From Eledone cirrhosa (taxonomy: Eukaryota), in NCBI GenBank assembly GCA_964016885.1, contig OZ024741.1:65968001-66032000 (forward strand): DNA of 64,000 bases, in the 5' to 3' direction. Below the pieces are notes generated by a model, which saw only the letters and a program-made list of their open reading frames with translations, searched no databases and was not told the origin of the DNA. The position numbers and the translations under genes were made by a program. Below, in pieces: positions 1 through 64,000 of the stretch (the first letter of the stretch is position 1; each line of letters starts with the position of its first letter).

Positions 1-43
1 GTTGGTTGTTTGTTCTATGTGTGTGTGTGTTTTCATTTTGTCC

Positions 44-385
44 TTAATTGTAAGTTGTGATGTTGCTGTTCCACTCATATTTTCTATTTAATTTTGGTTG
101 TAATTCTTTTATGTTTATTGCCTCTGTAATTTGTCTAAACATTGCATCTTTTCTGTGTGTAGATTCCATTTTTATTTCTATGTTCTCTAATTTACCCTTG
201 TGTTCTATCTTAGCATGTTGGTAGAGTACAGATGATTCTTTATTATCTTGAAGGTTTCGCCAGTGTTCATTTATCCGTTCCCCTATACTACGAGCTGTCT
301 CACCTATGTACACTATATTTTTGTCTCTACATTGTCCTTCAGTACATCTTATGCTATACACTACATTTCTAGTTTTACAGTTAAT
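44..385 (-). pseudogene. GIY-YIG endonuclease C-terminal fragment of a Penelope-like element (family C), 5'-truncated
   Basis: Translation CKTRNVVYSIRC...VYIGETARSIGERINEH...LYQHAKIEH...RQITEAINI...LNRKYEW has the GIY-YIG motifs (VVY..YIG, R, H, E, N). Bases ~398-425 are an inverted copy of bases ~1-27 (its own 3' UTR). Confidence 0.85.
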
Positions 386-427
386 ATGGGGGCTTATAAA
401 CACACACATAGAACAAACAACCAACCA

Positions 428-1070
428 ATTTATTTATTTATATACGTTTATTTAATTATTTACATACACACACACATATTTATATGTGCGTGGTTTTGTA
501 TACCCATGGCAAGTGTTTTACGTATGCTTGTGTATGTAGGTATTTGCATGCGTGTATGCATTTATTTAATTTCTATTACCTCTGTATTGTATTTATTTAC
601 TTTTCTTAACTCTGAAGCGGAGATTCATTCGGTTTCCTAGTTAGAATTTAGTCTACGACTTCAGCTATACCATTTACGTGGTTTTCTCTTTGCTTGCAAT
701 TGTTCTCCACGCTCCACATATGACGTATTATCTTCGTTTTTTCCGTTCATTGCCAGAGAACGTCTCTATGAACCACCTAAGAGAATATTAGTCTACGACT
801 TCTTTTATACCATAAACGTGGTTATGTCTTTGCGCCTAATTGTTTTTCACCGCTCCTATTAATGACGTATAATATTCATTTTTTCCCGTTCTTTGCCAGG
901 GAACGTTTCCACGAACCAAAGTATCGTCTTCCTGTCTTCCTCCGGTTGCAACGTTTTTTTAAATATCCACTTCACCGTTCACAGATTGACTTTGTTAGTT
1001 TCAGAAGATCCCGTTAAGGGTGAAAGCAGCGATTCTTTGCTTAAACTTTGATCTGTTATTTTAATAAATA
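428..1070 (+). mobile_element. PLE family B 3' end/pLTR, non-coding, ending in (TA)n
   Basis: Reverse complement of 2926-3580, and matches 5738-6052 directly; ends ttttaataaata then a TA tract. Confidence 0.85.
981..1056 (+). ncRNA. Hammerhead-like type I motif with variant core CAGAAGA (family B)
   Basis: acagattga-bulge-AGTTT CAGAAGA t-ccc gttaa ggg-t GAAA gcag...ttgc TT AAACT ttgatctgt: stems I, II and III all pair, but U4 is A. Confidence 0.55.
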
Positions 1071-1090
1071 TATATATGTATATATATATA

Positions 1091-2429
<1,339 letters not shown>

Positions 2430-3919
2430 ATATATGTATATATATGTATATGTATACATATATATATATGTATATATGGAAAGTTATATTTAAATTGTTG
2501 GGTTACAACTAGTAAATATTTATAACTGATATAAAAGCACTCGACAAATATTTGGAGGAAACAGCTGTAAGCACAATAATGTTTTGAACAGTTCTTTGAT
2601 TCTTATATTTCATATAACTGCTCTGTAAATCATCTGATGTTTTTACATTGAGCTACTTAACTTACTGGTAATAAGGTAGTAATACATTACTGCCTACCAC
2701 TATTTAGGGTGTGTAAAATGCTTATAACTGCATAAGGTTTTGTATTTACATAACCATAAATAGTATAACTAATACTATATGTATATATATATGCATATAT
2801 ATATATGTATATATATGTATATATATATATGTATATATAGTAATAATAATAAAATTGAAGACTAAAATCCAAAGAGGGCTCGATAAGGAAAATATATATC
2901 AGATATATAAGAACCGAAGAGCAAATATTTATTAAAATAACAGATTAAAGTTTAAGCAAAGAATTGCTGCTTAACGGGATCTTCTGAAACTAACAAAGTC
3001 AATCTGTAAACGCAGAACTGGATATTTCAAAAAACGTTGCAACAGGAAAAAGACAGGAAGACGATACTTTGGTTCATGGTGACGTTCGCTGGCAAAGAAC
3101 GGGAAAAAACGAATAATACGTCATTAATAGGAGCGGTGAAAAACAATTACGCGCAAAGACAGAACCACGTTTATGGTATAAAAGAGGTCGTAGACTAATG
3201 TTCTCTAAGTGGTGCATAGAGACGTTCTCTGGCAATGAACGAAAAAACCGAAGATAATAAGTCATATGTGGAGCGTGGAGAACAATAGCACGCAAAGACA
3301 AAACCACGTAAATGGTATAGCAGAAGTTGTAGACTAAAATTCTAACTAGGAGACCGAATGAATCTCCGCTACAGAGTTAAGAACAAAGTAAATAAATACA
3401 ATACAGAAGTAATAGAAACAAATAAATACATACACGCAAACAGATACGTACATACACAAGCATACGCAAAACCTTACCATAGGTATACAAAACCACGCAC
3501 ATATAAATATGTGTATGTGTGTATGCTTGTGTACAAATAAATAAATAATTATATAAACGTATATAAGTAAATAAATACGTATATAACAAGCGCACACACA
3601 TACCTACAAATAAATACACGAAGGTTCGGAGACGTAAGTCAACTAAAACAAGAAGTACACATATACACACACCCACCATACGTACGAACCTGCATACTCA
3701 CGCAGACGCAAAACTCCCATATACACATAACCAAACCCTAAATACCAGAATATGTAAAAATTATACGCCATAACAGTCAAATATACGTACGAGAAGGTAT
3801 ACATATCTTCACAAAACATACGGGTAATATATATTTACCTATGCAAATAAGTAAAGGAATAAACAAAACATATACTTAGCTCCCACATCAAGACGTAAAA
3901 TATCCACGTATAGATCGTG

Positions 3920-5737
3920 CTATCCGTTAGGGTATAACGTGGGGCTGTAATACAGAAAGGTTTTGTGCAATTTATGTTTACAAGCCGAAATTGCCTCAGA
4001 TTTTTTGTTTAAGATGTGGTCTGTGGCGTAGAGTATTTCCAGGGCCTCAGCGGCGCAGAGGTCACATGGTCTTTTATTTCCGTTATACGATCTAGCCCTA
4101 GCTAGGATCTCCCAGTGTAACTTATATTGGGTGTGGTTGTCTTTTAGACTCCAGATATAAGCTGAAAGTGACGTCATATTCCTTCTTAGAGGGTAACGAA
4201 AAGAATGGGTATGCATGTAAAGACGCTGCTTGAAACTATTGGCGGTTAACCCTATGTAGGCCCTACGGGACGTGGGTGTTACAACCTTACATTTGTAGAC
4301 AATGTTACTAGAGAGGCATTTCCCGGATAGGGAATTACAGTTAGTACTAACTACAGGGTTGCACGTGTTCCTACGGCTAGGTAGTTTAGCTAAATTTGAA
4401 GCTGTGATGTTATGTGCAAGGTTAGGAGTCGTAGAGTAAGAAATTTTAATAGTGTTTCTATTAAAAATTTTACTATATTTATGTGTAGGGGGAAAATGCT
4501 TCGTAATAAGGGAAAGAAAGATCTTAGCTAATGGTGTGGCCACCTCCATATTATATGGTGGGTTAAACCAACAAATGCGACGGGATCTATTTCTTCTAGG
4601 TCTATTCCCGTACTCTGCATATGCTACCTTATCAACAAATCCACTTCGAGCAAGAGCTTCATTGTAATAAGTGGAATGGTCGTTGAAAATGCGCTCGTTG
4701 GTGGAAAGACGGGAAAGCCTCAACGAAACGTTTTTTACCAGGTTCTTGGTTATGCTGTCAGGATGGTTGGAATGCTTACTTATGTAATTAAGCGTATCAT
4801 TCGGCTTTCTATACGGGTAATACAACCCATTCAATAAATTGAGAGTAACGTCGAGGTAATTAACGACTGAGAGATTGGCCTCAACCTGTATAGAGAGGTT
4901 GAAGCCTTTAAAGAAGGCTGTGAGTTCTTTTCTGAATCTGTCGCAAGCACGAGGTCCGCACTTAGTCATCGTCAAAAGACCATCGTCACGGTACAAACCA
5001 CCGCCCGCGTTGGGGAATTCGTCCTTGATAGAGAAAAGAAGGAAAAGGCCAATAAGATCAGTAACCTCCGCAGAGTCACTGGCGCCCATACTCACGTCGA
5101 ATGGGGTACTATTGGATTTTTTAATCTAAATAGAGTCGTCGAAATTGATCACCGACTTTCGGGCATTAAGGATGACATCAACTTCGAAATCCTTAACCAC
5201 TGTGAGTGTTTTAGCGAAATTGATAGCTCTAAGGAGAAGTGGTAAAGTGATGGAGGAGTAGTAATTGTTGATATCGAATTGGATAAAACGGCAATGTTCC
5301 TTGTTACATATGCCGTTGAACCAATCAATCACCGCGAAAGAATTGTTCCACAGTGCGAGAGGGGCCAAACTTCTAATTTCAGGTATAATTCTATCAAGAA
5401 TCGTTTTACTAAGTCTACCTAAATCGGACTTCGTGGGGTTAATAAGCCGAATAGAGGGGTTGTTCGGAAAATTGGATTTGTGATCCTTCAGGGTAAAGTG
5501 GGGAGAGATAGGGTCCAGAGGTTCGGTCCGGTCCAGGATGTTGAGATCAGATGTGATTTTAAACCCAGCATCGTTGATTTCATTAATGACACACCGATTA
5601 GTTTTACGGTAATCCTTAGTTACAGCATTATATAGTAGTTGATGGTAAGTACTGCGCTCCACTTGATATAGGTTGCCAGTTTTGTCGGAATGGACGTGCA
5701 CGGCGTTAGAATCCTTAATAGAACGAATTCTATTCTT
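3920..5737 (-). pseudogene. PLE reverse transcriptase + GIY-YIG endonuclease (family B), single in-frame stop
   Basis: ORFs 5126-5761 and 3920-5095 share a frame; TAG at 5126-5128 aligns to a Trp in family A. Motifs SDKTGN, QFDINNYYSSI, MGASDS, YRDDG, YLDV, IVYKC..YIGLT..FKQR..H, CDLC. Confidence 0.92.
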
Positions 5738-5962
5738 CCAGAGAACGTCTCTATGCACCACTTAGAGAACATTAGTCTACGACCTCTTTTATACCATAAA
5801 CGTGGTTCTGTCTTTGCGCGTAATTGTTTTTCACCGCTCCTATTAATGACGTATTATTCGTTTTTTCCCGTTCTTTGCCAGGGAACGTTACCACGAACCA
5901 AAGTATCGTCTTCCTGTCTTCCTCCGGTTGCAACGTTTTTTGAAATATCCAGTTCTGCGTTT

Positions 5963-6038
5963 ACAGATTGACTTTGTTAGTTTCAGAAGATACCGTTAAG
6001 GGTGAAAGCAGCGATTCTTTGCTTAAACTTTAATCTGT
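5963..6038 (+). ncRNA. Hammerhead-like motif with variant core CAGAAGA (family B, second copy)
   Basis: Same fold as 981-1056; stem II t-acc gttaag ggt. Confidence 0.55.
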
Positions 6039-6050
6039 TATTTTAATAAA

Positions 6051-6117
<67 letters not shown>

Positions 6118-6136
6118 ATATATATATATATATTTG

Positions 6137-6245
<109 letters not shown>

Positions 6246-6365
6246 GTATATGTATATATATATATACAGTGAGTGTGTTCTGTTATTAATTCTGGCAATG
6301 TTACACAAATATGACCCTCCTCAACTATAACAATATATATATATATGTATATATATATATGTATG

Positions 6366-6412
<47 letters not shown>

Positions 6413-6433
6413 ATATATGTATATATATGTATA

Positions 6434-6558
<125 letters not shown>

Positions 6559-6561
6559 GTA

Positions 6562-6610
<49 letters not shown>

Positions 6611-6613
6611 GTA

Positions 6614-6653
<40 letters not shown>

Positions 6654-6732
6654 GAGGAGTATCTTTTGCAATTGCATTCTTTTTTCTATGTCCATACCTG
6701 CATTGTTTTGGCTTTATTATACATATTCAAAC

Positions 6733-6800
<68 letters not shown>

Positions 6801-6847
6801 GTATATATATATATGTATATATATATATATGTATGTATATATATATG

Positions 6848-6878
<31 letters not shown>

Positions 6879-6879
6879 G

Positions 6880-6924
<45 letters not shown>

Positions 6925-6931
6925 GTATATA

Positions 6932-7008
<77 letters not shown>

Positions 7009-7111
7009 ATATGTATGTATGTATATATATATGTATGTATATATGTATGTATGTATATATATATGTATATATATATATATGTATGTATATATATATGTAT
7101 ATATATATATG

Positions 7112-7160
<49 letters not shown>

Positions 7161-7171
7161 GTATATATATA

Positions 7172-8331
7172 GGAACCAGTAGGACCCCGACAGCTGAGCT
7201 CAAGCCGTTTCGACGGCTAATTCTGGACTAAATGAAAATTTATCCTGGTATTTAAATAGCCGATCTTCTCAAGGGGTAATTCCATATATGGTCAAAGTGA
7301 TTGTCAAAAATCAGTAGTAATTCTGTGGTTGCAAATTAGTAGGGGAGATGGTGGCTAAACCTGCCAGTAGGAGAAAGAGGGGAGGGGGTGGAGAAGACCC
7401 AATCAAGCGTTGGTAGTGCCAGCTACAGCTGGGCATGAGGTCAAAGAAGATACAGGGGAGGGGGAGGGGGAGGAAGTCGGAACGGTAGGTAGAACAATGG
7501 GGGGTAGAAATATATAGAAAAGCAAATAAGTGTAAAGAAAAAAGTAAAGTAAATTAAATTCTACGACCTAGGTGTCAGGCTATTGTTAGGCTAGAATAAA
7601 ATAAAGAAAGAAAGAAAGAAGTAAAGAAATAAATAAATAAATAAATAACGAAAAAAGTAAAAGAACTAGGTGGGACGGAATAGGCAAGCACCCTTTTAAG
7701 AGGTATAAGTACGTAAATGATACGGTGACGGGTCAACAAAAGGGGCCAAAATACTAAAGAGACTACCACGAAATACACAATAAAGGTTTCCATCCCGGGC
7801 CAGCAACGACCCAGTGCAGCAAAGTGAACTTGTACGAGATAGTAATTCTGAGTCCCGAGAAAAATATATACTAATGCTAACTCTAAAAGATCTAAGACAA
7901 GCTACATGAAAGTTCGTACGAAATAAAGGTAGAATACGGAGAAATAAATTCAGAATCCACCCCGCCCAGAAGAAAAGCGAAGCAAGAGATACTGAAACGA
8001 AAAAATAAGGCATAAGTGCCACTAAGAAATATAGAGGGGCCACCAAGAGAATAGTGGGAGCGGTCGGAAAAAGGGGGCAAGTATCCGGGGTCTAAGCCAA
8101 CTGCTATAAAGGGCGGAGTCCGCCAAATCTATCATAGACTAGGGGAGGGGGGTGGTGGGGGTACTAAGGCTACATGGGGCCAAAGGGCAGCCTCGGGTGG
8201 GCGAGAAAAGACGCCGACAAGGAGAAGAGCTGGGGTAGAAGGACAAAGGAGAGAGGGGGGAAGGAAATAAAGGAAGCGATAAAAGAATACAAAGAAGATC
8301 TTACGTCTTCCTTGGCAAGCAGGGGTTACCC
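7172..8331 (-). mobile_element. Family E non-coding retroelement 3' region inserted in (TA)n
   Basis: 7172-7231 is the reverse complement of the family E terminal motif (gtccagaa.tagccgtcgaaacggcttgagctc...gtcggggtc). The remainder is pyrimidine-rich on the minus strand with no credible ORF. Confidence 0.6.
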
Positions 8332-9536
<1,205 letters not shown>

Positions 9537-9588
9537 ATAAATGAAATAACAGGAGGCTGGACTGGTGTAAATCCTTGAAAGGTTTAAT

Positions 9589-9646
9589 ATACTATGATCA
9601 TTTCAATGACCGGGTTCCATATGAATCCGGTGATATCATCAGGTAT
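9589..9646 (-). ncRNA. Type I hammerhead ribozyme (family D)
   Basis: atac CTGATGA tatcaccggattc...gaacccggtcatt GAAA tgatca TA gtat; palindromic ATGATCAT. Confidence 0.8.
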
Positions 9647-10819
9647 TGGAATATAACAAAGGAATATGTAGAATTTTTTCTATCTCATTAATGTATATTT
9701 TATTATTTTTTATTAATGTATTTTCATCAATGTATTCTATCTTTATATTATTTCTTCATATTTTTTAGTATTTTGTCACTTTTCCTTACTCAGGTCATTA
9801 TGCACCTTTCATAGCCCCCTACCCACCCAAGATCCACACTACCTATAACCCGGACTAACTGGGACTTTAAAATAATTTTGGCCTATTTGCACTTTTCACT
9901 GGGTGGTGACCTTTCCCGGCTGCGCGCTGGGCACTCGGAGAGTTCAACCTTCCTTGAGTGCTCGGAAAAATAAATTTCTCCTCTTTCAGTAAATGAAATT
10001 ACTCGGAGCTGTTGCTTTGCCCCGGTCCACCGCGCCGCATGTTTTGGCCGCCACATTATACCTGTACAAACTACAGGTTTGAGCATGACTATTAGCTGTG
10101 TCGTGTCTCCACTGACACGTAAATAAACGCCTAATGTGTGATTTAATAGTATTCGTGTATAGACGATGGCCTGTCGAAATTGTGGAGTTCCGCTAGCGAT
10201 CCCGGGGCCAAAGTTAGCTACGTTCCTAGAGTACTCGGAAAAATTAATTTCCATTTTCTTTCGCTGGACGATACCACTCGAGACTGGCTGACTCATGGTG
10301 GTGGGTGTGCTGGCTGGGACACCCAATCGAAATCTTTACTCTATATCCCATCCTAATATCTAAAGATTTTTTTTCATTAAGACTCTCTCCGTAATTTCAT
10401 TAAATAAATAAATCTCGCTACCTCTATTTTTCAATTTACCATTTTGCAATTTAATTTAATTTCATCCTATAACTCGCAACATAAGTTTAACGTTCCAATC
10501 TTCGGTTCACACATTAGACCATACAGACACACATTATAGATTCTTTGGGTAGCATTTTTTCGCGGCATTTTCTAACATGAATGTAGTTTGACCCTTACAC
10601 TACACTTCTTTCTCCCTTTCTTTCTTTCTTCCCCTTCTTCTTTGACGGAGTGGTGGTAACGTATTGTAAGCCTTCGCCCCCTCACCAGATATTCATTGGT
10701 AGTTTTTCGGTTGCCAACACTTTGGGGGCGGCTGGCTGAGGAGCTAGTCGGTCAGCCGTCCCTTCTGTCTCTGATTTTTTGGACCCATGGCTTTTTACAT
10801 ATTCCTTTGTTATATTCCA

Positions 10820-10877
10820 ATACCTGATGATATCACCGGATTCATATGGAACCCGGTCATTGAAAGGATCATAGTAT
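10820..10877 (+). ncRNA. Type I hammerhead ribozyme (family D), stem III palindrome broken by one change
   Basis: atac CTGATGA ... GAAA ggatca TA gtat. Confidence 0.75.
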
Positions 10878-11078
10878 ATTAAACCTTTCAAGGATTTACA
10901 CCAGTCCAGCCTCCTGTTATTTCATTTATAATTAACTCCGTATTCGCACCACCAACTACACAAACGAAGATGGGTGAACTGCACTGCGTTGAGTACTCTT
11001 CACAATATTACACCAGGATTGACCATACGGAATGACCAGTTCTATCCAGTGGTGAACCAACAAACCTAAAGGTATATG

Positions 11079-11171
<93 letters not shown>

Positions 11172-11210
11172 GTATATATATATGTATATATATATGTATA
11201 TATATATGTA

Positions 11211-11334
<124 letters not shown>

Positions 11335-11335
11335 C

Positions 11336-11384
<49 letters not shown>

Positions 11385-11413
11385 ATCAAAAGATGGTTAA
11401 AGGAGTTCCATGT

Positions 11414-11482
11414 ATTTTATTATGCGCATTTCAAAAACAAACATCATCATGCAATAATATTTGTGTTTTCATCAGATAAAAC
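11414..11482 (-). ncRNA. Type I hammerhead ribozyme (family A)
   Basis: Same motif as 1222-1290. Confidence 0.8.
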
Positions 11483-12655
11483 AGGAGAACATGATATGAA
11501 GGCTAAAAAACACTTGTGGATGGTGCAGTTTTAAATCAACATATGAAAAGTGGTTTTAGATTGATGTGTGATATTGGGAAAAATATTTTATTTAGAGGGG
11601 GGGGATGAAAAAGGGGAGGAGATGAGAGTGAAGGTGGAGAGGGAGAGATGGGTGATAGAGAGAAAGAGATAGTTTTTAAAACTGAGAGAAGATATATTGT
11701 TTTACATAGAGAGGTTGAAAACCGTTGGAAGATAATGTATAAATTAAAAGAGTTTGAAAATTAACGAAGGGAAAAATATGTACGAGGAAAAAGTATTTTA
11801 TTTAGGGAGGGGGTGGTGGAAAGGATGAAAAAAGGGGAGGAGATGAGAGTGAAGGTGGAGAGGGAGAGATGGGTGATAGAGAGAAAGAGATAGTTTTTAT
11901 AACTGAGAAAAGATATATTGTTTTACATAGAGAGGTTGAGTACCGATGGAAGATAATGTATAAATTAAAAGAATTTGAAAATTAACGAAGGGAAAAATAT
12001 GTACGAGGAAAGAGAGGGAGTTGATATGTATGAAGATAGAGAGAAAAAAATAATAATTGCGGATGAATATCTAACGTCAAAAGGTGTATGTTTATAAGTA
12101 TTGTGACAATTTCAAAATTAAACGAAGAGAAAAAAAATTATTAAGGTTTGTGTGTAGAAGGATTTGAGAAAAATAATGTGAAGTTAAAGTTTGTATATTG
12201 AATGAATTGATAATATGTGCGAAGAAAGAGTTAATATGTATTAAAAAATTATTAAGGTTTGTGTATTAGATGATTTGAGAAAAATAATGGGAAGTTAAGG
12301 TTTGTATATTGAAGGAATTGATAATATGTGCGAAGAAAGAGTTAATATGTATTAAGAATGAGTTCGTTGATGGGGAGAAAAAAATAATAAATTAAGGATG
12401 AAATTGAGATTAAAAAGTTTTATGATAGAGAGAAAAAATAATAATAATTGCGGATGAAGATTCTAACGTCAAAAAAACAAATGTATATGTTATGAAGGAT
12501 TTTACAAGGTGAAGATAGAATGAGGGTAATGAGTAAACAAGTATTATAGAGTGTATAATGCCCTTTGAAGTAAGGTAGGAAGATGGGTATATTTTAAAGA
12601 GGTGTATGTATATGTGCCTTTGAGAAAAGATTCTAAATTGATAAAGAATTGAATA

Positions 12656-15058
12656 TTAGCTGTATACTTTGTGAAAAGTCCTATGGAATTTATGCAGGCA
12701 GATAGAAAACAAATCTGTACGTCTATTTATTATAGAATCTAGATTAGAGATAATGGTAAATTTTTCATTTAGGCAGAGATTACAGATTTTAGATAGAGAG
12801 CTGTTCAAGTATGAGGACGCAGAAGAAACCTTCTTCCAAAAGATGGTATATTTAATGTTTTTGTCTTTCAAGGACCATATGAGTTCTGAGAGAGCCGTGT
12901 TGGTTCTTTTAAGTTTGTATTTAAAAGATGAATGGTGATTATAGAGACGAGCTTTAAAAGAGGTGGAAGTGGAGCCAAAATAGGTGAAGGAATTGGTGCT
13001 AGTTATAACTTTACATTCATAAATTAAGTTTTTATCAAGACAATGGTTGTTGAGAGGACATTTATTTTTAATGCGGCAGTTGCAATTAGAGAGATTATTA
13101 ATGAGTGACCTAGTGTTATCTATAGAAGGAATTGGATTGGAGAAGTTGTTTGCGATAGGAATAATAGGAATAATAGTTTCTTGATTTAGAGTTGGATTAT
13201 GAACATTTAGCGAAGTTGTGTTTGACGTTGTATTTGGGTTTACAGAAGTTAGCCTAGGGTTTACAATGACGTCGGGAGTACTATTACTGTTATTATGAAA
13301 TTCAATGTTGGAAGGAAGAGATTTAGTATTTAGTATTTTATTGTTGTGTTTAGAGATGATGTTGGAAATATTGGAGGATGTAGAATAAGAAAATTTGATG
13401 GTGTGTTTGTTAAATATTTTACTATAGATATGTGAGGGAGGGAAGCATTTATTTAAGGCACTAAAAAATAATTTAGGAATATTGTTATTAATAGAGATGG
13501 AGAAAGGAGCATTATACCAGATTATGTTTTTGTATCTAGGTCTTTTATTAAAGTTATTGGAATGATCATGATTAATTATTCTACTGTAAGTTTTTCTAGA
13601 ATTTGTTTCTTTACTATATTTGATTTTATCTGGATAACCGGCTTTAGAAAGTGCGTTATTATAGTAATTGGCGTTAGCATCAAAGATGTTTTTATTAGAA
13701 GATATGTTAGATATTCTTTTTCCAATATTACTAACTATAGCATTCTTGATATTGGTAGGATGGTTAGATTTAAAGTTAACATAATTTAGGTTCTCATTGT
13801 TTTTATGGTAAGGGTAATATAGGCCAGTGTCAAGATTAAGAGATACATCCAAGAAATTAGCTAGTTTGATACTATTATCAAATTCAATTTTTAGGTTATG
13901 TTGGTTAAAGAGATTACGTATATTGTTCTTAATAATATTAAGGTTAACTATATTGCAATTTAAGATAGTAAAGAGTCCATCGTCACGATAAATTCCACCG
14001 CGAAGTTGAGGAATTTTCCGACTCAAAGAGTTCAAAATAAAGATACCAATTAAATCAGTCAATTGGGATGAATCGGATGCTCCCATTGTGATGTCGAAGT
14101 TGTTAGAGGTATCGGCTCTGGTCCAATATTCGTTGTTGAACTCTAGGATGGTTTTACGTGCGGTGAGGATGATGTGAAGTTCATCTGTGGTGATGTCAGA
14201 ATATTTAAGTGCGAAAGATAGAGCATTATTGAGAAGTGAAGGCGAAATGGAGGAATAGTAGCTGGCAATATCAAATTGAATACATTTTAGTTTGTTTTTA
14301 TTATCCAATTTGTTGAACCAGCCAATCACTTCAGAAGTACCAAACCATAAATTTAGGTTCAAAGAAGAGCAATTAGAACTAACCTGTGGGATAATTCTAT
14401 CCAAGATGGCTTTACTAACAACCCCCAGATCAGATTTAGAGGGGGCGATTAATCTAACAGGTAGTTCAGTGCGAAAATTGTTTTTGTGATCCTTGAGATT
14501 TATCCTCGGAGTTCTTGGGAGGAATGGTTCGGTCTTTTTTTCAATGCCAAGTTTTGACATAATCTCAGAGGCTTCAAGGTTTATGTATTCTAAATGTTCA
14601 TGGTTGGTTTTACGATACTTTTTCCTAAGTTCCTTTAGGATAAGGTTGTTATAATTATCCTTGGAAATACCATATAAGTTATTGGTTTTGTCAGAGTGGA
14701 CTAAAACATTTTTTGAGGAATTTAGGTTAGAAATTGTGTTCTTGAGATTTACAAGGTGCTCTTGTCCTTTGTAAGGGTATCTCTTGAATTTAAGATTTTT
14801 TATTATTTTAGTTAATTCTTCCTCGAATTGTACTAGATTTTTGTTGGAAGGAGGATTTCGTCTAGAATTAAATAGATGATCGAGGAAGTTATGTTCTTTG
14901 GTATGGAAGTTCCCTTTTAGGCGCTGGTCATAGAAATAGGCTGTCCATCTAAGTCTTCTTACGAAGGAGTCAGTTTTTTCAATAAGAAGTTTGGTGAATT
15001 CAGATTTACCAGGTATAGGAATGTCTTTAGTTGAATTGGTTATGTTGTAATAATCCAT
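12656..15058 (-). CDS. PLE polyprotein: reverse transcriptase + C-terminal GIY-YIG endonuclease (Hydra-clade-like), ~800 aa from ATG MDYYNIT
   Basis: Uninterrupted ORF with KDIPIP, RRLRW, SDKTNN, QFDIASYYSSI, MGASDS, YRDDG, FLDV, linker CNCRIKNKC (CxCx5C), LIYEC..YFGST..FKARL..H, CNLC. Confidence 0.93.
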   Translation of the reverse strand: MDYYNITNSTKDIPIPGKSEFTKLLIEKTDSFVRRLRWTAYFYDQRLKGNFHTKEHNFLDHLFNSRRNPPSNKNLVQFEEELTKIIKNLKFKRYPYKGQEHLVNLKNTISNLNSSKNVLVHSDKTNNLYGISKDNYNNLILKELRKKYRKTNHEHLEYINLEASEIMSKLGIEKKTEPFLPRTPRINLKDHKNNFRTELPVRLIAPSKSDLGVVSKAILDRIIPQVSSNCSSLNLNLWFGTSEVIGWFNKLDNKNKLKCIQFDIASYYSSISPSLLNNALSFALKYSDITTDELHIILTARKTILEFNNEYWTRADTSNNFDITMGASDSSQLTDLIGIFILNSLSRKIPQLRGGIYRDDGLFTILNCNIVNLNIIKNNIRNLFNQHNLKIEFDNSIKLANFLDVSLNLDTGLYYPYHKNNENLNYVNFKSNHPTNIKNAIVSNIGKRISNISSNKNIFDANANYYNNALSKAGYPDKIKYSKETNSRKTYSRIINHDHSNNFNKRPRYKNIIWYNAPFSISINNNIPKLFFSALNKCFPPSHIYSKIFNKHTIKFSYSTSSNISNIISKHNNKILNTKSLPSNIEFHNNSNSTPDVIVNPRLTSVNPNTTSNTTSLNVHNPTLNQETIIPIIPIANNFSNPIPSIDNTRSLINNLSNCNCRIKNKCPLNNHCLDKNLIYECKVITSTNSFTYFGSTSTSFKARLYNHHSSFKYKLKRTNTALSELIWSLKDKNIKYTIFWKKVSSASSYLNSSLSKICNLCLNEKFTIISNLDSIINRRTDLFSICLHKFHRTFHKVYS

Positions 15059-15358
15059 GTTGTAGAAGAAGAGGTAAAAGACCATCAAAAGGTATCCAAT
15101 ATGAGAGTAAGCGCTCAACCGTTAAGGAGCAAGTTAATGTAGGAGGTGAGTTTTATTGTAGTACAATAAAGCATTGCAGATATCGGATAAGAAGCACTCT
15201 ACAGTTTGTAGGACTGAAATGCGCATAATAAAATACATGGAACTCCTTTAACCATCTTTTGATCTTATATATTATGTATACTCCAGTCCTACAAACTGTA
15301 GAGTGCTTCTTATCCGATATCTGCATTGCTTTATTGTACTACAATAAAACTCACCTCC

Positions 15359-15414
<56 letters not shown>

Positions 15415-15433
15415 TATACATATATATATATAC

Positions 15434-15572
<139 letters not shown>

Positions 15573-15631
15573 CATATATATACATATACATATATATACA
15601 TATACATATATATATATATACATATATATAC

Positions 15632-15936
<305 letters not shown>

Positions 15937-15949
15937 CATATATATATAC

Positions 15950-15980
<31 letters not shown>

Positions 15981-15995
15981 CATATATATATATAC

Positions 15996-16026
<31 letters not shown>

Positions 16027-16071
16027 CATATATATGTATATACATATATATATATATACATATATATATAC

Positions 16072-16112
<41 letters not shown>

Positions 16113-16131
16113 CATATATATATATATATAC

Positions 16132-16246
<115 letters not shown>

Positions 16247-16287
16247 TATATACACATATATATATACATATATATATATATATACAC

Positions 16288-16320
<33 letters not shown>

Positions 16321-16329
16321 AATATACAC

Positions 16330-16360
<31 letters not shown>

Positions 16361-16363
16361 CAC

Positions 16364-16403
<40 letters not shown>

Positions 16404-16431
16404 ATATATATACATATATATATATATACAC

Positions 16432-16466
<35 letters not shown>

Positions 16467-16479
16467 CACATATATATAC

Positions 16480-16597
<118 letters not shown>

Positions 16598-16622
16598 ATA
16601 TATATATATATGTATATATATA

Positions 16623-16709
16623 TCAAAAGAAATCATCAGGCTTTCCTGATGATTTATTTTGAATGAAACAGTTCTAGTCCTGAAGACCCATTTCTATATT
16701 AAATGTGAT
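16623..16709. mobile_element. Tiny two-armed insertion (family G) between TA tracts
   Basis: tcaaaagaaatcatcagg is inverted against cctgatgatttattttga; the right arm continues ~45 nt further. Confidence 0.5.
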
Positions 16710-16800
16710 ATATATATAATAGTCTTTCCCTTATATCACAAAAACATCTTCCATGTAATTATGAACTTTCCTGACAATTACAGCCACACACACACACACA

Positions 16801-16847
<47 letters not shown>

Positions 16848-17064
16848 TTATTCCCTTGCAACTCCACTTATTGTCTTTCTCACCCCCCCCCCCCCTCCTC
16901 GCCTTTCTACTTTATTACGTCCCTCTTTTTGCTATATTTCACCACAGTCGTCTGTCTCTAATGTTTCACTCTTTCCATTCTGTAACCCACTCTGTCTTAT
17001 CTCTTCTTTCTTTTATTTCTATTTGCCCTTTTCTGGTTTAACCTAGCTTTTCCCCCATGCCGTA

Positions 17065-17276
17065 TACGGTTTGTTCGCTTTTTACGCGAACTTGAAGTAC
17101 GCAAATTCGTTTTAACGCGTCTTGAAAAAATATTATTAAATATTCACTTTGCGCAAATAATGCGTGTAGTTTTTAATTTTTTTATTTATCAAAAATACAC
17201 GACTTGGATTACGCGAATTTGCTTTACGCACCGCGTTCACGGACACATCTTCGCGTAAAAAAATGAACACACTATA
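17065..17276. mobile_element. Tc1/mariner/pogo-type MITE
   Basis: Imperfect TIRs cggtttgttcgctttttacgcgaa / ttcgcgtaaaaaaatgaacacact flanked by TA; internal inverted subrepeats. Confidence 0.6.
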
Positions 17277-17404
17277 TCATAGAGGCAGGGAGAATTTTTC
17301 GGCAGTTTGGTATTTTAAGGGTTAATCAAGTTGACCTATGATCAAAAGCGTTCCGCTTGTGACCATCCCGTCTTTTTGTATAATCTATAGAACTACAGGC
17401 CTTA

Positions 17405-17570
17405 GGGTCTGACGCTATGCTTTGCAGCATAGAGTTACGGCCCTTTATGATCTGAGTTCAAATCCCGCCGAGGTTAACTTTGCCTTTCATCCTTACGAGG
17501 TCGATAAAATAAAGTCCCAGTAATGTACTGGGATAATTGCTGGCATTGAGCCAAAAGTAGAAACAATTAT
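17405..17570 (+). mobile_element. tRNA-derived SINE family S1
   Basis: B-box-like gagttcaaatccc followed by gcctttcatccttacg.ggtcgataaaataaagt.ccag; about 12 copies in the window. Confidence 0.8.
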
Positions 17571-17863
17571 TTATTCTTTTGTTTTCTTTTTTAAGTCAGT
17601 AGGGTGTAATTTGAGAGAAATTTGGCAGCTATTTATAGGAGGTCGAGTTATCTCATATGACCCCCTCCCCCACTACTTATACCTGACAAGATGCTGTAAG
17701 AACCTCCTTAGTTAGCCATGTAACTAAGTAAATGCCTGCCAGTTAGTGACCAGGTGTATTATGTGTGGTTGTGTAATACATGCTGGAGGTGGAGGTTTAC
17801 TTGTTATACTTTCTTAGCAACTCTGTATATTGCATACGCACGTACACACACACACACACACAT

Positions 17864-17918
<55 letters not shown>

Positions 17919-18343
17919 AATATGATAATAATGGAGCTGCGGCGCTGCAAATGGGTTACATATGAAAAAGTTTGTCCTCATCAGTGGCCATCCAACCGTC
18001 GTAGGCATTTCGTCGCATTAAAGGCTATATACCTCAGGTTGGTGCGAGCAACGGCTAAAAAAAAAGTCGTTGGGACACGTAAATAAAGGGGACGCTAGGG
18101 TAAACAAACAAAATGGTTTAAGCAGCAGAAAGTGATCACACACACACAATTATATTTTTCTCACCAAACTACCAAAACATACATCTATTTGTATGTGTGC
18201 TACAATGTATGTACATGTTATGTTTATCGCATATCGAAGTTTTATATATCTTGGTTGATATTTGATAATAACCGCTAAACTAACCACTACAACTAAAGTG
18301 ACCAAATTTGGCCTCCCACAATTCAGAAATGCTTCCACCGCCC

Positions 18344-18597
<254 letters not shown>

Positions 18598-18914
18598 ATA
18601 ATATATAATATACTGAAACTGTAGAGGTTTCCAGAGGTTGACTGAGGAGATGGGACTGTCCGTCTTTCTGTTGTTTTTCTCTATTGTCTTAGTCCGGAAC
18701 TGTTGAAACGACAAGAGCTCAGCTGCCGGGTCCCAACGCTTTACAATATAACCATACTCTACTACCCCAAGTATCGAGTACTCTGTTGAGTAATGGTCTA
18801 ACTAGTTTCAAACTGAATCAATCCTAATTTATATATACATATATATTAACACTTAATGGAGTTGTAGGGCATTTAAAATCTGGTAGGACTCATCCTTTTC
18901 CAGGCAATCGATTT

Positions 18915-18978
<64 letters not shown>

Positions 18979-19062
18979 CCCCAATACTAGATTGGTAATT
19001 TATTTAAGGATCGAAGGTAAAGTTATCTTTAGAGAGAGAGGGGGGAGTGAGTGAGTGTGTGA

Positions 19063-19108
<46 letters not shown>

Positions 19109-19357
19109 TATATATTAGTTTAACAATGGTAACAAAGGCAAGTTATTTTACATATTTTATTCATTGTTTTACGATCGTTTCGGAGGGTTGATCATTTTGA
19201 TATATTGAATGATCTCTAGCCGTTAGAGACTCTGTATCTGAAAGATTAACTCAACGAAACACGGAACCAATTTCTGGATCTCACTGAACTACTTGCTAAC
19301 GGATTACATTGAGTTCTAACTACGGTATAGACCCTATCACGAAAGATAGACGACATT

Positions 19358-19415
<58 letters not shown>

Positions 19416-19418
<3 letters not shown>

Positions 19419-19627
19419 CAAAAGGGATATTTAATTTGTTGGTAATTCAACAAATATATATGTTTATAACTGACTATCCGGGAAAAACTTCCTGGATATG
19501 TCAATATTTATAAAACAAACTTTGTATTTTATCTGATGAGAGCGTACCAAAGTTTTGGTACCCTTGAAATGTATATAATAGAATAAATATGGTTTTATAA
19601 ATATAGTTTCCATTTATTTAATATCAT

Positions 19628-19630
<3 letters not shown>
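19416..19630 (+). mobile_element. Solo PLE pLTR-like insertion in (TA)n carrying an HHR
   Basis: Unique 215-bp segment between two TA tracts, containing the HHR below. Confidence 0.7.
19504..19604 (+). ncRNA. Type I hammerhead ribozyme with extended stem I
   Basis: atatttataaaac..tattttat CTGATGA gagcgtaccaaa gt tttggtaccctt GAAA tgtata TA atagaata..gttttataaatat. Confidence 0.85.
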
Positions 19631-19661
<31 letters not shown>

Positions 19662-19664
<3 letters not shown>

Positions 19665-19978
19665 TGAAGGTGCATGGTTAGAGCGTGCAATCATGAGGTT
19701 GTGAGTTCGATTCCTGGACCGGGTGTTGCGTTGTGTCCTTGAGCAAGACACTTTATTTCACGTAGCTCCAGTTAACTCAGCTGAAGAAATGAGTTGCCAA
19801 GTTGTATCGGTCATTGCCTTTCCTTTGGACAACATCGGTGGCGTGGAGAGGGGAGACTGGTATGGATGGGCGACTGCTGGTCTTCCACTAACAAACCTTG
19901 CCCAGACTTATGTCTTGGAGGGGAACTTTCTAGGTGCAAATCTCATTGTCATTCGTGATTGAAGGGGGTCTTTACCCC
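19662..19978 (+). mobile_element. tRNA-derived SINE family S2
   Basis: B box gagttcgattcc then gtgtccttgagcaagacactttatttcac; related copies at 50249, 54486-54826 (-) and 55235. Confidence 0.8.
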
Positions 19979-20009
19979 ATATATATGCACACATATATAT
20001 AAACATATA

Positions 20010-20635
20010 TAATTGTTTCTACTTTTGGCACAAGGCCAGCAATTACTCAGTACATTACTGGTACTTTATTTTATCGACCCCGTAAGGATGAAAGGCAAAG
20101 TTAACCTCGACGGGAATTGAACTCAGACCGTAAAGGGACGTAACTATGCTGGAAAGCATGGCGTCCGACTCTCTACCGATACTGCCAATCCACATAATGT
20201 TTCTAATTCTGAGGGAAAGGGAAAGTCTGCGAAAATTGAACTCAGAACGTAAAGACCGAGGATCAATACTACTAATATAATTGTTTCTACGTTAGGCACA
20301 AGGCCAGCAATTACCCAGTGCATTACTGGTACTTTATTTTATCGACCCCGTAAGGATGAAGGGCAAAGTTAACCTTGGCGGGATTTGAACTAGGAATGGC
20401 AAAAGTGATATAATAATGGTTTCTTATATAGGCACAAGGCCAGCAATTTTTTTGCGGGGGAGGGGGGCGATTTAATCGTACCAGTGCGTAACTGGTACCT
20501 TATTTTATCGATTACGTAAGGATGAAAGGAAAAGTTATCCTTGGCGGGATTTGAACACATATCATAAAGGGCCGTAACTCTTTGCTTACAAAGCGTGGCA
20601 TCCGACCCTCATCCGATACTGCCAATCCACCACCC
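20010..20635 (-). mobile_element. Cluster of three S1 SINE copies
   Basis: Three repeats of ggtac.ttattttatcga...cgtaaggatgaa.gg.aaagtta.cct.g.cggga.ttgaac. Confidence 0.8.
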
Positions 20636-20955
20636 TTGATAGTGATATAATAATATATGTCCTTCATTGGGCTTAACACTGCCTGACATCTTGGGCAAGT
20701 GGTATTTACCATAGCCTTTGTGAGACATATCTTGTTAGTGAAAATGTATAGACGGATTGTATCTCTAATTCAAAGGGTCAGCCATAATAGAAACTGTCAC
20801 GCTGAGTCTCCTGAGAATTAAGTTAGTAGAATGCTCAGCCACATTCATATTAATTTCCCAAGCAAGCTGTTTCGTTGATTGAACAACTGGGACACCAATA
20901 TCGTCAAAACCAACGGAAGTCCAGTAAAGAAACACACACACATACTTTATATATA

Positions 20956-21090
20956 TGAAAAAATCCTGGACCCCGACAGGTGAGCTCCGGTCGTTTCAAC
21001 AGCTAGATCCTAACTTTTCATATTACCCGCTCTATTGAGTACTCTGGTGAGAAATGGTCTAACTGGTTTTTACCGCCTCCATTCTGATAC
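20956..21090. mobile_element. Family E two-armed mini insertion (diverged)
   Basis: Left arm is the minus-strand core and short end; right arm tattaccc..gagtactctggtg.. is the long end. A single-arm relative lies at ~18690-18810. Confidence 0.6.
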
Positions 21091-21098
21091 ATACACAC

Positions 21099-21163
<65 letters not shown>

Positions 21164-21168
<5 letters not shown>

Positions 21169-21538
21169 ATTATTGGTTGTGTCAAATGGTCCAATAAACT
21201 TTTGTTAGCCATATTAAGTTCTCCACGCTTTTGTATATCTCCAATTCCATTTATGGGAACAGCTAGATGATGTAAAACGGAGTATTTGTATCAAAATAAA
21301 GATCCGAAGGCATGGTATAAATTTCCAATCATTTTAATCACGACACAAGTTTCAATAAGAGATAGATCGATCGTGTAGCCATGATCGATTATCACTGATC
21401 TCGTCAGGTGAAAATGAATTGTCTTCAAATCCTTGATATGAGGGAGAAAATTAACGGTGTTCACTCACAGAGTTTAGTCCCTCATATCATTAAAATGATT
21501 GGAAATTTATACCATGCCTTCTGATCTTTATTTTGATA
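21164..21538. mobile_element. PLE family F two-armed mini insertion
   Basis: 21289-21338 is inverted against 21489-21538; the left arm extends ~120 nt further; TA tracts on both sides. Confidence 0.75.
21330..21416 (-). ncRNA. Type I hammerhead ribozyme (family F), GUC cleavage triplet
   Basis: cattttcac CTGACGA [long stem II gatcagtgataatcgatc...gatcgatctatctcttatt] GAAAC ttgt GTC gtgattaaaatg. Confidence 0.8.
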
Positions 21539-21541
21539 TAT

Positions 21542-21608
<67 letters not shown>

Positions 21609-21736
21609 TATATATATATATATATATATTAGAAATGTAAGCTATCGCCGTGATAACTTACATTTCTAATAATTTCAAACCCACTCGCTGTTTCGAAAAT
21701 ATTCTTACTATATATATATATATATATATTTATATA

Positions 21737-21896
21737 TAACGAAGGGAGCGTGGTAAGGAAACAGGTGGACCATAACGCACCAGAGTACTCAATACTTAGG
21801 GTAGTAGAGTGGGTAATAGGAAAATGTACAAGATCCCGACAGCAGAAATAGCCGTCGAAACTGCTTGAGCTCTGCCGTCGGGGTCTTGTACATTTT

Positions 21897-21900
<4 letters not shown>
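21737..21900. mobile_element. Family E two-armed mini insertion
   Basis: Left arm (minus) ends ccttcgtta(ta)n; right arm (plus) ends acattttccta(ta)n. Confidence 0.75.
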
Positions 21901-21956
<56 letters not shown>

Positions 21957-22421
21957 TATATATACACACACACATACATACACGTGTGTGTATATACTCA
22001 TACAAATATCGATATATTCATGCATATGAAATAAATGCGTACAAATATAAAAGATTATATATATTCAAAATGGGAGGGGGTCCAGGACAAAGACAATGGA
22101 AAAAACCTGAAAAATATATATATAGATAGAGTGGGGTGAGAAAGATGACACCGCATCATTAAGAAATCTCCAAATAAGAGTTATTTCTATATTACAGGAT
22201 ATATCTGTTGGATTAATTGAAAATGAAATATATGTGGTGGTGGTGGTGGTGGTGGTGGTGGTGGGTACTATTAAGTAGGGAGTTGTTGTGTTGCCCCAGT
22301 TTATCTTTAATTTTGATCGAATAAACGTATGATCAAATATATTCTGGCTGTAGCATCCTGTCCCTTTATATGTATGTGGGGTCTTTTTTAAGAATATTTA
22401 TTTGTTTCCTTTATTTTGCTA

Positions 22422-22806
22422 CATAACCTTGAGGTCGTGCCCTTGGCAGTGGAGACTTCTGGAGTCCTTTACCCTTACTCACCACCATAGGCGCTGAGCT
22501 GGCCAGCCGCAGGTGTGAGCCTCGCGAGATGGAATGGATCTTCCAGCGCATCTCCCTTACCATCCTCCGGGGAAACGCCTTCTCCATTCTGTCCGCCGGG
22601 GCTGTGGTGCGGCCAGCACGTGGGACCCCATTTGATCACTATACAGAGAGATTGAGAGGGCGAGAGAGACGGGGGCGATGACAGTGGGAGTTCGGGTCTT
22701 CCGTGTTCGGACACATTGCACCTGCTGTCATGTGGATCATGTGATAATTTCATTTTCCCAATATTCACACTTACATGATTGTTTATTTTACCATGTGGCT
22801 CCCGCT
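22422..22806 (+). pseudogene. C-terminal (restriction-like endonuclease) end and 3' UTR of a CRE-clade-like non-LTR retrotransposon
   Basis: Hand translation: EVVPLAVETSGVL (from 22431), frameshift, then TIGAELASRRCEPREMEWIFQRISLTILRGNAFSIL (from 22484, stop 22679-22681). This matches the PxAVETxG...QRISxxxxRGNA ending of CRE-type ORFs. Not in the ORF track. Confidence 0.7.
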
Positions 22807-23190
22807 TTATGTTGACCAATGCCTTGTCAGTGGAACTTGGTAGATATAAAGCTATTATGTTGACCAATGCCTTGTCAGTGGAACTTGGTAGATATAAAGC
22901 TATTATGTTGACCAATGCCTTGTCAGTGGAACTTGGTAGATATAAAGCTATTATGTTGACCAATGCCTTGTCAGTGGAACTTGGTAGATATAAAGCTATT
23001 ATGTTGACCAATGCCTTGTCAATGGAACTTGGTAGATATAAAGCTATTATGTTGACCAATGCCTTGTCAGTGGAACTTGGTAGATATAAAGCTATTATGT
23101 TGACCAATGCCTTGTCAGTGGAACTTGGTAGATATAAAGCTATTATGTTGACCAATGCCTTGTCAGTGGAACTTGGTAGATATAAAGCTA
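22807..23190. repeat. Tandem array, 8 x 48 bp
   Basis: Unit ttatgttgaccaatgccttgtcagtggaacttggtagatataaagcta; one substitution seen (23021). Confidence 0.97.
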
Positions 23191-23267
23191 TTTATTTGAA
23201 TCACAGTAGTATAGATAACATTACAAATTGCTCACAATTCTTTCAGAGTAAAAATATAAACACATAT

Positions 23268-23465
23268 AATTGTTTCTACTTTAGGCACAAGGTCGGCAAT
23301 TTGATGGGAGGGGGGGGGGTCGATTAAATCGACCTCAGTGCATTACTGGTACTTTATTTTATCGTCCCCGTAAGGATGAAAGGCAAAGCTAACCTCAGCG
23401 GGATTTGAACTCCATGCTGCGAAGCATGTTGTCCGGCGCTCTACCGGTACTGTCAATCTCCACCA
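23268..23465 (-). mobile_element. S1 SINE
   Basis: S1 central motif and tRNA-like head. Confidence 0.75.
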
Positions 23466-23718
23466 CCCTCTAGTTGTATAAATAAAACTACAAATTGTTC
23501 GCAGTTCTTTCAAAGTGAAAGTTTATTTAATTTTGTACATAGTTTAATTCATTTCATTTCATTTCCAATTTATATTATAACGTCTTTTTTAACAACCTAA
23601 AATAGGATTCAACTTAATTTGCTGAGATAGCAACAAATATAAATATATAAACATTATCGTACTGCCTCCTATAAACATTTATCGTACTGCCTCTCTGTTC
23701 TGTCCCTGTTCAATTTTC

Positions 23719-23767
<49 letters not shown>

Positions 23768-23800
23768 AAGAAATTAAAAGATGGTTAAAAAAGTTCCATA

Positions 23801-23870
23801 TATTTTATTATACGCATTTCGAAAACAACATCATCCTGAGACAAAAATTGTGTTCTCATCAGATAAAATA
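23801..23870 (-). ncRNA. Type I hammerhead in a solo family-A-related fragment (23764-23900) between TA tracts
   Basis: tattttat CTGATGA Gaacacaa...tgttgttttC GAAA tgcgta TA ataaaata; G-C at 10.1/11.1 where family A has A-U. Confidence 0.78.
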
Positions 23871-23925
23871 AGGTAACATGATATGAGGCCTAAAAGAAAA
23901 TATATATATATATATATATATATAC

Positions 23926-24300
23926 TTGTTTCCACTTTTGGCATTAGGCCATCAATTACTCTGTACATTACTGGTACTTTATTTTATCGACCGACCCCGT
24001 AAGGATGAAAGGCAAAGTTAACCTCGGCGGGATTTGAACTCAGACCATAAAGGGACGTAACTATGCTACAAAGCATGGTGTCCAACCCTCTACTGATACT
24101 GCCAATCCACCTATTGCATATATATACATACAGGGTGTACCCAACAAATGTTTTGACGCATAGAGTTACGGCCCTTGCCATTCTGAGTTCAAATTCCGCC
24201 GAGGTTAACTTTGCCTTTCATCCTTACGGGGTCGATAAAATAAAGTACCAGTAATACACTGAGTAATTGCTGGCCTTGTGCCAAAAAGTAGAAAATTATT
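23926..24300. mobile_element. Head-to-head inverted pair of S1 SINEs
   Basis: 23926-24111 (-) and 24157-24300 (+). Confidence 0.8.
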
Positions 24301-24890
24301 ATTATAGAATGTTGTTGAAGTGTGTATACATTTTTGTGGGACACCCTGTATATATGTATATATATATATGTGTGTGTGTGTGTGCATATGGGAGGGTGGG
24401 CGCTTGTGTGCATGTGGGAGGGTGGGCGTTTGTGTGCATACGTACAAATACACCTGCATATATCTATTGTTTACACAACTCAAATTTCTCTCCGACCCCT
24501 ACTTCGCCTTCCCCCACCCCTCAATTTCTTCACTGTCCCCTCCTCCTCCTCTCTTTTACTGTTGTCCTTTACAGAGTTTCTTTTTTCTTAAACTCACCCT
24601 TCTCTGAGATTCATACCCCACCTCACCGCCTTCACTCCTTATCTTATATCAACATATCCACTCTCTTCTCCTCCTACTTCGCTAACATTACCATTGTTCT
24701 CCCCCCACCTTCAGCTCATCTTTGTGTGTGTGTTTGCAGGTATGTTTGTATTCATGTTTGAACTTATATATATATATATATAAATACATGTACATATATG
24801 TATATACGTGTGTATTTGTATGAATGTTTGTATATATGTATACATAAATACATGTGCATATATATGTGTGTATGTATATATATATATCTT

Positions 24891-24933
<43 letters not shown>

Positions 24934-25058
24934 GTGTGAGTGTGTGTGTGTGTACGTGTACATACAAACATATATACATACATATACAAAATGTTATTTT
25001 TCACTCCTCTACAGTCTGTTTTTATTTATACAATTACTGGTTTATCCCCACCCCAATA

Positions 25059-25101
<43 letters not shown>

Positions 25102-25108
25102 ACACCCA

Positions 25109-25171
<63 letters not shown>

Positions 25172-25178
<7 letters not shown>

Positions 25179-25465
25179 TATACAATCTCTGATAGCCACA
25201 CACACACACACACTCATACATATACAATCTCTGATAGCCACACACACACACACACTCATACATATACAATCTTTGACAGCCACACACACACACACACACA
25301 TACATATACAATCTCTGATAGCCACACACACACACACATACATATACAATCTCTGATAGCCACACACACACACACACACATACATATACAATCTATGATA
25401 GCCACACACGCACACACGCATACATTTACAATCTTTGACAGCCACACACACACACGCACTCATAC
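25172..25465. repeat. Compound minisatellite, about 7 units of (CA)n + tacatatacaatctctgatagc
   Basis: Directly visible. Confidence 0.9.
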
Positions 25466-25554
25466 ATCACTGGTCATGAGAGATGAGAAGGTGGAGGTCA
25501 AATGCAAACATCAACTTACTCTCTATCTCTCGCTCACACAAACACACACATATA

Positions 25555-26512
25555 TACTCTTTTACTCTCTTTTACTCTTTTACCTATTCCAGCCATCCGG
25601 CTGAGGCCATGCTGGGCACCGCCCTTGTTGCTACACATTATCTCCAGCCTGTATTGGTTGGCCACTATGTAAGAGGGAGTTTGTTGCTGCTGCCCTTAGG
25701 TTTCTCTCGTGCTTTGCTGTGGGCTCATCCGGGATCCTGGATAGCAAAGTGTCGAGATGTTTCTTGAAGACATCCACCTCCACACCATCCAGATCCCTAG
25801 GCAGTTTGTTGAAGAGTTGAGGGCCCTTGAATCCCAGGCTATTGCAATATCTGCTCCTTATTCTAGATGTGGAAGACGGGACCTTTGGCACCACACAGTG
25901 ACGTCCTGTTCGGCGGTTGGTCCAGCTCCCAATGCCAAAGTTTGGTGCTAGTCCCTCCAGGATTTTCCACATGTAGATCACTGCGTATCTCTCCCGTCTT
26001 CGTTCCAAGGAGTAGAGGTTCAGCTCTTTTAGCCTCTCCCATTAGCTTATCTCCTTCATCGTGGCAATCTTCTTGGTGTAGCTTCGCTGGACTGCCTCAA
26101 GCTCCGTGGTTAGTTTGACACTATGGGGAGACCACAACTGGGAGCAATAGTCCAGGCGGCTTAGGACAAATGTCCTCCATAGTGTCAACATGGTGTCTCG
26201 GTCACTTGTCCGGAAAGTCCTCAAGATCCAGTGAGTCGCCACTTTCATGATGTGTGAGGAAAAAGATGCATCATCGCTCATGTCTATACCCAGGTATCGT
26301 ATCGATTTTGACACGAAGATATCGGTCCCTCCTGGTCCTGCGTAACTATGTTGTACTGTATTTGTGTTTGCAGGTTTGTATTGTAGGGCTTGAATTTGCC
26401 AGCATTAAACTGCATGTTGTTTTCTTCCGCCCATTTGTATATGGCATCCAGATCTTGTTGTAAAAGGACAACGCCAGCCGGGTTTTTGATTGCCTCTGCA
26501 ACCTTAGTGTCA
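25555..26512 (-). pseudogene. CR1/L2-group LINE 3' fragment (RT C-terminus), frameshifted
   Basis: DTKV..LQQDLDAIYKWAEENNMQFN..KF, RYLG, LSRLDYCSQLWSP, LEAVQR, LERRRER; 3' tail of (taaaagag)n on the minus strand. Confidence 0.85.
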
Positions 26513-26598
26513 TTTCTCCTATTACCCACTCTACTACCCTAAGTATTGAGTACTCTGGTGCGTTATGGTCCATCTTTTTCCTTACCACAACTCCTCCG

Positions 26599-26601
<3 letters not shown>
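26513..26601 (+). mobile_element. Family E long-end arm joined to the truncated LINE
   Basis: ttctcctattacccactctactaccctaagtattgagtactctggtgcg...ctccgtta(ta)n. Confidence 0.75.
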
Positions 26602-26641
<40 letters not shown>

Positions 26642-26700
26642 TATAGATATATATATATATATATATACATATATATACACAATCATATATATACACAATC

Positions 26701-26962
26701 ACACACAATCATCGCGTACACACATACACAAAATCATCCAACATATGATTTGTGACATTTGCACTAGATCACATATTTGCTTTATCGTTCATTAAATGAC
26801 TATGAATACATATCTTTAGTACTTGTTTTACAAGTTGGTATACAGCTACGACTATTATGGAAAGTTGACCCTGGTAGAGATTTGAACTTGAAATGTTAAG
26901 AGACGAAGTGGCAGTGAGAGTATAGGACAAAATGCCTTGCTATATTTATATATACATATATA
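26701..26962 (+). repeat. 262-bp direct repeat, copy 1
   Basis: Matches 46150-46411 (offset 19449) with one mismatch seen. Confidence 0.93.
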
Positions 26963-27211
26963 TATACATATATATATGTACATATACATCTTCAGCCCAT
27001 CCCCGCTCGGACCCCTCGCCTCCCTCTCCCAACTCCACCTGCCCCCCCCCCCCCCCCCACACGCCTCACACCCTTGTACCACTTGTTTATTTTTACGTTA
27101 ATTTTATGTTTATTTTTATTTGTACTTCTATCGTTTTTCCTCCCTTTTCTCTCCCCCTTATTTTTTCACCACTCCCCCACAGACCCTCGGAACTCTCTTT
27201 CTACCCACTTT

Positions 27212-27247
27212 TCTCCTGATGAAGGGCTTATGCCCGAAACGTCGTTC
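27212..27247 (+). ncRNA. Minimal hammerhead typical of PLE pLTRs, in a solo fragment 26988-27312 flanked by TA
   Basis: c CTGATGA a gggc ttat gccc GAAAC GTC g; stem I is poor. Confidence 0.72.
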
Positions 27248-27314
27248 CCCACCCCCACTCACAACTCATATTTGTACTGCCTCTCTGTTTTTGTTCCCAT
27301 CTGAGTTTTAACTG

Positions 27315-27384
<70 letters not shown>

Positions 27385-27417
27385 TATATATATACACATA
27401 TATATATATATACAAAC

Positions 27418-27494
<77 letters not shown>

Positions 27495-27537
27495 CATATA
27501 TATATGTACGTTATTCCGGGTTGAATCGGAGGTAACG

Positions 27538-27940
27538 GGATCACAGGTAAGCTAACTAAGAACATAGATTTTACATGTGGCCGGTGCTCTGGTGCAATAA
27601 GTAGCAGCAAGTGCCCACAAAATACTAGCTCTTTCAACTGCGCAGAGGGTCCTATAGAAATAGTGGACAGCTTCCGTTATCTGGGTGACAAAATCAGCAG
27701 TGGGGGAGGGTGCTCTGAAAGTACAGTAGCTAGAGTCAGAACTGGGTGGAAAAAGTTCAGAGAGCTTATACCACTATTAGCCACTAAAGGGTTCTCACTA
27801 AAAATGAAAGGCAGGTTGTACGATGCCTGCATACGAACAGCAATGTTACATGGCAGTGAGACCAGGGCATTGTGTGCAGAGGATATACGCAGACTAGAGA
27901 GGAACGAAGCTTGCATGCTCCACTGGATGTGTAATAGTAA
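27538..27940 (+). pseudogene. RTE LINE fragment (subfamily 1), tail-to-tail with the next copy
   Basis: [17 protein letters not shown]...DSFRYLG...LHWMCNS. Confidence 0.9.
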
Positions 27941-29957
27941 TAGGCGGGTCTTCTCTGTTACTGAGTACCGCCAAAGGTCACGGTCCAGTGACATTGTCTT
28001 GGAGAGGTGTAAGTGTGTGAGGTCGGAGTTTATCAGCTCATCCCAGGTTTTTCTAGGTCTGCCTATTCCGTGGCTACCGTCTATCTTTATTGCCCTGCAC
28101 TTTGTAATACAGCTATCGACTTTCATGCGCATCACGTGTCCATACCAACGCAGCCTTCTCTCGAGTAAACAACATCTGATCCCTCTTATCTCTAATTTTT
28201 TCCTTAGTTCGTTTATGCTTTGCCGTTCACGTATATTACTGTTACACATCCAGCGGAGCATGCAAGCTTCGTTCCTCTCTAGTCTGCGTATATCCTCTGC
28301 ACACAATGCCCAGGTCTCACTGCCATGCAACATTGCTGTTCGTATGCAGGCATCGTACAACCTGCCTTTCATTTTTAGGGAGAACCCTTTAGCAGCTAAT
28401 AGTGGTATAAGCTCTCTGAACTTTTTCCACCCAGTTCTGACTCTAGCTACTGTACTTTCAGAGCACCCTCCCCCACTGCTGATTTTATCGCCCAGGTAAC
28501 GGAAGCTGTCCACTATTTCTATAGAACCCTCTGCGCAATTGAAAGAGCTAGTATTTTGTGGGCACTTGCTGCTACTTATTGCACCAGAACACCGGCCACA
28601 TGTAAAGTCTATGTTCTTGTTCTTAGTTAGCTTACCTGTGATCCCACTACATCTTTTATGCACCCATACTTTGCATTTAGGACATAAGATGGAGTTTCTA
28701 CCTACGCCTTTCCTACATACCGAGCACGACCATTTCCCAGAAGGGACCGCCGCCTTGTTTTCTTTCCTACAAACTAGAACTTTGGTCTTAGCCAGGTTAA
28801 TTTTAAGTCCTTTTGACTCTAGGCCGTGCTTCCATGTTTGGAATTTCTTCTCTAGCTCGGCCATTGATTCCGCTATGAGTGTCAGGTCGTCTGCGTATAG
28901 GAGTTCCCATGGGCAGCCTGTCTTGAACTCCTCTGTTATAGCCTGAAGGGCAATAATAAATAGTAGGGGGCTGAGAACAGAGCCCTGATGGACGCCAACT
29001 TTTACGCTAAACTCTTCACTATATTCGTTGTTAATTCTAACCTTGCTGACTGTTTCTTTATACATGGCTTGTATAGCCCTCACAAGCCATTCGTCAACAC
29101 CTAGTTTTCTAAGAGCCCACCAGATAATGGAGCGGGGGACTCTGTCGAAGGCTTTCTCCAGGTCGACAAAAGCTAAGTAGAGGGGTTTACCTTTAGCTAG
29201 GTACTTCTCCTGTAGTTGTCGTACTATGAAAAGAGCGTCTGTGGTGCTTTTGCCTGACACAAACCCGAACTGCATTTCATCTAGATCAATTCTCTCTCTG
29301 ATTAGTTGCGCTATTACTTTTTCCGTGACCTTCATGACCTGGTCGATTAATTTAATGCCTCTATAGTTACTCCTATCTAGGGCGTCTCCTTTACCCTTAT
29401 AACAGTTAACGATGATGCTGCTATGCCAGTCCTTCGGAACAACCCCATTCTGTACGACTTGGTTAACTATGCGGGTGACCATGGTGTGTCCCACCGTGCC
29501 AGATGCCTTCAGCATCTCAGCAACTATTTCCGAAGGCCCAGCCGCCTTACCAGTCTTCATATCCTTGATTGCCTTACTTATTATACTCCCCTCGACTAAC
29601 ACTGCTGGTCCCTCTATCGGGTCGATATGGGGGAGACTGTCTTTCTCCCATTTATTCTCCTCATTTAGTAGCCTTTCATAGTGACACTTCCAAGCTACCT
29701 TCTTATCAGTGTCGGTGATGGCAAGTATGCCATCATCGTTAAGTACACACTTCTCCCCGACAATATCACGGTTTTCCTTGACGCATTGCCTGGCAATCCT
29801 GAACACCTCACGTTTTTGGTCATCGCGTTGTAGAACATGCTTGAACTTTCTTTCCTCAGCTTCCCTTCTTGCTAAGTACACTTCTCTCCTAGCTTCCCTC
29901 CTGGCCACTTGATAGTCTACTCTACTTACCCCATCCCGCCATACTTTCCAAGCCTGC
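27941..29957 (-). pseudogene. RTE LINE (subfamily 1) RT with PHD-like insertion; 5'-truncated, 3' UTR missing
   Basis: [61 protein letters not shown]. The last ~88 aa of the track ORF are antisense read-through. Confidence 0.93.
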
Positions 29958-30078
29958 TATGTATATATATATATTTGTGTATGTATATATATATGCTATG
30001 TATATATATATATATGTATATGTATATATATATGTATGTATAATATAAGATCAAAAGATGGTTAAAGGAGTTCAATAT

Positions 30079-30147
30079 ATTTTATTATGCGCATTTCAAA
30101 AACAAACATCATCAAACAATAATATTTGTGTTTTCATCAGATAAAAC
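30079..30147 (-). ncRNA. Type I hammerhead (family A, inverted arm)
   Basis: Reverse complement of 30564-30632. Confidence 0.8.
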
Positions 30148-30563
30148 AGGAGAACATGATATGAAGGCTAAAAAAAACACTTGTTGATAGTGCAGTTTTA
30201 AATCAACATATGAAAAGTGGTTTTAGATTGATGTGTGATATTGGGAAAAATATTTTATTATTATCCTCGCACATATCCTCCCTTCGTTAATTTTCAAAAT
30301 TTTTAATTTATACAGTATCTTCCAACGGTTTTCAACCCCTCTATATAAAATATATCTCCTCTCTGTTATAAAAACTATCTCTTTCTCTCTATCACCCATC
30401 TCTCCCTCTCATCTCCTTCCCTTTTCATCCTTTTCTCTCCCCCCCTCTCTAAATAAAATATTTTTCCCAATATCACACATCAATCTAAAACCACTTTTCA
30501 TATGTTGATTTAAAACTGCACTATCAACAAGTGTTTTTTTTAGCCTTCATATCATGTTCTCCT

Positions 30564-30632
30564 GTTTTATCTGATGAAAACACAAATATTATTGTTTGAT
30601 GATGTTTGTTTTTGAAATGCGCATAATAAAAT
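30564..30632 (+). ncRNA. Type I hammerhead (family A, 5' pLTR); predicted cleavage after 30625
   Basis: gttttat CTGATGA...t GAAA tgcgca TA ataaaat. Confidence 0.82.
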
Positions 30633-30837
30633 ATATTGAACTCCTTTAACCATCTTTTGATCTTATATTATGCATACTCCAGTCCCACAAACTGTAGAGT
30701 GCTTCTTATCCGATATCTGCATTGCTTTATTGTACTACAATAAAACTCACCTCCTACATTTACTTGCTCCTTAACGGTTGAGCGCTTACTCTCATATTGG
30801 ATACCTTTTGATGGTCCTTCACCTCTTCTTCTACAAC

Positions 30838-33240
30838 ATGGATTATTACAACATAACCAATTCTACTAAAGACATTCCTATACCTGGTAAATCTGAATTC
30901 ACCAAACTTCTTATTGAAAAAACTGACTCCTTCGTAAGAAGACTTAGATGGACAGCCTATTTCTATGACCAGCGCCTAAAAGGGAACTTTCATACCAAAG
31001 AACACAACTTCCTCGATCATCTTTTTAATTCCAGACGAAATCCTCCTTCCAACAAAAATCTAGCACAATTCGAGGAAGAATTAACTAAAATTATAAAAAA
31101 TCTTAAATTCAAGAGATACCCTTACAAAGGACAAGAGCACCTTGTAAATCTCAAGAACACAATCTCTAACCTAAATTCCTCAAAAAATGTTTTAGTCCAC
31201 TCTGACAAAACCAATAACCTATATGGTATTTCCAAGGATAATTATAACAACCTTATCCTAAAGGAACTTAGGAAAAAGTATCGTAAAACCAACCATGAAA
31301 ATTTAGAATGCATAAACCTTGAAGCCTATGAGATTATGTCAAAACTTGGCATTGAAAAAAAGACCGAACCATTCCTCCCAAGAACTCCGAGGATAAATCT
31401 CAAGGATCACAAAAACAATTTTCGCACTGAACTACCTGTTAGATTAATCGCCCCCTCTAAATCTGATCTGGGGGTTGTTAGTAAAGCCATCTTGGATAGG
31501 ATTATCCCACAGGTTAGTTCTAATTGCTCTTCTTTAAACCTAAATTTATGGTTTGGTACTTCTGAAGTGATTGGCTGGTTCAACAAATTGGATAATAAAA
31601 ACAAACTAAAATTTATTCAATTCGATATTGCCAGCTACTATTCCTCCATTTCGCCTTCACTTCTCAATAATGCTCTATCTTTCGCACTTAAATATTCTGA
31701 CATCACCACAGATGAACTTCACATCATCCTCACCGCACGTAAAACCATCCTAGAGTTCAACAACGAATATTGGACCAGAGCCGATACCTCTAACAACTTC
31801 GACATCACAATGGGAGCATCCGATTCATCCCAATTGACTGATTTAATTGGTATCTTCATTTTGAACTCTTTGAGTCGGAAAATTCCTCAACTTCGCGGTG
31901 GAATTTATCGTGACGATGGACTCTTTACTATCCTAAATTGCAATATAGTTAAACTTAATATTATTAAGAACAATATACGTAATCTCTTTAACCAACATAA
32001 CCTAAAAATTGAATTTGATAATAGTACCAAACTAGCTAATTTCTTGGATGTATCTCTTAATCTTGACACTGGCCTATATTACCCTTACCATAAAAACAAT
32101 GAGAATCTTAATTATGTTAACTTTAAATCTAACCATCCTACCAATATCAAGAATGCTATAGTTAATAATATTGGAAATAGAATATCTAACATATCTTCTA
32201 ATAAAAACATCTTTGATGCTAACGCCAATTACTATAATAACGCACTTTCTAAAGCCGGCTATCCAGATAAAATCAAATATAATAAAGAAACAAATTCTAG
32301 GAAAACTTACAGTAGAATATTTAATCATAACCATTCCAATAATTTTAATAAAAGACCTAGATACAAAAACATAATCTGGTATAATGCTCCTTTCTCCATC
32401 TCTATTAATAACAATATTCCTAAATTATTTTTTAGTGCCTTAAATAAATGCTTCCCTCCCTCACATATCTATAGTAAAATATTTAACAAACACACCATTA
32501 AATTTTCGTATTCTACATCCTCCAATATTTCCAACATCATTTCTAAACACAACAACAAAATATTAAATACTAAATCTCTTCCTTCCAATATTGAATCTCA
32601 TAATAACAATAATAGTACTCCTGACGTCATTGTAAACCCTAGGCTAACTTCTGTAAACCCAAATGCAACGTCAAACACAACTTCGCTAAATGTTCATAAT
32701 CCAACTCTAAATCAAGAAACTATTATTCCTATTATTCCTATCGCAAACAACTTCTCCAATCCAATTCCTTCTATAGATAACACTAGATCACTCATTAATA
32801 ATCTCTCTAATTGCAACTGCCGCATTAAAAATAAATGTCCTCTCAACAACCATTGCCTCGATAAAAACTTAATTTATGAATGTAAAATTATAACTAGCAC
32901 CAACTCCTTCACCTATTTTGGCTCCACTTCCACCTCTTTTAAAGCTCGTCTCTATAATCATCATTCATCTTTCAAATACAAACTTAAAAGAACTAACACT
33001 GCTCTCTCAGAACTCATATGGTCCTTAAAAGACAAAAACATTAAATATAACATCTTTTGGAAAAAGATTTCTTCTGCATCCTCGTACTTGAACAGTTCTC
33101 TATCTAAAATCTGTAATCTCTGCCTAAATGAAAAATTTACCATTATCTCTAACCTAGAATCCATAATAAATAGACGCTCGGATTTGTTTTCCATCTGCCT
33201 GCATAAATTCCATAGAACTTTTCACAAAGTATACAGTTAA
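30838..33240 (+). CDS. PLE polyprotein RT + GIY-YIG (Hydra-clade-like), ~800 aa
   Basis: Intact ORF of the same length as, and highly similar to, 12656-15058; YRDD, CxCx5C linker, LIY..YFG..R..H, CNLC. Confidence 0.94.
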   Translation: MDYYNITNSTKDIPIPGKSEFTKLLIEKTDSFVRRLRWTAYFYDQRLKGNFHTKEHNFLDHLFNSRRNPPSNKNLAQFEEELTKIIKNLKFKRYPYKGQEHLVNLKNTISNLNSSKNVLVHSDKTNNLYGISKDNYNNLILKELRKKYRKTNHENLECINLEAYEIMSKLGIEKKTEPFLPRTPRINLKDHKNNFRTELPVRLIAPSKSDLGVVSKAILDRIIPQVSSNCSSLNLNLWFGTSEVIGWFNKLDNKNKLKFIQFDIASYYSSISPSLLNNALSFALKYSDITTDELHIILTARKTILEFNNEYWTRADTSNNFDITMGASDSSQLTDLIGIFILNSLSRKIPQLRGGIYRDDGLFTILNCNIVKLNIIKNNIRNLFNQHNLKIEFDNSTKLANFLDVSLNLDTGLYYPYHKNNENLNYVNFKSNHPTNIKNAIVNNIGNRISNISSNKNIFDANANYYNNALSKAGYPDKIKYNKETNSRKTYSRIFNHNHSNNFNKRPRYKNIIWYNAPFSISINNNIPKLFFSALNKCFPPSHIYSKIFNKHTIKFSYSTSSNISNIISKHNNKILNTKSLPSNIESHNNNNSTPDVIVNPRLTSVNPNATSNTTSLNVHNPTLNQETIIPIIPIANNFSNPIPSIDNTRSLINNLSNCNCRIKNKCPLNNHCLDKNLIYECKIITSTNSFTYFGSTSTSFKARLYNHHSSFKYKLKRTNTALSELIWSLKDKNIKYNIFWKKISSASSYLNSSLSKICNLCLNEKFTIISNLESIINRRSDLFSICLHKFHRTFHKVYS

Positions 33241-34473
33241 TATTCAATTCTTTATCAATTTAGAATCTTTTCTCAAAGGCACATATACATACACCTCTTT
33301 AAAATATACCCATCTACCTTACTTTAAAGGGCATTATACACTCTATAGTACTCGTTTACTCATTTACCTCATCCTATCTTCTCGTAAAACAATAACATTT
33401 GTTTTTGACATTTTGAATATTCATCCGCAATCATTATTATTTTTTTTTTTTTCCCTCTATCATAAATCTTTTTAATCTCAATTTCATCCTTAATTTATTA
33501 TTATATATTTTTTTTAATATATACTCATATATTCTTTAAAATATACCCATCTACCTTACTTTAAAGGGCATTATACACTCTATAATACCCGTTTACTCAT
33601 CACCCTCATTATATCTCCTCGTAAATAACATTTGTTTTTGACATTTTGAGTATTCATCCGCAATCATTATTATTTTTTCTCTCTATCATAAATCTTTTTA
33701 ATCTCAATTTCATCCTTAATTTATTATTATTTTTTTCTCCCCATCAACGAACTCATTATTAATACATATGAATTCAATATAAAAACTCTAACTTCACATT
33801 ATTTTTCTCAAATCCTATACATAAACTTTTTCTCTTTGCTAATTTTAAAATTCCTACATTTCTCCTTTTGAATATTCACCCACAATTATTATTTTTTTTC
33901 TCTCTATCTCCATACATAATCTCCCTTCGTTATTTTTTTCTCTCTATCTCCATACATAATTTCCCTTCGTTAATTTTCAAATTCCTTTAATTTATACATT
34001 ATCTTCCAACGGTTCCCAACCTCTCTATATTAAAACATTATATCTTTTTCTCAGTTATAAAAACTATCTCTTTCTCTCTATCACCCATCTCTCCCTTTCC
34101 ACCTTCACTCTCATCTCCTCCCCTTTTTTTCATCCTTTCCACCCCCACCCCTCCCTAAATATAATATATTTTTTCCTCGCACATATCCTCCCTTCGTTAA
34201 TTTTCAAAATTTTTAATTTATACAGTATCTTCCAACGGTTTTCAACCCCTCTATATAAAATATATCTCCTCTCTGTTATAAAAACTATCTCTTTCTCTCT
34301 ATCACCCATCTCTCCCTCTCATCTCCTTCCCTTTTCATCCTTTTCTCTCCCCCCCTCTCTAAATAAAATATTTTTCCCAATATCACACATCAATCTAAAA
34401 CCACTTTTCATATGTTGATTTAAAACTGCACTATCAACAAGTGTTTTTTTTAGCCTTCATATCATGTTCTCCT

Positions 34474-34542
34474 GTTTTATCTGATGAAAACACAAATATT
34501 ATTGTTTGATGATGTTTGTTTTTGAAATGCGCATAATAAAAT
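34474..34542 (+). ncRNA. Type I hammerhead (family A, 3' pLTR); predicted cleavage after 34535
   Basis: Identical to 30564-30632. Confidence 0.82.
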
Positions 34543-34781
34543 ATATTGAACTCCTTTAACCATCTTTTGATCTTATATTATGCATACTCCAGTCCCACAA
34601 ACTGTAGAGTGCTTCTTATCCGATATCTGCATTGCTTTATTGTACTACAATAAAACTCACCTCCTACATATATATGTATGTATATATATGTATATATATA
34701 TGTATATATATATATGTATGTATATATATATATGTATGTATATATAGGTATGTATATATATATATGTGTATGTATATATAT

Positions 34782-34821
<40 letters not shown>

Positions 34822-34826
34822 GTTTG

Positions 34827-34865
<39 letters not shown>

Positions 34866-34876
34866 ATATATATATG

Positions 34877-34922
<46 letters not shown>

Positions 34923-34958
34923 TATATATATGTATATATATGTATGTATATATATGTG

Positions 34959-35045
<87 letters not shown>

Positions 35046-35358
35046 GTATGTATATATATATATATATATATATGTGTATGTATATATATGTATGTATGTA
35101 TATATATGTATGTATGTATATATATATGTATGTATGTATATATATGTATGTATGTATGTATGTATATGTATGTATGTATATATATGTATGTATGTATGTA
35201 TGTATATATATGTATGTATGTATATATATATATGTATGTATATATATGTAAGTATATATGTATATGTATGTATGTATGTATATATATGTAAGTATATATG
35301 TATATATATGTATGTATATGTATGTATGTATATATATGTATATATATATATATATACA

Positions 35359-35419
<61 letters not shown>

Positions 35420-35454
35420 TTACATATATATACATACATACATATACATATATA

Positions 35455-36049
35455 TCCCAGTATCTATACCCCATTGTATCCCAGTACAACCTGTCTCATG
35501 GTCGGGTCGTTGGCGACTAAACTGGTAACCCACCAAGGTTTCTTGGTGAGGAGGGTGACTTTGGACATCCTGCAAGACTAAAAACAAAACCTGTCAAAGG
35601 GCAAAGGCGCTCTTAAGAGTCAATGGCCATCCAAAATCACCGGGAGAGATGACCCCTTAGCCTTTGTCAAGGCAGAATTCTAGGAGAAGGAAAACTCTAA
35701 TATAACACCTGCAACCCTGATGGTATCCAATGATGTTGACTCGTTCTTCTTTTTGGTAAATATCATCTTGGTTAAGAGAGTGGGACTGGCTTTGTGCAGT
35801 GCTTTGCTCACTATAAAAGCTTCACGGCACAGGCATTGCTTTATATCTGGAGATCTCTCTGCCCTTGTCATCACATGGTACCATGGCCCCAGCACTATGT
35901 GTCAATAATTGTCACAAGTGTAGTGTTTGTACCAGAGTTTTCAAGTCACTGGCTGGACTAAAAAGTCACACTCGTTCAGCGCATCGTTAGGGGTTCTCCT
36001 ACATGGATATAAAGTAGTGGCCGTACTCGAAAACGAGTTGGCAGCCACC
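35455..36049 (+). mobile_element. Internally deleted RTE-like derivative (5'-UTR-like part + C2H2 finger 3' end) in (TA)n
   Basis: 35913-35990 translates [25 protein letters not shown]; ctaggagaaggaaaactct resembles RTE 5' UTRs. Confidence 0.55.
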
Positions 36050-36072
36050 ATATATATATATATGTATTTATG

Positions 36073-36124
<52 letters not shown>

Positions 36125-36165
36125 TGTATGTATATATATATATGTATATATATATATGTATGTAC

Positions 36166-36217
<52 letters not shown>

Positions 36218-36228
36218 GTATATATATG

Positions 36229-36329
<101 letters not shown>

Positions 36330-36408
36330 GTATGTGTATATATGTATGTGTATATATGTATGTATATATATGTATATGTATATATATGTATGTGTATATA
36401 TATGTATG

Positions 36409-36447
<39 letters not shown>

Positions 36448-36522
36448 GTATATATATGTATATGTATATATATGTATATATACGTATGTATATATATATA
36501 TGTATGTATATATATTTGTATG

Positions 36523-36606
<84 letters not shown>

Positions 36607-36677
36607 TATGTATATATATATTTTATATATATATATGTATATATATATTTTATATATATATATATGTATATATATAT

Positions 36678-38363
36678 CTTTTCATTGTACGACAACTACA
36701 GGAGAAGTACCTAGCTAAAAGTAAACCCCTATACTTAGCTTTCGTCGACTTGGAGAAGGCCTTCGACAGAGTCCCCCGTTCCATTATCTGGTGGGCTCTT
36801 AGAAAACTAGGTGTTGATGAATGGCTTGTGAGAGCTATACAAGCCATGTATAAAGAAACAGTCAGCAAGGTTAGAATTAACAACGAATATAGTGAAGAGT
36901 TTAGTGTAAAAGTTGGTGTTCATCAGGGATCTGTTCTTAGCCCCCTACTATTTATTATTGCCCTTCAGGCTATAACAGTGGAGTTCAAGACCGGCTGGCC
37001 ATGGGAACTCCTAGACGCAGATGATCTAACGCTCATAGCTGAATCAATGGCCGAGCTAGAGAAGAAATTCCAAACATGGAAGCACGGCCTAGAATCAAAA
37101 GGCCTTAAAATTAACCTTGCTAAGACTAAAGTTCTAGTTTGTAAGAAAGAAAATAAGGCGGCGGTCCCCTCCGGGAAGTGGCCATGCGCAGAGTGTAGGA
37201 AAGGCGTAGGTAGAAACTCCATTTTGTGTCCCAAATGCAAAGTTTGGGTGCATAAAAGATGTAGTGGTATCACAGGTAAGCTAACTAAGAACATAGATTT
37301 TACATGTGGCCGGTGTTCCGGCGCAATAAGTAGCAGCAAGTGCCCACAAAATACTAGCTCTTTCAGCTGCGCAGAGGGTTCTATAGAAATAGTGGACAGC
37401 TTCCGTTACCTGGGTGACAAAATCAGCAGTGGGGGAGGGTGCTCTGAAAGTACAGTAGCTAGAGTCAGAACTGGGTGGAAAGTTCAGAGAGCTTATACCA
37501 CTATTAGCCGCTAAAGGGTTCTCCCTAAAAATGAAAGGCAGGTTGTACAATGCCTGCATACGAACAGCAATGTTGCATGGCAGTGAGACCTGGGCATTGT
37601 GTGCAGAAGATATACGCAGACTAGAGAGAAACGAAGCTTGCATGCTCCGCTGGATGTGTAATAGTAATATACGTGAACGACAAAGCATAAACGAACTAAG
37701 GAAAAAATTAGAAATAAGAGGGATCAGATGTTGTTTACTTGAGAGAAGGCTACGTTGGTATGGTCAAGTAATGCGCATGAAGGACGATAGCTGTATAACA
37801 AAGTGCAGGGCAATAAAGATAGACGGTAGCCACGGAATAGGCAGACCCAGAAAAACCTGGGACGAGCTGATAAACTCCGACCTCACACACTTACACCTCA
37901 CCAAGACAATGTCACTGGACCGAGACCTTTGGCGGTACTCAGTAATAGAGAAGACCCGCCTTACCTAAATACATAGTAAAACCTACTACAGCCAGTAGGC
38001 ATCTCTAACAAAATACACCCCGTCCCACCACCCACACCCCATCCACACCACCCCCTCCTATGTAAAGTTATGTTGGTGCCACAACATCCAGGCTGAAACA
38101 AATGAGATCGTGTAGGTGTCACGACAAAAAAACACACAGTCCACGCTGTAATGTGGCCGTGTAGGCAACACGGTAAAAACCTCCCAGTCCCACACTGTAA
38201 ATGTGGTTGGTGTTAGGAAGGGCATCCAACTGTAGAAAACCTGCCAGACAGTCCTATGCGAGCAAGACAATCACTCTTGCCTCAAGTGGGAATACCCCCG
38301 TCCAAACCCATACAAGCGTGGAACACGGACGTTAAACGTTGATGATGATGATGATGATGATGA
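36678..38363 (+). pseudogene. RTE LINE (subfamily 1), 5'-truncated, with 3' UTR and (GAT)n tail
   Basis: RT motifs with YADD changed to DADD, frameshift near 37480, stop at 37968, tail ggacgttaaacgtt(gat)n. Confidence 0.92.
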
Positions 38364-38376
38364 TATATGTATGTAC

Positions 38377-38422
<46 letters not shown>

Positions 38423-38493
38423 GTATATATATGTATATATATGTATGTATGTATATATATGTATATATATGTATGTATATATATATGTATATG

Positions 38494-38546
<53 letters not shown>

Positions 38547-38713
38547 GTATATATATGTACGTATATATATATATATGCATGTATATATATATATATGTAT
38601 ATATATATATGTATATATATATATATGTGTATATATATATGTATATATGTATATATATGTGTATATATATATCTATATATGTATATATATATGTATATGT
38701 ATATATATATATG

Positions 38714-38745
<32 letters not shown>

Positions 38746-38797
38746 TGTATATATATATATGTATGTATATATATATGTATGTATATATATATGTATG

Positions 38798-38837
<40 letters not shown>

Positions 38838-38847
38838 TATGTATGTA

Positions 38848-39181
38848 TGGACAACGTTTTATAGTAAAACACAATTTCACATGTGCATCGGAAAATCTAA
38901 TATATGTATTAACTTGTTCAGGTTGTCGAGAACAATACATAGGCCAGACCAAAAACAGCCTTCGCCAACGCATGACTGTCCATAGATCCCAAATCAAAAT
39001 ACGGGAATACAGGAAAATACCACTGAGTGAACACATTGATACCTGCGCCGCCCAAAATCATCCCAACTTCAGAATCTTTCCCCTCTACAAATTTAAAGAT
39101 AATGCCACCCACACCCAGCGCATCAGCAAGGAATCTTACTTCATTAACAAATACGGACCCCGTCTAAACACTTCTCCCTAA
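38848..39181 (+). pseudogene. GIY-YIG endonuclease fragment of a Neptune-like PLE (3' UTR probably extends to ~40278)
   Basis: [36 protein letters not shown]...LSEH..C...R..KE..FI...PRLN. Confidence 0.85.
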
Positions 39182-39327
39182 GACAAACCCACAATATACA
39201 CACGTCAACATACATACCTACATCAGCACACATCTCTACCCACATATAAACACAATGACATACGTAAACACACATGCTCTATGGTGCAACACAAAAAGAT
39301 ATATGTGCATATATATATGTGTGTATA

Positions 39328-39389
<62 letters not shown>

Positions 39390-39751
39390 ATATATGTGTG
39401 TGTGTATATATATATATAGTGAATATCATTTCACACCTTTTATTGTTAAGATTTTTGATGTTCTATTAAGAGAACCGATTTTACTGAAAAAATCCAATAA
39501 TGTACACCATTTTACCAGGGGGAAAAAAATACTGGTCCACCCACACACACACACACACACACACATATATACACACACACATACACACGCGTACATCAAC
39601 ATACAAAGAGACTTATATATACACACCACACACGCACGCACTTCTCCGTATAAGACAAAAGCTGAAAAATATCTTTTGACATGCTAAAACACCCCCCATT
39701 GCTCTCAGACACATTCTTACTGACCATCCCTGCCACCAGGAATTACTCTGC

Positions 39752-39816
<65 letters not shown>

Positions 39817-39841
39817 TTGTTGTGAAAGAGTCATTTCTCAA

Positions 39842-40059
39842 TCTTGGCGCAAAACCAATTTTTTATTCACATGACCTCTACCGACCAATCAAAATTGTTT
39901 TGACCACAAGAATTTTTGCTGGAGCCACTTTTTTAACATAAAAACAGTCTTGGCGCAAAATCAATTTTTTACAATCACATGACCTCTACCGACCAATCAA
40001 AATTGTTTTGACCACAAGAATTTTTGCAAATTGGAGCCACTTTTTTAACATAAAAACAG
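39842..40059. repeat. Tandem duplication of ~107 bp
   Basis: tcttggcgcaaaa...gacctctaccgaccaatcaaaattg...taacataaaaacag occurs twice. Confidence 0.85.
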
Positions 40060-40300
40060 GTAGAATTCCCAAAACTAATCAGATCAGAGCAAACAGCACG
40101 GACACTCTATCTCAAAATTATTTTTGAAAAGCATTTAGAAATGCGCAACCGGTAAAAACTTAAAAACTTAAAACCACAACTGAATACTAACCCATACAAT
40201 CACTAATACTCTTTTATTCCTAATTAAACCATTTTTCAACTGTGAACAATTTGTCAGCATTTTCTATTCCGTTTACCAATATATATATATGTATATATAA

Positions 40301-40332
<32 letters not shown>

Positions 40333-40333
40333 G

Positions 40334-40364
<31 letters not shown>

Positions 40365-40405
40365 GTATATATATATGTATATATATATATATGTATATAT
40401 ATATA

Positions 40406-40573
40406 TGTAGGAGGTGAGTTTTATTGTAGTACAATAAAGCAATGCAGATATCGGATAAGAAGCACTCTACAGTTTGTAGGACTGGAGTATACATAATATA
40501 TAAGAACAAAAGATGGTTAAAAGAGTTCCATACATGGAACTCTTTTAACCATCTTTTGTTCTTATATATTATG

Positions 40574-40577
<4 letters not shown>
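40406..40577. mobile_element. Family A minimal two-armed (hairpin) insertion
   Basis: Left arm (minus) ends ctcctaca; right arm (plus) ends gttcttatatattatgtata; arms meet at ~40531. Confidence 0.88.
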
Positions 40578-40622
<45 letters not shown>

Positions 40623-41712
40623 GATGTAGTGGGATCACAGGTAAGCTAACTAAGAACATAGATTTTACATGTGGCCGGTGCTCTGGTGCAATAAGTAGCA
40701 GCAAGTGCCCACAAAATACTAGCTCTTTCAATTGCGCAGAGGGTTCTATAGAAATAGTGGACAGCTTCCGTTACCTGGGCGATAAAATCAGCAGTGGGGG
40801 AGGGTGCTCTGAAAGTACAGTAGCTAGAGTCAGAACTGGGTGGAAAAAGTTCAGAGAGCTTATACCACTATTAGCTGCTAAAGGGTTCTCCCTAAAAATG
40901 AAAGGCAGGTTGTACGATGCCTGCATACGAACAGCAATGTTGCATGGCAGTGAGACCTGGGCATTGTGTGCAGAGGATATACGCAGACTAGAGAGGAACG
41001 AAGCTTGCATGCTCCGCTGGATGTGTAACAGTAATATACGTGAACGGCAAAGCATAAACGAACTAAGGAAAAAATTAGAAATAAGAGGGATCAGATGTTG
41101 TTTACTCGAGAGAAGGCTACGTTGGTATGGACACGTGATGCGCATGAAAGTCGATAACTGTATAACAAAGTGCAGGGCAATAAAGATAGACGGTAGCCAC
41201 GGAATAGGCAGACCTAGAAAAACCTGGGATGAGCTGATAAACTCCGACCTCACACACTTACACCTCTCCAAGACAATGTCACTGGACCGAGACCTTTGGC
41301 GGTACTCAGTAACAGAGAAGACCCGCCTTACCTAAATACATAGTAAAACCTACTACAGCCAGTAGGCATCTCTAACAAAATACACCCCGTCCCACCACCA
41401 CCACCCCCACCCCATCCACACCACCCCGTTCTATGTAAAGTTATGTTGGTGCCGCGCCATCCAGGCCGAAACAAATGAGATCGTGTAGGTGTCACGACAA
41501 AAAAACACACAGTCCACGCTGTAATGTGGCCGTGTAGGCAACACGGTAAAAACCTCCCAGACCCACACTGCAAATGTGGTTGGTGTTAGGAAGGGCATCC
41601 AACTGTAGAAAACCTGCCAGACAGTCCTATGCGAGCAAGACAATCACTCTTGCCTCAAGTGGGACTACCCCCGTCCAAACCCATGCAAGCGTGGAACACG
41701 GACGTTAAACGT

Positions 41713-41742
<30 letters not shown>
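40623..41742 (+). pseudogene. RTE LINE (subfamily 1) 3' fragment with UTR and (GAT)n tail
   Basis: ORF 40757-41335; 3' UTR matches 37969-38363. Confidence 0.92.
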
Positions 41743-41743
<1 letters not shown>

Positions 41744-41923
41744 ATATATATATGTATATATATATATTGTTATACTTTGGGAGGGTCATGTTGCCAATAA
41801 GAAACACACGCACCAGTTGCTTTCACTTCAATTTATATATATATGTATATATATACATATATATACATATATATATATATACATATATATATACATATAT
41901 ATATATATATGTATATATATATG

Positions 41924-41956
<33 letters not shown>

Positions 41957-41988
41957 GTATATATATATATATGTATATATATATATGT

Positions 41989-42215
41989 ATCATCATCATC
42001 ATCATCATCATCAGGTTTAGCGTCCGTGTTCCACGCTTGCATGGGTTTGGACGGGGGTTTTCCCACTTGAGGCAAGAGTGGTTGTCTTGCTCGCATAGGA
42101 CTGTCTGGCGGGTTTTCTACAGTTGGATGCCCTTCCTAACACCAACCACAGTTACAGTGTGGGGCTGGGAGGTTTTTACCGTGTTGCCTACACGGCCACA
42201 TTACAGCGTGGACTG
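41989..42215 (-). mobile_element. RTE subfamily 1 3' UTR fragment
   Basis: Reverse complement of ~41510-41742. Confidence 0.85.
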
Positions 42216-42276
<61 letters not shown>

Positions 42277-42277
42277 G

Positions 42278-42316
<39 letters not shown>

Positions 42317-42327
42317 GTATATATATA

Positions 42328-43325
42328 TCATCATCATCATCATCATCATCACCGTTTTACGTCCATTCTTCCACGCTAGCATGGGTTAGACGGGTTGTCC
42401 TGTTGTGGGCAGTGTCTGGTCGGCTGACCATGCCTTGCTCATACAGGAACTGATTTTGCTTGATTTCTACACCGGGACGCCCTTCCTAACACCAACCTCA
42501 TTTACAGTGAGTGCTGGGTGCTTTTTCGTGGCGCCTACACGTCCACTTTACAGTGTGGGCTGGGTGCTTTTTTGCCGTGGCACCTCCACGACCACCTTGC
42601 GGTGGGGGGGGGGGGGGGCATATTGTCTATATGCTTCAGCTTGTACCCATGGGAGGTCGGGTACTCTGTATTACTGCGTGACGCCAGAAGTCACGGTCGC
42701 GTGTCATTGTCTTTGAGAGGTGTAATTGGGTAAGGTCGGCTTTTATCACCTCATCCCAGGTTATCTTGGGTCTCCCCACTCCGCGGTTTCCATCAACTTC
42801 TAGTGCTCTGCACCTTTTTATGCAGCTGTCATCCTTCATACGCATCACATGTCCATACCAGCGCAACCGCCTCTCCTGCACACAGCATTTGATTCCTCTT
42901 ATTCTCAGTCTCTCTCTCAATTCATTTATGCTTTGTCGTTCACGTATATTACTGTTACACATCCATCAGAGCATGCAGGCTTCGTTTCTCTCTAATCTAC
43001 GTAAGTCTTCCACCTTCAGTGCCCAGGTCTCACTACCATGCAACATCGCTGTTCGGATACACGCATCATACAGTCTGCCTTTCATTCTGAGGGAGAAGCC
43101 TTTTGCAGCTAGCAGTGGTAGTAGTTCCCTAAACTTCTTCCATCCCGTTCTTACCCTAGTTATCTAAGAGCCCACCAGATTACAGCACGTGGAACTCTGT
43201 CAAAGGCTTTCTCAAGGTCGACAAATGCCAGGTAGAGTGGCTTACTTTTAGCTAGGTACTTTTTCTGTAACTGCCTCACAAGGAAGAGGGCATCAGTGGT
43301 GCCTCTTCCTGGTACAAACCCAAAT
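42328..43325 (-). pseudogene. RTE LINE (subfamily 2) with an ~650-bp internal deletion
   Basis: Matches 44204-45845, joined at a cctagtt microhomology near 43156-43163; YADD and PHD are lost. Confidence 0.88.
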
Positions 43326-43377
43326 TATATATATGTATATATATATATATGTATATATATATGCATATATATATATG

Positions 43378-43509
<132 letters not shown>

Positions 43510-43514
43510 TATAA

Positions 43515-43590
<76 letters not shown>

Positions 43591-43625
43591 TCATCATTTT
43601 ACGTTTGCTTATGTATATATATATG

Positions 43626-43658
<33 letters not shown>

Positions 43659-43675
43659 GTATATATATATATATG

Positions 43676-43726
<51 letters not shown>

Positions 43727-43789
43727 GTATATATATATGTATATATATATGTATATATATATGTACATATATATATGTATATACATATG

Positions 43790-43837
<48 letters not shown>

Positions 43838-43838
<1 letters not shown>

Positions 43839-43996
43839 TTCTGGACTAAAGTAACTTTAGTCCAGAAATAGCCGTCGAAACAGGCTTGAGCTCTGCCGTC
43901 GGGGTCATACTTTCTCCTATTACCCACTCTACTACCCTAAGTATTGAGTACTCTGGTGCGTTATAGTCCATCTGGTTCCTTACCACAACCTCTCCG

Positions 43997-43999
<3 letters not shown>
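43838..43999. mobile_element. Family E two-armed mini insertion
   Basis: tttctggactaaagt is inverted against actttagtccagaaa, followed by the full core and long end. Confidence 0.75.
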
Positions 44000-44057
<58 letters not shown>

Positions 44058-44071
44058 CATATATATGTATA

Positions 44072-44120
<49 letters not shown>

Positions 44121-44203
44121 TCATCATCATCATCATATATATATATATATATATATATCATCATCATCATTTTACGTTCGCTTATATATATATATATATA
44201 TAT

Positions 44204-46089
44204 ATCATCATCATCATCATCATCACCGTTTTACGTCCGTTCTTCCACGCTAGCATGGGTTAGACGGGTTGTCCTGTTGTGGGCAGTGTCTGGTCGGCTG
44301 ACCATGCCTTGCTCATACAGGAACTGATCTGGCTTGATTTCTACAGCTGGATGCCCTTCCTAACACCAACCTCATTTACAGTGAGTGCTGGGTGCTTTTT
44401 CGTGGCGCCTACACGTCCACTTTACAGTGTGGGCTGGGTGCTTTTTTGCCGTGGCACCTCCACGACCACCTTGCGGTGGGGGGGGGGGGGGCATATTGTT
44501 TATATGCTTCAGCATGTACCCATGGGAGGTCGGGTACCCTGTATTACTGCGTGACGCCAGAAGTCACGGTCGTGTGTCATTGACTTTGAGAGGTGTAGTT
44601 GGGTAAGGTCGGCTTTTATCACCTCATCCCAAGTCATCTTGGGTCTCCCCACTCCGCGGTTTCCATCAACTTCTAGTGCTCTGCACCTTTTTATGCAGCT
44701 GTCATCCTTCATACACATCACATGTCCATACCAGCGTAACCGCCTCTCCTGCACGCAGCATTTGATTCCTCTTATGCTCAGTCTCTCTCTCAATTCATTT
44801 ATGCTTTGTCGTTCACGTATATTACTGTTACACATCCATCGGAGCATGCAGGCTTCGTTTCTCTCTAATCTACGTAAGTCTTCCACCTTCAGCGCCCAGG
44901 TCTCACTACCATGCAACATCGCTGTTCGGATACACGCATCATACAGTCTGCCTTTCATTCTGAGGGAGAAGCCTTTTGCAGCTAGCAGTGGTAGTAGTTC
45001 CCTAAACTTCTTCCATCCCGTTCTTACCCTAGTTATTGTACTTTCTGAGCACCCACCTCCGTTGCTAATTCGGTCACCTAGGTAGCAGAAGCTGTCTACT
45101 GTTTCTACAGGGCCCTCCCAGAGATTGGTGGTACTTGTTTCCTGTGGCTGTTTGCTTGCTGTTTCAGCACAGCTGCTGCATGTGAATCCTACATTCTTAA
45201 TTAAGCTTCCTGAGATCCCGCTACATCTCTTGTGTACCCATTGTTTGCATTTGGGGCAAAGAATGGAGTTCCTACCTACACCTTTCCTACATACTGAGCA
45301 AGGCCATTTCCCTGAGGGGATCTGGGTTCTGTTTTCTCGTCTACTTATAAGGACCTTAGTCTTTGTCATGTTGACTTTGAGGCCCTTTCTCTCTAGTCCC
45401 TGCTTCCAGGTTTGGAATTTATTCTCTAGTTCTACCATAGATTCAGCTATGAGTGCGAGGTCATCAGCATACAGGAGTTCCCATGGGCATCCGGTCTTAA
45501 ACTCCTCCGTTATTGCCTGCAGGACTATGATGAACAGGAGAGGGCTAAGAACAGAGCCCTGGTGGACCCCAACCTGTACGCTAAATTCCTCGCTATACTC
45601 ATTGCCAATCCTAACTTTGCTGACTGCTCCCCTATACATGGCTTGTACCGCTTTCACAAGCCATTCATCTACTCCTAGTTTTCTAAGAGCCCACCAGATT
45701 ACTGCACGTGGAACTCTGTCAAAGGCTTTCTCAAGGTCGACAAATGCCAAGTAGAGTGGCTTACTTTTAGCTAGGTACTTTTCCTGTAATTGCCTCACAA
45801 GGAAGAGCGCATCAGTGGTGCCTTTCCCTGGTACAAACCCAAATTGCATCTCGTCTATATTCACCCGGTCCCTAATCAGCTGTGCTATAACTCTTTCTGT
45901 TACTTTCATGACCTGGTCCATCAACTTTATACCTCTATAGTTTCCTCTATCTAGTGCATCGCCTTTACCTTTGTAGCAGTTGACAATGATGCTACTGCAC
46001 CAATCTTTTGGTATGGCCCCCTCTAGTATTACCTGGTTAACAATACGTGTGGTTATAGTGTGACCTACAGACCCAGATGCCTTCAGCAT
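44204..46089 (-). pseudogene. RTE LINE (subfamily 2), 5'-truncated, open RT + PHD-like finger, 3' UTR and (GAT)n tail
   Basis: MLKASG...YADD...WPCSVC..CPKCKQWVHKRC..CSSC...FCYLG...GRPKMTW; stop at 44509. Confidence 0.93.
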
Positions 46090-46149
46090 ATATATATATA
46101 TATATATATAAATATACATATATATGTCTGTGTGTGTGTGTATATACAC

Positions 46150-46411
46150 ACACACAATCATCGCGTACACACATACACAAAATCATCCAACATATGATTT
46201 GTGACATTTGCACTAGATCACATATTTGCTTTATCGTTCATTAAATGACTATGAATACATATCTTTAGTACTTGTTTTACAAGTTGGTATACAGCTACGA
46301 CTATTATGGAAAGTTGACTCTGGTAGAGATTTGAACTTGAAATGTTAAGAGACGAAGTGGCAGTGAGAGTATAGGACAAAATGCCTTGCTATATTTATAT
46401 ATACATATATA
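46150..46411 (+). repeat. 262-bp direct repeat, copy 2
   Basis: Matches 26701-26962. Confidence 0.93.
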
Positions 46412-46634
46412 CGCTTAAATTTGGTGGTTTAACACTGAGTAGATGGTGGTTTAACACTTGGTCATTCTGCAATGTTAATCTTGACGTAATATGAGAAGAG
46501 CACTCGACGTTATGCAACTCATCCATCTTTGATGTTGAATCATGTTGGTGGTGCAGGAACGGAGTAAATGTATTATAAAGTGAAATGACAGGAGGCCAAA
46601 TATGTTGAATTTCCTTAATTATTTATTCCTGCAA

Positions 46635-46692
46635 ACACTATGCACATTTCAGTGGCCAGGTTGCATAAGAACCTGGTGACATCTTCAGGTGT
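46635..46692 (-). ncRNA. Type I hammerhead ribozyme in an old PLE remnant
   Basis: acac CTGAAGA tgtcaccaggtt cttatgc aacctggccact GAAA tgtgca TA gtgt. Confidence 0.78.
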
Positions 46693-47008
46693 AAATTGCG
46701 TTATAGATGTATACCAATGGAATGATGGTAAACTTTAAAGAAACAGAGACGGATGGCGAGGCATTGTAACATGCTCTTCATTCGTCTCTGGGTCAAAAGC
46801 ATAAACACACACTTTTTTTCTTCTCTGTTTTTTTCTTTGTTTGTTTCCTTATAGTTTACCATCATTCAAATAAAGTTCAGATATAAAAGAATAAGCTTAA
46901 AAAGAATTTATTATCAAATAAACAAAAAATAAAATATAGACGTTTGAAAAAGGGGGGGGGGGGGCTTGTCCCCTGGTAACCCCTGAAACAGGGCCCTTGG
47001 TTTTAAAG

Positions 47009-47512
47009 CATAGGTGCTCGAACTTTTTTGGTCACCCCCGTCCCCCCTTCACGATCACGTAATACCCTCAGCGCCCCCAACCCTATTTCCAGAGAGACCT
47101 GCTCACACGCAAATTGTAAATAATATGAAATGAATAAAATCGTTAATTTATATATAATAAATAATATAATTTGTTCTACTTTTGGCACAAGGCCACCAAT
47201 TATCCCAGTGTAATACTGGTACTTTATTTTATCAACCCCGTAAGGCAAAGTTAACCTCGGCGGGAATTGAACTCAGACCATAAAGGGCCGTAACTCTTTG
47301 CTGCAAAGCATGGCATCCGACCCTCTAGAAATACTGCCATAAATAATATAATATATACTGTTCAAATAAATATCATATATTTTTTATTTTACTATATTTA
47401 TATATGATATGTATCATTTGATATTTGATATACTATTATATCATCTCTACCGCCCCTCTCAACCTTTTCAACGCCCCTCCCGGGGCGGTACCACCTACTT
47501 TGAGAACCTCTG
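47009..47512. mobile_element. hAT-type MITE containing a nested S1 SINE (47171-47338, -)
   Basis: Exact 8-bp TSD ttttaaag; TIR cataggtgctcgaa / tttgagaacctctg; SINE flanked by a 14-bp duplication ataaataatataat. Confidence 0.85.
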
Positions 47513-48521
47513 TTTTAAAGCCTTGTTATATGATGATCTTTAGTACATTCAAAGAAAAGCATTACGCCAACGGTATATATGTCAGCAGAAGGCTTTAGTC
47601 ACTTATACAATAACTTTATGAGTAGGCTGCTTTGTTGATTGAGCAACTAGATCACACATCGCTGAAACCAGCTGAGGCCCATTCTATTCACTGATCTATT
47701 TCTCTCTCAGTCGGTTAACATCATTCACACCAGAGCTAATACATAATCTTACGGTGTATGGAGAGGATATATTAAATGATATACTCATTCAAACATTTAC
47801 AGTAATTCTGGAGGACCCTATGAAACCAACTTTACGTTAAGTGGTAGACCAAGAATTTCATTAGACTGATTACGACTATACTTCAGTATTTCAGCAGATA
47901 AATTGAAATACAGAGCAATGGAATCAATAGTCTTGATTTACAAACCATTATGTTCTTTGACGTAACATTTCCTAATCAGGAGAAAGGAAGCCAGCTAAAA
48001 TTTGGCTCAATAAAAAGGACCACTAACAAGCTTAAAAAACAAATGCATAAAAGTTTAAAAAATAGAAACCTAATATATGAAAAAAATAAAATAAAAAAGA
48101 AATTCCTGAATTTTATCCAGAAATTTGAAGATAATGGAATTTTGCCAATATAGCCAGTAGCAGATAAAATGTTGAACAGAAGTTACTTTATATGTAGACA
48201 AATGGACAAATGGAGTGGAAGTGAGGGCAGGAGGTCGGGGTAGATAAATAACTAAATGATAATAATAATAACATCATCAAAAATAATAATATTAATGGTT
48301 TCTAATTTAAGTGGAAAGGGGTTTGTCGATTACATTGACTCCAGTACATAACAGGTGCATTATTTTATCTGTCCTAGAAACATGAAAGGCAAAATTGACC
48401 TGGGCGGGATTTGAACTCAGAACATATAGGGCTATAAAGAAATATAAATATTAATACTAGAATGTATTTCATTCGACACACTAAAAAATCTGCCAGAGAA
48501 TATCTTTTTTATTTAAGGCTT

Positions 48522-49760
48522 TTAACATCTTGAGTCGAATTTCATCCTCCCCAGCAGCCTAGCCACATTTGAGCTCTTTAATTGCTCTTGTGACATCTCA
48601 GCCTCCGAGAGATTAGTCATTGCTCCCAGATGCACCTCGTGTACATCAGAAGATACTGTTGTGGTCGGATTTAGGGGACCAGTGAAGTATTTTCTCCACC
48701 TTGGGAGGATGCATCTCTCTGAAGAGAGGAGAACTCCGGACACATTCCTGATAGCAGTTGTGGAGGAGTACTTCTTATTACAAAGTCGTTGTATGGTCTG
48801 CCAGAACACTTTATCTGTTGATCTGAAGTTGGATTCCAGCTTAACCCCAGAGACCTCCCATGCCTTAACGCAGTGGTTCTCAACCTTTTTTTGCCAACGG
48901 CAAACCTTGGAACACATGAAAAAATAGCAACACACCTGGCTAAATATATATGAAAAATATTTGAATTTTACAAAATAAAAACATGGCGAAAATGAAATTT
49001 TGCGGCACACTTAGGAAGTTCTCACGGCACACCAGTGTGCCACGGCACACTGGTTGAGAATCACTGCATTAACGATTTTACCATGTATACTGCGAATTTT
49101 CACGTCTGCTTCTACGGCAAGTGTAAGGAGGATTTATTTCCAAGCCAAGCTTTGTATACCCACTTCTTTGCTCGTATAACACCTATGACCTTTTGATTAA
49201 ACCAATGGGTCCTCCTGCTATCCTGCACCTCACCAAGCCTATTTTGCTCGCAGCATTTAACAGCCGAAACAGAAACTGCCAATTTAAACAGTCTCCCCTT
49301 TGTTTCAATGTCTTCAGTTTGCCCAGGGAGTTCTCTGAATGTTGATGCAATAGTATCCGCATACCTGGTCCTGACTTCCTTATCCACCAACACTTCTCAT
49401 TTTATCCTGTAGATCGACCTGGACCTGTCTGTTTTGTGGGCTTCTTTGTCTTTAGATAGTTTCAAGTTGCAGATAACTAATTGGCGATCAGTTGACAGCT
49501 CAGCCTCTCTCTTAACACGAACGTCCAGCACAGAATCGAAGAGATCAAAGACAATAACAAAATCAATTATTGATCTCTGTCCCTGACTTCTCATATGTCA
49601 TGTATATCTCTGCGGTGGCAGAAGGCGTTCATAAGAGAGAGTCCATTGCTAGAACAGAAGTCTAAAAATCTCTCCATTTGTATTTAGATTGTGATCACAT
49701 ATTCCCTCCAATCCCTCCTTTCCATATCAGGTGGTCAGGTGGTCAGTGCCAGCATGTCTC
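48522..49760 (-). pseudogene. Old degraded RTE-type LINE fragment (endonuclease C-terminus to RT start)
   Basis: QRSIIDFVIV..VLDVRVKR.AELSTD..LV, KVFWQTIQRL, ILPRWRKYF..LN across several frames. Confidence 0.75.
48871..49066. mobile_element. hAT-type MITE inserted in the old RTE
   Basis: TIR cagtggttctcaacc / ggttgagaatcactg; 8-bp TSD ccttaacg / cattaacg. Confidence 0.88.
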
Positions 49761-50144
49761 CCATTAGAGTCATAACGACTAATATTTGGAGGAGTAAAAC
49801 GCAACAAACAGATAAAGGATTATAGCATGGATTCAGGTGTGTGTATGTATAGAAAATAGAGATGGATAGAAAGAAGGTGGGAGAGGGAGATAGATAGATA
49901 GAGACAGAAATAGTTAGAATTGTATGTGTGTGTGTGTGTAGAAAATAAGGAAGGGTATATATGTATGTATATATGTATGTATCTAAAAGTCTAAAGTCTG
50001 TCTCAGGCCAGAGGGCTCATTTGGCCGGTGCCTATCCTTGTTTCATGGTGTGAAGCGAAAGAGTACAAGACTTCCCCATGGACAGGACGCCAATCCATTG
50101 CAGGGTTAAACCCCCAGCTATTGCTGGTACTTATTTTCAGTTGA

Positions 50145-50243
<99 letters not shown>

Positions 50244-50248
50244 GTGAG

Positions 50249-50470
50249 TGAAGGCGTGTGGTTGAGTGGTTAGAGAATTGGATTCACAATCTTGAGGTTG
50301 TGAGTTCGATTCCTGGACCGGGCGATGCGTTATGTCCTTGAGCAAGGCACTTTATTTCACGTTGCTCCTTCTACCTGGAGTTGCGACCGATAGATAGTAT
50401 TAGCAACTGGAAAGACCAACGGAAACATTGTTTCCTCGGTCCGATTTGACGAAAGTCGATCGATATGAGA
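50249..50470 (+). mobile_element. S2 tRNA-derived SINE
   Basis: A box tggttgagtgg, B box gttcgattcc, then gtccttgagcaaggcact. Confidence 0.8.
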
Positions 50471-50505
<35 letters not shown>

Positions 50506-51771
50506 TGGAGCAACAGAATTAGAATTTTCTGTGTGTACACACACATATATGTGTGTGTGTACGTGCACACATGTGTGCACTTATATATGTGTATGTGCAC
50601 ACGTGTGAGAGTGTGAATAGGAAAGAAAACAATACTTGATTGTTTTATTGTATGTAGGAGGTACGGGGAGGAGTGTAGGAGTGAATAAGAGAGAGAACCC
50701 ACAGGACATAGATAAGGGGGGTGGGGGGAAACAATGATTATATCTGTGATTGAGTATGTGTGATGTGCCTTTCTGTGTGTGTGTGTGTATGTAATTATAT
50801 CTGTGATTGAGTATGTGTGGTGTGCCTTTCTGTGTGTGTGTGTGTAATTATATCTGTGACTGAGTATGTGTGTTGTGCCTTTCTGTGTGTGTGTGATTAT
50901 TTGTGTATGATTGTTTGTGTTGTGTCTGTGTGTGTGTGTGCAAGTGGTTATATCTGTGTGATTGTGTGTATGTGTTTAGTACTCGTGTATGTGTGTGTTG
51001 TGGCAGTATGTAACAGATTATATGTGATTATATGTGTGTGTGTGTGTTGTGCTTCTGTGTGTGTGTGTAAATGATTATATATGTGTGTGTTCATGTTGTG
51101 TATGTTTGTGTATAAGTGGTTACATATGTGTGTGATAGTGTGTATGTGTGTGTGTGCACGTTATTATATATGTGTGTGATAGTGTGTGTGTGTGTGCACG
51201 CGCAAGTGATTATATGTGTGTGATAGTGTGTGTATGTGTGCAAGTGATTATATATGTTTGTGATAGTGTGAGTGTGTGCAAGAGATTATATGTGTGTGAT
51301 AGTACCTGTGTGTGTGTATCCCTATAGAGAAAGAGAGTGGAGAGAGAGGAAAAAGAGAGAGAAACACATGTATACACCCCAACCACTCCTATCCACACCC
51401 ACATACACATACAGACAAATTGGTTACCTTTTGATTTCTCTGTAATGTACCTTAATGTATTGGCTGTGTATTGTCTTTGAACAACAGCAGCAAGCATTGT
51501 CTTCTATGTTCAATAAATTAACCAAAATCAATTAATCAATAAATCAATCAAATAAGCCAAGTAATCAATTGAAAAGAGAGAATGTACGTCTAACATGATC
51601 AACAATTATCAATGGCTACCTCATCACTGAAATCTGGTGACAGCTTGTACAAAGACTGACACCCCAGACTGTTTTGAATTAACAAAATTTACATATCTAT
51701 ATCAACCTTACTGCTTTTGTATAAAGCATGATATATGATAAAAAGTGGTGATGTTTTGTATATATATATAT

Positions 51772-51961
51772 AAGAAAAGGTTTGACACCTACGGCAGAGC
51801 TCAAGCCATTTCGACGGCTATTTTTGTCCAGAAATAGCCATCGAAACGGCTTGAGCTCTGCCGTCGGAGTCAAACTTTTTCCTATTACCAACTCTACTAC
51901 CCTGAGTATTGAGTACTCTGGTGCATTATGGTCCATCTGGTTCCTTACCACACCTCCTTTG

Positions 51962-52004
<43 letters not shown>

Positions 52005-52168
52005 AAAAGAGTCAGGACCCTGACAGCTGAGCTCCAGCCGTTTCGACAGCTAGTTCTGAATGAGAAATGGCCGGAGCTCAGCCGTCAGGGTCCTGACTCT
52101 TTTCCTATTACCCACTCTTCTACCCAAAGTATGGAGTACTCTGGTGCATTATGGTCCACCTTCCTTCG

Positions 52169-52172
<4 letters not shown>
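51772..52172. mobile_element. Two adjacent family E two-armed minis (51772-51964, 52002-52171)
   Basis: Each has a minus short-end arm on the left and a plus long-end arm on the right; they are separated by (TA)n. Confidence 0.78.
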
Positions 52173-52232
<60 letters not shown>

Positions 52233-52236
<4 letters not shown>

Positions 52237-52712
52237 TCATCATCATCATCACCGTTTTACGTCCATTCTTCCACGCTAGCATGGGTTAGACGAGTTGTCC
52301 TGTTGTGGGCAGTGTCTGGTCGGCTGACCATGCCTTGCTCATACAGGAACTGGTGCCACACAGTAATACAGAAGACCCGACTTCTCACGAGTACAAGCCG
52401 AGGCTGAAGCATATAGACAATATGCTGCCACCCCCTCCCGCTGCAAAGTAGTCGTGGAGGTGTCACGACACTAAAGCACCCAGCCCACACTATAAAGTGG
52501 TCATGTAGACGCCACAGTAAAAAAGCACCCAGCACTCACTGTAAATGAGGTTGGTGTTAGGAAGGGCATCCAGCTGTAGAAATAAGCCAAAATCAGTTCC
52601 TATATGAGCAAAACAAGGTCACCCGACTTGGCATTACCCACAACAGGACAACCCGTCTAACCCATGCTAGTGTGGAAGAATGGACGTAAAACGGTGATGA
52701 TGATGATGATGA
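52233..52712. mobile_element. Head-to-head pair of RTE subfamily-2 3' ends
   Basis: (cat)n-caccgttttacgtcc.. on the left, ..ggacgtaaaacggt(gat)n on the right; junction ~52352. Confidence 0.8.
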
Positions 52713-52903
52713 TATATATGTCCTGCAATGAACAGTTCAAGGAGAGAAGGAGAGAGGCAGACAGAAAAAGATATGGGAGGACAACATCCCAGAAGATGAG
52801 AGGAATGGAAGGAGCTGGTTGCCAGGTCATCTGTGGCACCCCAAACAGTCCACCTGACTATGGGACAGATGAGATGAGATATATATATATATATATATAT
52901 ATA

Positions 52904-52993
52904 TAACGAAGGATATGTGGTAAGGAACCAGATGGACCATAACGTAGAAATTGCCGTCGACACGGCTTGAGGTCTGCCGTCGGAGTTAAACAT

Positions 52994-52999
<6 letters not shown>
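52904..52999. mobile_element. Family E two-armed mini
   Basis: Left minus long end (ccttcgtta), right plus short end (cattttca). Confidence 0.7.
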
Positions 53000-53084
<85 letters not shown>

Positions 53085-53388
53085 AGTGAGACTTGAGCAC
53101 TGAACGTAAATTACCTGCAAACATTGGACAATAATAATGCAAACATCATCTGTAATATAGAAACTACATAATACTACAACTGCAGCCTCATGACATCCTT
53201 CGCCCCCCAAACCTTACGGCGCTAAAGGGCTTTTAGGGCTTAAACCCCTCCAATAATTTTTTTCAATATATTTGTGCTTTGGTTTTTACTACACTGATTT
53301 TCTATTGACTCTAAATATGTTAGTATGATCATATTTTTAATTCCTTTCTAAAGCCTGTATTGGTGATAAAAATGCCTGAGCTAATAAT

Positions 53389-53568
53389 AATTATTTCTAC
53401 TTTTGGCACAAGGCAGCAATTAACCAGTACATTACTGGTACTTTATTTTATTGACCCCATAAGGATGAAAGGCAAAGTTAACCTCGACGGGATTTGAACT
53501 AGACCGTAAAGGGACGTAACTATACTAGAAAGCATGGTGTCCAACCCTTTACCGATACTGCCAATTCA
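53389..53568 (-). mobile_element. S1 SINE
   Basis: S1 motif. Confidence 0.78.
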
Positions 53569-54280
53569 ACAATACACATGTACATTATATATACTTATGC
53601 CACCAACCCCCCACCCAATCCCCAAATTTACAGATCTGCCCATATAACAGTAATTGGAGCAGTCTTATCACTGTTTTACTGAGAGGGCCTGGATATGGTT
53701 TTGAAGGAGGAGTTTCAATTTAATTTATGGCTGATACTGTATGTGTTTGATTGTAAGATTTGTGTTTACTTGAGTTTGTGGATAGCATGGTTAGGTTTAA
53801 ATTGGTATATGTTCTAAGTTAAAGCAAATGATGATCTTAATCTATGAGAGGTTGTTGTTTAGCTTAGTTCAGCCCTGCAGTTGAAACCTTTATACGGAAG
53901 AATTTGTTCATATGCCTACACATGGACAATATTTTGTATTTCTTGTTCAAACCTCAAATTCTGTTCTGCCATTAATCTTTGAATCATTTGAAAGGTTACA
54001 TGTGGTATAAAGCTGCGTAGTGATGTGCCACTACCCAGTTTCTAATAAATAAATAAAATGTAATACGTGTACTGAGTACTTTTCTCACATTTGTTTACCC
54101 TAACACATGTACACCAACACATATATTAATGCACATATAGAGCGATGTATTAGTGTTATTTAGTTACAACCCTTTACATTCTGGGTTCAAATCCCATCCA
54201 GATCAAATGTACTTGTACAAATTTTTTAAGATGCCGAATAAAAGGTTTGGAAAATGTACAATCTCAATGTCTTTTCTTAA

Positions 54281-54850
54281 CCCTTTAGCATTGAAACTGC
54301 CAATATCTGGCCAGAATTCTCTCACCTCTTTCTGTTCAAACTGGCTGTAACCAGTCCCTAATACTGATGTTAAGGTATTGTTCTCAAAATAAATGATATT
54401 AAAATCTCGTAGATTTGATATTATGTTAAATAATTATGTAAGATGAAGCCTTTGCTGCGAAAATACAATAGTAAATATAGAGTAATCATCATCATCATCA
54501 TTATTTTACATCCGCTTTTCCCTGCTTGCAAGGGTGAGACGGGAACTGATTCTGGCTTGATTTCTACAGCTGGATGCCCTTCCTAACACCAATCTCATTT
54601 ACAGTGAGTGATGGGTGCTTTTTTTCTGTGGCACCTACACGTCCACTTTGTAGTGGAATGATAGGGACCCCAGTCTCTATCATCTCATTTCTACAGCTGA
54701 GTAAACTGGAGCAATGTGAAATAAAGTGTCTTGCTCAAGGAAACAACACATCACCCGGTCTGAGAATTGAACTCACAACCTTTTGATTGCAAGGCCAATG
54801 CTCTAACCACTAAGCCATGCGCCTTTACTGTAAATGTAAATACTAAAGGG
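54281..54850. mobile_element. piggyBac-like MITE with a nested S2 SINE (54486-54826, -) bearing an RTE tail
   Basis: ttaa-ccctttagcatt ... tactaaaggg-ctaa; body matches 56944-57163. Confidence 0.78.
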
Positions 54851-55234
54851 CTAAGTCACCATCTCGATGTTCAAAGAGGAGTTGAAGGCATTTTAAACTA
54901 CGTCTTTTAATTCTTCTTCATACCAAATTAATTGAAACCACCTCAAGTTTTATGGTTCAATGCTGTTTCAATGCTATTTGTTTGAAAGTGTTTATATTTA
55001 TTTAAAAAATAAATTAAAACCCTTCTTGCATAATTTTATATACAAATCTTTAAGTTATGATGCAAACACCAGGTGAATAATGAGAAAGTTAGTTATATCA
55101 CTACACTCCTCCAAATTTTTGATTATTTAAAAAAATTAATTGAAAATAGGTAACGGAAGGATTAACAATGAATCAAGGAATACTTCATACAATTGGAAAG
55201 AATATTATACCAACTGTAAAGGAAGCAATATGGT

Positions 55235-55518
55235 GGAGGCGCATGGCCTAGTGGTAAGGGTGTTGGACTTACAATCATAGGACCAACATTGAAGCAACAT
55301 GAAATGAAATGAAATGTCGTAAGTTTGATTCCTGGACTGGTTTGGTTGCTGTGTTTTTGAGCAAAACATTTCATTTCATGTTGCTCTAGTTGGGGGTTTA
55401 ACCCTGTGATGGACTGGCATCCTGTCCAGGGGGGAGTCTTGTACTCTCAGACACTTAACGCCACAGAAATTTGGATAAGCACCAGCCTGATGAGCCTCTG
55501 GGCTCAAAACAGACTTTA
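55235..55518 (+). mobile_element. tRNA-derived SINE with a different 3' half (related 3' part at 49986-50143, -)
   Basis: tggcctagtgg A box; aaccctgtgatggactggcatcctgtccagggg; ends cagacttta. Confidence 0.72.
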
Positions 55519-56447
55519 GAAACAGAAGTAATATAAACTGTTATGAAGAATAACTCTGAACCTATTCTCTAGGTTATTCACCTGGAACAATACAATACAA
55601 TACAATGCAATATTTACGAGACCTAGACAACAGATGTTAAAGAGACGATCATTTCAGAAATCAATAGTGTAAGCTTTCCATCCAGCTGGGCAGGCTAATA
55701 TTTAGGGCTATGGCCCTGCTGGTTTGTATTTTCCCAAGATACACTGCATAAATAGTGCCCTACAACCCTGGAGGATCAGAGGAAAAGTGAAGTGAGCTAA
55801 ATAGGGCTGTATAATTTACTGCAGTCCCAGGAAAATAAATTCACTGTTAATGAATTTCTCTTTGGAAAAAAGCTTAACTTAACATCCAGCAGAAATATCT
55901 AAAAACCAGCTTGATAATTCAAATGTTTATAGTATCTTTACTGGTGGACAGAATATTATGAAACTGTACATTAGCATCTTGTAATTATTTAGCAGAAATA
56001 TCTAAAAACTAGTTTGATACTTCAAATGTTTATAGTATCTTTACTGGTGGACAGAATATTGTGAAACTGTTCAGTAAACTAAAATAAATACTTTAATTTA
56101 TAATGTGATGCAGCCATAATACTATTTCACGCACTTGCACACACAAGTGTATTTAAATAATAATTTAATAAAACCTTTTTAAATAATAGAAAAAATTAAA
56201 TGAAAATATCAATAAATTATGCCACATACAGTAAAAATAATGAATAGAAAAATTTAAAAAAAAGGAAGAGTTAACATTGGTGTAAAGATACAGCTGTACT
56301 GGTTACAGACAAAATAGTTTTCTGGCAATAGACTGTTTGATTATTCATAGTTTTGTTTTGTCTATGAAGAAGAGTCTGCCAGAAATCGTTTATCTATCTT
56401 TATATCTATATTATATGTGTGTGTGTGGATATCTATGCATATATATG

Positions 56448-56482
<35 letters not shown>

Positions 56483-56943
56483 GCATATATAATGCATATA
56501 TATGCATATATACATATCTATATAGGTGCATATGTTTATCTAAGCATATACACATATACATAGGCATGTAGGTATATGTATGTGTGTATATATATATCAT
56601 CATTATCATTGCCATTTAACATTCATTTTTCTATGCTAGCATGGGTTAGACGAGTGGCCTGTCGTGAAAAATGCCAGGTCAGGTGACCATGTCTTGCTCA
56701 TACAGAACTGTTTCTGGCTTGGTTTCTATGGCTGGAGCCCTTCCTTAATGCCAACCACATTTACAGTGTGGACTGGGAGCCTTATAAATATGTAAGTGAG
56801 ATGCAGGCCCTCTAGCCCATCCAAGGAGTCAGTAGAGAGAGAGTGGAGGAGGGAAGTAAAATGTGGGTCCCCGGCCTTCTGAGCACTTAGTAGAGTTAGG
56901 AATGTGTGTAAGATGTGAGATGGGGATCCCTGGCCCATATTAA

Positions 56944-57163
56944 CCCTTTAGCATTTAAACTGGCTGTATCTGGCCAGAATTCTCTCACCTCTTTCTGTAC
57001 AAACCAGTTGTAACCGGCTGCTCATACTAACATTAAGGTATTGTTCTCAAAATAAATAATATCAAAATCTCATAGATTCGATATTATGTGAGATAATTAT
57101 GTGAGATAAAGCCTTTACTGTGAAAATATAATAGTAAATATAGAGTAAGTGAATGCTAAAGGG
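56944..57163. mobile_element. piggyBac-like MITE
   Basis: TTAA on both sides; TIR ccctttagcatt / aatgctaaaggg. Confidence 0.88.
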
Positions 57164-57702
57164 TTAATACTCAGAATGTGGGAACATATGTAAGGGAGAT
57201 GCAGGAGTTTTGGGTTCCCATCTCAGAGGTCAGTAGCTCAGCTAATGACTCATTCAATCCATGCTAGCAAGGAAAACAGGTTCTAAATTATGATGAAGCA
57301 AGGAAAACATTCTAAATGATGATGATGATGATGATGATGATGACGGTAGTGGTGGTGGTGAAGATGATGATGAGGAAGAGGCGGAGGAGGAGGAGGAGGT
57401 ACTCTTTGATGGTCATACATTCCAGAAATATCTTTAGTTGTAGAATATGTTCAAGAATGTCACTGTTGTTATTGATGTATTTGTTGTAGCTGTTTTAGTT
57501 GTTGTTGTTATTGTTGTGACCTGCTATTGTTGTATTTGTTGTTGTTTGTTGTTATCATTGTTCCTGTGAGTTACTAGTTGTTGTTGTTATCATCATTGTT
57601 GTTGCTGCTGCTGTTGTGATGGTGATTGTTGTTGTTGCAATAGATTGCTGTTGTTCTTGTGATTGTTCTTGTGATTTAATAGTTTTAATTATTATTATTT
57701 TT

Positions 57703-57762
<60 letters not shown>

Positions 57763-59538
57763 ATTGTTGTTGTTGTTGTTGTGACAGTGGGGGTGGAAAG
57801 CGTTGGGGATGTCTATGGTAGTGGTAATATTAATGATGGTGATGTTTCATACAAGAATGTCCATATTTATGTAATAAAATATAGGAAACATTTTTTTTAA
57901 AATCTCCAATGAACCTTTCCCTTAAGTATGAAGTTATGTGTAACTCCCAGGCTGGTCTGGCTGCAGAAAGTATGAGAGGTCAAATGCCAAAGATATTTTG
58001 GCTTCTAGCATTATTCTGCATCACAAATCAGCTGACAGGTGATCAAACCAATGAGAAAGCCTCTATGTGGTTGCTCCTCCCAGCTAGAAATAGCTGCAAA
58101 ATGTTCTTCAAATTATTACCCTAGAGTCATAGGTAGCAGAAACGACACATTAACCCCTTTCATTACAATATTTCTTGTAAAAGATACGGCCCATGGTTTT
58201 CAAATAATTTTGAAAATTGTCAAGAATTTAGAGGGATTTAATAATATAACTAGCCATCTTATTATAAAGCTGGTGTTTATAGCATAATATAACTTACATA
58301 GAAGTATGGCAGAAGGTGTTTAAATAAGTATGAACACTTTAAAACAAATACCATGTATCTGTGTGAGTATCATGACTCGTACACTGTTCCCTTTCCTGGA
58401 ATTTGTACATTATTCTATGTACTATACATGCACCTTTGATGAGTTGTAGTGCACCTGAGCACTGTACATAGTTATTTTCATTATTTTTTTATATAGCCTT
58501 GTAAAACAAGGGAGTTAGTTTACAATCAAATGGATTAAACATGCTTAGAATGTCTTTCATCACAGGTCTCTTGGATCAGAGCTGACCTGATACTAAATAA
58601 CAACTATTGCTATTTCGAGCCAACAAAGGGGTCGCTATATAGTTGTTTGGCCTGGTAGAAATAGCAGCCAAATCTCAATACAATACCAATCTAAAAAGAC
58701 AGCAACACAAATCAGAAAGGACACCTTATATACTATGGCTGAAAAGGAAAGAGACTATATACTCACTCACTGTTACTATTCCCTTAATTCCTTATAGAGT
58801 AATAGGGGTGCTGTCATAGTGATGGGGTCGCAGGGACAGGATTGTAGGAGTGCTGTGATAGGAAGGAAGTCAGAGGGCACTGTGATAGGGATGGAGTCGT
58901 AGCAGTGCTGTCTTTGGGATGGGATTGTAAGGGTGTCGTTAGAGATACAGGATTTAGAGATGTTGTCGTAGGGATGGAGTAATAGGGATACTGTAGTAGT
59001 ATTTGAAACCTGGCAGTGCCCACTTCTCTCTAGGCTTGACCACAAACAATTTCTAATAGAGAAGGAGGTGGAGATTCAATCCCAGTACTGGACTGGTTGG
59101 TCCTTTATCAACTCTGAAGGGATAAAAAGACAAAATTGATCTCAGCAGGACTTTGACTCAAAGTGTCAGAGAGTTGAAATGACTACAGTTAAGCATTCTA
59201 ACCATCACTCAACTGCTCTGCCATATCATTGCCTTATGTATCATATACAACGTCTAGGGGGAAAAAATTGGACGGTTACAGTTGGAACATCTTTGATCAA
59301 AAGTCTGCTTGATATGAATCAACTTATGGCTAAACAAAAACAGCTTTTCAAGACTGTGATGGGCATTTAATATAATTTTTATAATGACCAACCAACAAAC
59401 GAGTGTAACTCTACATGGTCAGGCAATTTTTTAAAATAGAAGTGAAATCTCCATCAACTCTAATGAAATACACTGTATTTGAATAACTTATTAGAGAATT
59501 TGGAGGTATTTAAAAATTATTAATTATTCCATTATTAA

Positions 59539-59746
59539 CCCTTTAGCATTTACATTACTCTATATTTACTATTGTATTTTCACAGTAAATGCTTTATATC
59601 ACATAATATCAAATCTATGAGATTTTGATATTATTTATTTTGAGAACAATACCTTAACATCAGTATGCGTGGCCAGTTATGGCCAGTTTGAACAGAAAGA
59701 GGTGAGAGAATTTTGACTGGATACGGCCAGTTTAAATGCTAAAGGG
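59539..59746. mobile_element. piggyBac-like MITE (opposite orientation)
   Basis: TTAA on both sides; same TIR and body. Confidence 0.88.
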
Positions 59747-61163
59747 TTAAGATGATATTTGGAACATAACAAAAATAAAATTATGTGGGAAGGTTATAAA
59801 TTTAAAAAGGAACCCTTTAAAATGGGCGGTTTTGTTTCATAGAACTAAGGGCAGATAACCGCGTTTTAGTATGAAAAAGGTTAAATAAATTAGTCCTATA
59901 TACTGCTAAAAAGACAGGTTGATTGTGGTTGTTATGCCTTTGATCATAGGTCTTCTCATCCAGATTTGACCTGGGGCTAAACAATAACAAAACAACCAGC
60001 CAAAATGCAGAAAGAAACTATTAATGACAGATTTGAATTGATGAACTTAATAATTAGTTAGATAATTAATTAATAACAAGAAATAAATATCTGTTAACAT
60101 GCTAAAATGTCAGAGTAAGTAGTGACATAAGGAAGAAAATAAGAGGAAAAAATAAAACCTATCTCACCTTTGCTACATGTAGTTACTTCTAATTAGCAGT
60201 TAAGTTAATTAGTAGCTCTTTTAATTAACAATATCTAAGGTTAATTACTGGTGCTGCTTCAGCTTAATTAACTGTGGAATAAATAGAGGTTTTGGTGTAT
60301 ATACACTGATGAGAGAGAGGAGGAGAGAGAGAGAGAGGTAAAGAGAGAGAGAGAAAGGTAGAGAGAGAGAAAGGTAGAGAGAGAAGAGAAAGAAAGAAAA
60401 GAGAGATGAGAGGGGATGGGGGGGAGAATGTGTGTGTCTAAGTAGATGTATGTATATGTGTGTAAAAGTGTAAATGTGGATATGTGTTCATGTTCAGTTG
60501 TCTGTGTGCAGTCTTAGTTGAATATGTGTGTGCATGCAAGTAAATGTGTGTCTGTGTGCTTATAGTCATGTGTGTGTGTGTGTGTTACAAGGTGGGTTGG
60601 GTGGTTTTTGTTATGATCCCACTATAGCCACTTTATATGGAGGTCATGGTACTTTTTGTTATGACAACCAGCACAATCCCCCTTACAGGCTGGACTGGGT
60701 GTTTTTTGTCATGGCACCAGCACAACCATCTTACAGAGATGACTGGGTGTTTCTTGTCATGGTACTAGTACTACCAACTTATAGGGTGGACAGGATGCTT
60801 TTTGTCAAGGCATCAGCATGATGTCCATATAGGGGAATTAAGCAGATGAGAGCAAACAGATAACCCTATCAAATTGTACCTGCATGATTTAAATATCTAT
60901 CAGGTCAAAATACAACACATGCAAACTGTACAGGTGCCACAGTGTACAGGCACTAACATTTGTGAAGCAGAGCCAGAGTTAGCCAACAATTCCCAGAACC
61001 AGCAGCTGTTCCAAAATCCAGATCTACATAGAAAAACAGAACATCATTAAATAAAGTAACCCCAGCAAACAAGCGGAAGGAGTGGCCCCTGTTTGCTAAT
61101 GTTAATTCCATCCTGGAAGCAACGACCAAAGCTGATGTTGATCACTTTATCCAGACATTATTA

Positions 61164-61200
<37 letters not shown>

Positions 61201-62048
61201 CATTATTAAGAGTCGGACACCATGCTTTGCAGCATAGAGTTACGGTCCTTTACGGTTAGAGTTCAAATCCCGCTGAGGTTAACTTTGCCTTTCATCCTTT
61301 TGTGCCAAAAGTAGAAACAATTATTATTATAAAGGTGAGGGACTGACAACATTTTTAGAGCATTGACACATACTAGGGTCAATTAATCCTTAAATCCACT
61401 AAACCATACCCCTAATGAATTAACCATTAATACTAATATTGTGAAGGCAAGTAGCTAAGGGGTTATGGTGTTTAGCTCACAATTGTAATGTCAGGAGTTT
61501 GATTCACAGCAGCTCCACACTTTATTTTATATTAGTCTAGTTCAGTCAGCTGGAAAAAATGAGTTATGCCTACAATTCAAAGAGCCAGCCTTGTCACAGT
61601 GTGTTACACAGAATCTTCTTGAGAACTATCTAAAAGGCTGCACATTAATTTCACAAGCAGGCAACTTCATTGTATGAACTAAAACACTTGTCATCAAAAC
61701 CGATAGAGCTCTAACAACACGCCAATATTAATACTGTTTGATATATTCCAAGCGTGGAAAAACAGATATAAAAACGATGATGATGATGATATTTCCTTGA
61801 GTTTTGAAGCAATTTAGTTCAGTGATAATAAGATCAAAAGTAAACATGCCAAAGCTATGTCCACATGGTTATACCATTATAGTGAAAACATCTTAAATAA
61901 TAAGACTTAGATTCTTTGGTCAAGTACTACCAGACATAGTGACTCCATTAATACTCTGTTATTGTTTTTACAGTAGAGAGAATGAACATGACAAAAGAAA
62001 CTAAAGAAAGACAAATCTAGACATTCATAGTTATCTATGCATGTCTAC

Positions 62049-62162
<114 letters not shown>

Positions 62163-62784
62163 CATATATAAATATATATGGGTATGCAGTTTAGAATAAG
62201 TACACAGTATCCCTGAGTGTCATAAACGACTAAAAGGATTGGTGTCAAGAAGGGCATCCAGCTGTAAAACATTGCCTCAAAAAGTCTCTCTAACTCATGC
62301 CAGTATGGGAAAGTCGACAGATAAATGATGATGATGATGATATATATATATACATGTATGTATGTACGTGTGTGTGTGTATATATATATTAAATGTAATT
62401 GAGAAAAAAAACCTGTTTATAGGAGTGCATGCCAGATAGACAAAATGTTTAAGTATTAGAGACTAATTAACCTTTAGAAAATATATATAGATAGATAGAT
62501 ACTGCAGAAAACCCATTTTCCTATGTGCACAGGATGAAAGAAACATGCAGAGGACACAAGTTTACATTAATCTCCTCCATACCCCTCCCCCCATTCATTC
62601 AACTCAGTTTTAATACCCCTCCCCCACTCACCAGCTAAATATCTTACCTTCTCTATATCGATTTTGCTTAAACGTTCCCCCACCAACCCTCACTCTTCAC
62701 CCCTGATACACCTCTCCTACACAACCCATGCATACAAGCATGGAAGGCTGAACAGGTTCCATGTCTGATCTCCTACAATGCTGC

Positions 62785-63250
62785 TGTTACAACAAAAAAG
62801 CACTAAGTCCACCCTGTATACATGAAGAAGAAAAAAAAGCTCCCAGCCCACCCTTTATGGTGTTCATGCTATGGACACAAGAAAAAAGCACCCAATCCAC
62901 CTTGTAATGGTGGTCATGCTGGTGTTACAAGAAAAAAAAGCACTTTGTCCACTCTGTGAGGTGGTTGTGCTGGAGACACAACAAAAAGTGCCCAGTCCAC
63001 CCAGTAAGGTGGTTGTGTTGATGACATGATGAAAAAGCACCCAGCCCACCCTATTAGATGGTCATTTTAGTGGCACAATAAAAAGCACCCTGTCAACATT
63101 GTAATGTGGTTGGATTATGAAGCAAGCAATAGAAACCAAGCCAAAATACAGATGTATGAGCAAGATGTGGCCACCTGACCTGATGTGTTTCATAATATGA
63201 CAACACATCTAACTCATGCAAGCATGGAAAAATAGATGTTAAATGATGAT
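62785..63250 (+). mobile_element. Old RTE 3' UTR with about 6 tandem ~60-bp subrepeats (related array at 60590-60820, -)
   Basis: Repeats of aaaaagcacccag.ccacc..taa.gtggt, ending in catggaaaaatagatgttaaatgatgat. Confidence 0.65.
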
Positions 63251-63251
63251 A

Positions 63252-63300
<49 letters not shown>

Positions 63301-63476
63301 AAAGTAATGAAATGAAAGGAGCTGTGTGGTTACTAAAAACAAGGTTTAGGATGGTGGTTAGGACGGAACAGGAAGAGAGAGGAAGAAAGGAGTTTCCATC
63401 GTCAGCTGTAAATCTATCCCGAACCGATGTTTCGGAGCTGAATTACAGGACATATATAACATCATCATTATCATAG

Positions 63477-63631
63477 ACGCCATGCTTTCCAGCATAGTTA
63501 CGTCCCTTTACGATCTGAGTTCAAATCCCGCCGAGGTTGACTTTGCCTTTCATCCTTATGGGGTCGATAAAATAAAGTACCAGTAATACACTGGGTAATT
63601 GCTGGCCTTGTGCCTAAAGTAGAAACAATTA
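63477..63631 (+). mobile_element. S1 SINE (another partial copy at 61210-61323)
   Basis: S1 motif. Confidence 0.8.
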
Positions 63632-63874
63632 TCATAGCTGTCATTTTTATGGCTGTTTTTCCCATGCTTGCATGGGTTGGACAGGACCTTTCAGATAGGT
63701 TATTTATGATTGTCTTTCCTGACACCAGCTCATATTTTAATCTATCAATGGTATATGCCACTGACATTCACCAATCCCTTATAGTGCAGATAATAGTGTT
63801 TATGAGGGACATAAACAACTGTCACTACTCAGCACAACATATTACATTAGTAGTGACACATGCATTTGTCACCC

Positions 63875-63953
<79 letters not shown>

Positions 63954-64000
63954 TTTGTTTGTGTGCATGTTCTGGCAGTCTTGCTGCACACATGCACACA

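Follow-up and report, generated by a model that had tools for sequence, protein, structure and literature searches.

Twin hairpins downstream of a hammerhead motif and the ends of copies in a Hydra-clade Penelope-like retrotransposon of Eledone cirrhosa

The element and its sister insertions

The window analyzed here, a stretch of 64,000 nucleotides from Eledone cirrhosa (contig OZ024741.1), contains an insertion of a Penelope-like element (PLE) that consists of two arms joined head to head. Positions within the element are counted from the predicted hammerhead (HHR) cut, +1 being the base right after it (30626 and 34536). The following features were annotated:

30040..30259, minus strand: inverted short arm of the focal insertion, -174 to +46, matching the pLTR without difference as far as +46
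30080..30146, minus strand: hammerhead motif in the inverted arm (third HHR), predicted cut after 30086
30260..30263, no strand: head-to-head junction between the two focal arms, 4 extra bases
30264..30759, plus strand: 5' pLTR (-362 to +134)
30565..30631, plus strand: 5' type-I hammerhead, predicted cut after 30625
30676..30703, plus strand: hairpin 1 (+51), with ACUC/GAGU in place of GCUC/GAGC, immediately 3' of end site 1 (+40 to +46)
30766..30786, plus strand: hairpin 2 (+141), immediately 3' of end site 2 (+134)
30838..33240, plus strand: intact ORF, 800 aa from the ATG at 30838 or 809 aa from the in-frame ATG at 30811
33241..34173, plus strand: long 3' UTR that contains degenerate duplications in tandem
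34174..34669, plus strand: 3' pLTR, same sequence as the 5' pLTR, ending at +134 in (TA)n
34475..34541, plus strand: 3' hammerhead, predicted cut after 34535
34586..34613, plus strand: copy of hairpin 1 in the 3' pLTR

The plus arm (30264..34669) comprises 4406 nt or 1.127 units. An earlier sequence-only reading had given about 1.13 units, which holds, and an end at +133 where we place it at +134, the two positions being hard to tell apart because of AT microhomology between the arm end and its (TA)n flank. Its apparently identical pLTRs are indeed identical (30264-30759 = 34174-34669), while their length is 496 instead of 495 nt. The 5' pLTR begins where an older UTR duplication of 220 nt has its boundary, and two further duplication pairs occupy the 3' UTR (33296-33510/33533-33736, 89%; 33954-34171/34181-34375, 80%). 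The inverted short arm stops 4 nt ahead of hairpin 1, within a (TA)n/TATG microsatellite. Hairpin 2 of the focal copy occurs only at the 5' pLTR-ORF junction; the 3' pLTR comprises hairpin 1 and lacks hairpin 2. Four sets of public contigs, which are unable to reveal RNA ends or circles, bear out the +134 end of the focal family: at least 25 contigs have a loose end of (AT)n at 30759, and contig depth between the bins flanking +134 drops about 175-fold (X1) and 133-fold (X2).

Three sister insertions were found in the same window:

1186..2227, both strands: insertion C, minus arm about -827 to +43 and plus arm -13 to +134
about 11378..15216, minus strand: copy A, long arm that starts at +55, spans an intact ORF and ends at about +40 to +43 (site 1)
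15215..15363, plus strand: copy A, inverted short arm, -13 to +134 (site 2)
40405..40575, both strands: insertion D, minus arm about +10 to +134 and plus arm about +6 to +46

Copy A had previously been described as almost exactly one unit (11382-15216), circularly permuted, with a start near +57 and an end at +40. The near-unit length stands, as the long arm begins at 15216 (+55) and reaches 11378-11381 or thereabouts, some 11-14 nt short of one unit. However, an inverted short arm lies alongside, and thus copy A is not a free-standing permuted unit. The two arms of A differ at 1 position in the 80 nt of +55 to +134 and at none in the 56 nt of -13 to +43; the single mismatch is private to A and separates none of the models discussed below. 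At the junction of insertion C, the stem III motif is repeated in a stuttered fashion. Throughout the window, (TA)n is the target at every arm end of the focal family.

The ORF encodes, in this order, an RT (RWT, DKT, YRDDG), an Asn-rich linker, a CxCx5C motif and, at the C-terminus, an endonuclease of the GIY-YIG type (IY..YFG, with conserved R/H/E/N) that carries CxxC and CxH, while CCHH is absent. A Pfam search with the focal protein returned no match, whereas 70 homologues were found at 31-40% identity. In their alignment the D and K of the DKG position, here modified to DKT, are invariant, the majority has RWK where the focal protein has RWT, and GxK[FY] is missing from the latter. Judged from its sequence, the RT-EN ORF is intact and under purifying selection (dN/dS 0.11 between copy A and the focal copy, both with intact ORFs). 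By its motifs, the element is an intact Hydra-clade Penelope-like retrotransposon. With members such as Hydra-1_Obim and Penelope-n_HM (PMC8557442) it shares RW(K/T), DKT, CxCx5C, CxxC, CxH, the lack of CCHH, the C-terminal GIY-YIG and an HHR in the pLTR, as well as (TA)n targets, a partial tandem with an inverted arm and a tail on one end. Its hammerhead differs from that of the clade in the long stem II and in A-U at 10.1-11.1, and its unit of 3910 nt exceeds the usual <3 kb, a size that is typical and not diagnostic, because of the UTR duplications and the Asn-rich linker. The focal element itself is thus an ordinary clade member. A Naiad/Chlamys PLE, with Naiad as the first guess, was ruled out: N-terminal EN, DKA and no canonical HHR would be expected, whereas the focal EN is C-terminal and DKT and an HHR are present. 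No relative of the element was found among the viral contigs searched.

Hammerheads and the predicted cut

The two same-sense type-I hammerheads of the plus arm lie exactly 3910 nt apart, and their predicted cuts match those proposed earlier. They were detected with a purpose-made descriptor that comprises the complete core and three stems; in an Rfam search the hammerhead was unscored at the gathering threshold and E<=5 gave only chance matches. The 5' hammerhead combines a 6-bp stem I with a long stem II. Instead of the canonical G10.1-C11.1 pair it has A-U, and this position covaries among the hammerheads of the window (A-U, G-C, G-U). Stem III is a perfect palindrome, ATGCGCAT, as the sequence-only reading had stated. 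Its further claim, that cleavage depends on a dimer, agrees with the computed folding energies: the active monomer fold reaches -4.6 vs. -10.6 kcal/mol for the MFE structure, while the active dimer reaches -29.1 vs. -21.2 kcal/mol for two MFE monomers. On these energies the focal HHR looks dimer-dependent, cleavage itself being a prediction. The descriptor recovered an HHR in 26 of 78 related loci, with a palindromic stem III in most of these, and across the clade the motif lies about 40-60 nt upstream of hairpin 1.

Those window arms that cross the predicted cut do so exactly, without indels, and among the public contig matches listed there was no indel, joint, or added or lost base at the cut. 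Neither arm of insertion D crosses it. That the ends of the element overrun its own cut site had been taken as a special feature. This did not hold up, since all 24 usable published Hydra consensus sequences overrun the site as well, with bimodal ends (10 at +30 to +48, 11 at +88 to +153). As far as these consensus sequences tell, the overrun is the rule in the clade and not an oddity.

Twin hairpins and the ends of copies

Between the cut and the ATG lie two conserved bulged hairpins of the form GCUC-Y...R-UH-GAGC-ACU. Of 78 related loci, which are the same ones from which the motif was derived, 46 contain it, with 84 matches in sense and 7 in antisense orientation, compared to 0.37 sense matches per dinucleotide shuffle (30 shuffles, maximum 1). 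Its inner pair, left unconstrained, can form in 72 of 74 distinct GCTC..GAGC-ACT instances (C-G 49, U-A 22, A-U 1). In relatives, 29 junctions show a hairpin spacing of 55-75 nt. The spacing is 90 nt in the focal element, where the pairing probability in the drawn register is about 0.1 for hairpin 1 and 0.55 for hairpin 2. When 37 hairpins were aligned with MAFFT, the variable loops came out misaligned, and the hairpin evidence given here consists of pattern counts. No description of the twin hairpins was found in the literature, and the main text of PMC8557442 gave no matches to 'hairpin' or 'stem-loop'.

The ends of copies follow these hairpins. Among relatives' arms with real flank, 12 of 13 end within 4 nt of a hairpin start (BLAST) on its 5' side, eight at hairpin 2 and four at hairpin 1; the exception, an arm of relative L054, ends 40 nt from hairpin 1. 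All eight hairpin-2 ends have a same-strand ORF upstream, in short-read metagenome contigs that may fuse an ORF to the end of another copy. Only the window's own copies escape this caveat, if the assembly is right, and here 2 of 3 ORF-bearing arms end at site 2. Furthermore, each of the nine two-armed insertions of three families in the window has one end of each type (site 2 of families 2 and 3 was assigned by spacing, as their hairpin 2 was not seen). By our own arithmetic, the chance of this is 0.002 for independent ends at even odds. From this pattern we infer that the hairpins are very probably RT-binding, start-defining elements and that the 90 nt between the start sites correspond to the PLE 'tail', for which 30-40 nt are otherwise quoted.

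A counterpart exists in Anolis Poseidon PAc, the only PLE studied in vitro (PMC11167929). There, the tail is set by two internal sites, downstream of the HHR cut, at which RT begins, the minimal RNA reaches 3' of both, targets are AT-rich, and both target strands are cut and extended, much as proposed for the focal element. However, the PAc starts lie inside the ORF at one AC-rich stem loop, whereas those of the focal element fall within the 5' UTR, and each has a separate copy of the bulged hairpin on its 3' side. In addition, PAc loci are full tandems, unlike the focal element.

Ordinary 3'-end priming from a polyadenylation site at +134 could be envisioned as well. The AATAAA pointed out earlier is present (34649-34654, +114 to +119), and a CA 13 nt further on completes the canonical geometry. 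Nevertheless, the signal is unlikely to set the end, and we regard this explanation as barely credible: a check of 11 other site-2 ends found neither AATAAA nor ATTAAA within 40 nt, the +134 ends of the focal family in the window are not followed by poly(A), ORF transcripts would be halted by the copy of the signal in the 5' pLTR, and site 1 is left unexplained. Two other candidates were rejected. Telomerase-like addition of TA/ACAT repeats at +134 fits only 2 of 4 cases, the flank type following target orientation. Classical twin priming on one linear RNA is a poor fit with arms that overlap on the template by 56-220 nt.

Routes across the hammerhead site

If hairpin 2 directs priming, its absence from the 3' end means that the +134 ORF arm starts at the 5' junction. 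Straight copying of a one-unit transcript thus probably cannot yield ORF-bearing site-2 arms; RT probably has to pass from the unit's front to its back, and copying of an uncut one-unit transcript is weakened. The earlier argument that the template must be continuous, or bridged, over the hammerhead site gains strength from this logic, yet the circle is not singled out. The accompanying choice between a circle and an uncut 3' HHR is supported in part; it omits pLTR-to-pLTR strand transfer and end-to-end jumping, which give the same product.

We tentatively favor a crossing by retrovirus-like first-strand transfer, pLTR to pLTR, on linear RNA. The element protein would likely bind the two hairpins of the 5' pLTR-ORF junction, with one cut target-DNA end primed at each. 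The cDNA would then probably move by homology to the identical 3' pLTR and so reach the ORF, the pLTR overlap acting as the 'R' region and the 3' hammerhead staying uncut. A 5' hammerhead cut, or the cap site, could supply the strong stop, while a second transfer or an uncut leader might add the extra 0.13 unit and thereby rebuild the pLTR. LTR retrotransposons and retroviruses likewise prime near the RNA 5' end and use terminal redundancy to reach the 3' end. However, they employ a tRNA primer, whereas the primer of the focal element would be target DNA that its own GIY-YIG has cut; moreover, no RNase H or integrase was recognized in the focal element, and pLTR length varies. To our knowledge, no RNase H domain has been recognized in PLEs generally. 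Transfer would therefore need host RNase H or strand displacement.

A linear route is favored by in vitro insertion, which HHR mutants leave unaffected and for which uncut RNA is the dominant substrate (PMC11167929), and by HHR-less Naiads that share the tandem, inverted and tail anatomy (PMC8557442). The 5' ends of the focal arm and of copy C look as if they lay at fixed RNA 5' ends, the latter sitting at a paralogue of the motif found at the former, and would support this route, although the argument concerns two arms, was noticed post hoc, and U-run slippage or microhomology could explain it. The D arms stop at about +6 and +10, as expected on 5'-cut, unligated RNA.

These observations bear against a hammerhead-excised circle, in which the HHRs cleave in dimeric form, ligation closes the 3910-nt unit, and hairpin-primed RT rolls over the junction, strand displacement carrying it past one unit. 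Circles have no 5' end upstream of the cut at which two arms could stop; besides, minimal PLE HHRs cleave weakly, and the focal one lacks the canonical G10.1-C11.1. Conversely, the conserved position of the HHR upstream of hairpin 1, the palindromic stem III, the favored dimer fold, the covariation at 10.1-11.1, the exact crossing and the stop of copy A just under one unit all speak for a circle. So do non-LTR retrozymes, which have a pLTR-related type-I HHR, tandem logic and a dimer-type stem III like the focal element (PMC7229834; Li et al., 2026, bioRxiv) and form circles ligated by RtcB (PMC7229834; bioRxiv 2026.07.22.740005). The two same-sense HHRs one unit apart are a retrozyme-like feature, too. 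However, demonstrated circles are those of non-coding retrozymes of 170-400 nt with efficient HHRs (PMC7229834), while the focal element is an autonomous 3.9-kb unit known from its sequence, and a literature search for a full-length PLE circle found none. Terminal overlaps of 36-229 nt in eight metagenome contigs were not counted for circles because pLTRs alone create assembly cycles. Overall, we consider the circle possible but doubtful. Unlikely, too, is the specific version in which a protein dimer grips the two identical hairpins as telomerase-like template boundaries, primes both (TA)n ends and copies the excised 3.9-kb circle past its own start. Sequence alone cannot separate transfer from circle, because identical pLTRs, an exact passage over the cut and the stop of A just under one unit are expected from either. 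A ligated circle junction would also read the same as the genomic pLTR.

No crossing step would be needed on an uncut tandem or read-through RNA. Either a rare head-to-tail master provides the ORF with both hairpins downstream (the multi-copy mRNA of Frangieh), as proposed for Anolis PAc (PMC11167929), or the target primes on (UA)n transcribed from the parent's flank. Relatives L012, L015 and L055 show ORF-HHR-hairpins-ATG tandems, possibly assembly cycles; yet each copy would lose the hairpin 3' of its end, so that tandems shrink per generation unless rebuilt, and contig depth in X1 is the same immediately 3' of +134 as where the ORF begins (3806 vs. 3747), with depth not being copy number. 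Read-through is consistent with the (TA)n next to all window ends and with the short AT microhomology at both start sites. However, 6 of 8 hairpin-2 ends in relatives lack (TA)n directly after, and flank priming leaves the nine mixed-end insertions unexplained. Such RNA seems an improbable template. End-to-end template jumping over hammerhead-cut linear unit RNAs, R2-like and with a final jump onto the released 5' leader, needs no ligase and explains the D ends near +1 and the fixed upstream end of the focal arm. It is very unlikely in view of the exact crossings described above: template jumps of R2 usually add or lose bases.

The idea of a circle is by itself ten years old (Cervera and de la Peña, 2014). 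If true, a protein-coding retrotransposon would move by rolling-circle reverse transcription and rebuild its pLTR each time. The twin hairpins and the end rule, which we did not find in print, would provide a concrete cis-element and a rule for copy ends, and on logical grounds they require RT to pass from the unit's front to its back. Because the RTs of PLEs form the sister group of those of telomerases (PMC8557442), a hairpin that sets the start would interest a broader field. With two intact, closely related ORFs and a minimal RNA of 230 nt, transfer, circle and tandem become separable via marked pLTRs.

Anatomy and clade of the focal element

By its motifs, the focal Penelope-like element (PLE) is assigned to the Hydra clade: its ORF of 800 aa (ATG at 30838) comprises RWT, DKT, YRDDG, CxCx5C, CxxC and CxH and lacks CCHH, matching the Hydra-clade diagnostics of PMC8557442. 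The 70 homologues found share 31-40% identity with it, and between the focal copy and its sister copy A, both with open frames, dN/dS is 0.11. A match in Argonauta (38%) and the abundance of microsatellites make a cephalopod host plausible. The element is a new member of the clade, and its length is its sole unusual trait. An Asn-rich (25%) insertion of ~90 aa lies between RT and EN (window 32545-32820), and neither intact copy loses its frame there; comparable inserts have been reported for Adineta Penelopes.

Positions are numbered from the predicted hammerhead (HHR) cut, which precedes +1 (30626 and 34536). As the sequence-only reading had claimed, two same-sense type-I HHR motifs, one per pLTR, are spaced 3910 nt apart. 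The pLTRs are indeed identical, over 496 instead of 495 nt, and the plus arm, put at ~1.13 units (4406 nt, 1.127 units), ends at +134 (+133 in that reading), within a TA/TATG microsatellite. The copy at 11382-15216 (copy A) does have the near-unit, permuted arm described, with ends at +55 and ~+43, and in addition bears an inverted arm.

Focal insertion and sister insertions A, C and D (window coordinates)
30264-34669, plus strand: focal plus arm
30040-30259, inverted: short arm of the focal insertion, -174 to +46, with a third HHR, joined head to head with the plus arm
11378-15216, minus strand: long arm of copy A, +55 to ~+43; its inverted arm spans -13 to +134
1186-2227: sister C, smaller, both end types as in the focal insertion and A
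40405-40575: sister D, smaller, both end types as in the focal insertion and A

The 5' ends of short arms gather at the HHR (window 15215, 2078, 40530 and the arms of a third family), namely at -13 (stem II base) twice, at +6, at +10 and, in the third family, at ~-22. At the junction of C (window 2050-2090), stuttered partial copies of HHR stem III and the cut-site motif occur, which might reflect RT slippage at stem II or else templated repair.

Twin hairpins and the ends of copies

Judged by consensus sequences, ending past the cut site is ordinary for the Hydra clade. In the HHR table of Craig et al. (PMC8557442), every one of the 24 Hydra consensus sequences that could be used has its end 3' of the cut, at +30 to +48 (10), +63 to +70 (2), +88 to +153 (11) and +355 (1); a family with its HHR listed at the 5' end, one without HHR and one minus-strand row were omitted. 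One-sided tails, inverted arms and partial tandems are textbook PLE anatomy, and for the Anolis Poseidon element PAc, Frangieh et al. (PMC11167929) showed the tail to be the stretch separating two internal sites of RT start. Public contigs bear out +134 as an end common to the whole family: at least 25 enter (AT)n at 30759, and in the contig set X1 the summed depth (not copy number) drops ~175-fold across +134.

A bulged hairpin, GCUC-Y-loop-R-U(U/C/A)-GAGC-ACU, is present twice between cut and ATG in relatives. Matches to its strict pattern number 84 in sense and 7 in antisense, spread over 46 of 78 related loci, against 0.37 per shuffle. Since the pattern was derived from the loci in which matches were counted, covariation is the stronger test: the inner pair, left free, pairs in 72 of 74 distinct instances. 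The hairpins are 55-75 nt apart (29 junctions), and 90 nt in the focal element, where hairpin 1 lies at +51 with a compensatory A-U closing pair and hairpin 2 at +141. ViennaRNA supports hairpin 2 (~0.55) and gives hairpin 1 in the drawn register no support (~0.1). The 13-nt interior of hairpin 1 (window 30676-30703) equals that of hairpin 2 in relative L020 (437-464), whose protein is 37% identical.

Copies end either at +40 to +46, before hairpin 1 (site 1), or at +134, before hairpin 2 (site 2). Among the 13 arms with real flank in relatives, BLAST places 12 ends no more than 4 nt from where a hairpin begins (hairpin 2, 8; hairpin 1, 4), L054 being 40 nt off; 10 contig-end rows, 2 duplicates and 3 microsatellite-only rows were left out, two of the contig-end rows likewise halting 2-3 nt ahead of a hairpin. 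Ends in the window lie ~4-10 nt ahead, and all nine two-armed insertions there show each end type once (focal family 4, second Hydra family 1, third 4), site 2 being assigned from spacing in the latter two families. The hairpin 3' of its end is never retained by the copy. AATAAA is not conserved at the 11 other site-2 ends checked. Twin hairpins, end rule and pLTR strand transfer were not found in the mostly open-access literature searched, a novelty on which the supplementary figures of the PAc RNA fold may bear, and a text search of the main text of PMC8557442 gave no mention of "hairpin".

Possible routes across the cut site

Hairpin 2 is confined to the 5' pLTR-ORF junction, and ORF-bearing arms end at the +134-type site in two of three cases in the window and, among relatives, in 8 of 12, although there copies may have been fused by short-read assembly. 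Should the +134 start be directed by hairpin 2, such arms would have begun at the 5' junction and must then reach the back of the unit. One-unit transcripts copied straight would let ends dwindle from +134 to +43 to nothing; therefore the earlier logic, that the template must cross the cut site, gains support, and the argument for it is stronger than its own. The minimal RNA of PAc also extends 3' beyond its start sites (PMC11167929), like the hairpins 3' of the ends here. The former circle-or-uncut proposal is partly supported: the crossing stands, and the choice of routes is incomplete, as four routes yield the same product.

We tentatively favour strand transfer on linear RNA, whereby cDNA would pass from one pLTR to the other. 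PAc insertion is unaltered by HHR mutants (PMC11167929) and Naiads share the anatomy without HHRs (PMC8557442), both counted in its favour. The focal arm's 5' end (-362) falls on an old duplication boundary, and a paralogue of the motif found there marks that of C (two arms, post hoc), and both D arms stop, at ~+6 and ~+10; these positions, too, would speak for strand transfer. According to PMC11167929, PAc HHR cleavage requires protein. Such dependence could favour the 5' HHR, which adjoins both hairpins, and by analogy one might speculate that it is cut more readily than the 3' HHR.

Somewhat doubtful is a circle, made by HHR excision and ligation and reverse transcribed past one unit, which is already in print as a proposal (Cervera & de la Pena 2014). 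The HHR kept at fixed distance, a dimer fold favoured in modelling, the halt of copy A 11-14 nt short of one unit and exact crossings of the cut site are consistent with it, as is, by analogy, the precedent of retrozyme circles (PMC7229834). Sequence does not separate it from strand transfer. A tandem or read-through RNA template is unlikely, requiring a rebuilding step and leaving mixed ends unexplained, and an end-to-end template jump is quite improbable: scars would be expected, yet crossings are exact. What gives the finding its weight is the hairpin rule, together with the test that this rule makes possible, rather than the circle idea.

Other elements in the window

A second Hydra-clade family (window 2842-6050 and 428-1070; 5'-truncated ORF with DKT) has CAGAAGA in place of CUGANGA in the HHR core of all three copies, and its long arm has lost the GAAA core as well; ends lie at ~+27 and ~+113, and hairpin 1 is long-looped. 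The third, small family shares the hairpin, in its ACUC/GAGU type, ends in (TA)n and has an HHR-like motif that is atypical; the hairpin rule may extend to it; no ORF was seen in its window copies.

Copies of the third small family (window coordinates)
21740-21900
51773-51962
52003-52150
52905-52999
43840-43995
26513-26602
7172-7260
18640-18830

Two divergent single arms with HHRs (19416-19630 and 23752-23899), each lying between (TA)n tracts, have G-U and G-C at 10.1-11.1 and stem III ATGTATAT and ATGCGTAT. Other GIY-YIG PLE endonuclease fragments lie at 38848-39181 and 1-300; the former, with CxxC between GIY and YIG and neither HHR nor hairpin motif downstream, presumably resembles Neptune or Naiad, judging by its motif. 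Several copies of an RT of LINE type (YADD) occur, into which a Cys-rich PHD-like finger is inserted (27677-29956, 36700-37968, 40625-41335, 44509-46182). At two related loci (L020:2936-2953, L069:2419-2438), two distinct Hydra-clade elements lie tail to tail, sharing one (TA)n tract.
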